From: Gracilinanus agilis
Taxonomy: Eukaryota
NCBI RefSeq assembly: GCF_016433145.1
Contig: NC_058135.1
Location: 280,144,930-280,208,929 of the forward strand
Direction: 5' to 3'
DNA length: 64,000 nucleotides
Positions 1 through 64,000 of the stretch are shown one piece after another (the first letter of the stretch is position 1; each line of letters begins with the position of its first letter). Made by a program: the position numbers and the translations under genes. A model generated the notes under the pieces. That model had not been told where the DNA came from. It was given only the letters and a program-made list of their open reading frames with translations, and made no database searches.

Positions 1-489
1 GTACATTGAGTTTTCTTGGGTCAAGATGACTAATTGTCTTAATGGAAATACATGGCAACCACTATCTTGATTACTTTTCTGAAATATATTGAGACTTTTC
101 TTTTTAGGTCAGCATGAGTACAACATCATTATCTGGCTACTCTTAAAGCAAAATAGAATTTGTGTATGTCGAGATTTTTCTCTTTTTCAGGCATTTGTTT
201 GTAGCATAAAAGAGTTTTATTCATTTTTGTTAGTTTTGGGGGGTTTTTTTTTAGTGTACTGTTCAGAAATGGGTCAGTTGCATTTGTTGTCCCACATGGA
301 CAGTACTACTTTTAAGAGCTCCCCTATGGCTGAATGGCTTGTAAAGAGCCATCTATATTTGGGTCTTTTTGTCCACATGAGATGATTCTACTCTCAAATT
401 TCAGAACTTAAAGAATGTCCTATAGTAATATCATGAATGAGAAAATGCAAAAAATATTCCACTTATATTTAATCCTTCATTTCTTTCAG

Positions 490-521
490 ATGCACAGAAA
501 AAATAGTGGCAACCGGTAAAG
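490..521 (+). CDS. ZFP91: ZFP91 coding exon 2 (exon 1 lies upstream, outside the window)
   Basis: ttctttcag|ATGCACAGAAAAAATAGTGGCAACCGGTAAAG|gtaaga. This 32-nt exon encodes CTEKIVATGK, matching human CIEKVTTDK with one extra codon. Its phase-1 end joins exon 3 as G+AT = Asp. Confidence 0.85.
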
Positions 522-1018
522 GTAAGACTTTATTACCCGTTCTCATTTACTTTGATTAATTTGTAAGAAGAGGGAAAGTGGTGTAATAATAATTCATTTT
601 CCATTTGAAGAGACCTTTGCTTATTAGTTGAAAAATATCCTTTGTGCTGTGGTGACTATTTGGTACTCTGCAAATTTGGAAAACTAATCTCTTGTGTGCC
701 ACTTTCCTTTTATAACCTATTTAAAGAATTATTACTCTTCTAATTGATATATTGGTTATCTTGACAATAATATAGACTGGAACTATAAATGTAGTTTGAG
801 GAATAAGGGAAGAAGATACCTTCATATCAGGCCAGTAAATACTATCCTTTTCTTTTATAAAGGGTTAACATAGTAGTTCTCTAAAATGTAATCTAAGGAC
901 CTCTTTTTTAGTAATGAGAAGTTTTAATTTCTAATACAGCAACTATGAATAGACATAATCTACATACACAAAAGCTCAAGCATTTATTACCTACTATTTC
1001 CAAGGAACTATTTTGGAC

Positions 1019-1022
<4 letters not shown>

Positions 1023-1052
<30 letters not shown>
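1023..1052. repeat. (TA)15 microsatellite
   Basis: Direct read. Confidence 0.95.
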
Positions 1053-1053
<1 letters not shown>

Positions 1054-3084
1054 CTAAAACACAAGCGAGGTAGTCACTGCCTTCAAGAAGCTTAAATAAT
1101 GGCTGACATAAAGTTTACAAAATGGGCAACTTGCATTATCTCACCTAATCTTCATAACAGTACTGAAAGTTAGATATTACAGGAAATTATCCTACTTTTT
1201 TTAAGATGAGAAACTGGAGAGGTTAATTGTCAAATACATATTAAATGTTTGCTATATGCCAGGTGCTGTATTATATAAAGACAAAAGTAAGACAAGCCCT
1301 TCAAGGAGTTTAAATGGTATCAGGAAGATAATATGCCCATAAATAAGTACATACACAATATTTACAAATGTATTAGCAGCTGTAGGGATCAGGAATATCT
1401 TCATGTAGAAAGTGATTTTGCAGAAAGTTTGAAGGAGACAAGATCCTCAAAGAGGGAAGGGAATATATTCCAACTATAGCCAGTGAAAAGTTATAGAGAT
1501 ATGGAGATAAAATTTCATGTGTAAGTAATAGGAAGACTAATTTTGCTAGACCAGAGAATTCAGAAGAGCATAATAAGATTAGAAAGACCGCAGAGAAAAG
1601 TGTACATTTTTGGCACATGGTGTCAAGCAAGAGCTCCATTTTTCCATTCTTTCTATGGCCAACTGACTTAATTTATTTCATTAGATTCTTCATATTTCTG
1701 GAAGTGGAATTTTTTCCCCTCCCCCTCAATAGGGGGAAGGTGAACAGATGATGATTGATTGATTCCAAAAAAAGAGTAAAGGTGTAAAAATAGACTATCA
1801 AATTTTAAAGTAATGCTAATGAACAAATTAGGTTGGAAAGATGCTATAATAAGGCAGGGTTCAGTTGTAAAGGACTTTAAAAATCAAACTATGGAGTTCT
1901 GCTTTGTACCCAGCGGCTACAAGAAAGCATTGGAGCCATTCTTGGTAAGTGAGTTAATAACCAAGTTCAGACTTTGATCATATCGAAGCTCCTCTTCATT
2001 TTAAGTCTGATGTTGCTTCTCCTTTAGGCATCCAATCATCTGTCCATAAGAACAAAATTTGAGCAAAGACTCCAACTTTTAAAGTGATACTTTATAATAT
2101 AGTTGATGATAGGTTTTACAAAAAAAGAAACACTCCTGCAAGATGAAGCTTTGGCCTGAGGCAGGAGAAAGACAACTGAATTTGCAATCATGGATCCTTT
2201 GAATCCTTGAGCAAGTGACAAAACTGCTAGGCCTCAGTGTCTTCCTGTATAAAATGATGAGATCACCTTTGGATCCATTCCAGTTCTAGATCTATGATTC
2301 TATAGTCCTATGATTTATTCCCCCCATTCATCATTTACTAGATACTTTTTAGTGTCAACCTTAATTGTTAAAGTATATTAAAATTATACTGTTTCTCTAA
2401 AACTGGAAAACCTATATGTTATGTGCTCATGTTGTACGTTAGCCTATTTTATTCAGCCTCTTTTTGGCAGCCAAGAATCCAAGAATAGTTTAGTTGGAGA
2501 TTAAACTTGCCTTTGCCCTGTTATTATCTGTTGAGTACAGTTCTGCAAATGTATTGATTGCCTGATGTGTATAGATCACTGTTCTATCCTCCCTGGGAGG
2601 CAGCAAGTTTAGATAAGGGAAGGCTCTTGTGCTAATGGTGCTCTAGGCTACACAGATAACACAGAATAGTAATATGGTAAATGTAAAGCAATTACAGTTT
2701 AAAGCTGAAAGCCTTCTCCAACTATCTTTATAACTTTTTTTACACTTACTGTCGCTGTTCAGTACTGTTCACATGTATAGAAACCCTTATATTCCCCCTT
2801 GATTTTATCTTGCTCGTTTTGGGATGGAAAGGCTTGACTACAAATGAAGAAAATATATTATGTCTCTTGTTCATGGCAACATTTGCAATGCCTTATGATA
2901 GGGAATAAAGAGAGAAATCACAGGGCAAGTACTTGAGCTGCAGTATCAACAGGCTCGGTGTTAACATGAATGTACCATCACAACTTAATAGTAACACAAT
3001 TGTATAGTAAGCATACACGATTCAAGTATTTCTCTCTAAACCAAGGGTTTGTTGTTCATTTGCAACTGACTGTGGCTTGGTGGA

Positions 3085-3250
3085 CTGTACTGTAGGTTTT
3101 CCTTGGCAGAGATACTGGAGTGGTTAGCTAATTTCTTCTCCATTGGATTAAGGCAATGGTCACATAACTAGTATCTGAGGCCAAATTTGCACCCACGTCT
3201 TCCTGACTCCAGGCCCAGCACTCTTTATCTGCTGAACTGTCTAACTGCCC
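3085..3250 (-). mobile_element. CORE-SINE (MAR1/MIR-like)
   Basis: ccttggcagagatactggagtgg...tcttcctgactccaggcccagc...ctgccc is the reverse complement of the marsupial CORE-SINE head and tail. Confidence 0.7.
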
Positions 3251-3400
3251 TCTAAATCAAATACTCCTCTAAATTTCTTCTTTGTCCAAGGATACCACCA
3301 TCTCCCCCCGGTTGTATCACACGGAGGGCCAGGGTCATGTAGCCAATCAGTTGATAATTCTTATGGGAGAACTGCCTCTACAACATCTGTTACATCTGTA

Positions 3401-4012
3401 TTGTGTAAATGAAATTAACTCTAGCCCATTCATAGTCAAAAATCTACTTACCCTAGGCATCTAGATTATATCATCCCCACCTCCCTCAGGGGGAGTGGAG
3501 ATAATTTAATCAAGTGACAATCTAGATTATATCATCCCCACCTCCCTCTAAGGGGAGTGGAGATAGTTAATCACACGTGACAATAAGTATCAAATCAAGA
3601 ACAAGGGACTGCCCTTTGGGCAGTCCAAATCAGTGTAGAGGCTGCCATTGGTCCACTTGAATTAGAGGCGGACCCACAGGAAATGACTAGAGACACTATC
3701 TCTTTAAATATGTGAGTTATAAGCTGGTGAAGTAAAGTTCCGGCTTTGGACTTGGTGCTGAAGGCCCTCCGCTGAGACCTCAGACTGCTTCTACTCTGAA
3801 TTGTCACGTGGGTAAGGCTGACTTCCTTGGCCTACCTTGGCGTTTCCAAACTCTGCCTTAAGTAGGCTTATAGCCTCTCTGATTTCTAAGGTCTTGTGGC
3901 TTGTAATCTAGTTTAATTAGTCTTTTAACCTTCAACTACCTTAAACGGGATCCTGACTTGGGTCTATTTTAATTATGGAATCAATCTGAATTGTTGATTC
4001 CTGGTGACCACA
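3401..4012 (+). mobile_element. Solo LTR (ERV/LTR-type), copy 1; may extend left to about 3283
   Basis: Ends in ...GACCACA, with TATA-like and AGTAAA elements inside. Homologous in inverted orientation to 30121-30691. No clear TSD seen. Confidence 0.7.
3460..3583 (+). repeat. Tandem duplication (61-nt and 63-nt units) inside LTR copy 1
   Basis: TCTAGATTATATCATCCCCACCTCCCTC...GTGACAA occurs at 3460-3520 and 3521-3583; copy 2 has one unit. Confidence 0.9.
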
Positions 4013-4192
4013 TTTTAAATACATATCTATAAATACCTAAAATCTCACTCTTAGTATCATCTTTATCTTTGTGCATATTGTTTTTCTTACCCAAAGGCCA
4101 GAACGTTTTTTTTTTTGTTTGTTTGTTTATATCCCTAGTATCTATCACTGTACCTGGAACGAACATAACGGTGCTTAAATATATGTTAAACT

Positions 4193-4345
4193 GGGGACAG
4201 ATGGCTCAGATTGAGAGTGAGACCTAGGACAGAAGGTCCTGGGTTCAAATGTGGCTTCATTTACTTCCTATCTATGTGACCTTACACGAATCCCTTAAAC
4301 CCCAATGTCTACCCCTTACCAGTCTTCTGCCTTGGAACCACAATA
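4193..4345 (+). mobile_element. SINE1_Mdo-like SINE (degraded)
   Basis: gaaggtcctgggttcaaat...cttctgccttggaacca. Confidence 0.75.
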
Positions 4346-5489
4346 AGAATTATTTTTAAAAGTACAGACTAAAAAACAACTTTGAGTTGTAAAAATGTGA
4401 CCATTTTCCTTGTTTTTAACATTGGAAAATTGCTTTTTGGCTCAGAGATAATCACTATTTTTCGTATTTAGTTTGGACTGAAGTATTCCATCCCTGTTGT
4501 TAAGGTTGTGATCTTTTTAAATTTTGGACAGATTTTTATGTTTACAAGGTGAGTATAGTGGAATTCTTTTAGCACATTTGAGGAATTTTTTAAGGCCCAA
4601 TATTATACATTTTAAGATGTTTTCCAATTTTTTAAAAATGTACCAAAGTGTGGGATTTTGAATTGAGAAAGAGGATTTAGATGTTAGTCCAATTTGCTCA
4701 CTTTACAGAAAAGGAAGCTTTCTCAGAAAAGTAAAATGAATTATCCAATCAGGTAATGAGTGACAACCAGGATTTAAATCAGAATCCTCTAACCCCAAAT
4801 CTCACTCTTTTAGCATTGTGCTATGTTGGCCCCCTCCCATTTTTCACAAGAGAATGCTGCTTTATCTTAATCCTATATGTTGATGTAATTTAAAAAAAAA
4901 CAACAGTATAACTTAGCCAACTTAACCTTGAACATGTGTGTAATAATGGAAATCTTTTTCCAATGCATTGCTTATAATTAAGATAAAAAAGTTTCTTCTG
5001 AGTACAGAATTGGAATGATAAGTAGCAAAAAGTATCATTTTCTTGCCTGCTTTAGTAGGTTCTACCTTTGGCAGAACCCCTGATACTTTGACCATGTTCT
5101 TCTCCCCACTCGTGCCTGTTTTCTTTTTGTTTTTTAAAGTATAGGAAATTTGACTTTGTAAGCCTAATTTACCCCTTTTAATGGAAGATAGCATCAAACT
5201 ACCAAAAGTTGTAATAAAAGTTTAACACTATTGGTATATCAAGGGCTAAACCACCATCATCTTTCAAGTATCAATACATTTTGTTTTGATGCAACACACT
5301 TCTCAGCAAGCACATACAATTGGGTACTTTTTGACGGAGGTCTGAACAAGCAGAGAAATTTTAACCAAAAAAAAAAAATAACAACTACAAAGACATTTGG
5401 TAATTTGTAGTCTTGGAGAATGGTATTTTCAATTTGTCTTGGTGTCATAGTTTTTATTTTATACTTTAAATAAAACTGTATAACCCGTT

Positions 5490-5900
5490 GGATCTGTTTC
5501 CCAAGATGATTAAGGAAAAAGGAAAAGAACCTATGTTTTTAAAATACTTATAGCTGCTCTCTTTGGGACAGCAAAGAACTGGAGATTGAGGGAATGCCAA
5601 TCAACTCGGGAATGGCTAGAAAAGTTGTGGTATGTGATTATGGTAGGATACTATTGCACTGTAAGAAAGGATGAGCAGATTCATTAACAAAAAAACATGG
5701 AAAAATCTGCATGAAATTATAAAAAGTGAAATGAGTAGAACCAAGAGAATGTTTGAAGAATAACTTATAAATGTCCACTGGACCTCCAGAGAAAAAAGTG
5801 ATGAATAGAAACACCAAAGACATAGTTCAAATAAACCTAATACCTTCTCTCTTGTGGGGAGGGGAGGGAGATATACCTGGGAATTTTGATGTAGCTAACA
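5490..5900 (+). mobile_element. L1 3' fragment
   Basis: Degraded ORF2 C-terminal/3' UTR sequence (gcaaagaactggagattgagggaatgcc...tggtatgtgattatgg), homologous to 27090-27300. Confidence 0.7.
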
Positions 5901-8900
5901 AATAAAAATAAAAAATGATGATGAGAATAATAATAGAAAAAATGATTTAAAGAGCTTAATAACTGACGGTCAGAGTTATTTCATGCCACAGCTAGAAATT
6001 GGTTTGGACTAGTGTTTAGAGTTTGAGCTAATTTTCAACTAGCATATAATCTGAGGTTATTAACTAAGTGTGTTGGCTTTTTAAAACAAATCAAATCATT
6101 ATTTTCTAAAATGCATGCTTTTCGGATTTATTTTTTAAAAATTTATTTTTCTGCCTCTTGTAAGATTTTGTTTTATTGTTTTTCATGTCACAGTTAATGT
6201 TATGGCTTTGCTACTTATTAAGGATGTGAATGGTAAGTCATTTGCCTCTGAACCTCAGGTCCACTCATGGAGTAAATGGAGGGGTTAGAACAGGTGATAA
6301 TTAAATTCCATCCAACTTCTGTGTTAAGCAAAGCTTGTCTTTCCTGTCAGTAGCAGAATTTTAATATCAGTCCTTTGCTTAACTTTATTAGTAATTGTCT
6401 TTTACTCTGGTTTTGGTTTTGATTCTACCTCCCTACAACTATCATCAGAAAAGCATGTGTACATATCCCATTCACCGAGTTACATTTTATCAGTTTATTC
6501 AAGTGGCCTCCTACCTAACATTGGTCACTTGCTTTTTGTTTATGTTTTCTGCCCTAAGGAAGGCATTAGGTAAAGAGGATACTGTTTTTGTGAACAAGTC
6601 TCTAGAATTATTATAAATATTATAATACAATTACTCATTATAAAAGTGAGTATCAAGTCACTCAGCTGAGGAGTGGAATGAGAGGTGGGAAGTACACTCA
6701 GTTCATTAAGATCCTAATTGAACTTCTTTTGGATCTTTTGGTCATCTTTTTGAGACCTCCACTTTCAACCTGCACAGGGAGCGATTTCAGAGCTTACTGT
6801 TTTCTGATCCTGCCTAACTGCCAGTTCAACTTCATTCAGTGCCAATTTCTAAACTTAATGGTTTTGAAGTCCCATCTTTGATATGTCCCTCCCTGTTCCA
6901 AGGCTTAGACTCCCCCCCCCAAGCAGATCCAGTCCTGCTGCTTACATAAACATATACTTAATCAAATGTGAAGTCTTCTAATAGTATATCAAATAATAAA
7001 TTCTATAAGAAATCATTTGAAAATAATAGCTTGTGTTCATGTATTAGATTCCTAGTTTTGGGGGGATTGGAGGGTGGGAGGTTATATATAATATACCTCT
7101 TTGGTGTGCTTAAAAGTTGCCTAATGGGGAAAGAGTATGCTTTATGGTGTAGTTTTTAGGAATACAGTGGAAGGAAAACTAGATTGTGGGGGTGAGGATT
7201 GGTTCCTTAGCTTCTTAAAGTTATAGGAAACTTTTTAATACTTGACTTAAGCAAAATTTATGATTTCTTTTAAATTATACTTTCATGTGTTTGGAGGGTT
7301 TATTTCATGAGTTTCAGAGCGTTAAAAATGTAGATACATAAAATAGCAAAATGAGTGTATGGCAGTGAAATCTTGTCTTTTGTCATTACCTTGTTTCTTT
7401 GAGGTCCATTGCCAATAAAGGAAATAACTCTTGAGTCCTATCGCCAGATAAGAGTAAGGCCAGAACAGTTCTCAGATCCAGGTTCTCACAAACTCTTATC
7501 CTTCACCAAGACACAGATTCCTGTGCACTCCCCCCACCCCAAACTTCTACCTCTGGAACCTCAGGAGAAATCATTTACTCCTATGATTTCAGCTATTGTA
7601 AATAAGTGGTTCAACTCCCACCCCAGGTCAGTTGTGTTCTGAAGTAAATGTGAGGAAGGTACTGCCCTTAGTTTCCCTTCTCTCCGTCCCTTACATCTGG
7701 CTCCTCCATCTTTATAAGCAAAAACCTGAGAAATGTTTGCAGCTTCTCTTCCTGGCATCCCAGCTGGCCTTTTTGTAGCTTCACAGCCATCATTCGTATG
7801 TGCAGAAGTAGTCTCCTTGGTCTCTCTTCCCTCACCATTATTCTAGTTAAGTTTAAACTGAACACTTAGAAATTCTACTAAAGATTTATAGTTTTGCTTC
7901 CTTGACACATTCTCAGACATCTTTTATCTTGTCTTGCTAACCCAAAGGCCTCAATATATTTTTATTATTTTTATTATCATGCAAAACATTTCCATATTGG
8001 TCACTGTTGTAAGAGCACACTCAAAACCAATACTCTGAAATAAAAAGCATAAATTACACACTGATGTAATGATTCTTGAGGATCTTCTACCTTGGTCACC
8101 CTTAAAACCCCTTCATGTTATGGTCCTCCAAGCCTTGTCTCTGGGGTCTTTCTCAGTAGTACCATCTCTTGGAACACATGATTCCTCATTATGCATCTTT
8201 TTTTAATATGTACTCCTACACAAAACTGGTTTGCATTTTATTCAGTCTTTTGCATTCAATGTGAGAAACAATAGATCTAGAGATAATATATTTCCCCCCT
8301 AATGTCATTACTCAACAACTAAAAAGAGGAAACAACTCTTTGAGTGTTTCATAGAGAATGTAAATATCTTAATCGATGTAGAGATATCTGACTATATATC
8401 TAATTTCCATAGCAGGAGGTTTGAACACCAGAGTCTCCCCAGCCATGGCTTTCATGAGCTATATTAGTAGTCTACTCTGATAAAAGACATTGCCTTTCTC
8501 TGGTTCTGAACACATTACCTCTCCAGTTTTCATTCTCTTGACCCTGCCAACGAGAACTCAACATTTGTCCATCTTCTGTATGGAAATATGGATTCTAGAT
8601 GAATGATGCCGAGTTATGATAACTTCAGAGAAGCATAACTTAATGGATAAAAGACCTGACTTAAGAACCAGAATGACTGCATGCAAGTCATTTAAACTCT
8701 TGATAATTCACTAAGATTATACATTGAAGACAAGGTGCCAACCTTTGGTGACTTCTATGGTAATGGACAAAGGCTCCTTTTCTGGAATTTTCAATCCTTA
8801 ACTGTAGAGGGTCTAATAAGAATAATTTAAGATGTTTTGCAAATAACATTTAGGAAGAGCATAGTAACAGCAACAAAGCATTGGCACAAATTACTGATAA

Positions 8901-9326
8901 AAGTCTATGGCAATACTCTACTCATTTTACCTTTCCTAAATGATTAATTCCCTAGAGGAGTTTAGTAGAAGAGTATTAAATGAAGAATTTTTCCCCCTTA
9001 GTTGAGCCAGTAAACTTTCATGTAACATAAAATTCCACCTGGTGATTTCTTTGCATAAATAACAGAAATATATCCAAGAAATTTCTCCCATTTTATATAG
9101 ACCTGTTTCACAGTCTTTCTATATTGGAGACGATATTTTTAAAAAATACTATTAATTGAAGCATTTTTAAATAGAAAAGTCCTAGGACATCAGGGATTAA
9201 TCATGTGTAGTAATTATAAATTTTGAAATTGTTTTGGAATCTTCATGTTCATGAAATTGCTATTTACAGCTGTTTTATGATAATAGCTAGCTTTTTTAAA
9301 TGAATATTTTACAGTGTGCAAAGTCC

Positions 9327-9528
9327 TTTTTTTAAAAACCCTTACCTTCTATCTTGGAATCAATACTGTGTGTTGGTTCCAAGGCAGAAGAGTGGTAAGG
9401 GCTAGGCAATGGGGGTCAAATGACTTTCCCAGGGTCACACAGCTGGGAAGTGTCTGAGGCCTGATTTGAACCTAGACCTCCTGTCTCTAGGCCTAACTCT
9501 CAATCCACTGAACTACCCAACAGCCCCC
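9327..9528 (-). mobile_element. SINE1_Mdo-like SINE, long tail
   Basis: Full-length reverse complement of the consensus seen elsewhere in the window. Confidence 0.9.
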
Positions 9529-10291
9529 ACAAAGTACTTTACAAATTGTTCATTTTAACCTCATGTTTGAAGCATTAAGCAATTCTGAAAGCCAAAGAAC
9601 CTAGAGATGGTCAAGCTTGCATTTTTCATCTACCTAACTGTGCATTATGCACTGCTGATCATATAATGCTTATGTATAGATTTGAATGAGTTCTATCAAA
9701 AACATTTGTACCTTGAGGGGACCATATGCCAGTTATTGGAATGAGACTTAAAAGATAATGTGATCAGAAGAAAATGTGACTAGTAAATGTATCTTAATGC
9801 AATTAAGATTTTTGCAAAAAGCTTGGATCTCCAAAGAATTTAGAATAGACCAGAAAAATACATTACTTTGACTTGTCTTCAGCCCAAGTCTGACCCAATT
9901 CCCCATCTCTCTACCTTTCTGCCCTTGCCACACAGCATCAACAGATTTACTCAACAGTTTAAGCATCTTTGCCTTTTGTATTTGGGAGTGAGGAGGGCAC
10001 AAAGCGGGATCTCCAAGGTATAACTTTTGGCAAACACAGACTATTATCATAAGAATATATAATGCATTAATATTTTTCTTACTCTTTGTACTTAACATTT
10101 ATTTTTAGGACAAATTCATTTGAAACAGTTAGCTTAATTCACCAAAAATAATGAAATCATCTAGCATCATCATTTTCTAGGGCAAAGGGATCAGTTTAGA
10201 TTATCAGCATAAGCTTTATGCAGCTATCTTAGGAATTCTGAGAGGTCCATTTAAATTGTGTGTGTGTGTGTTATTTTTTTAGAATATTTGA

Positions 10292-10480
10292 GCAACTAGG
10301 TGGCACAGTAGATTGACCGCCAGGCTAGAAATTAAGAAGACCTGGGCAACTCACTTAACACTGTTTGCCTCAATTTCCTCACCTGTAAAATGAGCTGGAG
10401 AAGGAAATGGCATACCCCCTAGTATCTTTGCCAAGAAAACCCTAAATGGGGTCATGAAGAGTCAAAAGACTGAAAGACAA
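10292..10480 (+). mobile_element. CORE-SINE (MAR1-like)
   Basis: gcaactaggtggcacagtag...gcctcaatttcctcacctgtaaaatgagctggagaaggaaatggc...ccaagaaaaccctaaatggggtca. Confidence 0.8.
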
Positions 10481-11323
10481 AACAATGTACTGAATATTAT
10501 AAGTGATGGAAGATCCACTTGCTTATACAGCTAGTTCTCTGAAATTTAATTACTTTTCTTATCTGTAAAAAAGTTAAAGAAAGGGGACTGGTAGAAGTAC
10601 TATAGAAAGATAAAACTATTCCCAATCACTTGATCTTTAATTGGTTTTCTGATCTTTGCTGTTCATACAACAAATAGTTGTACGCAGTCTTCTGCTGTCA
10701 CCTGGGAGAACAAGAATAAGACACGGTCTGCCCTCTTGGAGGTCACACATTATGTATCAAAGAGGAGATAAGGTGGGCGCACGAGGAACTGCAATGCAGA
10801 AGCGCAGTAAGTGGTACAGAGATCCATGGAAAGGGAGGGCAAGGAATCGGGGAAGACTTTGTGATGGTGCCATTTAAAGCCAAACTTTCTGCCTCCTCTA
10901 TCTTGGCTCTGGGTGCTCTCTGACTGTCCCACACACCAAGGATGCTCTCCCTCCTCTGCTCTAACAACCCACTTCTCTGGTTTCCCTTAAGTCCCAACTT
11001 ACAGAAAGCCTCCCCTAACGCATCTTATTCCACCGACCGCCTTCTCCTAATTATTTCCTATTCACCCTGTCTATAGCTTGCTTTGTATATATTTGTTTGC
11101 AATTGTCTCCCCCCACTAGGTTGTTAAGTTCCTTGAGGGGGCCTGAGTTTTCCCTGTTTTGAATCTCTAGTGCTTGACACTGTGTCTGGCACAGAGCAGG
11201 TGCCTAATAAAGGGTAGGAAGGAGGCTTGGGACAAGGCCTTCTGACTAAGGACAGGAAACTCCTGCCTTTAATGATGAGTGCATCAGTTGCAAAATAAAA
11301 TTATGTATAGGCTTGGGTTAGTT

Positions 11324-11539
11324 CAGTGATGGGCAGACTACAGCCTGTGGCCCAGATGCAGCCCCCTGAAATGTTCTATCCGGCTGCGTGACATTATTCC
11401 TAATCTGACAGATACAATGAGTAGGATACAATACAATGAAACTTTGAAAGAGTTGCCTTAGAAACAGCCTGACAAATGAGCATTTCCTTTCCTTTGCCCC
11501 CCACCCTCCCACCCCCCTTAAAACATTTGCCCATCACTG
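11324..11539. mobile_element. hAT (Charlie-type) MITE, 216 bp
   Basis: 14-bp terminal inverted repeats CAGTGATGGGCAGA / TTTGCCCATCACTG (one mismatch). Degenerate 8-bp TSD with central TA (GGTTAGTT / TGTTAGAG). Confidence 0.8.
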
Positions 11540-14054
11540 TGTTAGAGTGATAGCAATAGAAATAAAGGGGCAGGAAGGAAATGTTTTAAAGATGGCATAG
11601 AAGGGGCAGTTAGGTGGCTCAATGGATTAAGAACCAGGTCTAGAGATGAGATCTGGGTTCAAAACCAGCCTCAGACACTTCAAAGCTGTGTGATAAGTTA
11701 ACCCCAAAATTGTAAACATGAGAGACCTAGGTGAATGAACTGGATTCTGAAATCAGGTGAAGAAACACCTCTAGGAAAAAAAGGTTAAACTGGAGTTAGA
11801 CCCCATCACCAGAGAAGTTAGAACTAGAAATAGAAATGCTAAAGCCAAGAGTTGAGAGTTAAAAGCTCTGGGAATGAGGGAAGATTTCTACCTGATAGAA
11901 TAATAAGAAAGATGGCCAAGCACAGGCCCTTGAATATACCTACATTATGAAGTCAGAAAGATTGGAGGAGACAGTTATTTCCATGTATATTTATAGTTCT
12001 TAATTGGCTACATAACACATTTTTCGTTGAAGCCAATATATTTTATTGTAAATTATGGGGAGGGTGGGGCACCTGTTAAAAGGTGATAAAAAGAATAAGA
12101 AAGAATTACATTAGGTTTTTAAGTTCCATCTTTGAGTGGTTGTTGCCAATGATTCTGAATCATTCTGTCCTGTTCTTGGCATGTGGACCAAATGCCTCTT
12201 TGTTTTTAGTATTGTGAAAATGACTGGTTCCTTTGATACTAATAATTAACAAGGAATCTAAAGTAGTGGTAGTATTTTCTGATACAGGGTGAAAATTGGG
12301 CTATTTTTATTTATTTTTGATGGCATTTGTTCTGTTAAGGTAAGTTCGTATCCAGTATCTAGATTCATCAACAGCCCTCATTCTTTTTATCCAGATAGGG
12401 AACCACCTCCCCAAATTATGCAATTTGTTTTTCTCTTTTTAATGCTTTTTGTAAAATGAAGCATTAAGATACTGTAGTTGATGGACAGAATGCTGGTTGT
12501 GTGAAACATTTTTTAAAAGGCTACCACAAATACAATTTTGGTCAGTGTTCCAGGGAACCATTCTCAAGGTAGTGTTAATCTTTTAACTATTTAGGAAGAT
12601 GCGAGCACCTCAGTCAGCCCGTCATGTATCTTTCTTTAAAAATTCTTAATGCATAGTTTAAAAAGTCAGAAAGTAGAGTCAAAGACTAAAGAATTTTAAA
12701 AGAAAAAAAATGGATCTATTTTCCAAAATATACTATAGAGAGGATAAATAATAAGATAGTATCATTGTCCCAGATTTTAAATACATATTTATTTCATGGT
12801 TATATCTAAAAGAATTATAGTGTATTTAATATGCTTGTTTTCTTCAAATACTAATAATATATATTTAGAGTTTGAAAGGACCATTGGAGGTCAGTTTGTT
12901 CAATCCTTCATTTTACAAATGAAAAAACAAAGGTTCAAAGAAATAAAAAAGGCTTGTTCAGGCTCTTCAGGAAAGAGTGGCTTAGACCTTGACCTCCGAA
13001 TCCAGCACTTGTCCCACTATTACATGTTCCTTCCACATTACAATCCTTTTAGAACTTAAATATATTTAGAAGTTTCTGTGGCCAAAAACTTCTCCATTTA
13101 GTTTGGTTATTTCTTAAACAACAAACTTTCTCATCCATAAGTTGACTCATGTTGGAGATTTTTTCCTATGAGCCCTAAGATTGTAGATGCAGAGCAGGAA
13201 AAGATCTTAGTACTTGTATTGTTCTTTAAATGACAAAGTTGATTCCTAAAAAAGGCAAAGTCACTTGGCTAAAGCTTCCCAAATGGTCAGAAGCAGGTGG
13301 AGGATTTGAACCTTGGTTTTGTAGATCCAGTGCTCTTCTCATCTGCTAAAACCTGCACTGGGCTGCCCTAGCAGAGTCTATGAGGACCCATCGATCACTT
13401 GAATGAAATGAAAAGACAATGAAAAGGGATTTAGCAGAAAAACACAGGAGAAGGTTGGGAGTGGGAGCAGTTATTATATACAAACTTGTTGAATTTAAAT
13501 AAAGTAATTAAATGTTTAGGGAGATTCGTTGTATCTACTAAGGAAGCATGTGGCAAGACTTTAAAAATAGAGGTTATTTTAGCAAAATTATATTTTAAAG
13601 CAATATTTTAGTTTGATTTTAAAATATATGCAAACTAATTGACATGGGGAGTTTTTGTAGCTTCAAAATTACTCTTAAAAAGAATTATTGATTCAGTTCA
13701 ACAACTATTTGAATTCATACAGTGTGGAAATTTTGATATATTGATAATAAAATCAGCCTTGTTGCAGTTCATCTCAAGCAATATCAGGGTGTTGACAAGC
13801 AAGAGCTAATATACTTTGTTTAGTAAAAACCCATAGATGGATGCAGGTAGCTGAGGAGACCAACCTACAACAATCTACTCTCAAAGAAAATAAAATAGGT
13901 TAGGTATTACAATAGAGGTACATACCAAGGGCAATGGGGGTTGTCTTATTCTACAGATTTTTCGGTATCTTGATTTCTTCCTAAGAGAGGAATATAGCTT
14001 AATCTTTTTAATCCATTTTTAAAATCTTTTTAAAGTAGTTCACTACACTGTCAC

Positions 14055-14248
14055 TTTTTCCTTTTTTTTTTTTAAATCCTTAACTTCTGTGTATTGGCTC
14101 CTAGGTGGAAGAGTGGTAAGGGTGGGCAATGGGGGTCAAGTGACTTGCCCAGGGTCACACAGCTGAGAAGTGTCTGAGGCCAGATTTGAACCTAGCACCT
14201 CCCATCTCTAGGCCTGACTCTCAATCCTCTGAGCTGCCCAGCTGCCCC
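14055..14248 (-). mobile_element. SINE1_Mdo-like SINE, short-tail variant, with 12-bp TSD
   Basis: TSD CACTACACTGTC at 14041-14052 and 14249-14260. Confidence 0.92.
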
Positions 14249-15699
14249 CACTACACTGTCTCTTGAAACGTCTGAAATGTCCACATGATGGCAATACTGC
14301 TTTGGGATTAAGACCAAGAGGGATGCTAAATCTTATATTATTATAGCAAGGGCTCCAGAACCACAGAACAATCATCTGAGGACCATATTAGTTGAAAAAA
14401 GCATTTTCGTTTTGTTTTTAAGAGGAAAAATAGAAATTGCCTTCTCACTTTTAAGTTAAAATCAGGAAACATACTTTAATGGGTATAACACTATGGCCTT
14501 GAACGTGTTGCATTTTTTTCTTTAAGACTTTGATTTTTCTCCTGTAAAATGGAATTGGTTTTGATGATCTTGTGAGGTCTTGAAATATATACAGGTAAAT
14601 AGATAAAAATTAGAGAGAAGTATACTAATAACTCGTCTACTAAAAGTCTGGTTTCAGAATGAGTAAGCATTATCAATATATTGAAATCTTAGAAAGAATG
14701 TGTCATTGAAGTGTTGTCATTATTTTCAGATGGGGAAAACTACTACTTATTCAATAGAATAACATTTTTTAGTCTTGAAATGAGAGTATTATTGCACAAG
14801 ACATTAAAGGTTGTATTTTCACTTCAGTAAGTACATGTGATTCTGCCATGGATGAAATTAAGCCAAGTACTGAATTAGAAAATTGGTGCTCTCTTGCACA
14901 TTTAATGACTTAAAATTAGCTTGTAAAGAAATACTGTTTTTATAACATCATGGAATTTTAAGCCTTAAAGTGACCTAGGAAATAATCTAGACAGTCTGAT
15001 CTGAACTTATCTTACAAATGAAGAAACAGAAGTACCCCCAAATCAAGTGATTTGTCTGAAGCCAGTACAGCTAGTTATTAGCTGGTTTGGGACTAGAACT
15101 TGCTACTCATAAATCTTAACCTGGTAAATAAGCTTTCCAATTCCATTCTCATTCAGCTTGAGTGATGTAAAACATTTAATAAATGCTTCCTATGCATGAT
15201 ACTGTGCTAAGCTCTGGGGAACTCACATACATTGGGGGAAATGACTCTAGCTGGAGGTTTCAGGTATAAGTTAGATGGGAAAGGGCAGTGGATTTTAGGA
15301 TTCAGTGGTAAAGCAGGTAATTGTGCATCTCCCCCTTCATGTCATTTCCTGCAATAAAACCATTGGACAGGGCCAACAATAGGGTTCCTCTGTCTTTGAG
15401 AGCTATGTCTCCTCACAAGGAAGAGTTATAAACCCTACAGAGGGATTTGGCAGGATTTCTCACTGAATAATGACTGTAGGGACTTGGCTGGACCAGATTT
15501 AGAACCAGTGCCTTGTCATTTGATGGTAGTTTGGGTTCTAGTTTCTTTTTTTTTTTTTTTTTTTTTCCCCTTCAGCATTACAGCTTTGGATAAGACATTT
15601 GACCTGCTTCAAGGCAGATGTCAGAGGTACCATCTACCTCTGAGGTATAAGATTTGATTCAACAAATACTAAGTTTCTTCTTGCCCAGGGCTTGGTGTT

Positions 15700-16900
15700 A
15701 GGCAGTGGAGATATTTAAAAAAGATAGCCCCTGCCATCACGAAGCTTACATTTTACTATGGGATATTATATGTATGGGGATACATACAGGATTATTTGAG
15801 AGGCGAGAAAAGACATTAAAGATAGATCAACTTGGATGTCGATTGGCTGAGCTAAGCCTTAAAAGGAAATTAAGGATTCTGAGAAGTAATGGTAAAGAAT
15901 GGTGTGCATTCTAAGCATGCCTTCTGCAAAGATAAGTCTGTAAAGGTAGATGGGAACCAGAATGTAAATGCCCAAATCACCGGCATTAAGGAGCCTGTGA
16001 GCAGAGGATTAACAAGATTAGACCCATGATTTAGGAATAAGGGGGGTGGGGGTGGGGAGGGCGGGTGAATACTGGAGAAAGATCAGACCAGAAATAGAGA
16101 CCAAATAAGTCTCTGTGAGAGTTTAAGCAAGAAGTAGTGAGCTACTCGTTTTTGGTAGTGGCAATGAGAATATGAGTAAGGGGGAAGATGCATTCAGATC
16201 ATTAGAGGTAGGATTGACAAGGTGGGACATTACTAGATGTGGAGGATGGGGGTGGGATGTGTTAAAGTTTCACTGAATGATGAGAAAGATTATTATTCCC
16301 CTTGACAAGCATTAGAAAGTTTGGAGAAAGAGGTAAATAGGAGGGAAGAGGATTTCTGTTTTAGACAGTTTGAAGTACTGACTATATATCCAGAAGAAAA
16401 TGTCGCTGTAGTAGTTGGTAATGTGAGACTGAGTTTTGTTAGAAATATTAGAATTTGATATGTACATTTTGGAAATAATTGAAGTCATGGCTTGATGATT
16501 GTAGAGATTATAGAGAAAAAGAGAATGCTCAGGACATATCCTTAGACTATCCCAGCCAATATCATGATTGGGAGTTAGATGACAATGATGATTCAGTAAA
16601 TGACATTGAAAAGGAATGGTCAGACAGGTAGGAGAACCAAGAAGGAGCAATAGTATGAAAACTTACGAGGAGAATATTCAGGAGCAGAGGGAGGATATCA
16701 GGATCATGCCCTTTCTTGTCAGCGTTATCCAACAATATAGAATTCATAGGACAGAATTAAGAGGGGAGAACGGCCATCACATTTAGCAGCTGTGGTCATT
16801 ACCTTAGAAATTTTTCATCTGTGTGATTTAGTCAGAATTCAGGTGTACAGGATTAAGGAATAAGTGGGAGTTGAGGGAAATAGTAGGGACGAGGGTAGTT
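15700..16900 (-). mobile_element. L2 LINE ORF2 fragment
   Basis: The ORF track gives APSWFSYLSDHSFSMSF and FKLSKTEILF, degenerate L2 reverse-transcriptase motifs. Confidence 0.7.
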
Positions 16901-17559
16901 TACAAGTATAGCCAGGGAAGATGCGGGATGATGGCAACATCAAATTAAGGTTGAAATACCTAGGCTTGCAGAGAAGGAACCAGTAGTGTAGGAGATTAAA
17001 GAGAGGAAATAATAGATGGGTTGAGCAAGGTCTCAAAAATCAAGACTCAGTACTGGCAAGGAGAAGGGCTACCCAGGAATGGAACAAAGGAAAAGAAAAG
17101 GTGTGTTCTGTGAAATAGAGAAGAAAATGGAAACTTAGAATTGAGATGGCTAGTTTCTCAGTTTTAAAAAAACAAACAATTCTCAAGAGAACCATTCATT
17201 AGGAATGCATTTAAAATGAAAAAATAAAAATATTTTAAATTAATAGTCACAATAGCAGCCAAAATACTAGAAAACAGGGGTGTAAATCCATTGTTGATAC
17301 AATTTGGAACTGCATACAAATAAAATCAAGTTAGCAAAAGTTTACTAAACATCTTCCTTGGGCTAGGCATTATAATGAGTGCGGGGAATAGAAAGAAAGG
17401 CAAAAAATAGTTCCTGACCTCAAGGAACTAAAAAAAGTTGATATGGGGTTGGGGGGAAGAGGAAAGCATGCAAATCTTTGTGTATAGACACATATCTACA
17501 CATATACTGACAAGATAAAATGAAGATAAATCTGAGAAAGAAAGCACTAAGATTAAGAA

Positions 17560-19200
17560 AAACCAGAAGGTGGGACTTTTTTCCTCCCAAATTAGTAAGC
17601 ACTGTGCTAAATGCTGGCTCTAAAGAAGGACAAAAGATAATCCAGTCTAATGGGAGAAACAACAAACAGTTATCTGCAAGATAAGTAGGAAATAATCAAA
17701 AGGAGGAAGGCACTTGATTAAGGGTGAAAGACTTCCAAAATAAGGTAGAATTTTAGCTGAAACTTTAAGGAAGTCAGGGAAGCTAGGAAGCAGAGGTGAG
17801 AAGGGGGGAGCATTCCAGGCACAAGGAACAGCCAGAGAAGGTATCCAGAGCCAACAAATAAACATTGCCAAGAGGCCATTGTCACTAAGAGGATGCATGT
17901 GTGTTAGATGGAGATGGCACAGGAGATGTAAGAAGACTGGGGAAGGGGTGGTACCTGCGTGCCCAAAGACTGAACACCAAGCAGGATTTTGTATTGGATC
18001 CTGGAAGTGATAAGGAATTTAGGAAAATTTCCACTTTGGCAGCTGAGTAAAGGATGAACTAGAGTGGGGAGACTTGTGGAAGGTAGCCCAACAGCAATGT
18101 TACTGCATTGGTCCTGGTGTGAGGGGATTGAGAATTTGCCCCATAGTGGTGGCAGTATGTGTGTGTGGGGGGGCCCAGCAAGGCATATTGGAAGTTTAAC
18201 GTGGCAGAATTAAAAGACTTTGATAACTAGTGGGATATGGGGTGAGATAGAGTGAGATAATAGAGGATAATACTTAGGTTAGGACTGGGTAAGTGGATTT
18301 GAGAATGATCAACAAAGAGATGATAATTGAATCCATGGAAGATTATGTAAAGTAGTATAAGAGAAGGCCCAGGACAGAGCCCTGAGGCCCATACGGGGTT
18401 AACTGGCATGACTTGGGGCATGATCAGGCAAAGAAGACTGAAAAGGAATGGTTAGGTGGATAAAAGAACCAGCAAAAAGCCATGTCATGAAACCTAGAGA
18501 AGACAGCATCAAGAAGAGAGTGATTGGGTGTGTTAGAAGCTACAAAGAAGTCAAGAAGGATGAGGATTGCATCAAAGCCACTGGATTTAGTGATTAAGAG
18601 ACCCTTGATAACTGAAGTGAACAATTTTGGTTGCATGTTAAGGTCAGGCAGCAGCAGGTTGTAGAGATTTGAAGCAGTGGGGGAATGGATTAAACTCCTT
18701 AAGGAGTTTAATCACAAAAGGGAAGGTGAGATGGGGATGATAGTGGAACAGAAAGATCTAATGAGGGGCTTTTGAGGCTGGAGAGACATGGGCATTTTTG
18801 TAGGGAAGCAGCCAATAATTGAGGAAAGATTGAAGATCAGTGAGACAATGGAGATGATAAATGGGGCAAATATTCTGGAGGAGATGGAGTGGAATGAGAT
18901 TTGTACAGGTAGGGAGTTTGCCTTTGCAAGGTAAAGAAGGATCACCTCTTCATGGGAGATGGGTGTAGGAGATAGTAGCAGAAGACATGATGTGTTGAGG
19001 AGGAAAGAAGTGGGAGTTGTGACCATGGTTTCAAGTTTGTTGTTGTTTCAGTTAAATATCAGGCAAACTTCTCAGCTGAGAGGGTGGAAATACAGGGAGG
19101 CAGGAAGAGGCTTAAGGAGAGATGAAAATTTATGGAAGCAAAGACTTGAAGGCAACCAGGACGAAGGTTTCAGGCATAGGAGATATCCTATAAAAATGCA
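17560..19200 (-). mobile_element. L2 LINE ORF2 fragment(s)
   Basis: VIKGLLITKSSGFDAILILLDFFVASNTPNHSLL resembles the L2 RT motif TNDLLxAKS...LILLDLSAAFDTVDH. The L2 3' region (AVPCAWNA) is at about 17800. Confidence 0.75.
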
Positions 19201-19329
19201 TGGAATTAAGAGAGGGAAGGTTTTTTTGCAAACAACAATAAGAAATCCAGAAGAATCATTCAGTTATACAAACCCTTTGGTCCTAGTAGTGATAGCACTA
19301 GGAGACCTACAACCAGTAAAGAGGGAAAG

Positions 19330-20017
19330 GACCCATGTGTACAAAAAATAAGCATAGTTCTTCATAGTGACTAATGACAAGAACTGGGAACTAAGGTTAT
19401 TCCCATCAATTGGGGAATAGCTAGAGGTATGTGAATGTAATAAAATATTATACCCACAAGAAATGATGATGAAATGGAGGTAAAATTCAGAGAAACTTTG
19501 GAAGACATTTATGTAATCCTGTAGAGGAAAGTGAGTATTACCTAGAAAATAGCAACAATAGCATAAAGGAAAACCAAGACTTCAGAGCTCATCAGTGCAA
19601 TGAGCAACCATGATTCCAAAACACCAGAGATGTTTATGGACTGCATCTCCTGAGGTTGAGGTGATGAACTCATGGTACAGAATGAGCCATATTTTCAGCT
19701 GATTTTGCTTTGTTCGTTTCCTCATCTGTACATTTGATGATAAGAATTTTGTTCTTCCTTCAGTGGGAGGATGGGGGAAGCTAAAGAACAGTGAGGGGGC
19801 AGCTGAGTGGCTCAATGGATTGAGAGCCAGGCCTAGAGACTGGAGGTCTTGGGTTCAAGTCCGGCCTCGGACACTTCCAGCTGTGTGACCTTGGGCAAGT
19901 CACTTGACCCCTACTGCCCACCGGGCTCAGACACTTCCCAGCTGGGTGACCCTGAACGACTGTGTGTCCCATTGCCTACTGGTTGTGGCCCTATGCTCCT
20001 AGAATGGAGTCCCAGGA

Positions 20018-20054
<37 letters not shown>

Positions 20055-20100
20055 AGTAAGGTGAGAAAGAGGAGCATTGAAGCATTTTTAAAAATGTACA
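19330..20100 (+). mobile_element. Old L1 3' fragment interrupted by a SINE
   Basis: Degraded L1 ORF2 end/3' UTR (gaactgggaactaagg...tcccatcaattggggaatagct); SINE inserted at 19795-20050. Confidence 0.55.
19795..20050 (+). mobile_element. Composite SINE with internal duplication, distinct tail and A30
   Basis: TSD AAAGAACAGT at 19783-19792 and 20048-20057; the cagacacttcccagctg..gtgacc block occurs twice. Confidence 0.88.
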
Positions 20101-21049
20101 GTAAGAAACATGGTCAATTGACAACCCAAACAAGCAATTCAGCTTTGAAAATAACTGTCGCGTTTCATGTAGAATGGGAGAAGGCAGTTTGGGGCTTGAA
20201 TGGACTCTGCTTTGCCCTGCTTTGTACTGGAAATGCTCATCTTATATTTAATGTAAAGTTGAGAATTTTTAAGAACTGACCTGGGGGGAAAGCAAAATGT
20301 AGGAAAAAGAGAAACCCTAGAATCTTAGGCTGCATTAAGAAAAATTAAGTGTCAAAGACTAGGGAGGTGACGGCCCTACTGGCCTGCTCAGAACCAAAGA
20401 GAGGGAGAAAAGGACAATTAGACAATGAACCAGTGCAGTCCTGCATTTAGAGTCATATCAGTTCTTGAAAACTTTTCTGCCTGATCTATGCTGAAACAGA
20501 CATAGAATCTTGTTACGGTGCTGACTTTGGGTAGCATTACCTAATTGAAAGGCTTTTAGAACTTCACAGGGCACTTAGCAAAGTCATACTTTGTGACTTT
20601 GTGTAATTATTAATGGAATACCATGGTGGGCACATCAATCAATAAGCATTTATTAAGTGCCTAAAAATATGCTAGATAGGCTTTTAAATGATTGAACTGT
20701 TGAAAAGGAAAAAATAATTTCCTGTCCTGTTATACTTTGGTAATTTTAAGGGCATTTTGCAGTAGTGATCTGTGATCACTACTTAATTATTGGTTCTTTC
20801 TATTCCTGTTAGTATAGAAAAGGTTAGGATGAAAGAACTTGAGTTGCATCTGATTTCTTTTCATCCCTTTTGATAGTGAGGCATCTTTTTAGCCTACTGG
20901 ATGATGACTGGATTGATTGATTATTTTAAAAATCAGGATGTTTAATTTACAACCTCCCTTTCCTTATTGGATATAACAATGGTATTGAACATTATGGCTA
21001 TGTTTCATATAACTTAACTCACAGTATTGTGTGTCCTTTTTTATCTTAG

Positions 21050-21262
21050 ATCCCAAGGAAGAGAAAGAGGAAGAAGACAATTCTACCCTTACTCAGGAAG
21101 CTCCTATTGCTACCTCTCGGCCCAGCCGAGGCTGGCGTAGCAGTAGCAGGACCGCTGCGTCACGGAATTGTGATACAGAGAACACTCGAAGTTCAAGGTC
21201 CAAGACTGGCTCCTTGCAGCTGATCTGCAAATCAGAACCCAATACAGAAGAGCTTGAATACG
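21050..21262 (+). CDS. ZFP91: ZFP91 coding exon 3
   Basis: tcttag|ATCCCAAGGAA...GAATACG|gtatag, 213 nt. Encodes DPKEEKEEED...RPSRGWRSSSR...SKTGSLQLICKSEPNT, near-identical to mammalian ZFP91. Confidence 0.95.
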
Positions 21263-21494
21263 GTATAGTGAAAGCGGAAAGTGGTTGAGGAATGACCAAC
21301 TGCCAGATAATTTTGAGTGTATATAACACTGACTATTGGCTGAAGTAGGTTAATTTGGGAATATAAGAGCTTTCTCTCATACTGATATCTTCATTATGAT
21401 AATTTGTGGTTCTCTTTATCAACAGAGATGGAACTAATAGCATGTTTCTGTTTTTTGTGTTTTTTTATTTTGTTTTTTTTTTTTTTTTCTCTAG

Positions 21495-21531
21495 AGATAA
21501 CAGAAGAACAACAGTCTCCTGGTGGAGTAAG
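21495..21531 (+). CDS. ZFP91: ZFP91 coding exon 4
   Basis: Long T tract then ctag|AGATAACAGAAGAACAACAGTCTCCTGGTGGAGTAAG|gtagga, 37 nt. Encodes EITEEQQSPGGV (human DVGEEHQSPGGI); frame is continuous with exons 3 and 5. Confidence 0.92.
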
Positions 21532-22545
21532 GTAGGAAACTTTCTGGATACACTTTTATTTCATTTGGGACCATGGAATACAATCATTCAGAAGCTTATT
21601 TTCCATTTTAAAATCTGTTTAATTCTTAGTGAGAATTAAATGTCTCTGTTGATTCAAACTTTGTCTTTTTGGTTTTGCTTTTATTAATTGATAATTAATA
21701 CCTTAAGCCTCATTTTCTTCATCTACAGAACAGGGCGTTTAGACTAAATCTAGCTATTACCACTAACATCACATGAACCTAGTTGTTTTCTGAATTAAGG
21801 ACTTTTTACTCTTTGAGAATTTAATTTCAATATTTATTAAGCCAATTCTTAAGTATTTCTTAAAATAATCGTGCAACTTCTATTGCATCTGAAAGATGGT
21901 AAAAGAAAACATAAAAAATTGTTGGGAGGGGTCATGTTTTTTAACAAAGTCAGCCTTTCTCAAATCAATGTCAAATAATTCAAGAATGTTTGTAATAATA
22001 TAAAAGAGATCTCAAAATTCAAAAGTTTGTTTTAATTTTTTTTAATGATAAGAGTTGTCACTTCAGAATTCAAAACCATAAGGAGTTAGAATTCTGAAAT
22101 AGCTGAGAATCACTGGGAAAGGAGGCGGCTAATCTTTTAGGAGATTAAAATACTATATCCAGATTCTCAGATTCTATTTTTGATCAATTTTAGAGATGTC
22201 CATTATTAATTAAGGGGAAAGTTAAATAAATGTTCATCAGTTACTAGAACTATTTGAGTTCAAGCATTTTAGTTTTATAAGAAACTTGGACTATAGTTAT
22301 TAAGCAATTCCCATCTTTTCTTAATTTTCTGTTTTTATGCATATACATAAAATTGCGAATATACACTCTTTCTGATTTCATCTTGGAAGTAAGAGCTTGA
22401 AGAAACGGCTGGCTATATTGCACTTGACTAGATTACCAGAATTGGAAACATAGCTGAACAATTATAGACTTATTGAGTGGAAACCTTTAAATGAGCATAG
22501 CTGTAGAATTTCCATCACCTCTTTTGTTTGACTTTCTCCTTTTAG

Positions 22546-22647
22546 TAGTGATGAGGAGGAGGAAGAAGAGGAGATGTTGATCAGTGAAGAGGAGATACCC
22601 TTCAAAGATGACCCAAGAGATGAGACCTACAAACCCCACTTAGAAAG
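22546..22647 (+). CDS. ZFP91: ZFP91 coding exon 5 (acidic tract)
   Basis: tttag|TAGTGATGAG...TTAGAAAG|gcatgc, 102 nt. Encodes SDEEEEEEEMLISEEEIPFKDDPRDETYKPHLE. Tandem TAG-TAG acceptor and a GC donor. Confidence 0.93.
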
Positions 22648-23319
22648 GCATGCTTCAAATTCCATTTGAAATGTAGTGATGCGATGTTTTGTTTTCATGT
22701 AAAATGATTGGGAAGCCTTGTCTGATATGTTGCATGCTTTTAATTGTCTTTTATCATGTTGATTTAGTGTTTGGGCATATATCAGTTTCAAATGAATGCA
22801 CTCGGACTTGTTTTACACATCCATTTTCTCTTCTTTTACCCCTTCCCAATTTTGTCTTCCATTCATATTTCAGGAATAAACCTAACCCCAAATTACATCC
22901 ATCCATCCATACCTTTGCTACCTAATCGAATGTTGTCAATTGCCTTGTCACTTAGAAAAATTATAGTTCCTTTGCTTTTTAGTGAGATTTGTCTATGTTG
23001 AAGACATCTTGATATAATGCTTTATAGTAACTAAAATAGTAGGAAAATAATCAAATCTTGTAACACTTTTAGATTTGCAAAGCATTTTCTTTGCACCTAG
23101 TTTAAATGAAAATTCTCTTAAATGTCTATTGTGGCAACTATTGAGCATATTGGACAGAATTCATATTGTAGGAGATTGGGAGGAAAGGAAGAAGATGATA
23201 AAGAACTACCAGAATTTAGATGAGGGTTCTTTGGAAGGAAATTTGTCATTTGCTATAGCATCTTGAATTCAGCCTTATCCCCTTCCTAGAATCCCTTACT
23301 GTCATGTATTTGTGTTCAG

Positions 23320-23454
23320 GGAAGCCCCTAAGCCACGGAGAAAATCAGGGAAGGTGAAAGAAGAGAAAGAAAAGAAAGAAATTAAAGTGGAAGTGGAGGT
23401 GGAGATCAAAGAAGAAGAAAATGAAATTAGGGAAGATGAGGAGCCTCCTAGGAA
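23320..23454 (+). CDS. ZFP91: ZFP91 coding exon 6
   Basis: ttcag|GGAAGCCCCT...CCTAGGAA|gtgagt, 135 nt. Encodes EAPKPRRKSGKVKEEKEKKEIKVEVEVEIKEEENEIREDEEPPR. Confidence 0.95.
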
Positions 23455-24162
23455 GTGAGTAGGAGATAATAATTAGAGATGTAAAATTACTGGAAATTTT
23501 GAAGCCTTGGAAATTTCTTTTTTCCTGTGGGGGTTTTTTGTTTTTTTAATAAATAAACCTGAAATTTGGGGGGAAATTGAAATGTTATGATCAATTTTTT
23601 TCTTCTGATTTTGATTGCTCAAAAAAGTATCTTTTAGATTAGTGGTATGGTGACTTTAATTTACAATCTTTCTGCCAGTAGGATGGCATTTCCAGTAGTT
23701 GGCATGACCTTCTAGAAGAATTTACTATTCTTATGAGAGTTTGATTACTATTTCCCAGTTTTTTCCTTAGATGGATGAGGGGTGGGAGTGAAGAATATTT
23801 CCAGTCCTTTCCTCTGGAATTAGAACTGCTGCTTTTTCCCTCTAAAGATTCTTATCTTTATCAGTTGTAAAGTTTTTCCTGCTAGATGATGAGTCTATAA
23901 TAATACGGCATTGGTTCTATCTCTAAAGGAAGAATTCACTAAAGTTGGGGTGACATGTGATAAAAAAGGGCATAAGCACTTAACTGAGAGCTGGATTCTA
24001 GCCCTGGCCATACGTTTTTTTTTAACCATTAATTTGCCATGAACTTCGTGAAATTAGACTAGATGAGTTCCTTTTGTCTGACAATCTTATATGGGCATCA
24101 AAAGCATGATATCCTAGTGTGAAAATTGGTCCTTTACATTAGGAAGGAAAGAAGGAAAACAA

Positions 24163-24405
24163 GTGTTTATTGAGCACCTACTATGTGCTAGACACTGTGC
24201 TAAGCACTTTATAAAGATATTCTCTCATTTAATCCTCACAAGAACCCTGGGGTGGGTGCTATTATTGTCCCTCATTTATGGTTTTGAGGAAACCGTGGTA
24301 GACAGATTAAGTGATTTATCCAGGGTCACACAGCTAGTAAGAGTCTTAAGTCTGGATTTTAACTCAGGCTTGATTCCAGGCCAAGCACTCTATCCTCTAT
24401 ACTAC
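24163..24405 (-). mobile_element. MIR-like CORE-SINE
   Basis: tttattgagcacctactatgtg...tttaatcctcaca...gtcacacagctagtaag. Confidence 0.8.
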
Positions 24406-25828
24406 CAGCTGCTGCTTTCATTAGGAACCTAAAGTGGGGGGAAGTCCTTAACCTTTCCATGCCATGAATTTTAAACAATAGAAAGTAGACAATAGAGATT
24501 TTTATAAAGTACTTGTATTTATACTTTTGTGTTAAGTGTTTTGGTATCAACTTCTAAATTTTATAATTAATGGATAAGGATCTGCATTTATAGAAACTGC
24601 TTATTATACAGCAAACATGGTCAGTTGTCCTATACTTAGAATGTTGACTCCTAAGCATTCAAAGGTAATTCTGTAAGTAATAGAGCATTGCCACATGATT
24701 CTTATTACAAAGAAAAAATAATTGAAATTGTCATGTATTGGATGTGAATGGGCTGTGATTTGAACAAGTTAGAACTATATACCCAACAGGAAAGGATTCC
24801 ATGTTAAAAATATGAGTTATGGTCACAATTTTAATAGAACTAGGTCTCCTGAGGTTATTAGTATTTTGTTAGATTCTCCTCTGTTCATTTTACTTTTTTA
24901 ACTGAAGTTGGTATCACCAGATTGGTTCTAGGTAATGAACATTTTTTATTCACAATATTTCTTGAAGTTAATGTCATTTTGGCTGCTTCAAACTGTATAA
25001 GCCATATCCACAATCACAAAATCACAGCTTGCTGCTGAAATATTGACAAAATAGTCTTATTCCATATACCTTTCACAAAATGCTTGTGGAAAATGTGTAC
25101 TGTTATAAGCATGAGACTTAATGATTGAAATAATATCCTAGAATTTTAGTTTTGTAAGGGACTTGGACTTCCACTTACCCTTCCCCTCCTGAAGCATAAA
25201 TTCTGTCCCTAATTGATGATTTTTAAGTGGTAAATTCATTCCCTCCCCAATAAACCCATCCCCCCCCTTTTTTTTAAAGACAGTTCTATTACAAAACTTT
25301 ATCCATCTCCTTTCTTGTGGCTTCTACCCCTTCATCCTATTAGATTGTTGACCAGTTTCTCTGCTGAAAAAAAGCTTTATGTATAAAAATGCTAGCTATC
25401 CTTTTGTGAATATAGAGATACAGTCACAGAGTCCTGAGCTTTAAGGCAATTGGAATTTGGATCTCTTTAGAATAGTGATAATTATGGTTTTTTTTTTTGA
25501 GAACTCTTCTTAAAATATGAAATTCATTGAGGAAATTGAGTTGTTAACTTATCTACTATAAATAGAACTTTCTTGTAACAGGTTTAGGAGAGAGCTTTTC
25601 AGGGGAAAAAAACAAGACCACCCTTCCCAACATTATAAAAATTTCTAGTTTTGTGTAGATCATTTGATTTGTGAGTTGTTTTCTTTGCTGCATATGTGTT
25701 ATCTAGCATGTCTCACTTGTCTTTTTACTCTTGACTATATGTCTTCAGATGATTCCCTTGACTACGAGAATACTTTTTCAGCTTTATTCTGGAATACATT
25801 GAAAATCTTTCCATTTGTCTCATTTCAG

Positions 25829-25879
25829 GAGAGGAAGGAGGCGAAAAGATGACAAAAGTCCACGGTTACCCAAAAGGAG
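25829..25879 (+). CDS. ZFP91: ZFP91 coding exon 7
   Basis: tttcag|GAGAGGAAGG...AAAAGGAG|gtaaat, 51 nt. Encodes RGRRRKDDKSPRLPKR (basic, NLS-like). Confidence 0.95.
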
Positions 25880-26162
25880 GTAAATGATATATATACCCCC
25901 ATTTTTTAGATCTTTCCTTGGTATAAATCTGAGGGAATTTAATAGCAAGCCTTATAGATCACTAATACTAAGGTTGATAAAATTCTTAGTTTATGTTGTT
26001 TGGGCTACTAGTTTAAAATGTTGTACAAGTCCCACTAATCATTTGCTATTCCCTCAAATAAAAATTCTGTGGATACTTTTCACAAATAAATTCCAACTTT
26101 TCATCTTTTCATAGCACCGTTCTCTTTCTTTCTTTCTCTTTTTAAAATTATTCCCATAACAG

Positions 26163-26241
26163 AAAGAAACCTCCAATCCAGTATGTTCGTTGTGACATGG
26201 AAGGCTGTGGAACTGTTCTTGCTCACCCTCGATATCTGCAA
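26163..26241 (+). CDS. ZFP91: ZFP91 coding exon 8 (start of zinc finger 1)
   Basis: aacag|AAAGAAACCT...CTGCAA|gtaagt, 79 nt. Encodes KKPPIQYVRCDMEGCGTVLAHPRYLQ. Confidence 0.96.
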
Positions 26242-26424
26242 GTAAGTAAAGTAGGAGAATGACCAGTTTCCCTTCAGTTAGAACCAGGGAAGATTTTGTC
26301 TCTACTTCATTAATGATTTCAGTTTGTAGGTCTTGATATAACCTTAGGGGCCATGCATGAAAACTTACAGAGTAGCTGTTTTTTGTCACATAACTAACTC
26401 TAAGCAATTTGGAATCACCTGCTT

Positions 26425-27605
26425 AAACTGTACTATAAAGCAGTGATCTTCAAAATAATCTGGTACTCACTAAGAAATAGGATAGATCAGTGGAATAGAC
26501 ATGGGGAAATGAATCAGCAGTGGTGTCAGATCTATGGAGAAGGGAAGAATTTATGACCAAACTGGATTACAAGATGTAAAATGAATCATTTTGATCATAT
26601 TAAATTAAAATGGTTTTGTACAAACAAAAACTGCAAACAAGATCAGAAGGGAAGCAGCTGGGGAAAAGTTTTACAACAAATATCTCTGATAAAGGTCTCG
26701 TTTCTAAGAATGTGGTCATTCCCCAAATGATAAATGGTCAAAGGATATGAATAGGTGGTTTTCAGATAAAGAAATCAGAGCTATCAATAATCATATTAAA
26801 AAATGTTCTAAATCCCTCCTGACTAGAGAAATGCAAAATAAAACAACTCTGAGGTACCTCCTTATACCTATTAAATTGGCCAATATGACAGTAAAGGAAA
26901 ATAATAAATGTTGGAGGAAATGTGACAAAAAATTGGGACATTAATGCATTGCTGGTGGAATTGTGAGTTGATTTGACCATTTTGGGAAAGAATTTGGAAT
27001 TATGTCAAAAGAATGCATACCCTTTGATCTAGCAATACCACTACTAAGTCTGTATCCCAGAGACTTGTTTGTACAAAAATAGAGCTGCACTTTTTTGTGG
27101 TGGCAAAGACCTGGAAACTAAAGGGATGTTCCTTAATTGGGGAATGGCTGAACAAATTGTGGTATATGATGGTGGTGGAATATTATTGTGCTGTAAGGAA
27201 TGATGAACAGGAGGATTTCAGAAAGAGCTGGAGAGACCTGCATGAACTGATGCAGAGAGGAATAAAAGCAGAACCAGGAGAACAGTAACTGAAACATAGT
27301 CTTTGCTACTAATAGCAATGCAATGATCCAGGACAATCCCGAGGTACTTATGAGAAAGAATGCCATCCACATCAAGAGAAAGAATTATTGGAGTAGAAAT
27401 GCAGATAAAATGATTTGGGGTTTTGATTTTATAGGATTATTCACTTAAAAATGAATACTATGGAAATATATTTTGTGTGGTGATACATAACCCAGATTGA
27501 ATTGCTTGTCACCTCTAGGAGGGGAAGGGAAAGGCAGACAAATGAATCCTATAACTTTGGAAAACTCAGGTGTAAATTTGTCATTAAAAGATAAATTGAA
27601 AAAAA
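26425..27605 (+). mobile_element. L1 ORF2 3' fragment in ZFP91 intron 8 (sense)
   Basis: Translations KEIRAINNHIKKCSKSLLTREMQNKTTLRYLL and VAKTWKLKGCSLIGEWLNKLWY are L1 ORF2 C-terminal motifs. Confidence 0.9.
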
Positions 27606-27827
27606 TTATTCTGGTAGAATGATTTGGCTACATGAGTTTCTTAGTCAGGGAAACATTTTAAATCTAAAAATCCATTTCCTGGACACTTCTGCACTATTAC
27701 TACCCTTGCCTTGTTATGTTTTAATTTCTTGTTACTTGGCTTTTTTTTCATGACTTTTATTTGGTGTTTTCATTCAAGGAAAAATTTCTCCATTTTCATC
27801 AAATGTATTTCTTTTCATTTTCTTTAG

Positions 27828-27942
27828 CACCACATTAAATACCAGCATATGCTGAAGAAAAAATATGTATGCCCTCATCCCTCATGTGGACGACTCTTTA
27901 GGCTTCAGAAGCAGCTGCTTCGACATGCCAAACATCACACAG
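27828..27942 (+). CDS. ZFP91: ZFP91 coding exon 9 (end of ZF1, ZF2)
   Basis: tctttag|CACCACATT...CACACAG|gtagta, 115 nt. Encodes HHIKYQHMLKKKYVCPHPSCGRLFRLQKQLLRHAKHHT. Confidence 0.96.
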
Positions 27943-28119
27943 GTAGTAGGATAGCATCTTGTAACTGAAGTTTTCTTTCCTCTGATGATGAAAGCAAAAA
28001 ATTAATTGGCCTATTTAGGCTAGAATATGATCATAATCTATTATTTCACAATCCAATATATTTGTATATGGACAGACTCGACAAAATATTCGAGTGGGTC
28101 AAAAAAAGCCTATAATCAA

Positions 28120-28325
28120 GGGGCAGCTGGGTAGCTCAGTGGATTGAAAGCCAGGCCTAGAGACAGAGGTCCTAGGTTCAAATCCAGCCTCAGACACTTC
28201 CCAGCTGTGAGACCCTGGGCAAGTCACTTGACCCCCATTGCCTACCCTTACCACTCTTCTGCCTTGGAGTCAATACTCAGTATTGGCTCCAAGACAGAAG
28301 GTAAGGGTTTTTTTATTTTAAAAAA
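28120..28325 (+). mobile_element. SINE1_Mdo-like SINE with TSD
   Basis: TSD AAAAAAAGCCTATAATC on both sides (28101-28117 and ending at 28342). Confidence 0.93.
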
Positions 28326-28589
28326 AAAAAAAGCCTATAATCCAAGTCAGGATGTTCCCAAATTAGCCTGTCAGTGTGATCTAAAATTCTTTTAAAATAT
28401 GGCTAACATTACCATTAATTTACTGCTCTGTTAAAGGAGATAGAACAATGAAATCAGCATACAAATTTGGGGTCTTAAAATTAAGACGATTAAAGAGTTG
28501 TTTTGGTCTATTCAGTAAACCTGTCTTTGATTATTAATCCAGAAACCATTATTAAGTTTCTACTAAATGCCCTGTTCCTAAGTTGAAAT

Positions 28590-28760
28590 CTGACCTCAGA
28601 CACTAGCTGTGTGACCGTGGACAAGGGACAAAAACCACTTTTGTCTCAATTTCCCTGTCTGTAAAATGAGCTAGAGAAAGAGATGGCAAACCACTCCAGT
28701 ACTTTTGCCAAGAAAACCCCAAATGGGGTCACAGAGTCAAGCATGACTGAACCTACTGAA
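28590..28760 (+). mobile_element. CORE-SINE (MAR1-like)
   Basis: ctgtaaaatgagctagagaaagagatggcaaaccactccagtacttttgccaagaaaaccccaaatggggtcac. Confidence 0.8.
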
Positions 28761-30120
28761 AACAATAACTACACAATCAAGGAATAAATTAGTGAGGGAA
28801 GGAGAGAGTACATGTTGGATCAGGGTAGAATCTTCACATGTAACTTGAAGAGAATGAGATGAGGCTGAAATGCATCAGAAGCATGGTAAAAAGCTACAAA
28901 AACAAATTTGTCTTTACATTAGGGGAAATAATTACCATATGATGAGGCTGCTTATTGGGAAAGAGCTTTAAAGGTTAAACTGAAGAGTTTAAATTTTCAT
29001 CCTAGATAGAATAGGGAACCACTGAAATAGTGTGAGTAAGAAATGCCATTGTGAGATCTGTCATCATTTTGGGAGAATTGCCTTGGGAAGGATTTGCTGG
29101 CAGGGAGAAAATAAAGAGACTTGAGGCAGTTGAGATCACATTTCACTAATTTAGGTGAAAGGTGACAGAGGTCTGAACTAAAGAGGAAAAGGTGTGATAG
29201 TGTGGGACACATCAAGTAGTCTGAACAGTTTGTTGGTAGTAAGGCCCTAAAACTCAGAGGTGAGAACAAGTGAAGCTACATTCATACAGGAGGAGAGATG
29301 GGAAAGTTTTTTAATGGGTTTAAAGGATTCATAATTGAGGGTGCTCCAAATTTATTGTATTTGTTTAAATTAGGTTTTTCCCTGAAACATTTTGTTAATA
29401 GAAATTCAGTTTGTTCAAATAAATGGCATTAGCAGATAATATATATTTCAATTGTTGTAATGTACTTGCAGAAATGTGAATTTGGGAAAGGATCACATTT
29501 TCTATTGGAAGATACATTTTTCAAGTTGATTTGAGGGGTATTGACTGTGACTTGGGTTTATTTCTTACAAATAATTTAGCCGATAAATTTGAGGAGCCAG
29601 GTTGGGAAAAGGTGGAAGGCTGCTCTTCTTGCTCTGGCCACAATGTTCAGCACCTGCTGCTCATCTGTGCCACTTGTCCCCAAGGAATACTACCTGATTC
29701 CTGATAGGCTGTGGAGGTACAGAGCTAAGAATTGTGAGGGCAGCTGTTCTAGAGCCTATCATTAAGGACAGTGTGGAGGAGAGCTAGGAAGAGGGAGAAT
29801 AGAAAAGGTGTGTTGGTTGAACACTCAGTACCTAATTTCTCAGGGGAATTTTGAGGCACTAGAAAGGCCCATTCTAATAACCTAGAACCCCAAACTGATA
29901 TTCTTTTCCTATCAAAGATAACAAATGGCTTTTGCTATCTCAGATTCATAGAGCAAACATCTTACAAAGTGCTTTCACAGATCTTTGCATTCAGATTTCT
30001 AGTTTTGTCATGAAACACAAATTTAAAAAAAAGATCATAGTATATGGACTTATAATACATAGGAGCATAAGTAATTTGCTTGAGGGAGATTTTAGGTATT
30101 TTATAGATATATATTTAAAG

Positions 30121-30691
30121 TGTGGTCGCCAGGAATCAACAATTCAGATTGATTCCATAATTAAAATAGACCCAAGTCAGGATCGGGTTTAAGGTAGTTT
30201 ATTTATAATTAGAAAGGTAAAAGGTAGGTAAGTAGAGAGAGGGAGAGAGAGAGAAGGTTAAAAGGCTAATTAAACTAGGCTATAAGCCTACTTAAGGCAC
30301 TTTGGAAACGCCAAGGTAGGCCAAGGAAGTCAGCCTAACTTACCCATTGGACAATTCAGAGTAGAAGCAGTCTGAGGTCTCTGCCAGCCCAGCACCTTCA
30401 GCACCAAATTCAAAGCTGGAACTGCCCCCAATAGGAAGTAACCAACATACTTGAAGAGATAGTGTCTCTCGTCATTTCCTGTGGGTCCACCTCTAATTCA
30501 AGTGGACAAATGGCAGCCTCTACACTGATTTGGACGGACAGTCTCTTATTCTCGATTTGTTACTTATTGTCACGTGTGGGTAACTCATCTCCCCCTCCCC
30601 ACTGAGGGAGGTGGGGGGTGATATAATCTAGATGCCTAGGGTAAGTAGAGTTTTGACTATGAATGGGCTAGAGCTAATTCCATTTACACAA
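30121..30691 (-). mobile_element. Solo LTR, copy 2 of the same family, inverted relative to copy 1
   Basis: The reverse complement of 30121-30184 matches 3949-4012 at 63 of 64 nt, and many further blocks are shared. Confidence 0.75.
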
Positions 30692-30729
30692 ATTCTAAGA
30701 TTAGAATTAATAGTAATAATAGCAATAGC

Positions 30730-30960
30730 ATTTTATGTAGAGCTCTGAGGTTTGCAGAGCCCTTTGCAAATAATATGTCATTTTATCCTCACAATCACTC
30801 TGGGATGTAGGTATTTTTATTATCTTTATTTTTTAGATGAAGAGCTTCAGGCCGAAAATTGTTAAATGACTTACTCAGAGTCAGAAAGATAGCAAGTTCC
30901 TGAGGCCAGATTTGAATCCGGTCTTCCCTCGCTCCAAGTCTAGCCACCTCACTGCCTACA
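30730..30960 (-). mobile_element. MIR-like CORE-SINE
   Basis: tttatcctcacaa...gatgaagagcttcaggc...gaggccagatttgaatccggtcttcc. Confidence 0.65.
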
Positions 30961-31392
30961 ACTCTAGTAGTAGGATTGTCAGTTCTTTGCTACTATGTGA
31001 TGGAGTAAAATTTATTCAATAAATTTATTTCGGGTTGTAATTCTTATTGGATTTTACTTCAGATGGGCCTGTTCTAGATGAACAATTCCCTTAGGACTGA
31101 CATTTTCTTACATATTGAATAATGCAGGTTTTTTTTTTTTTAAACATACTTTGAATTGGTGTGGACACATTTATGGTAATGAGTTTTCTGAATTTATCTG
31201 AATTGTTACTTTGGATAATTGCTGGTCCTATATTTTGAACTGTTCTGTCTTGGTAGGACCTAGCAGCATTTATATTCTCCTGATGTAACATTTGAAAACC
31301 CAGGGTCACTGCTATACCATAGTTAAGCTTTGGGGTGGGGCATGGGTAGAAGATGTTGGAGATTAGAAAAAGAAAGCATTTAAAGAAATTTT

Positions 31393-31600
31393 GGGGGGGC
31401 AGCTAGGTGGCTCAGTGGGTCAAGGAGATCCAGGCCCAGGGATGAGAGGTCCTGGGTTCAAAACTGTTTTCACACACTTTGTAGCTATGTGACCTTGGCA
31501 AGTCACTTAATCCCCATTACCTAGCCCTTACCACTTTCTGCCTTGGAACCAATATTGATTCTAAGACGGAAGGTAAGAGTTTTAAAAAAAAAAAAAAAAA
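31393..31600 (+). mobile_element. SINE1_Mdo-like SINE with TSD
   Basis: Full-length; TSD AAAGAAATTT on both sides. Confidence 0.9.
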
Positions 31601-31663
31601 AAGAAATTTGGATTCTGACTCCAAATATGGAATAGCAAGTTAAACACCCTTTTTTACCTTTAG

Positions 31664-31763
31664 ATCAAAGGGATTATATTTGTGAATACTGTGCTCGAGC
31701 CTTCAAGAGCTCCCACAACTTGGCAGTGCACCGGATGATCCACACTGGCGAGAAACCATTACA
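31664..31763 (+). CDS. ZFP91: ZFP91 coding exon 10 (ZF3)
   Basis: cctttag|ATCAAAGGGAT...CCATTACA|gtaagt, 100 nt. Encodes QRDYICEYCARAFKSSHNLAVHRMIHTGEKPL. Confidence 0.96.
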
Positions 31764-32096
31764 GTAAGTAAATATAAATCTGAGTAAGTAAGAAATGCAA
31801 ACCCTGTGCTCAAAGGATCTGGAATGCATGTGAATCAGATCCTTCTTTGCAAACGTGTCATACTGACAGCTCCCCAGTTGCAAGGTAAGCGTTTTCTTGA
31901 CTGAATCAATCCTCTGTTTTGTCACTTCTCAGAAGTAGAGGACTAGACCACAATCCAATCCATTTCCTTCTAAATTCTTTCCCTTTTCACTTGAGCTCAG
32001 TCATATCGATAATCGTCCCTAGGATGTTGGTAGCACCAGCTTTTATCCTTTTTCTGTTCCCTTTTTGACAGACTGTCCTCTTGCTTCTCTCCTTAG

Positions 32097-32607
32097 GTGC
32101 GAGATCTGTGGATTCACCTGTAGGCAGAAGGCTTCCCTCAATTGGCACATGAAGAAGCATGATGCAGACTCCTTCTACCAGTTTTCTTGCAATATTTGTG
32201 GCAAGAAGTTTGAGAAGAAGGACAGTGTGGTGGCCCACAAAGCGAAGAGCCACCCGGAGGTGCTGATTGCTGAAGCTCTAGCTGCCAATGCCGGAGCCTT
32301 GATTACCAGCACAGATATCCTGGGCACTAACCCAGAGTCCCTGGCACAATCCACTGATTCCCAGGGCCTCCCCCTTCTGCCAGAGCCCTTGGGGAACTCA
32401 GCCCCTGCAGAGTGCCTCCTGCTAGATTCAGAAGGGATGCCCAAGGCATTCTGCAGTGGGGCGGAGCGGGTGAGCCTGATGGCAGATGGAAAGATCTTTG
32501 TGGGAAGTGGCAGCAGTGGAGGCACAGAAGGGCTGGTCATGAACACAGAGATTCTCGGGGCCACGACAGAGGTTCTGATTGAAGATTCAGACTCTGCTGA
32601 ACCGTAG
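32097..32607 (+). CDS. ZFP91: ZFP91 terminal coding exon 11 (ZF4, ZF5, C-terminus); E3 ubiquitin ligase zinc-finger protein 91
   Basis: ccttag|GTGCGAGATC... to TAG at 32605-32607. Encodes CEICGFTCRQKASLNWHMKKHDADSFYQFSCNICGKKFEKKDSVVAHKAKSH...TTEVLIEDSDSAEP. The ORF track's 32065 start reads into the intron. Confidence 0.98.
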
Positions 32608-35021
32608 GGGGCATTGGGACTATTCAGACTTTGTATTTAAAAAAATGGGGAAAAAAAGGAAAAAAAATTACAAAGTTAAAACAGATTTAAAATACTAGTA
32701 AAAGTAACTGAAGGGCCTGCTCCTCCCAGTGTGGAACATAGCACACCCTTTTCCCTCTATCCTTCCGCCATTGGCCCCTTTATGAAAGTCATGCTGCTTT
32801 CACCAGTGATTAAACAGAAGCTCTCAAAGCAAAGTGAGGGATTTCCTCACGCCCAATTCAAGCCAGACAGACTTGCTGACCTTTGGCAGACCTCTTCCCC
32901 CTGCCTTTTCTTTTCTTTCCCTAGACTGTCATTTTGATGTGCTTGGCTTCTTATTCTTATAACCGATTCCTGTCCTCTCAATTTTATCTGCCCTCCCCCT
33001 AGTCTCCCGTATTGCAGCTCTCAGCCTCACATTCTTGTATTTCCCCTGGATTCGGAGCTTACCTTGGCACTTTAGGGTCCCTCCTCAGGGTGAGCTTGTC
33101 CGACAGTCCACATATATCCTTCATCCTCATCTCCTTTCATTTTCCACTGAGCCTTTGAAAGGAAGGATCCATGGAGACCCCCTTTCCTTTGCGGCACCTC
33201 CAGAGGGCTCTCATTGGTGCTCACTTGCTTGGCAGCAGGTGTTTGGGAAAGGGAGGGGCTGCCCTCGACATATTCTCTGACTGGCAAACAGAGCTCTGTG
33301 TTGGAGAGAACCAGGAGTCCCAGATTGATGACAGAAATGTGCACTTTGAACATATGTTTTTGTGTTGTGGAAACTCAATTCCTTATTTATTGACGAACGG
33401 TCTGATTTTTGTTGTTATTTTTTGTGGGGCTAGGAAAGGGTGAGCTATTCTGATGTGGGATCCTTCCCATGAATAGGTACTTTTGGAGGCGAGACTGTAA
33501 GGTATAAAAGATATAGCCAGTCCCTGAATCATAGTTTTCTAGTATCCTCGAAGAAGAGCTGGTCCTCAGCACTAAGAGTTGCTACAATAGCCTAGTGATC
33601 ATTTGAACAATCTTTTCAGGGAAGAGTAAAAGGCTTAGTGAATTAGTGCCCTCTTTGGATTTCTAGAAGCACTGAAGTTTAGTGTTTGTGACAGAGAAGG
33701 GCTGGTTCAGGGGAGGAACTACAGAAACAAGAATCTTTCAGTTGTTTTCCCTTTACACCTTAGGTCATGAATCCCCCAATTATGGCTATGCTAATCATTG
33801 CTTTGTCATTGTCTGCTTCATTCCAGTGCCCTCTATTAAGATGCTGCCACCTAAAGGGGCAAAGCACTGGCATCTTGTGATTTGAGTACAGAAAGTACCC
33901 AGCTCTGTTGCTCTCTGGCAGTTTTGCCCTTTCTTCAAGAGATGAGGCAACAACAGATAGCGGGATGCAGACAATTTGTTAACTGTCATTATGAACTGGA
34001 ATACGGACAGGAGAGGGGAGTCTCCACTGTCCCTTCTATCAAATTTGTATCCCCGAGGACTCTCCAGGGGTATGCTGCTTTGTGGAATAGCATCTGGTAA
34101 AACTTTGAAACTTCAAGAAGACTTTATGCTTATCCAGTCTTATTTTTAGAGCGTCATAAGGGCAGTGGTTGTCTTTGAGAAGGACTTTACATGTACCTCA
34201 AGTGTTAGGGCAGGAAGGCTTGCTCTATCCCTTGGGGGAAATGTGTGGCAACTATTAGAGAAAATGAAGGCTTGTTGGAAAAGGTGAGGAACAGCTTTTT
34301 TTCATGAACACTAAAAATAAGTTATCCATGTTCTGTCTTGATTTTTTTCTTTTCTCCCTCCTTCTTCCCTCCCCACCCCCTTGAAGAAAAGGGTGGCACC
34401 AAAATGTCATCTTTGAAAGAAACTTGACTTTACCCACTTCTTCAAGTGCCGGCCTGCCTGCCAGGAGAATGAGGGGTGGGGCACCCACAGTGGACGAGTC
34501 TCAAATGCCCCATTGTTTCTTAGATCTGCAGGCCCTTTGCTGTGGGGGTAGAGAGTAAAGGGAGGCAAGGATGGGACCTGATGTGAAATATGCTTCCCTT
34601 CCTAGTGGCCAGTTGACCTGGTATGTGGGAACGTTTGAAAAGGCCATGAAACCTGATCATGAAACCTGAGTGGCCCCTGGGATACTGTCCCCCCCTCCCC
34701 CATGTAAAGGCCCAGCCTGTACTTGGCCAGGACAGATAGCATCCCTCCCGCCCCTCATCTGTTTGGCCCTTTGCTTTTTTCCCCCATACGTTTCCGTTGT
34801 AGTGCTTAACGTCTCCCCAGACCCCACTGCCACCTGCCAGAAGCAAACTCCAGATGTGGCTTGTCCAAGGAATGGGGGAGAGCTGTGGCAGATTCTCCTC
34901 CCACCCCTCAACTGACTAGTGTGAACTCTTAGATGCTTCCCATCTCTTCTTCCTGTCCCTTTTCTCTGCCACCACTCGCATGCATGCGGTTTGCTTCGAT
35001 TAAATTATTGTAGTAGTTTGC

Positions 35022-35027
35022 AATAAA
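35022..35027 (+). promoter_or_regulatory. Candidate proximal polyadenylation signal of the ZFP91 3' UTR
   Basis: AATAAA followed by a T-rich stretch (ttctattttcatgggctttatttt), about 2.4 kb after the stop. Confidence 0.45.
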
Positions 35028-35814
35028 CACTTTCTATTTTCATGGGCTTTATTTTAGTTTTCCTTTTGGGCACATTTAGGGAAAAGAGCATGATAGGGAA
35101 TTGGGAGTTGATTTCCTGCTCTCTTTCTAAACAAGCTAATACCTTGCATCCTTCCTCTTTGTTTTCTTCTCCACTCTCTCCCCCCCCCCCCAAAAGTTGA
35201 CTTAAGTGCACTTCCGAGGAGCCTTACATGCACATCTTCTACCCCTGGTCCGGAAACAGTCCAATCCTGTCGTATTTAAATTGTGTCTGTTTTAGCCGAA
35301 TGTTCCCCTCTTGGATGGACACACCTGGCACATTGCACTGTACCTCAGAAGTAGATGACTGGTCCACACGAGGCTGCAAGGCAAGCAGGGAGCTGTGCTT
35401 TCTCCTTGTTAAGAGGGACATCTTGTGATCATTTTCACGTGACTCTTAGAATGGGGTTCAGATAGAGGTTTGGATGTGATAACTGGCCATCAGGAACTGG
35501 GCTTTGGAGGGCGTAATGCAGCTTCCATATGGAAGTACCCGTACCGGTTCCGTACCTGCATGGGGCAAAGAATAGAAGGGGCACAATTGGCTCTGACTAA
35601 GGTGTTTGATGACCATGTTTCCCCTTCTCCCTCTTTGTCCTCTTCCCTTCTCCCAGATGTAGTATTCAAGGAAGAAAGTAATGGATCAATTTTAAATATT
35701 TTATTTCTCAAAGACCTCTCTTTTTGCCTGTTGAAATGTGTAGGACCCTTCTTAATTGAATGGGAGACACAGGTACCTACCTGAACCTAGGTTGGAAAAG
35801 TTATGTAAAATTAT

Positions 35815-35908
35815 AATAAAAGGGATACTCTGCTTTTCAACTCCCTGTTGTTTTCTCTTAATCTAGGTAAAACATAATGAAAATAAATGTATAAAGAAGA
35901 AAAATAAA
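35815..35908 (+). promoter_or_regulatory. Cluster of three AATAAA signals, probable distal ZFP91 3' end
   Basis: AATAAA at 35815-35820, 35882-35887 and 35903-35908, followed by GT-rich sequence (tgtcttccgtggttgtatggggttg). Confidence 0.6.
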
Positions 35909-36345
35909 AGTTGTCTTCATGGAAGCAATCTGTCTTCCGTGGTTGTATGGGGTTGCAATGATCCCAGGGGTAGGAAAGGTTATGTTTCCAACGGTGAAGG
36001 CAGTGAATTTGTAAAAATGAGTAACATCATGGGGGGCCAGGAGGTGGGGCTGGGAACAACCTGGCTCCGTGTGGGAGGAACACAAGTCTTTAGATTGGAC
36101 CTTGCTTTGTGATCCTTGGGAGGAAGGGGGGGGGACTTCAGGAAGCCCTGATGGCTCTTGGGACAGATTCGAGGATCTGGGGCTCTAGTACAGGCAGATG
36201 TCTGTTATGGCAGCTGCCCTCCTCTATCCTGTGTTAGACCTCAATTAAAAATGATCCTGGTTGGTGAAGAGGGGGATGCCTCCGATCCACACACCGTGGG
36301 GAGCTCATAGTATCGAGGCTGCTGGTCTTCATTTCAACCTTAGAT

Positions 36346-36797
36346 GGGGCTGAGGAGCCAGGTGACCAGATAGGAGATCCTGGGTTCAAATCTGGCCTCA
36401 GTCGCTTCTTAGCTATGTGGCTCTGGGCAAGTGCCTTAAACATTCTTCTGCCTTGGAACTCATACTTGGTATCTAAGGTAGAAGATACAGGTTTAAAAAA
36501 AAATCATGTTCTCAGGCAGGAGTGGAAAGATCCTTATGCTTAAAAGGAGCCTCGGCCACAGTGTGGAGACTCAAAGAAGCGTCTTGTAGTTGATTTGCAT
36601 CCAGAATGGATTTAAATCTTTTTTTAAATAAATACTATGTATTGGTTCCAAGGCAGAAGAATGGGTGAGGATTAGACAATGGGGGTTAAATGACTTGCCC
36701 AGCGTCACCCCACTTAGGAAGTATCTGAGGTCAGATTGGAACCCAGGACCTCTCATCTCCCAAGTCTGGCTCTCAGTCCACTGAGCCCTCCAGCTTC
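36346..36797. mobile_element. Two degraded SINE1_Mdo-like copies, tail to tail (+ 36346-36503; - 36619-36797)
   Basis: Both carry cttctgccttggaac tail motifs, in opposite orientation. Confidence 0.75.
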
Positions 36798-37303
36798 TTT
36801 GCTAGATCTGGTTTTAAAGGTAACTCCAAAACTGTCAGTATTCTGTACTTAAAAATAAAACTGAACTTTATGTGGGGATCCTGGAAGAAAGAATGAGACG
36901 GGAAAAGGCTACACAGTTCTCTGATACAACTATCTGTTGTGTGTGTGTGGATCTATATTACATCAGACAGGAGTTTCCTCAGAGGATTCCAGTGACTGAG
37001 ACCTTGTTGCTAAGTGCAGAGGGAGAACAGTAACAGGGTGCCACACAGTGCGCTGGGAGGGAGCTCTGGGAAAAAGGCTGATGGGGTAAAAAGTGCCCTT
37101 TGTTCATTCTGCGGGCCTGAACTCTATCTAAGAATGTGCTGCCACCTCAGAACCAGAGGGATTTCTGCTGTGTGTGTGTGTGTGCGATTGGGGTGGGGCC
37201 GGCCTGGGGTACCCTACAACTCGCAGGAGCTGAGCCAAGACCTCTGAGTGGAGGCCCGCAGCAGGTGCCTCAGCTGTGGTTTGCCGGGGACCGCCGCTAA
37301 GGG

Positions 37304-37417
37304 ATGGCTTCCTCGGAGCAGACACCCCTCACCCCTCACCCCCGGGACCTCTGCACCCGTTCTATCTGGCTAGCAAGGAAGATCCGCTCAGACTTGACCG
37401 CCCTCCTAGAGACTTAT
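37304..37417 (+). CDS. CNTF: Ciliary neurotrophic factor, coding exon 1
   Basis: taagggATGGCT... encodes MASSEQTPLTPHPRDLCTRSIWLARKIRSDLTALLETY (38 aa), then a phase-0 donor TAT|gtgagt. Not captured by the ORF track. Confidence 0.97.
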
Positions 37418-38816
37418 GTGAGTATCCAGCTGAAATCATTGCTTCTTCCCACACCAGCTTCCCCAAGGTACTGAGATGAGAGCAAAAGACTACGAGAAGC
37501 AGTTAGGAAGGGTTTCTGCCTGTTGATGCAGAACTACACAGAACAGCAAACAACATTACAAACCATGGTTTGAGTGGACCCAGAAGTCAGCATTCGGGGT
37601 TCATCTGGGGCTGAATTGGGGAAAGGGGAAGGTTTGCTGAAGGGATTCTTGGGCAGGGCTGGAGAGTAAAGAGATGGCACAAGATGCCTCTGCTTTCTCC
37701 CACCCTCTTCTGTGACACCTTGATCTCTGGGAATGTGAAAGTGAGGGGGACAATACTCTTTATATCCTCCCGGGGATGTGATGTAGGCAGCCATGGGGGA
37801 CTGAAAACGGCCCAGGAGATGGCATTTGCCAGAGATTTTTAGTTCATGGGATCACAGATTTAGCATTTAGAAGGGACCTTTGGATATCATCTACAAATAG
37901 GGAAAAGAATAGGGTGGCAAAGCCTTGCCAGGAGGCCACAAGGTAGCAAAGCCACGATTCGAACCCTGTTCCTTAGACTTCATTGCTTTTCCATTCTCCC
38001 ATACTGTCCCCACCCTTCACCCCTGCCATGAATTTAGGGTTCTTGAGGTTTATCTAATCAGAAATGGGCTGGGAGTAGGAGGTGCAATGATGGGTTATGG
38101 GGGCCACTTGCAAGTTTGTTGTGACAAGATAAGGCATTTACCCTCTGTGTTCAGCCTTTGTGTTTTTTAAAGTTCATTTTAAAGTTCTGTGTGTCTGCTC
38201 TGTGCAGTGTTTACTAAATGAGGAGCTGGAGTGATTTTTCTTAAATTGGGAAGAGAGCAGCATGAAATCAGAACAGGTTCTCCCAGACTGTGACTGTACA
38301 CATTGTACACATCCTTCTCTTGATTGCCCTTGGACTTGGTACCCAGAAGCCTTATGTCTCCCCCCCCCCCAAAAAAAAAAAAAAAAAACAACTAGCATTT
38401 AGCTGTAGAAAGGACTTGCTAGGAGATTAAAACGAAAGCTGAGATCTAAATCCCTGAGAAGCTCTGCTCTAAGCTCTGGGTTCCTAAGCAGAGAGAACCT
38501 CAACAACCTCTGTGTCACCCTTGTGAAAACAACTCTCCTGAAGTGTTGTTCTCTGGGGCTTCAGGGACGTTCCCGTTCCCCTAATCACATCCTCTGAGTT
38601 CTCTTTTGCAGCTCCATTCCTAGAGGCATGCTCTCACCACCGGCATGAGCATAGAGATATATGGTCTAGCTTTCTAGATAGGTCACTGCTTCCTCCTTTT
38701 AATTTCTGTCCTGAATCCTATCGAGACAGGCCTTTTTTAATTGGATTTGCAGGCATACCTATAGCTGAGTTTTAAAGACTTCATGCTTTCCTATATTTCT
38801 TCCCACTCTTGACTAG

Positions 38817-39308
38817 GTTGAGTATCAGGGCCTGAACAAGAGCATCGACCTAGATTCTGTGGATGGGGTGCCGACGGCCAGCACGGACCGCTGGAGTGAG
38901 CTGACGGAGGCAGAACGACTACAAGAAAATCTCCAAGCTTATCGCACCTTCCACTTGCTCCTGACTGAGGTCCTGGAGGACCAGAGGGCACAGTTCACCC
39001 CCACAGAAGGAGAATTCCACCAGAAGATCCACAGGGTCCTACTCCAAGTGGCTGCCTTTGCTTACGAGATCGAGCAGCTGATGGGGCTGCTGGGACATCA
39101 GGCCCCGTCTCAAGAGACAGACAGGATGCCGGACAGCGACGGTCGCCAAACTTTCTTTGAAAAGAAACTGTGGGGCATGAAGGTGCTGCAGGAGCTCATG
39201 CAGTGGACAGTGAGGTCCATCCGTGACCTCCGTGTGATCTCTTCTCCGGGCCAGAACAGGGTCCCAGCCCATGGGAGCCAGCAGCAACCAGAGGCCCAGC
39301 CCATGTAG
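38817..39308 (+). CDS. CNTF: Ciliary neurotrophic factor, coding exon 2 (total 201 aa)
   Basis: gactag|GTTGAGTATCAGGGC... encodes VEYQGLNKSIDLDSVDGVPTASTDRWSELTEAERLQENLQAY...FFEKKLWGMKVLQEL...; stop TAG at 39306-39308. No signal peptide, as expected for CNTF. Confidence 0.98.
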   Translation, partial: VEYQGLNKSIDLDSVDGVPTASTDRWSELTEAERLQENLQAYRTFHLLLTEVLEDQRAQFTPTEGEFHQKIHRVLLQVAAFAYEIEQLMGLLGHQAPSQETDRMPDSDGRQTFFEKKLWGMKVLQELMQWTVRSIRDLRVISSPGQNRVPAHGSQQQPEAQPM

Positions 39309-40149
39309 CTTCTCCCCTCTGTTCCCTCCTCTACGGAGCAGCATTCACCATGTGGAAAATGTGCCTTTGTGGCTCTGGCGCCGCCATTCTTCTCTTTCTC
39401 ATCCTCTTCCTGTATTGAAGATCCTTGGAAGGACTCATGCAGAAAAGTCCATTTCATTCCATCCGGGGGCCGAGCCTGCATCTGTGACTTCCTCACATCC
39501 CACTGACCAGATCACACCGTTCAGGGCAGCTGGATCTCCAGCCACCCCTTTCCCTTGTTCTTTGTCTATCCCTGAGACAGAAGGAGGCGCAGGTGATGAA
39601 GGCAGCATCCTATGGGGTATCTGATTAGTGGTTGGGCAGCATTTCAGCACAGCCTGCTGACCACCTCTAAAGCGCCTGAACTGTGGTTATGACTTACATG
39701 AACAAACCACTCGTCCTTTCGAGGGAACCTCGTGGTCTCCTTCCAGAAAGGGCTTCCAAGTCCTCTGACCCCTCGCCACTGGAACTCTGGGATAGCGTTT
39801 CTGATTTCTTCATAACATGTCTCTTGCTGATGGTGATTGAGTCTTAAGCTAGGCATATACTAACTGTATAACCTGACCTTGTTTGGGGGAATTGCACGTA
39901 CTTCAGGACAATATACAATTGAGATGTTTTCATCTGTGGTGGTCAATGGTAAGCTATTCAGATAGGAAAAACTTGGAACACCGCGGTCGCCATATTCATG
40001 GACTGGGTCACAAGGCAAGGGAAAGATCTCTCTTACAAGACTGGAACGTCAGAGGATGTGATACTGAAACAATGAAAACATCAACTAATGAATGAAGGAC
40101 AGCCTCAGAGGAGAGAGGACGGGAAGGGTAGTCATGTGGCAGTGGATAG

Positions 40150-40335
40150 TCCTCTTCCTGAATTCAAACCTGACTTGGGACACTAGCTCTGTGACCCCTG
40201 GCAAGTCACCTAACCTTACGTGCCTCAGTTTCTCCTCTCTAAAGTGAACTTGAGAAGGAAATGGCAGACTACTCCAATATCTCTGCCAAGAAAACACCAA
40301 ATGGAGTCTTGAGTGAGACATGACTGACCAAGAAA
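40150..40335 (+). mobile_element. CORE-SINE (MAR1-like)
   Basis: gtgaccccctggcaagtcac-like core, gcctcagtttctc, gagaaggaaatggcagactactccaatatctctgccaagaaaac. Confidence 0.75.
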
Positions 40336-41430
40336 AAAAAATGGAGGGCAGGGTAAGTCCTGCCAGATTAATGAAAAAATCTGAACTGTGGAATACTGGG
40401 AAAGAAATCACTATATTGCTTCTGAAGGTGGTAAATCTTGCGAATTACTTAATGGGTTAATCAGAGTAGATGAAATATAGACTTTATATGTTCCCCAAAA
40501 CTGTCCTGGGGTGTGCCGTTTATTTAAAATTGTCATTCTCTATAAGACAAATTCCACGATGAAGGGGCAGCTTCTTCCTCCTCTCCCTTCCCCACCCCAC
40601 ATACACATTGGACATCTTCAGGCAAAAAGCCAGATGCCTATTTGCAGGAATCTGCTAGGAAAATTTTAGAAGTAAAGGCTGGAATGGAGGCCCACCAAGG
40701 TCTCTTCCACCTCCAAAATTCTGTCATTCCATGACTCTCCTAGATTTTGACTACATAGACCAAGAAGGTGGGACTCTGCTGGTTGCTAGGATGGGCTACA
40801 AGTATTTCTGGTATCCTGTGGATGCAGCACATCTGAAATGGGCGAAATAAACAGGAGAAAGGTGTGATTGTAGAATTTAGAGCTGGAAGAGACCTTAAAA
40901 GCCAACTAGTCTAAGCTGCCCCTTTCCCAATGGAAGAAGCAGACACAGAGGGGAAGTGGCTTGTCCAGAGCCTCCAGAGCAGAGGGTTGAGCCTGGTCCT
41001 GCCTCCACAGCCTGTGTTTCAGGTAGAACAATCCTAACCAAAGGTGTCATGAGAGCAGAGTTGGCTTCTCCCTGCCAAAGGCTAACCCTTCCAGATAGAT
41101 GAATCGCCAACTCTCAGAGCATTGATAGCTCGAGATAAAGCCGCTGGACCTCTGGGCCCTTTTTAAGTCATTGTGGAAACAGGATGAAAAAGATGATGCC
41201 ATTTTTTTCTCAGATGGAGAGTGGGCTCTAGGAGTGGTGAGGAGGGACATCAGTGAAGCCTAGGACAGTCAGTGAAGACATCTTGGAGTGAGATTTCAGT
41301 TTAGTCTCTGAGGAAAATTCAAGGGCAAATCACGAAACAGAATACTCCTGATGTGTTCACTGGACAATGTGAACATGGTCCTGATTGGAGTAGAGGTTTG
41401 GGGAGAATAAAGGGTAGAAAAGTGGTTCCT

Positions 41431-41582
41431 GGGGCAGCTGGGTGACTCAGGATGGAGCACCAGCACTAGAGATAGAAGGTCCTGGGTTCAAATCCGGCCT
41501 TAGACACTTCCTAGTTGTGTGACCCTGGGCAAGTCACTGAACCCCAACTACCTATTCCTTATTGCCTTTCTGCCTTGGAACC
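41431..41582 (+). mobile_element. SINE1_Mdo-like SINE
   Basis: ggggcagctgggtgactcag...ttctgccttggaacc. Confidence 0.85.
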
Positions 41583-42085
41583 TTAAATCGGAGATTAATG
41601 AGATCACAACTTCCATAGAATGTTAGAACTAGAAGAGAATTAAGATAGTAAAATCTCATCTGTTTTATAAAGGAGAAAGTTCCTGCCTAGAGAGGCTGCG
41701 AGTTGGCCCAACATTTCACAGTGAGTTGAGATCTCTTTGGAATTAGTGCCCAAATGTAAGAATTCCAATTCTGTTCCCTCCCACTCCCTTTCCATACTGC
41801 CTCTTAAAATGGAAGAGGAGCTAACCCTAACCATAGGAGAGCATGGAGTGCAGCAGAGTGGTGGGTTCAAATCTTGCTTCTAAAAATGGCTACCTGGTGA
41901 CCTTGAGCAAGTTACTTAACCCCTTCAACCTCAATCTCCCTGCATTTAAAATGAATGAAGGGGTTGATTTAGTTCTAGGGTCTCCTGAGCCAAAAGGAAA
42001 AGTTGGTTCTGACCTCGAGAGAATGTTTTATTCATTTTAATGAGCTCTTGGCCTGAATCTTAGTGCCTGCATCACCAAAAAAAAA

Positions 42086-42278
42086 TTTTTAACCCTTAAC
42101 TTCCTTCTTTGAATCAATACTGTGTCTGGTTCTTGGGCAGAAGAACGGTAAGGGGTAATGGGGGTCAAGTGACTTGCCCAGGGTCACCCAGCTGGGAAGT
42201 GGCTGAGGCCAGTTTTGAACCCAGGACCTCTTGTCTCTGGGCCTGGCTCTCCATCCACTGAGCCACCCAGCTGCCCCC
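42086..42278 (-). mobile_element. SINE1_Mdo-like SINE
   Basis: Full-length reverse complement. Confidence 0.88.
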
Positions 42279-42909
42279 TGTGTCAGCCAATATAATTGTG
42301 TCTATTCAGCTTGGAGCTGCTAACTGCCTAGAACATGCCACCCTCAGAATGTCAGAATGAATCACAATGAACAGCCTGCACTTCGCAGTTTTCTGTGCAC
42401 TTTCATTTCTAGGCCACATTCCCCCACCAAACTGATTCTCTTCGAGAGCCTGGGAGGATCCCCTCCTTGGACCCTTTGGGGCTCAGAAGTGAGGCTTCTC
42501 AGAGCTCAGATCCTAGGCTTTAGGGAGCAGAAACAAAAGAAAATGAAGTTTTTCTGCTTCTTCTCGGACTGAGGGCAGGACGTCTGGGAAACATTGTAGA
42601 ATGATTCTGTGCCTCTCCCCCTGCCCTGAACAGCCTCCGGAGGGCGGCCCAGTCCGGCCTGGCCCGATGGGAGTCCACCCTAAAGGAGTCAGTCATTTCT
42701 GAAGTGGAAAAACAAACAAGTGGGGCGTTGAGCATCTGGTGAGTGCGAGGAGGGAGTGGAACGTTCAAACCGTTTCTTCCCTTGGAAAGTGTAAGGGGAT
42801 AAACGGAGGTTCTTGTCTGTTGGCGAACTAAGAAGATGCAGAGTTTCTTATAAGCAAGGGAGAAGGATGGTTTCAGGCCCTCCTGAAACAAAGTCGAATG
42901 GGCTACCTG

Positions 42910-43115
42910 TTTTGTTTTTTTTAACATTGACCTTCCATTTTAGAAGCAATCCTGTGTATTAGTTCCAAGACAGAAGAGTAGTCGGGGCTAGACATTGGGG
43001 GTGAAGTGACTTGTCCAGGGTCACACAGCTAGGAAGTGCCTGGAGCCAGATTTGAACTCAGGTCCTCCCATCTTTAGGCCTGGCTCTCCATCCACAGAGC
43101 CACCCAGCTGCCCCC
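42910..43115 (-). mobile_element. SINE1_Mdo-like SINE
   Basis: Full-length reverse complement ending cacccagctgcccc. Confidence 0.85.
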
Positions 43116-43399
43116 CCTCTCTCATTCTTCAGCATTGGAACTAAGACAACCCAGTGACAGTAGTAGAGTCCAATTCTCTGCCCTGGTCTCTGTTGGGAGG
43201 CCTAACAGAGCCCTGGAAGCCTCCACTTAGTCATTTTATTTCTTCTGTGTGTCACGCTGACTCTCACCTGCTGCTCCCCCTTGGATGGGGGAAATGAGAG
43301 ATGAGGCAGACTCCGGGCTGCAGGCTCTTCTTCTAACCTAGATTTGGGTTCGGGGAGCCAAGACGCAGAGCAGATTCCCCCAGCTGTTCTTATCAAGCA

Positions 43400-46300
43400 G
43401 GGGCTGTGCAGCATCGGCTGAGCCCAGGAGGCCAGCCTGTTAAGAGCCCAGAGGACCAGGAGGAGAAGCCAGATTTCTCCTCAGACCCCTGAGGTCTCTC
43501 CAACTGCCCACCCACTCGTAGTTGGGCACAATTTCATGAGAGGCCGGGCCTTCCCGGCCAGAATCCTGGGGTCCAGTCTTGTAGCTCCAGGGCTGGGAAT
43601 CCTGGGAGGTGGTTCCTTGGCCTCTTCTCTGGGCAGGGTGAGATCTGCACACCACAGTCAGGGAGGGTCCAAATACCCCAGGCAGACCCGCCAGAGAACA
43701 GAAGAGGCCAGGAGCTTCCCAACCAGGGCCCAACCCCCCACCATCCCCCATCTCTAGAGAAGGCCAGCCTGGACTCTCCTCTTCCATCCCATCCTCCTCT
43801 CCAGGGACGAGGTTCCACCCTGCCAGACCTCAGGCTGGAGACTGACTGCCCCTGGAGCCATTGTTGGGGGAGCCTCACCCCAACACCCGCATGTGGGGGC
43901 ATTGTGAGCCCCAAGAGGGGTGGAGGAAGAAGGTAATGGAGGTGAGGGGGCGGCTCAGCCTTTAGAGGTTACTTTGTGACATCCATGGACACCCAGCCTC
44001 ATCTCTGAGCCCCTGAGGCCTGGGAGTCCTCCCTCCCCCCAGGGTGGCCAGGTCGGTGTGGCTGAAGTCCTGCCTAAACCCCTCTGGGCGCTTAGCTCCT
44101 CCTCAGGGGTTCTGCCCCACTCCCACCCTCGGCCTGGCTTCCTCTGGGACCCAGGAAATCACCTTATCGGCTCTGGAGAGTGGAGGCGGCTTATAGTGGG
44201 GGAAAGGACTAGGCCGGAGCCTGGCTCTGCCACCAGCGGGCCGCGTGACCTTGGACAAGTCACCCCTCTAAGGCTGGCACGACCCCTCCAGGCTCTGATT
44301 CACCTGTAAAAGGAGGGCGAAGGTGGAAAGACAACGCTGGAGCCTTTGGGTTTGCGGCTCATTTTTTTCTCACCACAGCCACGGGGGAGAGGCGCCAGGA
44401 TGACCCTCATTGACAATGCAGACACTGAGGCAGACAGACATGAAGTGACTTGGCCAGGGTCACACAAGTGTCAGAGGCCAGACTTCCATTCTGTCCTTCG
44501 TAACTCCGGCCCGGCACCCATCTACCAGCCTCCTCGCTTCGGTGGTGCAGAGCGGCCCCAACCTCCAGCTCGGCCCACCTGGACGGGGCCTCGGGGGAGC
44601 GACAGCGTCAGTGAGGCACCGCGACTTCCGCGGGAAAGTGGGGGTGGGGCGGGGGGGGGGTCTCTAGGGTCCGACCCAACTGACACTGCGCTGAGGCATC
44701 GCCGCCCGGAAGGGATGCAGAGCCGGGCAAAGCCGGACAGTTCCAGTCTGGCACCGCTAGAGGCCGCCTGAGCCTAGCTTACACGGGATGACGGCCGAGA
44801 GGAAGTGCGCGTGTGGTCTGGTCTCTGTCTGTCTCCTCCCCTCCCCCATTGCTCCCGTCTGCACGTCTGACGTCACTAAGCAGGTGCCGGGTTCGGGCCT
44901 CCTGGCTGCGTTGGTGGGGGCCGCCACTCTCCGTCTCCCGCGCAGATCTTGAGGCTCTGGGCAGCTCCCCGCAGACCACGAAGCCCAGCCTTTGAAGGCG
45001 AGCGCTGGGCTGACGGTCCACCGAGATCTGGATTCACATCTTGCCTCCAGCAGTTCCTAGATGTGATCACGGGCAAACCGTCTAACGTCTCTAAGCCTCA
45101 GTTTGTCCGTCTGTAAAATGAGGGCACCGAGGCCCGCCCTCTCCACCTCGCAGCGTGGTGCGGAAATCCTTTGGCTGCCCGCACGGCCATCCCGGAGCCA
45201 AAGGCCCACTTCTGGAAGGGGCAGAGCCGGGAATCTGCCTCTAACCCATGCCGTCATTTCCACACCTCTGTGTATCCCCTGTAGCCCCCGACGAGTTACG
45301 GGTTAGGAGAGGAGCCTCCTTCCCAGCAGGCTCGCCATTTTCCTTTTCTGTATTAGTCAGAAAATGTTCCTCAGCGTAGGTGCTCCCAGCGTGGAAAATC
45401 CCTCCACACACACAGAACAGCCATTGTTTTATATAGGATCCTGTCATACTTGCTGAAACACTAAGAGGTGCGGTGCTGGAGGAAGGATTCGAACTCGGGT
45501 TTGGGGCTTTTTTTAACCCTCACCTTCTGCCTTTCAATCCATACCATGTCTTGGTTCCGAGGCAGAAGGGCAGTCAGGGCTGGCCAACAGGGGTTCTGTG
45601 ACTCACCCAGGGCAGCCGCTAGAAAGGGTCCGAGGCCAGACTGGAACCCAGGCCCATTCATCCCTTCTTTTGATTCCATTTTTTTTTTTTAACTTTCTCC
45701 TTCCGTCTCAGCCTCAGGCTAACCGCTCCACTCCCTGGGCCCCAAGTCTGGTCTGTTCTGAGCCTGCCACCTGGCTTTACATCTGAAGTTAATGTGGGGA
45801 AGGCCCGGAGCGCTCACAGACAGGGACAGCCGTCCTTCCTCCGCGGCCTGCCACCGCCCGGCTAAGAAAGAGAAGCGCGGCTTCGACAGACGGCCCCACT
45901 CAAAACGGCTTCCCACACCGGCCTCCTCGGCTCTTTGGGCCTCAGTGTCTCCACTTGTAAAATGGGGATAAAATGTGCCCACACAGTCCAGAGCAGGGGG
46001 CCTCCCTCCAAACCAGGAAGGCCTGGGTTCAAGTTCTCCCCCTCCAATACTTGTGGTGTGACTCTGGGCAAATCTCTGCGCTCTGGGTTCTCTAGGGAAG
46101 GAGGGGAGCAGAGGGGAGGCAGCTAGGTCCTACAGGGGACGGAGTCCTGGGCCTGGAGGCTTCCGAGTTCAAATCCGGCCTCAGGCGCTTGCCAGCCAGG
46201 CAAGCCCAGGACAAGTCACTTCATTCTGTCTGCCTCAGTTTCCTCATCTGTAAAATGAGCCAGAGAAGGAAATGGCGAACCCCTCCAGGATCTTCACCAA

Positions 46301-47500
46301 AAAAACCCCAATGAGGTCCTACAGAGTCGGACCCACTGACCAGCGACAACAATAACCTGAGGGAGTTGGAAGGGAATTACCTCACAAGGGAGTTCTAACG
46401 AGATCCCAGATCCGCTCCCATCCCCCTCCCCACGCTGCTCTCAGTTGGAAATGAAATAATGTCTGTCAGGTCTTGGGTTATCTCCATCTCTATGGCTCCT
46501 CAGGACGCGTGGGTTGCTATGAGGACGCAGGCGGGAGCTTTGTGACGAGCCAATCAGCATCGGCACAAGGGCCCCCTCCTTTGAGTGGGCTCCAATCAGG
46601 CAAAAGGAACGGGAAGTCCTCCCGGGGTGTTTAACATATCATTAGCATATTATTTGCATGGTGGTTTCCCCACCCCCATATGGGAAACAAGGTGAATTCT
46701 GGGTAAAGTGGCGCTGCCAAAACAAACGAGCCCTTCCTTAGTAACTAAACAAGACAAGCGCTCCTGAAGACCCCCCTCCCCCCGAGTCTATCTAGCAGCA
46801 GCGCCCTTCCGGGCTCTCCCCCCAGCCAAAGGTCCCCTCCCTAAGGGACGGGTCAGCAATGCTTTGGAAGGCCCCAGGCTCGCCCCCACCGCAGGCCTCT
46901 TTATCCATCCCTAACTACCTCCATCCTGCTCCTTCTCTGCCCCAGCTCTGCAGGGAATGGCCCGAAGGCCAGGCTTCAGGCTTCCTTTTCTGCTTCTGGT
47001 CGGAAATGGAGAGAGCCCCGGGCAGGTGTCTGAGCCGCCAGTCAGTCACTGGAGAGGGTGTGCCGGGAGGCCTCGCACTGGCTCCGGCCTGGGGCTCCAT
47101 GAAGCCGTAGCAGGCCCAGCCGCCACCTGCCACAGCAGACCCGCTTCTCCAGGGGGCGCCTGCCCAAGCGGGTGAAGACTTCTGGGAGGGAGCAGAGGCC
47201 AGGAGGCAGCCAAAGCGGGCCCTGTGGAGCCCTTGGAGCCTGGTCAGACGTCCAAGACCCGCCCCTGCGCTCATCCCAACTTGGGCCTTGCCATAGACTT
47301 TGATGACTCTGGAAGAGAAAAGGAGGCCGAGGATTGTGCCTGGCTCTGCCGCACTTCAGTCCAGGGCAAGCCGGAGTCAAGATGTCGCCCCTTGATGCCA
47401 TGGTTGGTCCTTTCCCAAAAGGAAGGACAAAAGACCACACGGGATACTTCTTTTATAATGAGAGAAGGCTCGTTCTCTTATTTTCCTCTGCGAGTGTGTA
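43400..47500. promoter_or_regulatory. GC/CpG-rich island with promoter-like motif clusters and no identifiable coding gene
   Basis: High GC and CG density. AGAGGAAGTG 44798-44807, TGACGTCA 44868-44875, GGAAAATCCC 45393-45402, CCAAT 46550 and 46592, ATTAGCAT 46641-46648, ATTTGCAT 46652-46659. Confidence 0.6.
46119..46350 (+). mobile_element. CORE-SINE (MAR1-like) inside the CpG island
   Basis: gcctcagtttcctcatctgtaaaatgagccagagaaggaaatggcgaacccctccagg...acagagtcggac. Confidence 0.8.
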
Positions 47501-47684
47501 TCAGGAGCTTCCAGAAATAACGTGGTATAAAAACAAGGCATTTATACACCTTTTTAGGGCAGGAGGGGGGAGCGCGAGCTTCCATGGATTTTTCAGATCT
47601 CTTCCGGTTTTAAGATCCTTTTAGATTTCATTTTTATGGGGTTGGAGAAAGAGTGGAATATCACAGATGAATAATAATACTAAG

Positions 47685-47940
47685 GGGGGGGGCAGTTGGG
47701 TGACTCAGTGGGTTGACAGCCAGGTCTAGAGAGGGGAGGAGCAACTAAGTAGCACAGCAGATACAGCACTAGGCCTGAAGTTGGGAGGACCTGGTTCAAA
47801 TCTGGCCTCAGACACCTCCTAGCTGTGTGACCCTGGGCAAGTCACTTAACCCCCATTGCCGAGCCCTTACCACTCTTCTGCCTTGGAGCCAATACACAGT
47901 ACCAATTCCAAGATGGAAGGTGAGGGTTAAAAAAAAAAAT
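47685..47940 (+). mobile_element. SINE1_Mdo-like composite (two SINE heads, one tail)
   Basis: gggcagttgggtgactcagtgg... then a second head gcaactaagtagcacagcagatacagc..., ending aaggtgagggttaaaaaa. Confidence 0.8.
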
Positions 47941-56278: not shown

Positions 56279-58408
56279 TCATGCCAGACTGATTTGGGGC
56301 TCCTCCATAGTCATTCCTTGATCTGAACCCGAATATCTTACTGGCAATCCCAGATATTTCCTCTTGTTGTAGTATCTGATAATCCAGACAATCACCCCAG
56401 CAACAATCACCAGCGAAGTCACTAGGGTCATCCAGATTCCAGCAACAGCCCACATACTGGGTCCTGAATACTCAAAGTCCCCAAAGTCCAAGGCCTCTTG
56501 ACTGGCTCTGCCAAGGCTCGACCTCCTCGAGACCTTGTTGGCATCTGAATCCTCCAGGGAGCTTTCATTTAGCAGAGGCGGTCGGAGAAAGGGAGGCAGA
56601 TGAATGGGGGCCAGCTGTTGGGCAAATAGAGATCCTGCCTGGAGGCAATAGAGGATCTGGCACCCTTCACTGAGATAGGCTTGGTGCTGGCTGTAGCCAG
56701 GGGGGCATTTCATGGGGTACACCGTGGTGCTGGCCTGATAAAAGATCTCCTTCAGCATCCCGGGGCTCTGCCCCTTCAGGAGGCCAGCCAGAGGGTTGCC
56801 CACACGGCAGCTGAAGAAGCCTCCAAAGGGAATGGCAGAGGTTTTGCCCAGCTCATAGTTGCTGCTGACACATACTTTGAGGTCTACAAAGAGCACCAGG
56901 GGGTAGAAGTAGGTGGGGCACGTCTGCGCTTTCGTAAGCGGGTTCTTCTGAGTATTGGTGTACAGTCCCCCAAAGAGGAAGCCGGGCTTGGAGAGCTCGG
57001 GGCTCTTGGTGGGAGCGCACCAGTAGGCGGACACGCTCACCACGCTGGGGTGGAAGTAATCGCCGCAGATGTGCTTGCAGCACTGGAAGAGCCAGTAGCA
57101 GGAGTTGCACTGCTTCCGACACTCCATCTTGGGCACGTTGCTGCTCCGCAGCTCGCTGGCCAAGAGCACCTCGGTGTAGTTGGAGGGGCAAGAGGCGATC
57201 CCGGTCAAGGGGTTCTGGATACGGAAGGATCGGCAGAACGTCTCGGCACCCTTCCCAGACACTGGCTGGCACCTCTGGAAGACGCCCCCGAAGGTGAAGC
57301 GATTCTTCGCTTTCTCGCACGAGCCGTCGTCCACGTTGGCCTGGAAGTTGAAGTTGGAGGCTTTGGGCTGCAAGCAGCCCGGGAAGGTGTTGACCGCGTA
57401 GTACTGGTGGATGGCGTTCTGCACCGTCAGAGCCAGGCGCCTCACGGAGGGCACCGGCAGCTCCGGCAGCGCCTCGGGCGTGATGAAGAAGGGCAGGGGC
57501 AGTCCTGACCTGCCGATGGCCACCAGCCTGTTGCGGATGCTCTGCTGCCATTTCTGGAGGGTGATGCCAGGGTAAAAGGGCTCCCCGCCGTGGTTCTGGA
57601 TCTTGGAGCTCACCGTGTTCTTCATGTACTCCCACTGCTGTTGGTTCTGGACCTGCCCGGTGATGTTGGCTCCCACCTGGATGCGGCTGAAGAAGATGGC
57701 CGACGCGGAAGCGGCGATGCCCACCTTCTTGACGGAGCTGTCCTCCAGGAAGGCACGCCTCACCTGGTCCTCCTGCATCAGGCTGGCCCCGGCCTCCACC
57801 TCGGTGAGGACGTGGGTGCCGTAGGCCAGCACCAAGAGCTCGGCCCGGTAGTTGGCCTGCTGGCTGCGGTTGTTCTCCAGGTGCTCGCTGATGTCCAGCA
57901 GCTGCTGCCGGAAGGCTTCCTCCAAGACCCAGGGCGGCTGCGCGGCCAGCGAGTAGATGTGCTGGCGGGCCTGCACGCGGGCGGTGACCGTCTCGTCGTA
58001 CACGGAGTGCACCTTGCTCCGCTGGCAAGCGGCCGAGAATTTGCCGTTGAGGACGGACAGGAAGGAGGCCTCCGCGTTGATGGTGACGGCGAAGGCGTCG
58101 GTGTAGGAGCGCCAGTCCCGGATGATCTCCGAGTGGGTCTCCAGCACGCTCTCCCGGCGGGCCACCACGTGAGCCTGGTCCGGGATCAAGTACTCCCGGT
58201 CGTCCGTGACGCGGCACTGCGAGTAGTTGCGCCTCAAGACCGGCCCCAGCTCCAGGTTGCGAAGGTTGTCCCAGCCGCCTCCGGGCAGCACTCCGAGCAC
58301 CGGCAAGCTCGAGGCTGCTCCCTTGCAGGCCTGGAACCCGGAGATCCTGGAAGCCATGGCCGGCCTCAGCCCCAGCAGGATCAGCAGAGAGCCCAGGAGC
58401 AGGGCCAT
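56279..58408 (-). CDS. MPEG1/perforin-2-like MACPF pore-forming protein (divergent paralog), 709 aa, intronless
   Basis: Strong Kozak (ATCATGG) and a hydrophobic signal peptide. Family motifs: LPGGGWDNLRN, YGTH, GGEPFYPGITLQKWQQ, NFNFQANVDDGSC, FTFGGVFQ, FGGFFSC. A TM helix (56378-56455) precedes a short basic/Tyr tail. The family is certain; orthology to MPEG1 versus a paralog is not, so no symbol is given. Confidence 0.95.
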   Translation of the reverse strand: MALLLGSLLILLGLRPAMASRISGFQACKGAASSLPVLGVLPGGGWDNLRNLELGPVLRRNYSQCRVTDDREYLIPDQAHVVARRESVLETHSEIIRDWRSYTDAFAVTINAEASFLSVLNGKFSAACQRSKVHSVYDETVTARVQARQHIYSLAAQPPWVLEEAFRQQLLDISEHLENNRSQQANYRAELLVLAYGTHVLTEVEAGASLMQEDQVRRAFLEDSSVKKVGIAASASAIFFSRIQVGANITGQVQNQQQWEYMKNTVSSKIQNHGGEPFYPGITLQKWQQSIRNRLVAIGRSGLPLPFFITPEALPELPVPSVRRLALTVQNAIHQYYAVNTFPGCLQPKASNFNFQANVDDGSCEKAKNRFTFGGVFQRCQPVSGKGAETFCRSFRIQNPLTGIASCPSNYTEVLLASELRSSNVPKMECRKQCNSCYWLFQCCKHICGDYFHPSVVSVSAYWCAPTKSPELSKPGFLFGGLYTNTQKNPLTKAQTCPTYFYPLVLFVDLKVCVSSNYELGKTSAIPFGGFFSCRVGNPLAGLLKGQSPGMLKEIFYQASTTVYPMKCPPGYSQHQAYLSEGCQILYCLQAGSLFAQQLAPIHLPPFLRPPLLNESSLEDSDANKVSRRSSLGRASQEALDFGDFEYSGPSMWAVAGIWMTLVTSLVIVAGVIVWIIRYYNKRKYLGLPVRYSGSDQGMTMEEPQISLA

Positions 58409-58560
58409 GATGGTACCGGGCTGCCTCCCTACGAGCGCCCCGGGAGCCCGGACTAAGCCGTCCGGACTGAGTCTGCCTGGGGACTAGCGGGAGGCCCAGG
58501 CAAATATCTGGCCCCAGACTCCGCCCTCGCGATATCTTAGTCCATCCAGCCTGGGGCAAA
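57000..58560. other. CpG island over the 5' two-thirds of the MPEG1-like ORF and its proximal upstream
   Basis: Very dense CG dinucleotides by eye, in contrast to CpG-poor flanks. Not computed. Confidence 0.75.
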
Positions 58561-58597
58561 TTCAAGGCCACCCTCCCTCCGGACCCGTAAGAAAGGA

Positions 58598-58607
58598 GGG
58601 ATTTCCC
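58598..58607. promoter_or_regulatory. NF-kB consensus site upstream of the MPEG1-like ATG
   Basis: GGGATTTCCC matches GGGRNWYYCC, about 190 nt upstream of the start codon. Confidence 0.45.
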
Positions 58608-58889
58608 ATTCTCTGCCCAACCCCGGATTCCAATTGGAGACCAAAAGGCTCCACACTTTCCCTTTACAAAGGAGGAAACTGAGGCAAGGCCTAGGAGTAC
58701 GCCCAAGGGCACACACTGGGAGTGAATATTGAAAGCTAACGTTTCTCAAAGAATTGGACTGGAATCCTGGACCCAGAGCCAGGGCAGTGCATGGTGTGCC
58801 AGCCTCCCCGAGGCTCTTAAAAGAAGGGCATTACTCTGAGGGCCCTCCTAGCCATAAACAGAATCTAGCTTTCTCTCCCCCAGGGAAGA

Positions 58890-59345
58890 CACTTTTGTGG
58901 AGTCGTTTTACAGTCCTGTGAGACTCTCCATGACCCCATTTTGGGGTTTTCTTTTCTTTCTTTTTTTTTTTTTTAAATCCTCACCTTCCGTCTTGGAGTC
59001 AATACCGTGTGGTAAGGGCTAGGCAATGGGGGTCAAGCGACTTGCCCAGGGTCACACAGCTGGGAATTGTCTGAGGCCAGATTTGAACCTAGGACTTCCC
59101 ATTTCTGGGCCTGACTCTCCATCCACTGAGCTACCCAGCTGCCCCTTTGGGGTTTTCTTGACACAGATCCTGAATGGTTTCCTTCTCTAGCTCATTTTAC
59201 AGATGAGGAAACTGAGGCAAATGAGATAAAGAGACTTCCCAGAGTCACACCGCTGGTAAATTTCTGAGACTAGATAAGAACTTATGGAGATTTTTCCTCA
59301 TTCAAAGCCCTGTGCTCTATCCATTGGACCACCTAGCTGTCCCGA
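58890..59345 (-). mobile_element. CORE-SINE (MAR1-like) interrupted by a younger SINE1_Mdo-like copy (58950-59145)
   Basis: TTTGGGGTTTTCTT is duplicated on both sides of the inner SINE, and the outer element continues on each side. Confidence 0.85.
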
Positions 59346-60116
59346 GGAAGAAACTTGGAGTGGGCAAAAAAGGGGGACCCAGAGTGAGAGCTGGGACTGT
59401 AGGTTCACTCACAGAGTCAGAGAGAAGGTGGGGGGAGATGGAATATAAACGCTGGTCTTTTGTTTTGTTTTGTTTAACTTTTAAAGAAAACAGAAAAAGA
59501 ACCTGAGAACATTGTATTTTTCCTAAGTCAGGAAGGAGAGCAAAATGAAAGTTGGGCAAATGGTGTTACTAGTTGGGAGACCGCAAGGAGTCGCTAGAAT
59601 GGAATTCAACAGCTTCTCCTTTGGGTGGTCATAGTAATACCTGGGGGGTTGGTGGGAGAAGGAGAGCCAGAGACTCGAATGAGTTGTTTGAAAGCCAGGC
59701 TTGGGAGGCCAAGCTGGAGCTTTCTGGCTTAGGGAGTCTTAGAGAACTGTTTTCCAGGTCTGGGGGTCCCTCAGCAGAGTTTGGTGCCTAGAGAAGAAAT
59801 CTCCATAGGAGTCCTCAAATCCTATAGGAAGCACCCTCTAAGGAGAGCTGAGCTCCTCTGGGAGGCACTATCTATCTCCCTCCACCCACAGCTCTTTCCT
59901 TCTAGAAGACAGGAATTGCTTGGGATGGTCTTGTCCAGGACAGAGACTCTCAGGGAAGAAGAGAGCGTGAATGGGATTAGGAAGGGCCAGGTTTTGAAGC
60001 TCCCAGAGATGGTCAATGAAGAGTGAAACCAGAGACTTTGAAGATGGCTCTTGGAAGACATAAGCCAGCCTCCATTTCTCACTTTCTACCCTTTTGAAAG
60101 GACATCATGTGATCTC

Positions 60117-60430
60117 TTCAGCTGTGTGACTCTGGGCAAGTCATTTGACCCCCATTGCCCACCCTTACCACTCTTCCACCAAGGAGCCAATACACAATAT
60201 TGACTCCCAAGACAGAAGGTAAGGGTTTAAAAATAATAATAGGGGGCAGCTGGGTAGCTCAGTGGATTGAGAGTCAGGCCTAGAGATGGGAGGTCCTAGG
60301 TTCAAATCTGGCCTCAGACACTTCCCAGCTGTGTGACCCTGAGCAAGTCACTTGACCCCCATTGCCCACCCTTACCAATCTTCCACCTATGAGACAATAC
60401 ACAGAAGTTAAAGGTTTAAAAAAAAAACAA
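60117..60430 (+). mobile_element. Head-to-tail SINE pair: 5'-truncated long-tail copy (60117-60235) and full short-tail copy (60243-60430)
   Basis: TSD AAAAATAATAATA at 60229-60241 and 60431-60443. Confidence 0.9.
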
Positions 60431-60437
60431 AAAAATA

Positions 60438-60473
60438 ATAATAATATATAATATATAATATATAATATATAAT
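60438..60473. repeat. AT-rich heptamer microsatellite (ATAATAT)n at a SINE tail
   Basis: ataataatatataatatataatatataatatataat. Confidence 0.8.
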
Positions 60474-60818
60474 TGGGCAATGTAGGAAATTTCTATCCAG
60501 GACAAGAAATATAGTGTAAATCTTTTGGAATGTACCACGTTGCAACTTTGGTAAGCTAGAAGAGAGCACGGGCACTATTTGGGGCTCCCTGACCTTTTTG
60601 GGCTGGAACACTGCAAAGTCACTTTCAGACCTCCATCATCATTTCATAATCTTGACGTTCCAAAGTAATTATAAACATCACAAAAGTCATTAGAAACTCA
60701 TTAACCCTTGACATCTCACAATATGTACACCTCAGTATGATCTGCTAACTTTAAATCACCATAAACGTTAGCTAAACATTTCATTTGCCTCGTGAACCTC
60801 AGTGAAAAAACTAGCAAC

Positions 60819-61025
60819 GGGGGCAGCTGGGTAGCTCAGTGGATTGAGAGTCAGGCCTAGAGACGGGAGGTCCTAGGTTCAAATCCGGCCTCAGACACTT
60901 CCCAGCTGTGTGACCCTGGGCAAGTCACTTGACCCCCATTGCCTACCCTTACCACTCTTCCACCTATAAGTCAATACACAGAAATTAAGGGTTTAAAATT
61001 AAAAAAAAATTAAAAAAAAAAAAAA
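60819..61025 (+). mobile_element. SINE1_Mdo-like SINE, short tail, young
   Basis: CpGs retained; TSD AAAAAACTAG at 60805-60814 and 61020-61029. Confidence 0.92.
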
Positions 61026-61589
61026 CTAGTAAGCTAGGAATCAAGAGATCTGAGTTCTAGTCCTCCCATGGACCTTTGGTGTGATATTTTAAAAATTGTT
61101 TTTTAATCAACAAAAATTCATCTCTAACCCCCTACTGAGAAAGAAAAAACCCATTGAAAAATACGTTCAGACCAAAATGTATAGCCAAGCAAAACAAATT
61201 CCAGTATTGGCCATGATAAACAAAAGTCTCAGTTCACTCTCTGGGCCCATTAGGGCAAAGTTACTACTTTCACTTCATCACATGGGCTCTAAGGTCACTT
61301 TCAACTCTCTGTCCTTTCGGCATTGACCAATGATAATGGAATTTAGCCAATTTTTTTCCAATCTACCATGTTTTAAAAATATTTTATTATTTCCCTTCAG
61401 TTACATGAAAAAAATTTTTTATCTTTATTTCTTTTTTAAGTTTGAGCCAAATTCTTATCCTCTGTCTGTCCTTCCTCTCTAACCTCCTCCCTCCCAGTAT
61501 CCCTCCCAGAGAAGGCAAGCAACTGGATAGAGATTGTACATGTGTGAGAGTGGAAAACATCTTTCCATATTAGTTACTTTATTTATTTT

Positions 61590-61792
61590 TTTAAATAAAA
61601 CCCTCACCTTCCATCTTGAAGTAAAAAATACTGTGTATTGGCTCCAAGGCAGAAGAGTGGTAAGGGAAGGTAATGGGGCCCAAGTGACTTGCCCAGGGTC
61701 ACACAGCTGGGAAGTGTCTGAGGTCAGATTTGAACCCAGGACCTCCTATCTCTAGGCCTGACTCTCCATCCACTGAGCTACCCAGCTGCACC
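61590..61792 (-). mobile_element. SINE1_Mdo-like SINE
   Basis: Full-length reverse complement. Confidence 0.88.
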
Positions 61793-62289
61793 CCCCCCCC
61801 CCCATATTAGTTATTTAATGAAAAAGAATGCAAACAAAAGAAAAGTGAAGAAATAAAGTGAAATGTAATCTATCTTGGTCTGTATTCAGACTCCATCAGA
61901 TGAGTGTTTTCCTTATGATTTTCTTTTAAAGGGCATTCATTGAAGAAGGAATCAAAGACTGATAGTGGGAATGCTGATAAGGAACAATAGGGGAGCTCCG
62001 CCTCAAATGGAAAAAAGAGTTGAAAATTCAGGATAAGGTGAGGAGATTCTAAGAGAGCTCCTAGCTGTCTTTCCTGTTCTGAGTTCAAGAACTGAAAGAG
62101 TTCATAGCTAACTTTAGAAAACTTGTAGAGAGCCTAAAAGCTGGTATGAGATGGAAGAGCAAATATCTTCGTAATGAAAACAAAAATAGTGCTAGTGGAG
62201 TGGGGCCGCGATGGTGATGACCAGGGAGGGAGAATAGAGTGTTCCAGCACCCAATTCCTGTAAACACAATATTCAATCAATATCTGTGA

Positions 62290-62500
62290 TTGCCTAAAAA
62301 AAGCCATTGGTGATGGTTAAGAGCCAACTTGACTTTTTGTCAAGAACAGATCAAAATTAACCCCATTTTTTTTTTCTGAAGTGTGACTAGATGGACAGAT
62401 CAGGAGAATAATGGAGTTCAAGTTTACTTGGATTTTAGAGAAATGTTTGATTAGGTCTTCCAGTCTCTTCTTGTGAATAAGATGGTGAAATCTGGGCTAT
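62290..62500 (+). mobile_element. L3/CR1 reverse-transcriptase fragment
   Basis: Translates VQVYLDFREMFD*VFQSLLVNKMVKSG, similar to the CR1 motif VYLDFSKAFDKVSHxxLVxKM. Confidence 0.7.
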
Positions 62501-62596
62501 ACTAAAGTCTAGTTAACTAAATTTTTAAGTGAAAAGAAGAGAAGGGAGGTGCATTTTCTCTTCTCTTTGGAGCCAAGATGGACAATCATAATCACT

Positions 62597-63206
62597 GGGG
62601 GCAGCTGAGTGGTTCTGTGGATGGAGAGCCAGGCCCAGAGATGGGAGGTCCTGGGTTCAAATCTGGCCTCAGACACTTCCCAGCTGTGTGACCCTGGGCA
62701 AGTCACTTGACCCCCATTGCCTAGCCCTTACCACTCTTTTGCCTTGGAGTCAACACACAGTATTGACTCCAAGACAGAAGGTAAGGATTTAAAAAAAAAA
62801 AAAGTGTTGGAAGTGGGAGCAGTTGGGTAGTTCAGTGGATTGAGAGCCAGGCCCAGAGATGGGAGGTCCTGGGTTCAAATTTGACCTCAACAACTTCCTA
62901 GCTGTGGTACCCTGGGCAAGTCACTTGACCCCATTGCTGAGACCTTACTGCTCTTCTGCCTTAGAACCAATACAATACTAAGATGGAAGGTAAGGGTTTA
63001 AAAAAAAAAGTGTCAGGGGCAGCTGGGTAGCTCAGTGGAGTGAGAGTCAGGCCTAGAGACGGGAGGTCCTGGGTTCAAATGTGGCCTCAGACACTTCCCA
63101 GCTGTGTGAACCTGGGCAAGTCATTTGACCCCCATTGCCCACCCTTACCACTCTTCCACCTATGAGACAATACACCGAAGTACAAGGGTTTAAAAAAAAA
63201 AGTGTC
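62597..63206 (+). mobile_element. Tandem trimer of SINE1_Mdo-like copies (62597-62803, 62815-63009, 63016-63201)
   Basis: Three full heads and tails, each tail followed by AAAAGTGT. TSD AAAAAAAAAGTGTC flanks the third copy. Confidence 0.92.
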
Positions 63207-64000
63207 CCATCTGTAGAGTCAGAGGACCTGCATCTGAATGCCAGTCTAGCAACCTTTGTGACCCTGGACAAGTCATTATACTTTTCTGGGCATCAGCTTT
63301 TCTCAGCTATAAAAAGACAATATTGGATGATCTTGAAATTTTATGATCCTGCAGTCCTCTTGTTCTCTGCCCTGATCAGACCACAGAGAATCAGAACTCT
63401 TAATGGTCATCAAGTCCAGCCATTCCGTTTTGACAAATGGAGAACCTGAGCACAGAGAAGGTGGAATTTGCCCAATCTCAATGTCAGAGACATCTGGTCT
63501 CTTGTTTCCAGTTTTGCCTTCCATCCTTTAGAAAGGACACTGAGAAGCTGGAGAGCTCCTGGAGGGGTGGCCAGATAGTGATGAGCCTGGCAAGATAATG
63601 TGCATGAAGAAAAGAGTTTCCCCAAGTGTGGAGTGCTTAGAAGACTCCAGCCTCAGCTTTCCTCCTTGAAGCCTTTATGACTTGACTGGGGATTAACCCT
63701 TTCCTGAATAGGTTAGATTAGTTTATCTCTCTCTGCCTTCCTGCTCTAACTGATCCTGGGAATTTCTGGCTAGGAAATGTCACTCTACAGTGGGAATGTA
63801 CTTTCTATTTGAACTTCAAATCACAAGGCTCTCTGGCTCTGATGGTAGAAACCCATACAGTGGTCCTCTGTTCAGAGAGATGAATCAAGTCCCTAGAACC
63901 CTAGACCCTCCACACTGAAGGAAGAAGAGCAATTCCAGTCTAAAGCAGGAAGCTCCTATACTGTAAAAGAGCATTCCATTAATTAGAGGACAGCTACAAG

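What the first reader, a model, noticed from the sequence alone, without database searches (positions are those of the whole stretch)
56279..58408. Intact, highly divergent perforin-2/MPEG1 paralog next to CNTF: a candidate second pore-forming effector
Seen: a complete 709-aa ORF with signal peptide, MACPF, EGF-like, P2, TM and tail, and no disabling lesion. Against human MPEG1 as I recall it, the motifs are kept but the intervening sequence is far more different than for ZFP91 or CNTF in this window. Established: human has one functional MPEG1, located beyond DTX4 rather than directly after CNTF. I recall reports of a second MPEG1 gene in marsupials, so its existence may be noted, but I know of no functional study. 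Inference: an ancient duplicate, probably lost in placental mammals, with several coordinated changes (next findings) suggesting different targets or activation.
Basis: partly seen in the sequence, partly recalled or inferred. Interest (0 to 1): 0.8.

Follow-up and report, generated by a model that had tools for sequence, protein, structure and literature searches.

The report
Opossum copy of second perforin-2 gene
This is an intact second perforin-2 (MPEG1) gene in an American opossum. It belongs to an ancient vertebrate paralogue already published as "unique MPEG1" and kept by many non-human mammals, so it is a real but largely known kind of gene.

Summary
Window 56279-58408 (minus strand) is an uninterrupted 709-codon ORF. 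It encodes a signal peptide, MACPF domain, EGF-like linker, P2 domain, one transmembrane helix and a short tail.

The window comes from Gracilinanus agilis. The same chromosome also carries a canonical 726-aa MPEG1 next to a DTX4-type gene, so this ORF is a second gene. It shares 42% identity with that canonical copy.

In the trees it falls with 100/99 support inside a clade of "MPEG1-like" genes. That clade holds caecilians, squamates, turtles, alligator, echidna, Monodelphis and laurasiatherian placentals. AU tests reject a marsupial-only duplication (p 1e-26) and a mammal-only one (p 8e-62). Rooting with invertebrate sequences places the duplication before the bony-vertebrate ancestor.

Chen, Yuan & Sun (2023) already described this clade as uMPEG1. 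The claim that it was lost in placentals is wrong, because bats, pigs, camels, ruminants, horses and shrews keep it.

The six-cysteine aromatic hairpin tip and the long P2 loop are traits of the whole clade and are ancestral. Specific to opossums are a stalk (CTT) shortened by about 13 residues and fast change in the stalk, membrane helix and tail.

Differences from Monodelphis avoid conserved columns (p 1e-11), which indicates purifying selection. Expression and dN/dS could not be tested.

The parts
56279..58408 (-). Complete single-exon ORF, 709 codons plus stop: didelphid uMPEG1 / MPEG1-like gene
   Evidence: It is identical to database protein P0001 on the 299,087,844-bp contig of GCA_016433145.1.
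58352..58408 (-). Signal peptide, aa 1-19 (MALLLGSLLILLGLRPAMA)
   Evidence: By inspection and by alignment with the N-termini of homologues. No dedicated predictor was run.
57374..58351 (-). N-terminal region and MACPF domain, aa 20-345, with the YGTHV...AGA and GGxPFYPGITL motifs
   Evidence: Pfam PF01823 at 128-336. PDB alignment. Invariant columns G197 T198 H199 G207 A208 and others.
57284..57373 (-). Truncated EGF-like linker, aa 346-375
   Evidence: Aligned to the EGF-like repeat of mouse and human MPEG1. Domain named as in Ni et al. 2020, read.
56573..57283 (-). P2 domain, aa 376-612
   Evidence: 6sb1 at E 3e-65. Model pLDDT about 85-93 with the long hairpin as strands E411-437 and E441-466. 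TM 0.90 to 6sb4_A.
57065..57121 (-). Tip of the P2 membrane-binding hairpin, aa 430-448 CRKQCNSCYWLFQCCKHIC: six Cys and the aromatic tip YWLF, four residues longer than in canonical tetrapod MPEG1
   Evidence: Translation. Alignment shows the feature in every L-clade protein, in Latimeria and in shark, and its absence from tetrapod canonical MPEG1. The mouse hairpin Y427-V452 with tip LKIF binds membranes (Ni 2020).
56708..56788 (-). Long conserved P2 loop, aa 541-567 AGLLKGQSPGMLKEIFYQASTTVYPMK, 11 residues longer than in amniote canonical MPEG1
   Evidence: Translation and alignment. It corresponds to the loop V538-P549 that is missing from the mouse P2 crystal.
56453..56572 (-). Shortened stalk (CTT), aa 613-652: it lacks the nearly invariant W...W strand segment
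   Evidence: The distance from LPPF to the TM is 45 aa here and 49 in Monodelphis, against a mode of 58 in the other sequences. Alignment. Model pLDDT is below 50 at 614-653.
56375..56452 (-). Transmembrane helix, aa 653-678
   Evidence: Hydrophobic run MWAVAGIWMTLVTSLVIVAGVIVWII. Model helix 652-684.
56282..56374 (-). Cytosolic tail, aa 679-709, with the cationic start RYYNKRKY
   Evidence: The tail is 48% different from Monodelphis.
57001..59000 (.). CpG-rich, GC-rich stretch over the 5' half of the ORF and the upstream region (GC 0.59-0.64, CpG o/e 0.63-0.71, against about 0.1 in the flanks)
   Evidence: GC3 is 0.83 overall and 0.89-0.97 in codons 1-500.
55385..55438 (-). First cluster of polyadenylation-signal hexamers, 841-889 nt after the stop: candidate 3' end
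   Evidence: Motif scan only. No transcript evidence.
38859..39308 (+). CNTF exon 2 (synteny anchor)
   Evidence: Pfam PF01110 at E 2e-71. Human CNTF 1cnt at E 1e-56.
32065..32607 (+). C2H2 zinc-finger exon, taken as ZFP91 (synteny anchor)
   Evidence: Pfam zf-C2H2. The assignment to ZFP91 rests on its position before CNTF and was not tested by search.

Best explanation
The ORF is the Gracilinanus agilis orthologue of the vertebrate MPEG1 paralogue that RefSeq annotates as 'MPEG1-like' and that Chen et al. 2023 published as uMPEG1. The paralogue arose before the bony-vertebrate ancestor. It sits between CNTF and a GLYAT-family gene, while canonical MPEG1 sits beside DTX4 on the same chromosome.

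Shown here: the gene is intact, has been under purifying selection since the two opossums split, and keeps every domain of perforin-2.

Inferred: it works as perforin-2 does. It would be a type I membrane protein whose luminal ectodomain assembles into rings, binds a target membrane through the tip of the P2 hairpin, and inserts a MACPF beta-barrel.

It differs from canonical perforin-2 in three ways:
- It has the clade's longer, aromatic hairpin tip with three disulfide rungs.
- It has the clade's conserved long P2 loop.
- In opossums only, the stalk is shortened and lacks the two beta-strands that lock neighbouring subunits in the mouse pre-pore.

By analogy with sheep and gar, expression is probably restricted to a barrier tissue.
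For: - Intact ORF with all domains.
- A second, canonical MPEG1 lies on the same contig next to a DTX-type gene. Monodelphis has the same pair on one chromosome, and its L-type gene lies 6 kb from a GLYAT-family gene.
- Tree support: L tetrapods 99/94, L mammals 100/99, opossum pair 100/100. The L group including gar and coelacanth has 100 SH-aLRT support when rooted on invertebrate sequences.
- AU tests reject a marsupial-only duplication (p 1e-26) and a mammal-only one (p 8e-62).
- The window protein carries the L-clade residue at 19 of 20 columns that are diagnostic between the two clades.
- Constraint: only 3 of 155 family-invariant columns differ between the two opossum proteins, against 121 of 529 other columns (Fisher p 1e-11). 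MACPF differs at 11% and EGF at 7%, against 45-48% for stalk and tail.
- The clade, its synteny and its tissue-restricted expression are published.
- The roles of the hairpin and the CTT come from Ni et al. 2020.
Against: - There is no transcript evidence. The runs that hold the ORF also hold an intergenic control stretch, so they are DNA. The single read-laying run failed.
- The protein evolves about 3.4 times faster than the canonical paralogue in the same species pair: 17.9% against 5.2% differences. That fits partial relaxation of constraint as well as adaptation.
- No member was seen in eight annotated Australidelphian proteomes, so the gene is dispensable in marsupials.
- The MACPF half of the model has low confidence.
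- Pore formation has never been shown for any uMPEG1.
Confidence: 0.62

Rival explanations
1. It is a relic. The ORF is still open but the gene is silent or under relaxed constraint, on its way to the loss already seen in other marsupials and in most placental orders.
For: - Protein change is 3.4-fold faster than in the canonical paralogue.
- Stalk, TM and tail differ by 36-48% between two didelphids.
- The CTT segment that is conserved from shark to mammal is deleted.
- No Australidelphian member appears in the protein search.
- Cetacean members are truncated, at 566-654 aa.
- No RNA evidence.
Against: - Both opossums keep exactly 709 codons, alignable to the last residue.
- Substitutions avoid conserved columns about 12-fold.
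- All invariant cysteines and MACPF motifs are kept.
- Changes are split evenly between the two lineages, 53 and 52, with no compositional drift.
- Strong coding periodicity: GC3 0.83 against GC2 0.44.
Confidence: 0.15
2. It is functional but no longer an autonomous pore-former. It would act, for example, as a membrane-anchored regulator or receptor, or mainly through its cationic tail, with the ectodomain retained for binding.
For: - The CTT inter-subunit lock is lost and the TM and tail are heavily changed.
- The TMH2 glycan sequon NRT of canonical proteins reads NTV across the whole clade.
- Chen et al. report bactericidal activity of peptides from the tail alone.
Against: - The MACPF core and the TMH regions are the best-conserved parts.
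- The hairpin tip keeps its hydrophobic, aromatic character.
- In mouse, deleting the CTT did not affect lipid binding.
Confidence: 0.15
3. It is the orthologue of human MPEG1, or a recent duplicate specific to marsupials or mammals.
For: RefSeq names the Monodelphis protein plain 'macrophage-expressed gene 1 protein'.
Against: - A canonical gene beside a DTX-type gene exists in the same genome.
- The AU tests give p 1e-26 and p 8e-62.
- Identity to the canonical copy is 42%, against 53-56% to pig, echidna and lizard L-type proteins.
Confidence: 0.01

Closest known systems
uMPEG1 ('unique MPEG1') of Chen, Yuan & Sun 2023, Comput Struct Biotechnol J 21:5818 (PMC10781884); RefSeq 'macrophage-expressed gene 1 protein-like'
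   Same: - Same clade: it groups with echidna, caecilian Rhinatrema, turtles, ruminants and gar uMPEG1.
- It coexists with the generic MPEG1 on one chromosome, in the ZFP91...DTX4 neighbourhood.
- It is less conserved than the generic gene.
   Different: - No marsupial is named in the paper's main text, and its supplement could not be read.
- The opossum proteins have a stalk 9-13 residues shorter that lacks the conserved W...W segment, and very divergent TM and tail.
- The paper's main text never uses 'hairpin' or 'cysteine' and names the P2 domain only in its introduction, so the P2 hairpin and loop hallmarks noted here are not described there.
- Expression in opossum is unknown.
Canonical perforin-2 / MPEG1 (human and mouse; structures 6U23, 6SB3, 6SB5, 8A1D)
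   Same: The domain order is the same: signal peptide, MACPF, EGF-like, P2, CTT, TM, tail. The MACPF signature motifs, the P2 fold and a hydrophobic hairpin tip are shared.
   Different: - 42% identity.
- The hairpin tip is four residues longer and has two extra cysteines: CNSCYWLFQCC against mouse CT----LKIFC.
- The P2 loop is 11 residues longer and is conserved.
- The TMH2 N-glycan sequon is absent.
- The CTT strands are missing.
- The lysine cluster of the tail is reduced: RYYNKRKY against RKYKKKEY.
- The genomic position is beside CNTF and GLYAT, not DTX4.
Gracilinanus agilis canonical MPEG1 (XP_044536559.1, P0122)
   Same: Same genome, same chromosome and same architecture.
   Different: It is 726 aa, 94.8% identical to its Monodelphis orthologue and 70% identical to primate MPEG1. 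It lies 6.7 kb from a DTX4-type gene, so it is the true orthologue of human MPEG1.

Membership tests
MPEG1 / perforin-2 family | MACPF domain with signature motifs | tested here: met
   PF01823 at 77.7 bits against a cut-off of 21.5. YGTHV and GGxPFYPGITL fall in invariant columns.
MPEG1 / perforin-2 family | P2 domain (three-fold beta-prism with a long hairpin) after an EGF-like linker | tested here: met
   6sb1 at E 3e-65 over residues 344-617. Model against 6sb4_A gives TM 0.90 and rmsd 2.6 A. Strands 411-437 and 441-466.
MPEG1 / perforin-2 family | Type I topology: signal peptide, single TM helix, short cationic cytosolic tail | tested here: met
   Sequence inspection, alignment and model helix 652-684. 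No signal-peptide predictor was available.
MPEG1 / perforin-2 family | CTT strands that pair with the neighbouring subunit's P2 hairpin (Ni 2020) | tested here: not met
   The W...W segment is deleted. The stalk is 45 aa against a mode of 58. This defines the pre-pore architecture rather than family descent.
MPEG1 / perforin-2 family | Ring assembly and acid-triggered pore formation | not testable with these tools
   Needs recombinant protein, liposomes and EM or AFM.
uMPEG1 / MPEG1-like paralogue clade | Groups in the mixed-class clade apart from the class-wise generic MPEG1 | tested here: met
   L tetrapods 99/94, L mammals 100/99. AU tests. Outgroup rooting. L state at 19 of 20 diagnostic columns.
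uMPEG1 / MPEG1-like paralogue clade | Coexists with a generic MPEG1 on the same chromosome, in the ZFP91...DTX4 region | tested here: met
   P0001 and P0122 lie on the same contig of GCA_016433145.1, with a DTX-type neighbour beside P0122. ZFP91-like and CNTF exons are in the window.
uMPEG1 / MPEG1-like paralogue clade | Lower conservation than the generic gene | tested here: met
   82.1% against 94.8% identity for the same species pair. Distance from the mammalian MRCA to the tips is 0.74 against 0.31.
uMPEG1 / MPEG1-like paralogue clade | Strongly tissue-restricted expression | not testable with these tools
   No RNA run holds the stretch, and the runs that do hold it are DNA. The read-laying run failed.
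1:1 orthologue of human MPEG1 | Adjacent to DTX4 and nested among canonical marsupial and placental MPEG1 | tested here: not met
   The DTX-type neighbour belongs to the other gene. The tree and the AU tests place this gene elsewhere.

The most novel reading that the evidence does not exclude
Among marsupials only American opossums retain uMPEG1. Their version has lost the CTT beta-strand lock and is remodelling its stalk, membrane helix and tail at a near-neutral or adaptive rate, while the pore-forming core is conserved. It could be a specialised barrier-tissue pore-former, for example of the yolk-sac placenta as in sheep placenta, whose assembly or activation differs from canonical perforin-2.
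Probability: 0.2. Interest if true: 0.5.

Novelty: new member of a known kind. Interest (0 to 1): 0.3.

Why it matters
Perforin-2 is usually treated as a single-copy mammalian gene, because human and mouse have one. The opossum gene is one more demonstration that a second lineage, older than bony vertebrates, persists in monotremes, didelphid marsupials and laurasiatherian placentals.

The comparison also shows that the well-studied canonical protein is the derived form at two places in the P2 domain. One is the membrane-binding hairpin tip and the other is a loop. This gives structural biologists a natural variant set for asking what the hairpin tip, the loop and the CTT lock contribute to target choice and to the pre-pore-to-pore transition.

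For the scan itself, the finding is real but mostly already explained by a 2023 paper and by RefSeq annotation.

Tried and rejected
- **RNA evidence.** A search for RNA runs found only runs at the 0.1 background share, plus X16-X18. An intergenic control at 60400-62529 is held by X16-X19, which include those three holders. They are therefore DNA and say nothing about expression.
- **dN/dS.** Monodelphis and Gracilinanus chromosome files are too large to be served. No codon alignment was possible, and I used a protein-level constraint test instead.
- **Pig transcripts.** The 2.9-5.2 kb Logan and ENA contigs that carry the pig L-type ORF are collinear with the genome. They cannot distinguish RNA from DNA.
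- **Synteny in pig and echidna.** There is no CNTF or ZFP91 match within 10 kb of the L-type gene in either species. This is uninformative, because CNTF is 17 kb away in this window.
- **GC-biased gene conversion as the cause of fast change.** Derived replacements show no bias towards G/A/R/P residues. High GC3 is shared with the pig and echidna L-type genes.
- **Other searches.** Rfam found nothing in the window. ORFs in the GC-rich stretch at 42-48 kb have no Pfam match. Literature searches for marsupial or opossum MPEG1 paralogues found no dedicated study.
- **Trees.** The careful outgroup-rooted tree did not finish in time, so the quick tree is reported.
Full report
**1. The observation**

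One search lists an ORF at 56279..58408 on the minus strand, 709 aa, from ATG to stop. An in-frame stop lies 78 nt upstream of the ATG, and the first polyadenylation hexamers lie 841-889 nt after the stop.

The domains are all present:
- Pfam finds a MACPF domain at residues 128-336, 77.7 bits against a cut-off of 21.5.
- The solved ectodomains of human and mouse MPEG1/perforin-2 match residues 23-618 at E about 1e-180. The isolated mouse P2 domain (6sb1) matches residues 344-617 at E 3e-65.
- An AlphaFold2 model built on a 59-sequence alignment has mean pLDDT 64.6. It is poor over the N-terminal MACPF half and confident (85-93) over residues 370-600. It shows the long two-stranded hairpin at 411-437 and 441-466, a disordered stalk at 614-653 and a helix at 652-684.
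- Foldseek returns the MPEG1 pre-pores at E 1e-46. The mouse P2 crystal 6sb4_A superposes with TM 0.90 and rmsd 2.6 A.

**2. Which genome, and is there a second MPEG1?**

The window protein is database entry P0001, on a contig of 299,087,844 bp. I searched with platypus MPEG1 as query. This returned the RefSeq 'macrophage-expressed gene 1 protein' of Gracilinanus agilis (P0122, 726 aa) on a contig of the same length.

Look-ups place both proteins on the same contig of assembly GCA_016433145.1. P0122 lies 6.7 kb from a gene whose product has WWE, RING and DTC domains, which is a DTX4-type gene. P0122 is therefore the positional orthologue of human MPEG1, and the window gene is an additional copy.

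Monodelphis has the same pair on one 311-Mb chromosome. Its canonical protein P0226 falls in the same 90% cluster as P0122. Its L-type protein is P0002.

In the window, CNTF exon 2 lies at 38859-39308 (+) and a C2H2 zinc-finger exon, consistent with ZFP91, at 32065-32607 (+). In Monodelphis a GLYAT-family gene ends about 6 kb upstream of the L-type gene on the same strand. The order is ZFP91 >, CNTF >, < MPEG1-like, < GLYAT. This is the interval that holds no MPEG1 gene in human, according to established knowledge of 11q12 and not tested here.

**3. Phylogeny**

The best hits to the window protein are listed below.

| Group | Identity to the window protein |
|---|---|
| Monodelphis L-type | 80-82% |
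| Echidna 'MPEG1-like' | 56-62% |
| Squamate, turtle and alligator 'MPEG1-like' | 54-58% |
| Laurasiatherian placental 'MPEG1-like' | 49-58% |
| Canonical MPEG1 of any tetrapod, including the same genome's P0122 | 40-48% |

The placental members are bats, pig and peccary, camel, ruminants, cetaceans, hippo, horse, shrew and hedgehog.

A careful ML tree of 63 sequences (LG+C20+F+G4) gives these supports:
- opossum L pair, 100/100;
- L therians, 100/99;
- L mammals, 100/99;
- L tetrapods, 99/94;
- canonical tetrapods, 100/100.

The AU test rejects holding all marsupial sequences together (delta lnL 304, p 1e-26). It also rejects holding all mammalian sequences together (delta lnL 426, p 8e-62).

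I obtained invertebrate outgroups (crinoid, two molluscs, sponge) from the representative search and named them by cluster look-up. With these, a quick tree gives 100 SH-aLRT support to the group coelacanth + gar 'like' copy + tetrapod L. Sharks, ray-finned canonical copies and tetrapod canonical copies form an unresolved base.

Gar has both types, so the duplication predates the bony-vertebrate ancestor. The outgroup branches are very long, so the exact root position is not secure. The L bipartition does not depend on the root.

**4. This clade is already published**

Chen, Yuan & Sun 2023 (PMC10781884) describe a 'unique MPEG1' (uMPEG1) clade. It comprises 71 species of bony fishes, amphibians, reptiles and mammals, and it is separate from the class-wise 'generic' MPEG1. 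It always coexists with gMPEG1, usually on the same chromosome, in conserved synteny with DTX4 and ZFP91. The paper names sheep, echidna, green turtle, Rhinatrema and gar.

Sheep uMPEG1 mRNA is almost exclusive to placenta, and gar uMPEG1 peaks in gill. Cationic peptides from the tail kill bacteria.

My L clade contains the same echidna and Rhinatrema genes, together with ruminants, turtles and gar, so the window gene is a uMPEG1. The paper's main text names no marsupial, and its supplement is not held. No other paper uses the term, and no paper on opossum MPEG1 paralogues was found.

**5. What distinguishes the protein**

(a) Clade-wide features
- The tip of the P2 hairpin reads ECRKQCNSCYWLFQCCKHIC (aa 429-448). 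Mouse reads ECKKKCT----LKIFCKTVC. The L form is four residues longer, has six cysteines rather than four, and has an aromatic tip.
- Ni et al. 2020 showed that the mouse hairpin (Y427-V452, tip LKIF) is braced by two disulfides and is solely responsible for binding negatively charged membranes.
- A second feature is the loop AGLLKGQSPGMLKEIFYQASTTVYPMK (aa 541-567). It is 11 residues longer than in amniote canonical MPEG1 and highly conserved within the clade. The corresponding mouse loop, V538-P549, is disordered in the crystal.
- Both features also occur in coelacanth and shark MPEG1. They are ancestral, and canonical tetrapod MPEG1 is the form that lost them.
- The canonical TMH2 sequon (N-R-T) reads N-T-V in the L clade.
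- The window protein carries the L-clade residue at 19 of 20 diagnostic columns.

(b) Opossum-specific features
- The stalk between the LPPF motif and the membrane helix is 45 aa here and 49 aa in Monodelphis. Its modal length in the other sequences is 58 aa. The only other short stalks are those of the shrew L copy and of two turtle models.
- The missing part is the segment with two nearly invariant tryptophans (echidna AWVRLQGTNRWRP).
- In the mouse pre-pore the CTT forms two strands that pair with the neighbouring subunit's P2 hairpin. That these strands are the W...W segment is my inference from the alignment.
- The conserved SGGAxAG start of the membrane helix and the RRYKKRxYQE tail are also altered.

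**6. Selection**

Across the same species pair the L protein differs at 126 of 702 aligned sites. The canonical protein differs at 38 of 726, so the L protein changes 3.4 times faster.

The differences are far from random:
- 3 of 155 columns that are at least 95% conserved across the family differ.
- 121 of 529 other columns differ (Fisher p 1e-11).

| Domain | Sites differing between the two opossums |
|---|---|
| MACPF | 11% |
| EGF-like | 7% |
| P2 | 18% |
| Stalk | 45% |
| TM | 36% |
| Tail | 48% |

Changes are split 53 to 52 between the two lineages, with no bias towards residues encoded by GC-rich codons.

The ORF has GC3 0.83 in flanks of GC 0.43-0.45. The pig and echidna L genes show the same, with GC3 0.80 and 0.86.

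These results indicate purifying selection on the pore-forming core since the two didelphids diverged, and very weak or diversifying selection on the C-terminal third. A true dN/dS could not be computed, because no Monodelphis DNA was served.

**7. Distribution**

Among the best 120 hits, the placental members of the clade are all laurasiatherian. The primate, rodent, carnivore, afrotherian and xenarthran proteins recovered are canonical.

The annotated MPEG1 proteins of eight Australidelphians are all canonical. Six of them (brush-tail possum, koala, wombat, devil, antechinus, dunnart) plus bilby share one 90% cluster, and monito del monte has a separate canonical entry. None appears among the L-type hits.

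I infer that the gene was lost or pseudogenised in Australidelphia. That rests on annotation only.

**8. Expression**

Expression was not determined. The runs that hold the ORF also hold an intergenic control, so they are DNA. The CpG-rich 5' half, with CpG o/e 0.63-0.71, is compatible with an active promoter but is not evidence of one.

**9. Verdict**

The feature is real and correctly delimited. Calling it 'a second, ancient paralogue' is right. Calling it 'lost in placentals', unstudied, or marked by opossum-specific coordinated changes is mostly wrong.

It is a new, marsupial member of a known and published paralogue clade. It has a lineage-specific shortened stalk that may be of interest to structural biologists. 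Interest is modest.

I confirmed the sequence and showed that the feature is clade-wide and ancestral.

Noticed in passing
window 44001-46000 (wider: 42000-48000): A GC-rich stretch (GC 0.56-0.64, CpG o/e about 0.56) lies between CNTF and the MPEG1-like gene. The surrounding DNA is AT-rich and CpG-poor. ORFs of 115-141 aa here have no Pfam match. It could be an unannotated promoter or a non-coding transcript.
   Followed up: partly
window 62597-63175: A tandem array of 2.8 copies of a 200-bp unit. The unit begins like a tRNA-derived SINE (GGGGCAGCTGGGTAGTTCAGTGG...GGTTCAAATCTGGCC).
   Followed up: no
window 16001-20000: Strong strand asymmetry (GC skew 0.33-0.36, AT skew 0.15-0.23) inside what should be the ZFP91 region. 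This may be a purine-rich repeat or a long strand-biased element.
   Followed up: no
window 56279-58408; L001:10001-12190; L005:10001-12193: The L-type genes of opossum, pig and echidna all have GC3 of 0.80-0.86 in flanks of GC 0.43-0.48. In the opossum, GC3 falls from 0.97 to 0.53 along the ORF from 5' to 3'.
   Followed up: partly
proteins P0043 (Sorex), P0050, P0057, P0071, P0083 (cetaceans), P0085 (hippo): Other mammalian members of the clade look eroded. The shrew copy has a stalk of only 31 aa, and the cetacean and hippo models are 514-654 aa long. This suggests repeated independent decay of the paralogue.
   Followed up: no
whole clade: Echidna has an annotated L-type gene. Only the canonical gene was seen for platypus, and no bird L-type gene appeared among the best hits. 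These would be further lineage-specific losses if confirmed at the DNA level.
   Followed up: no
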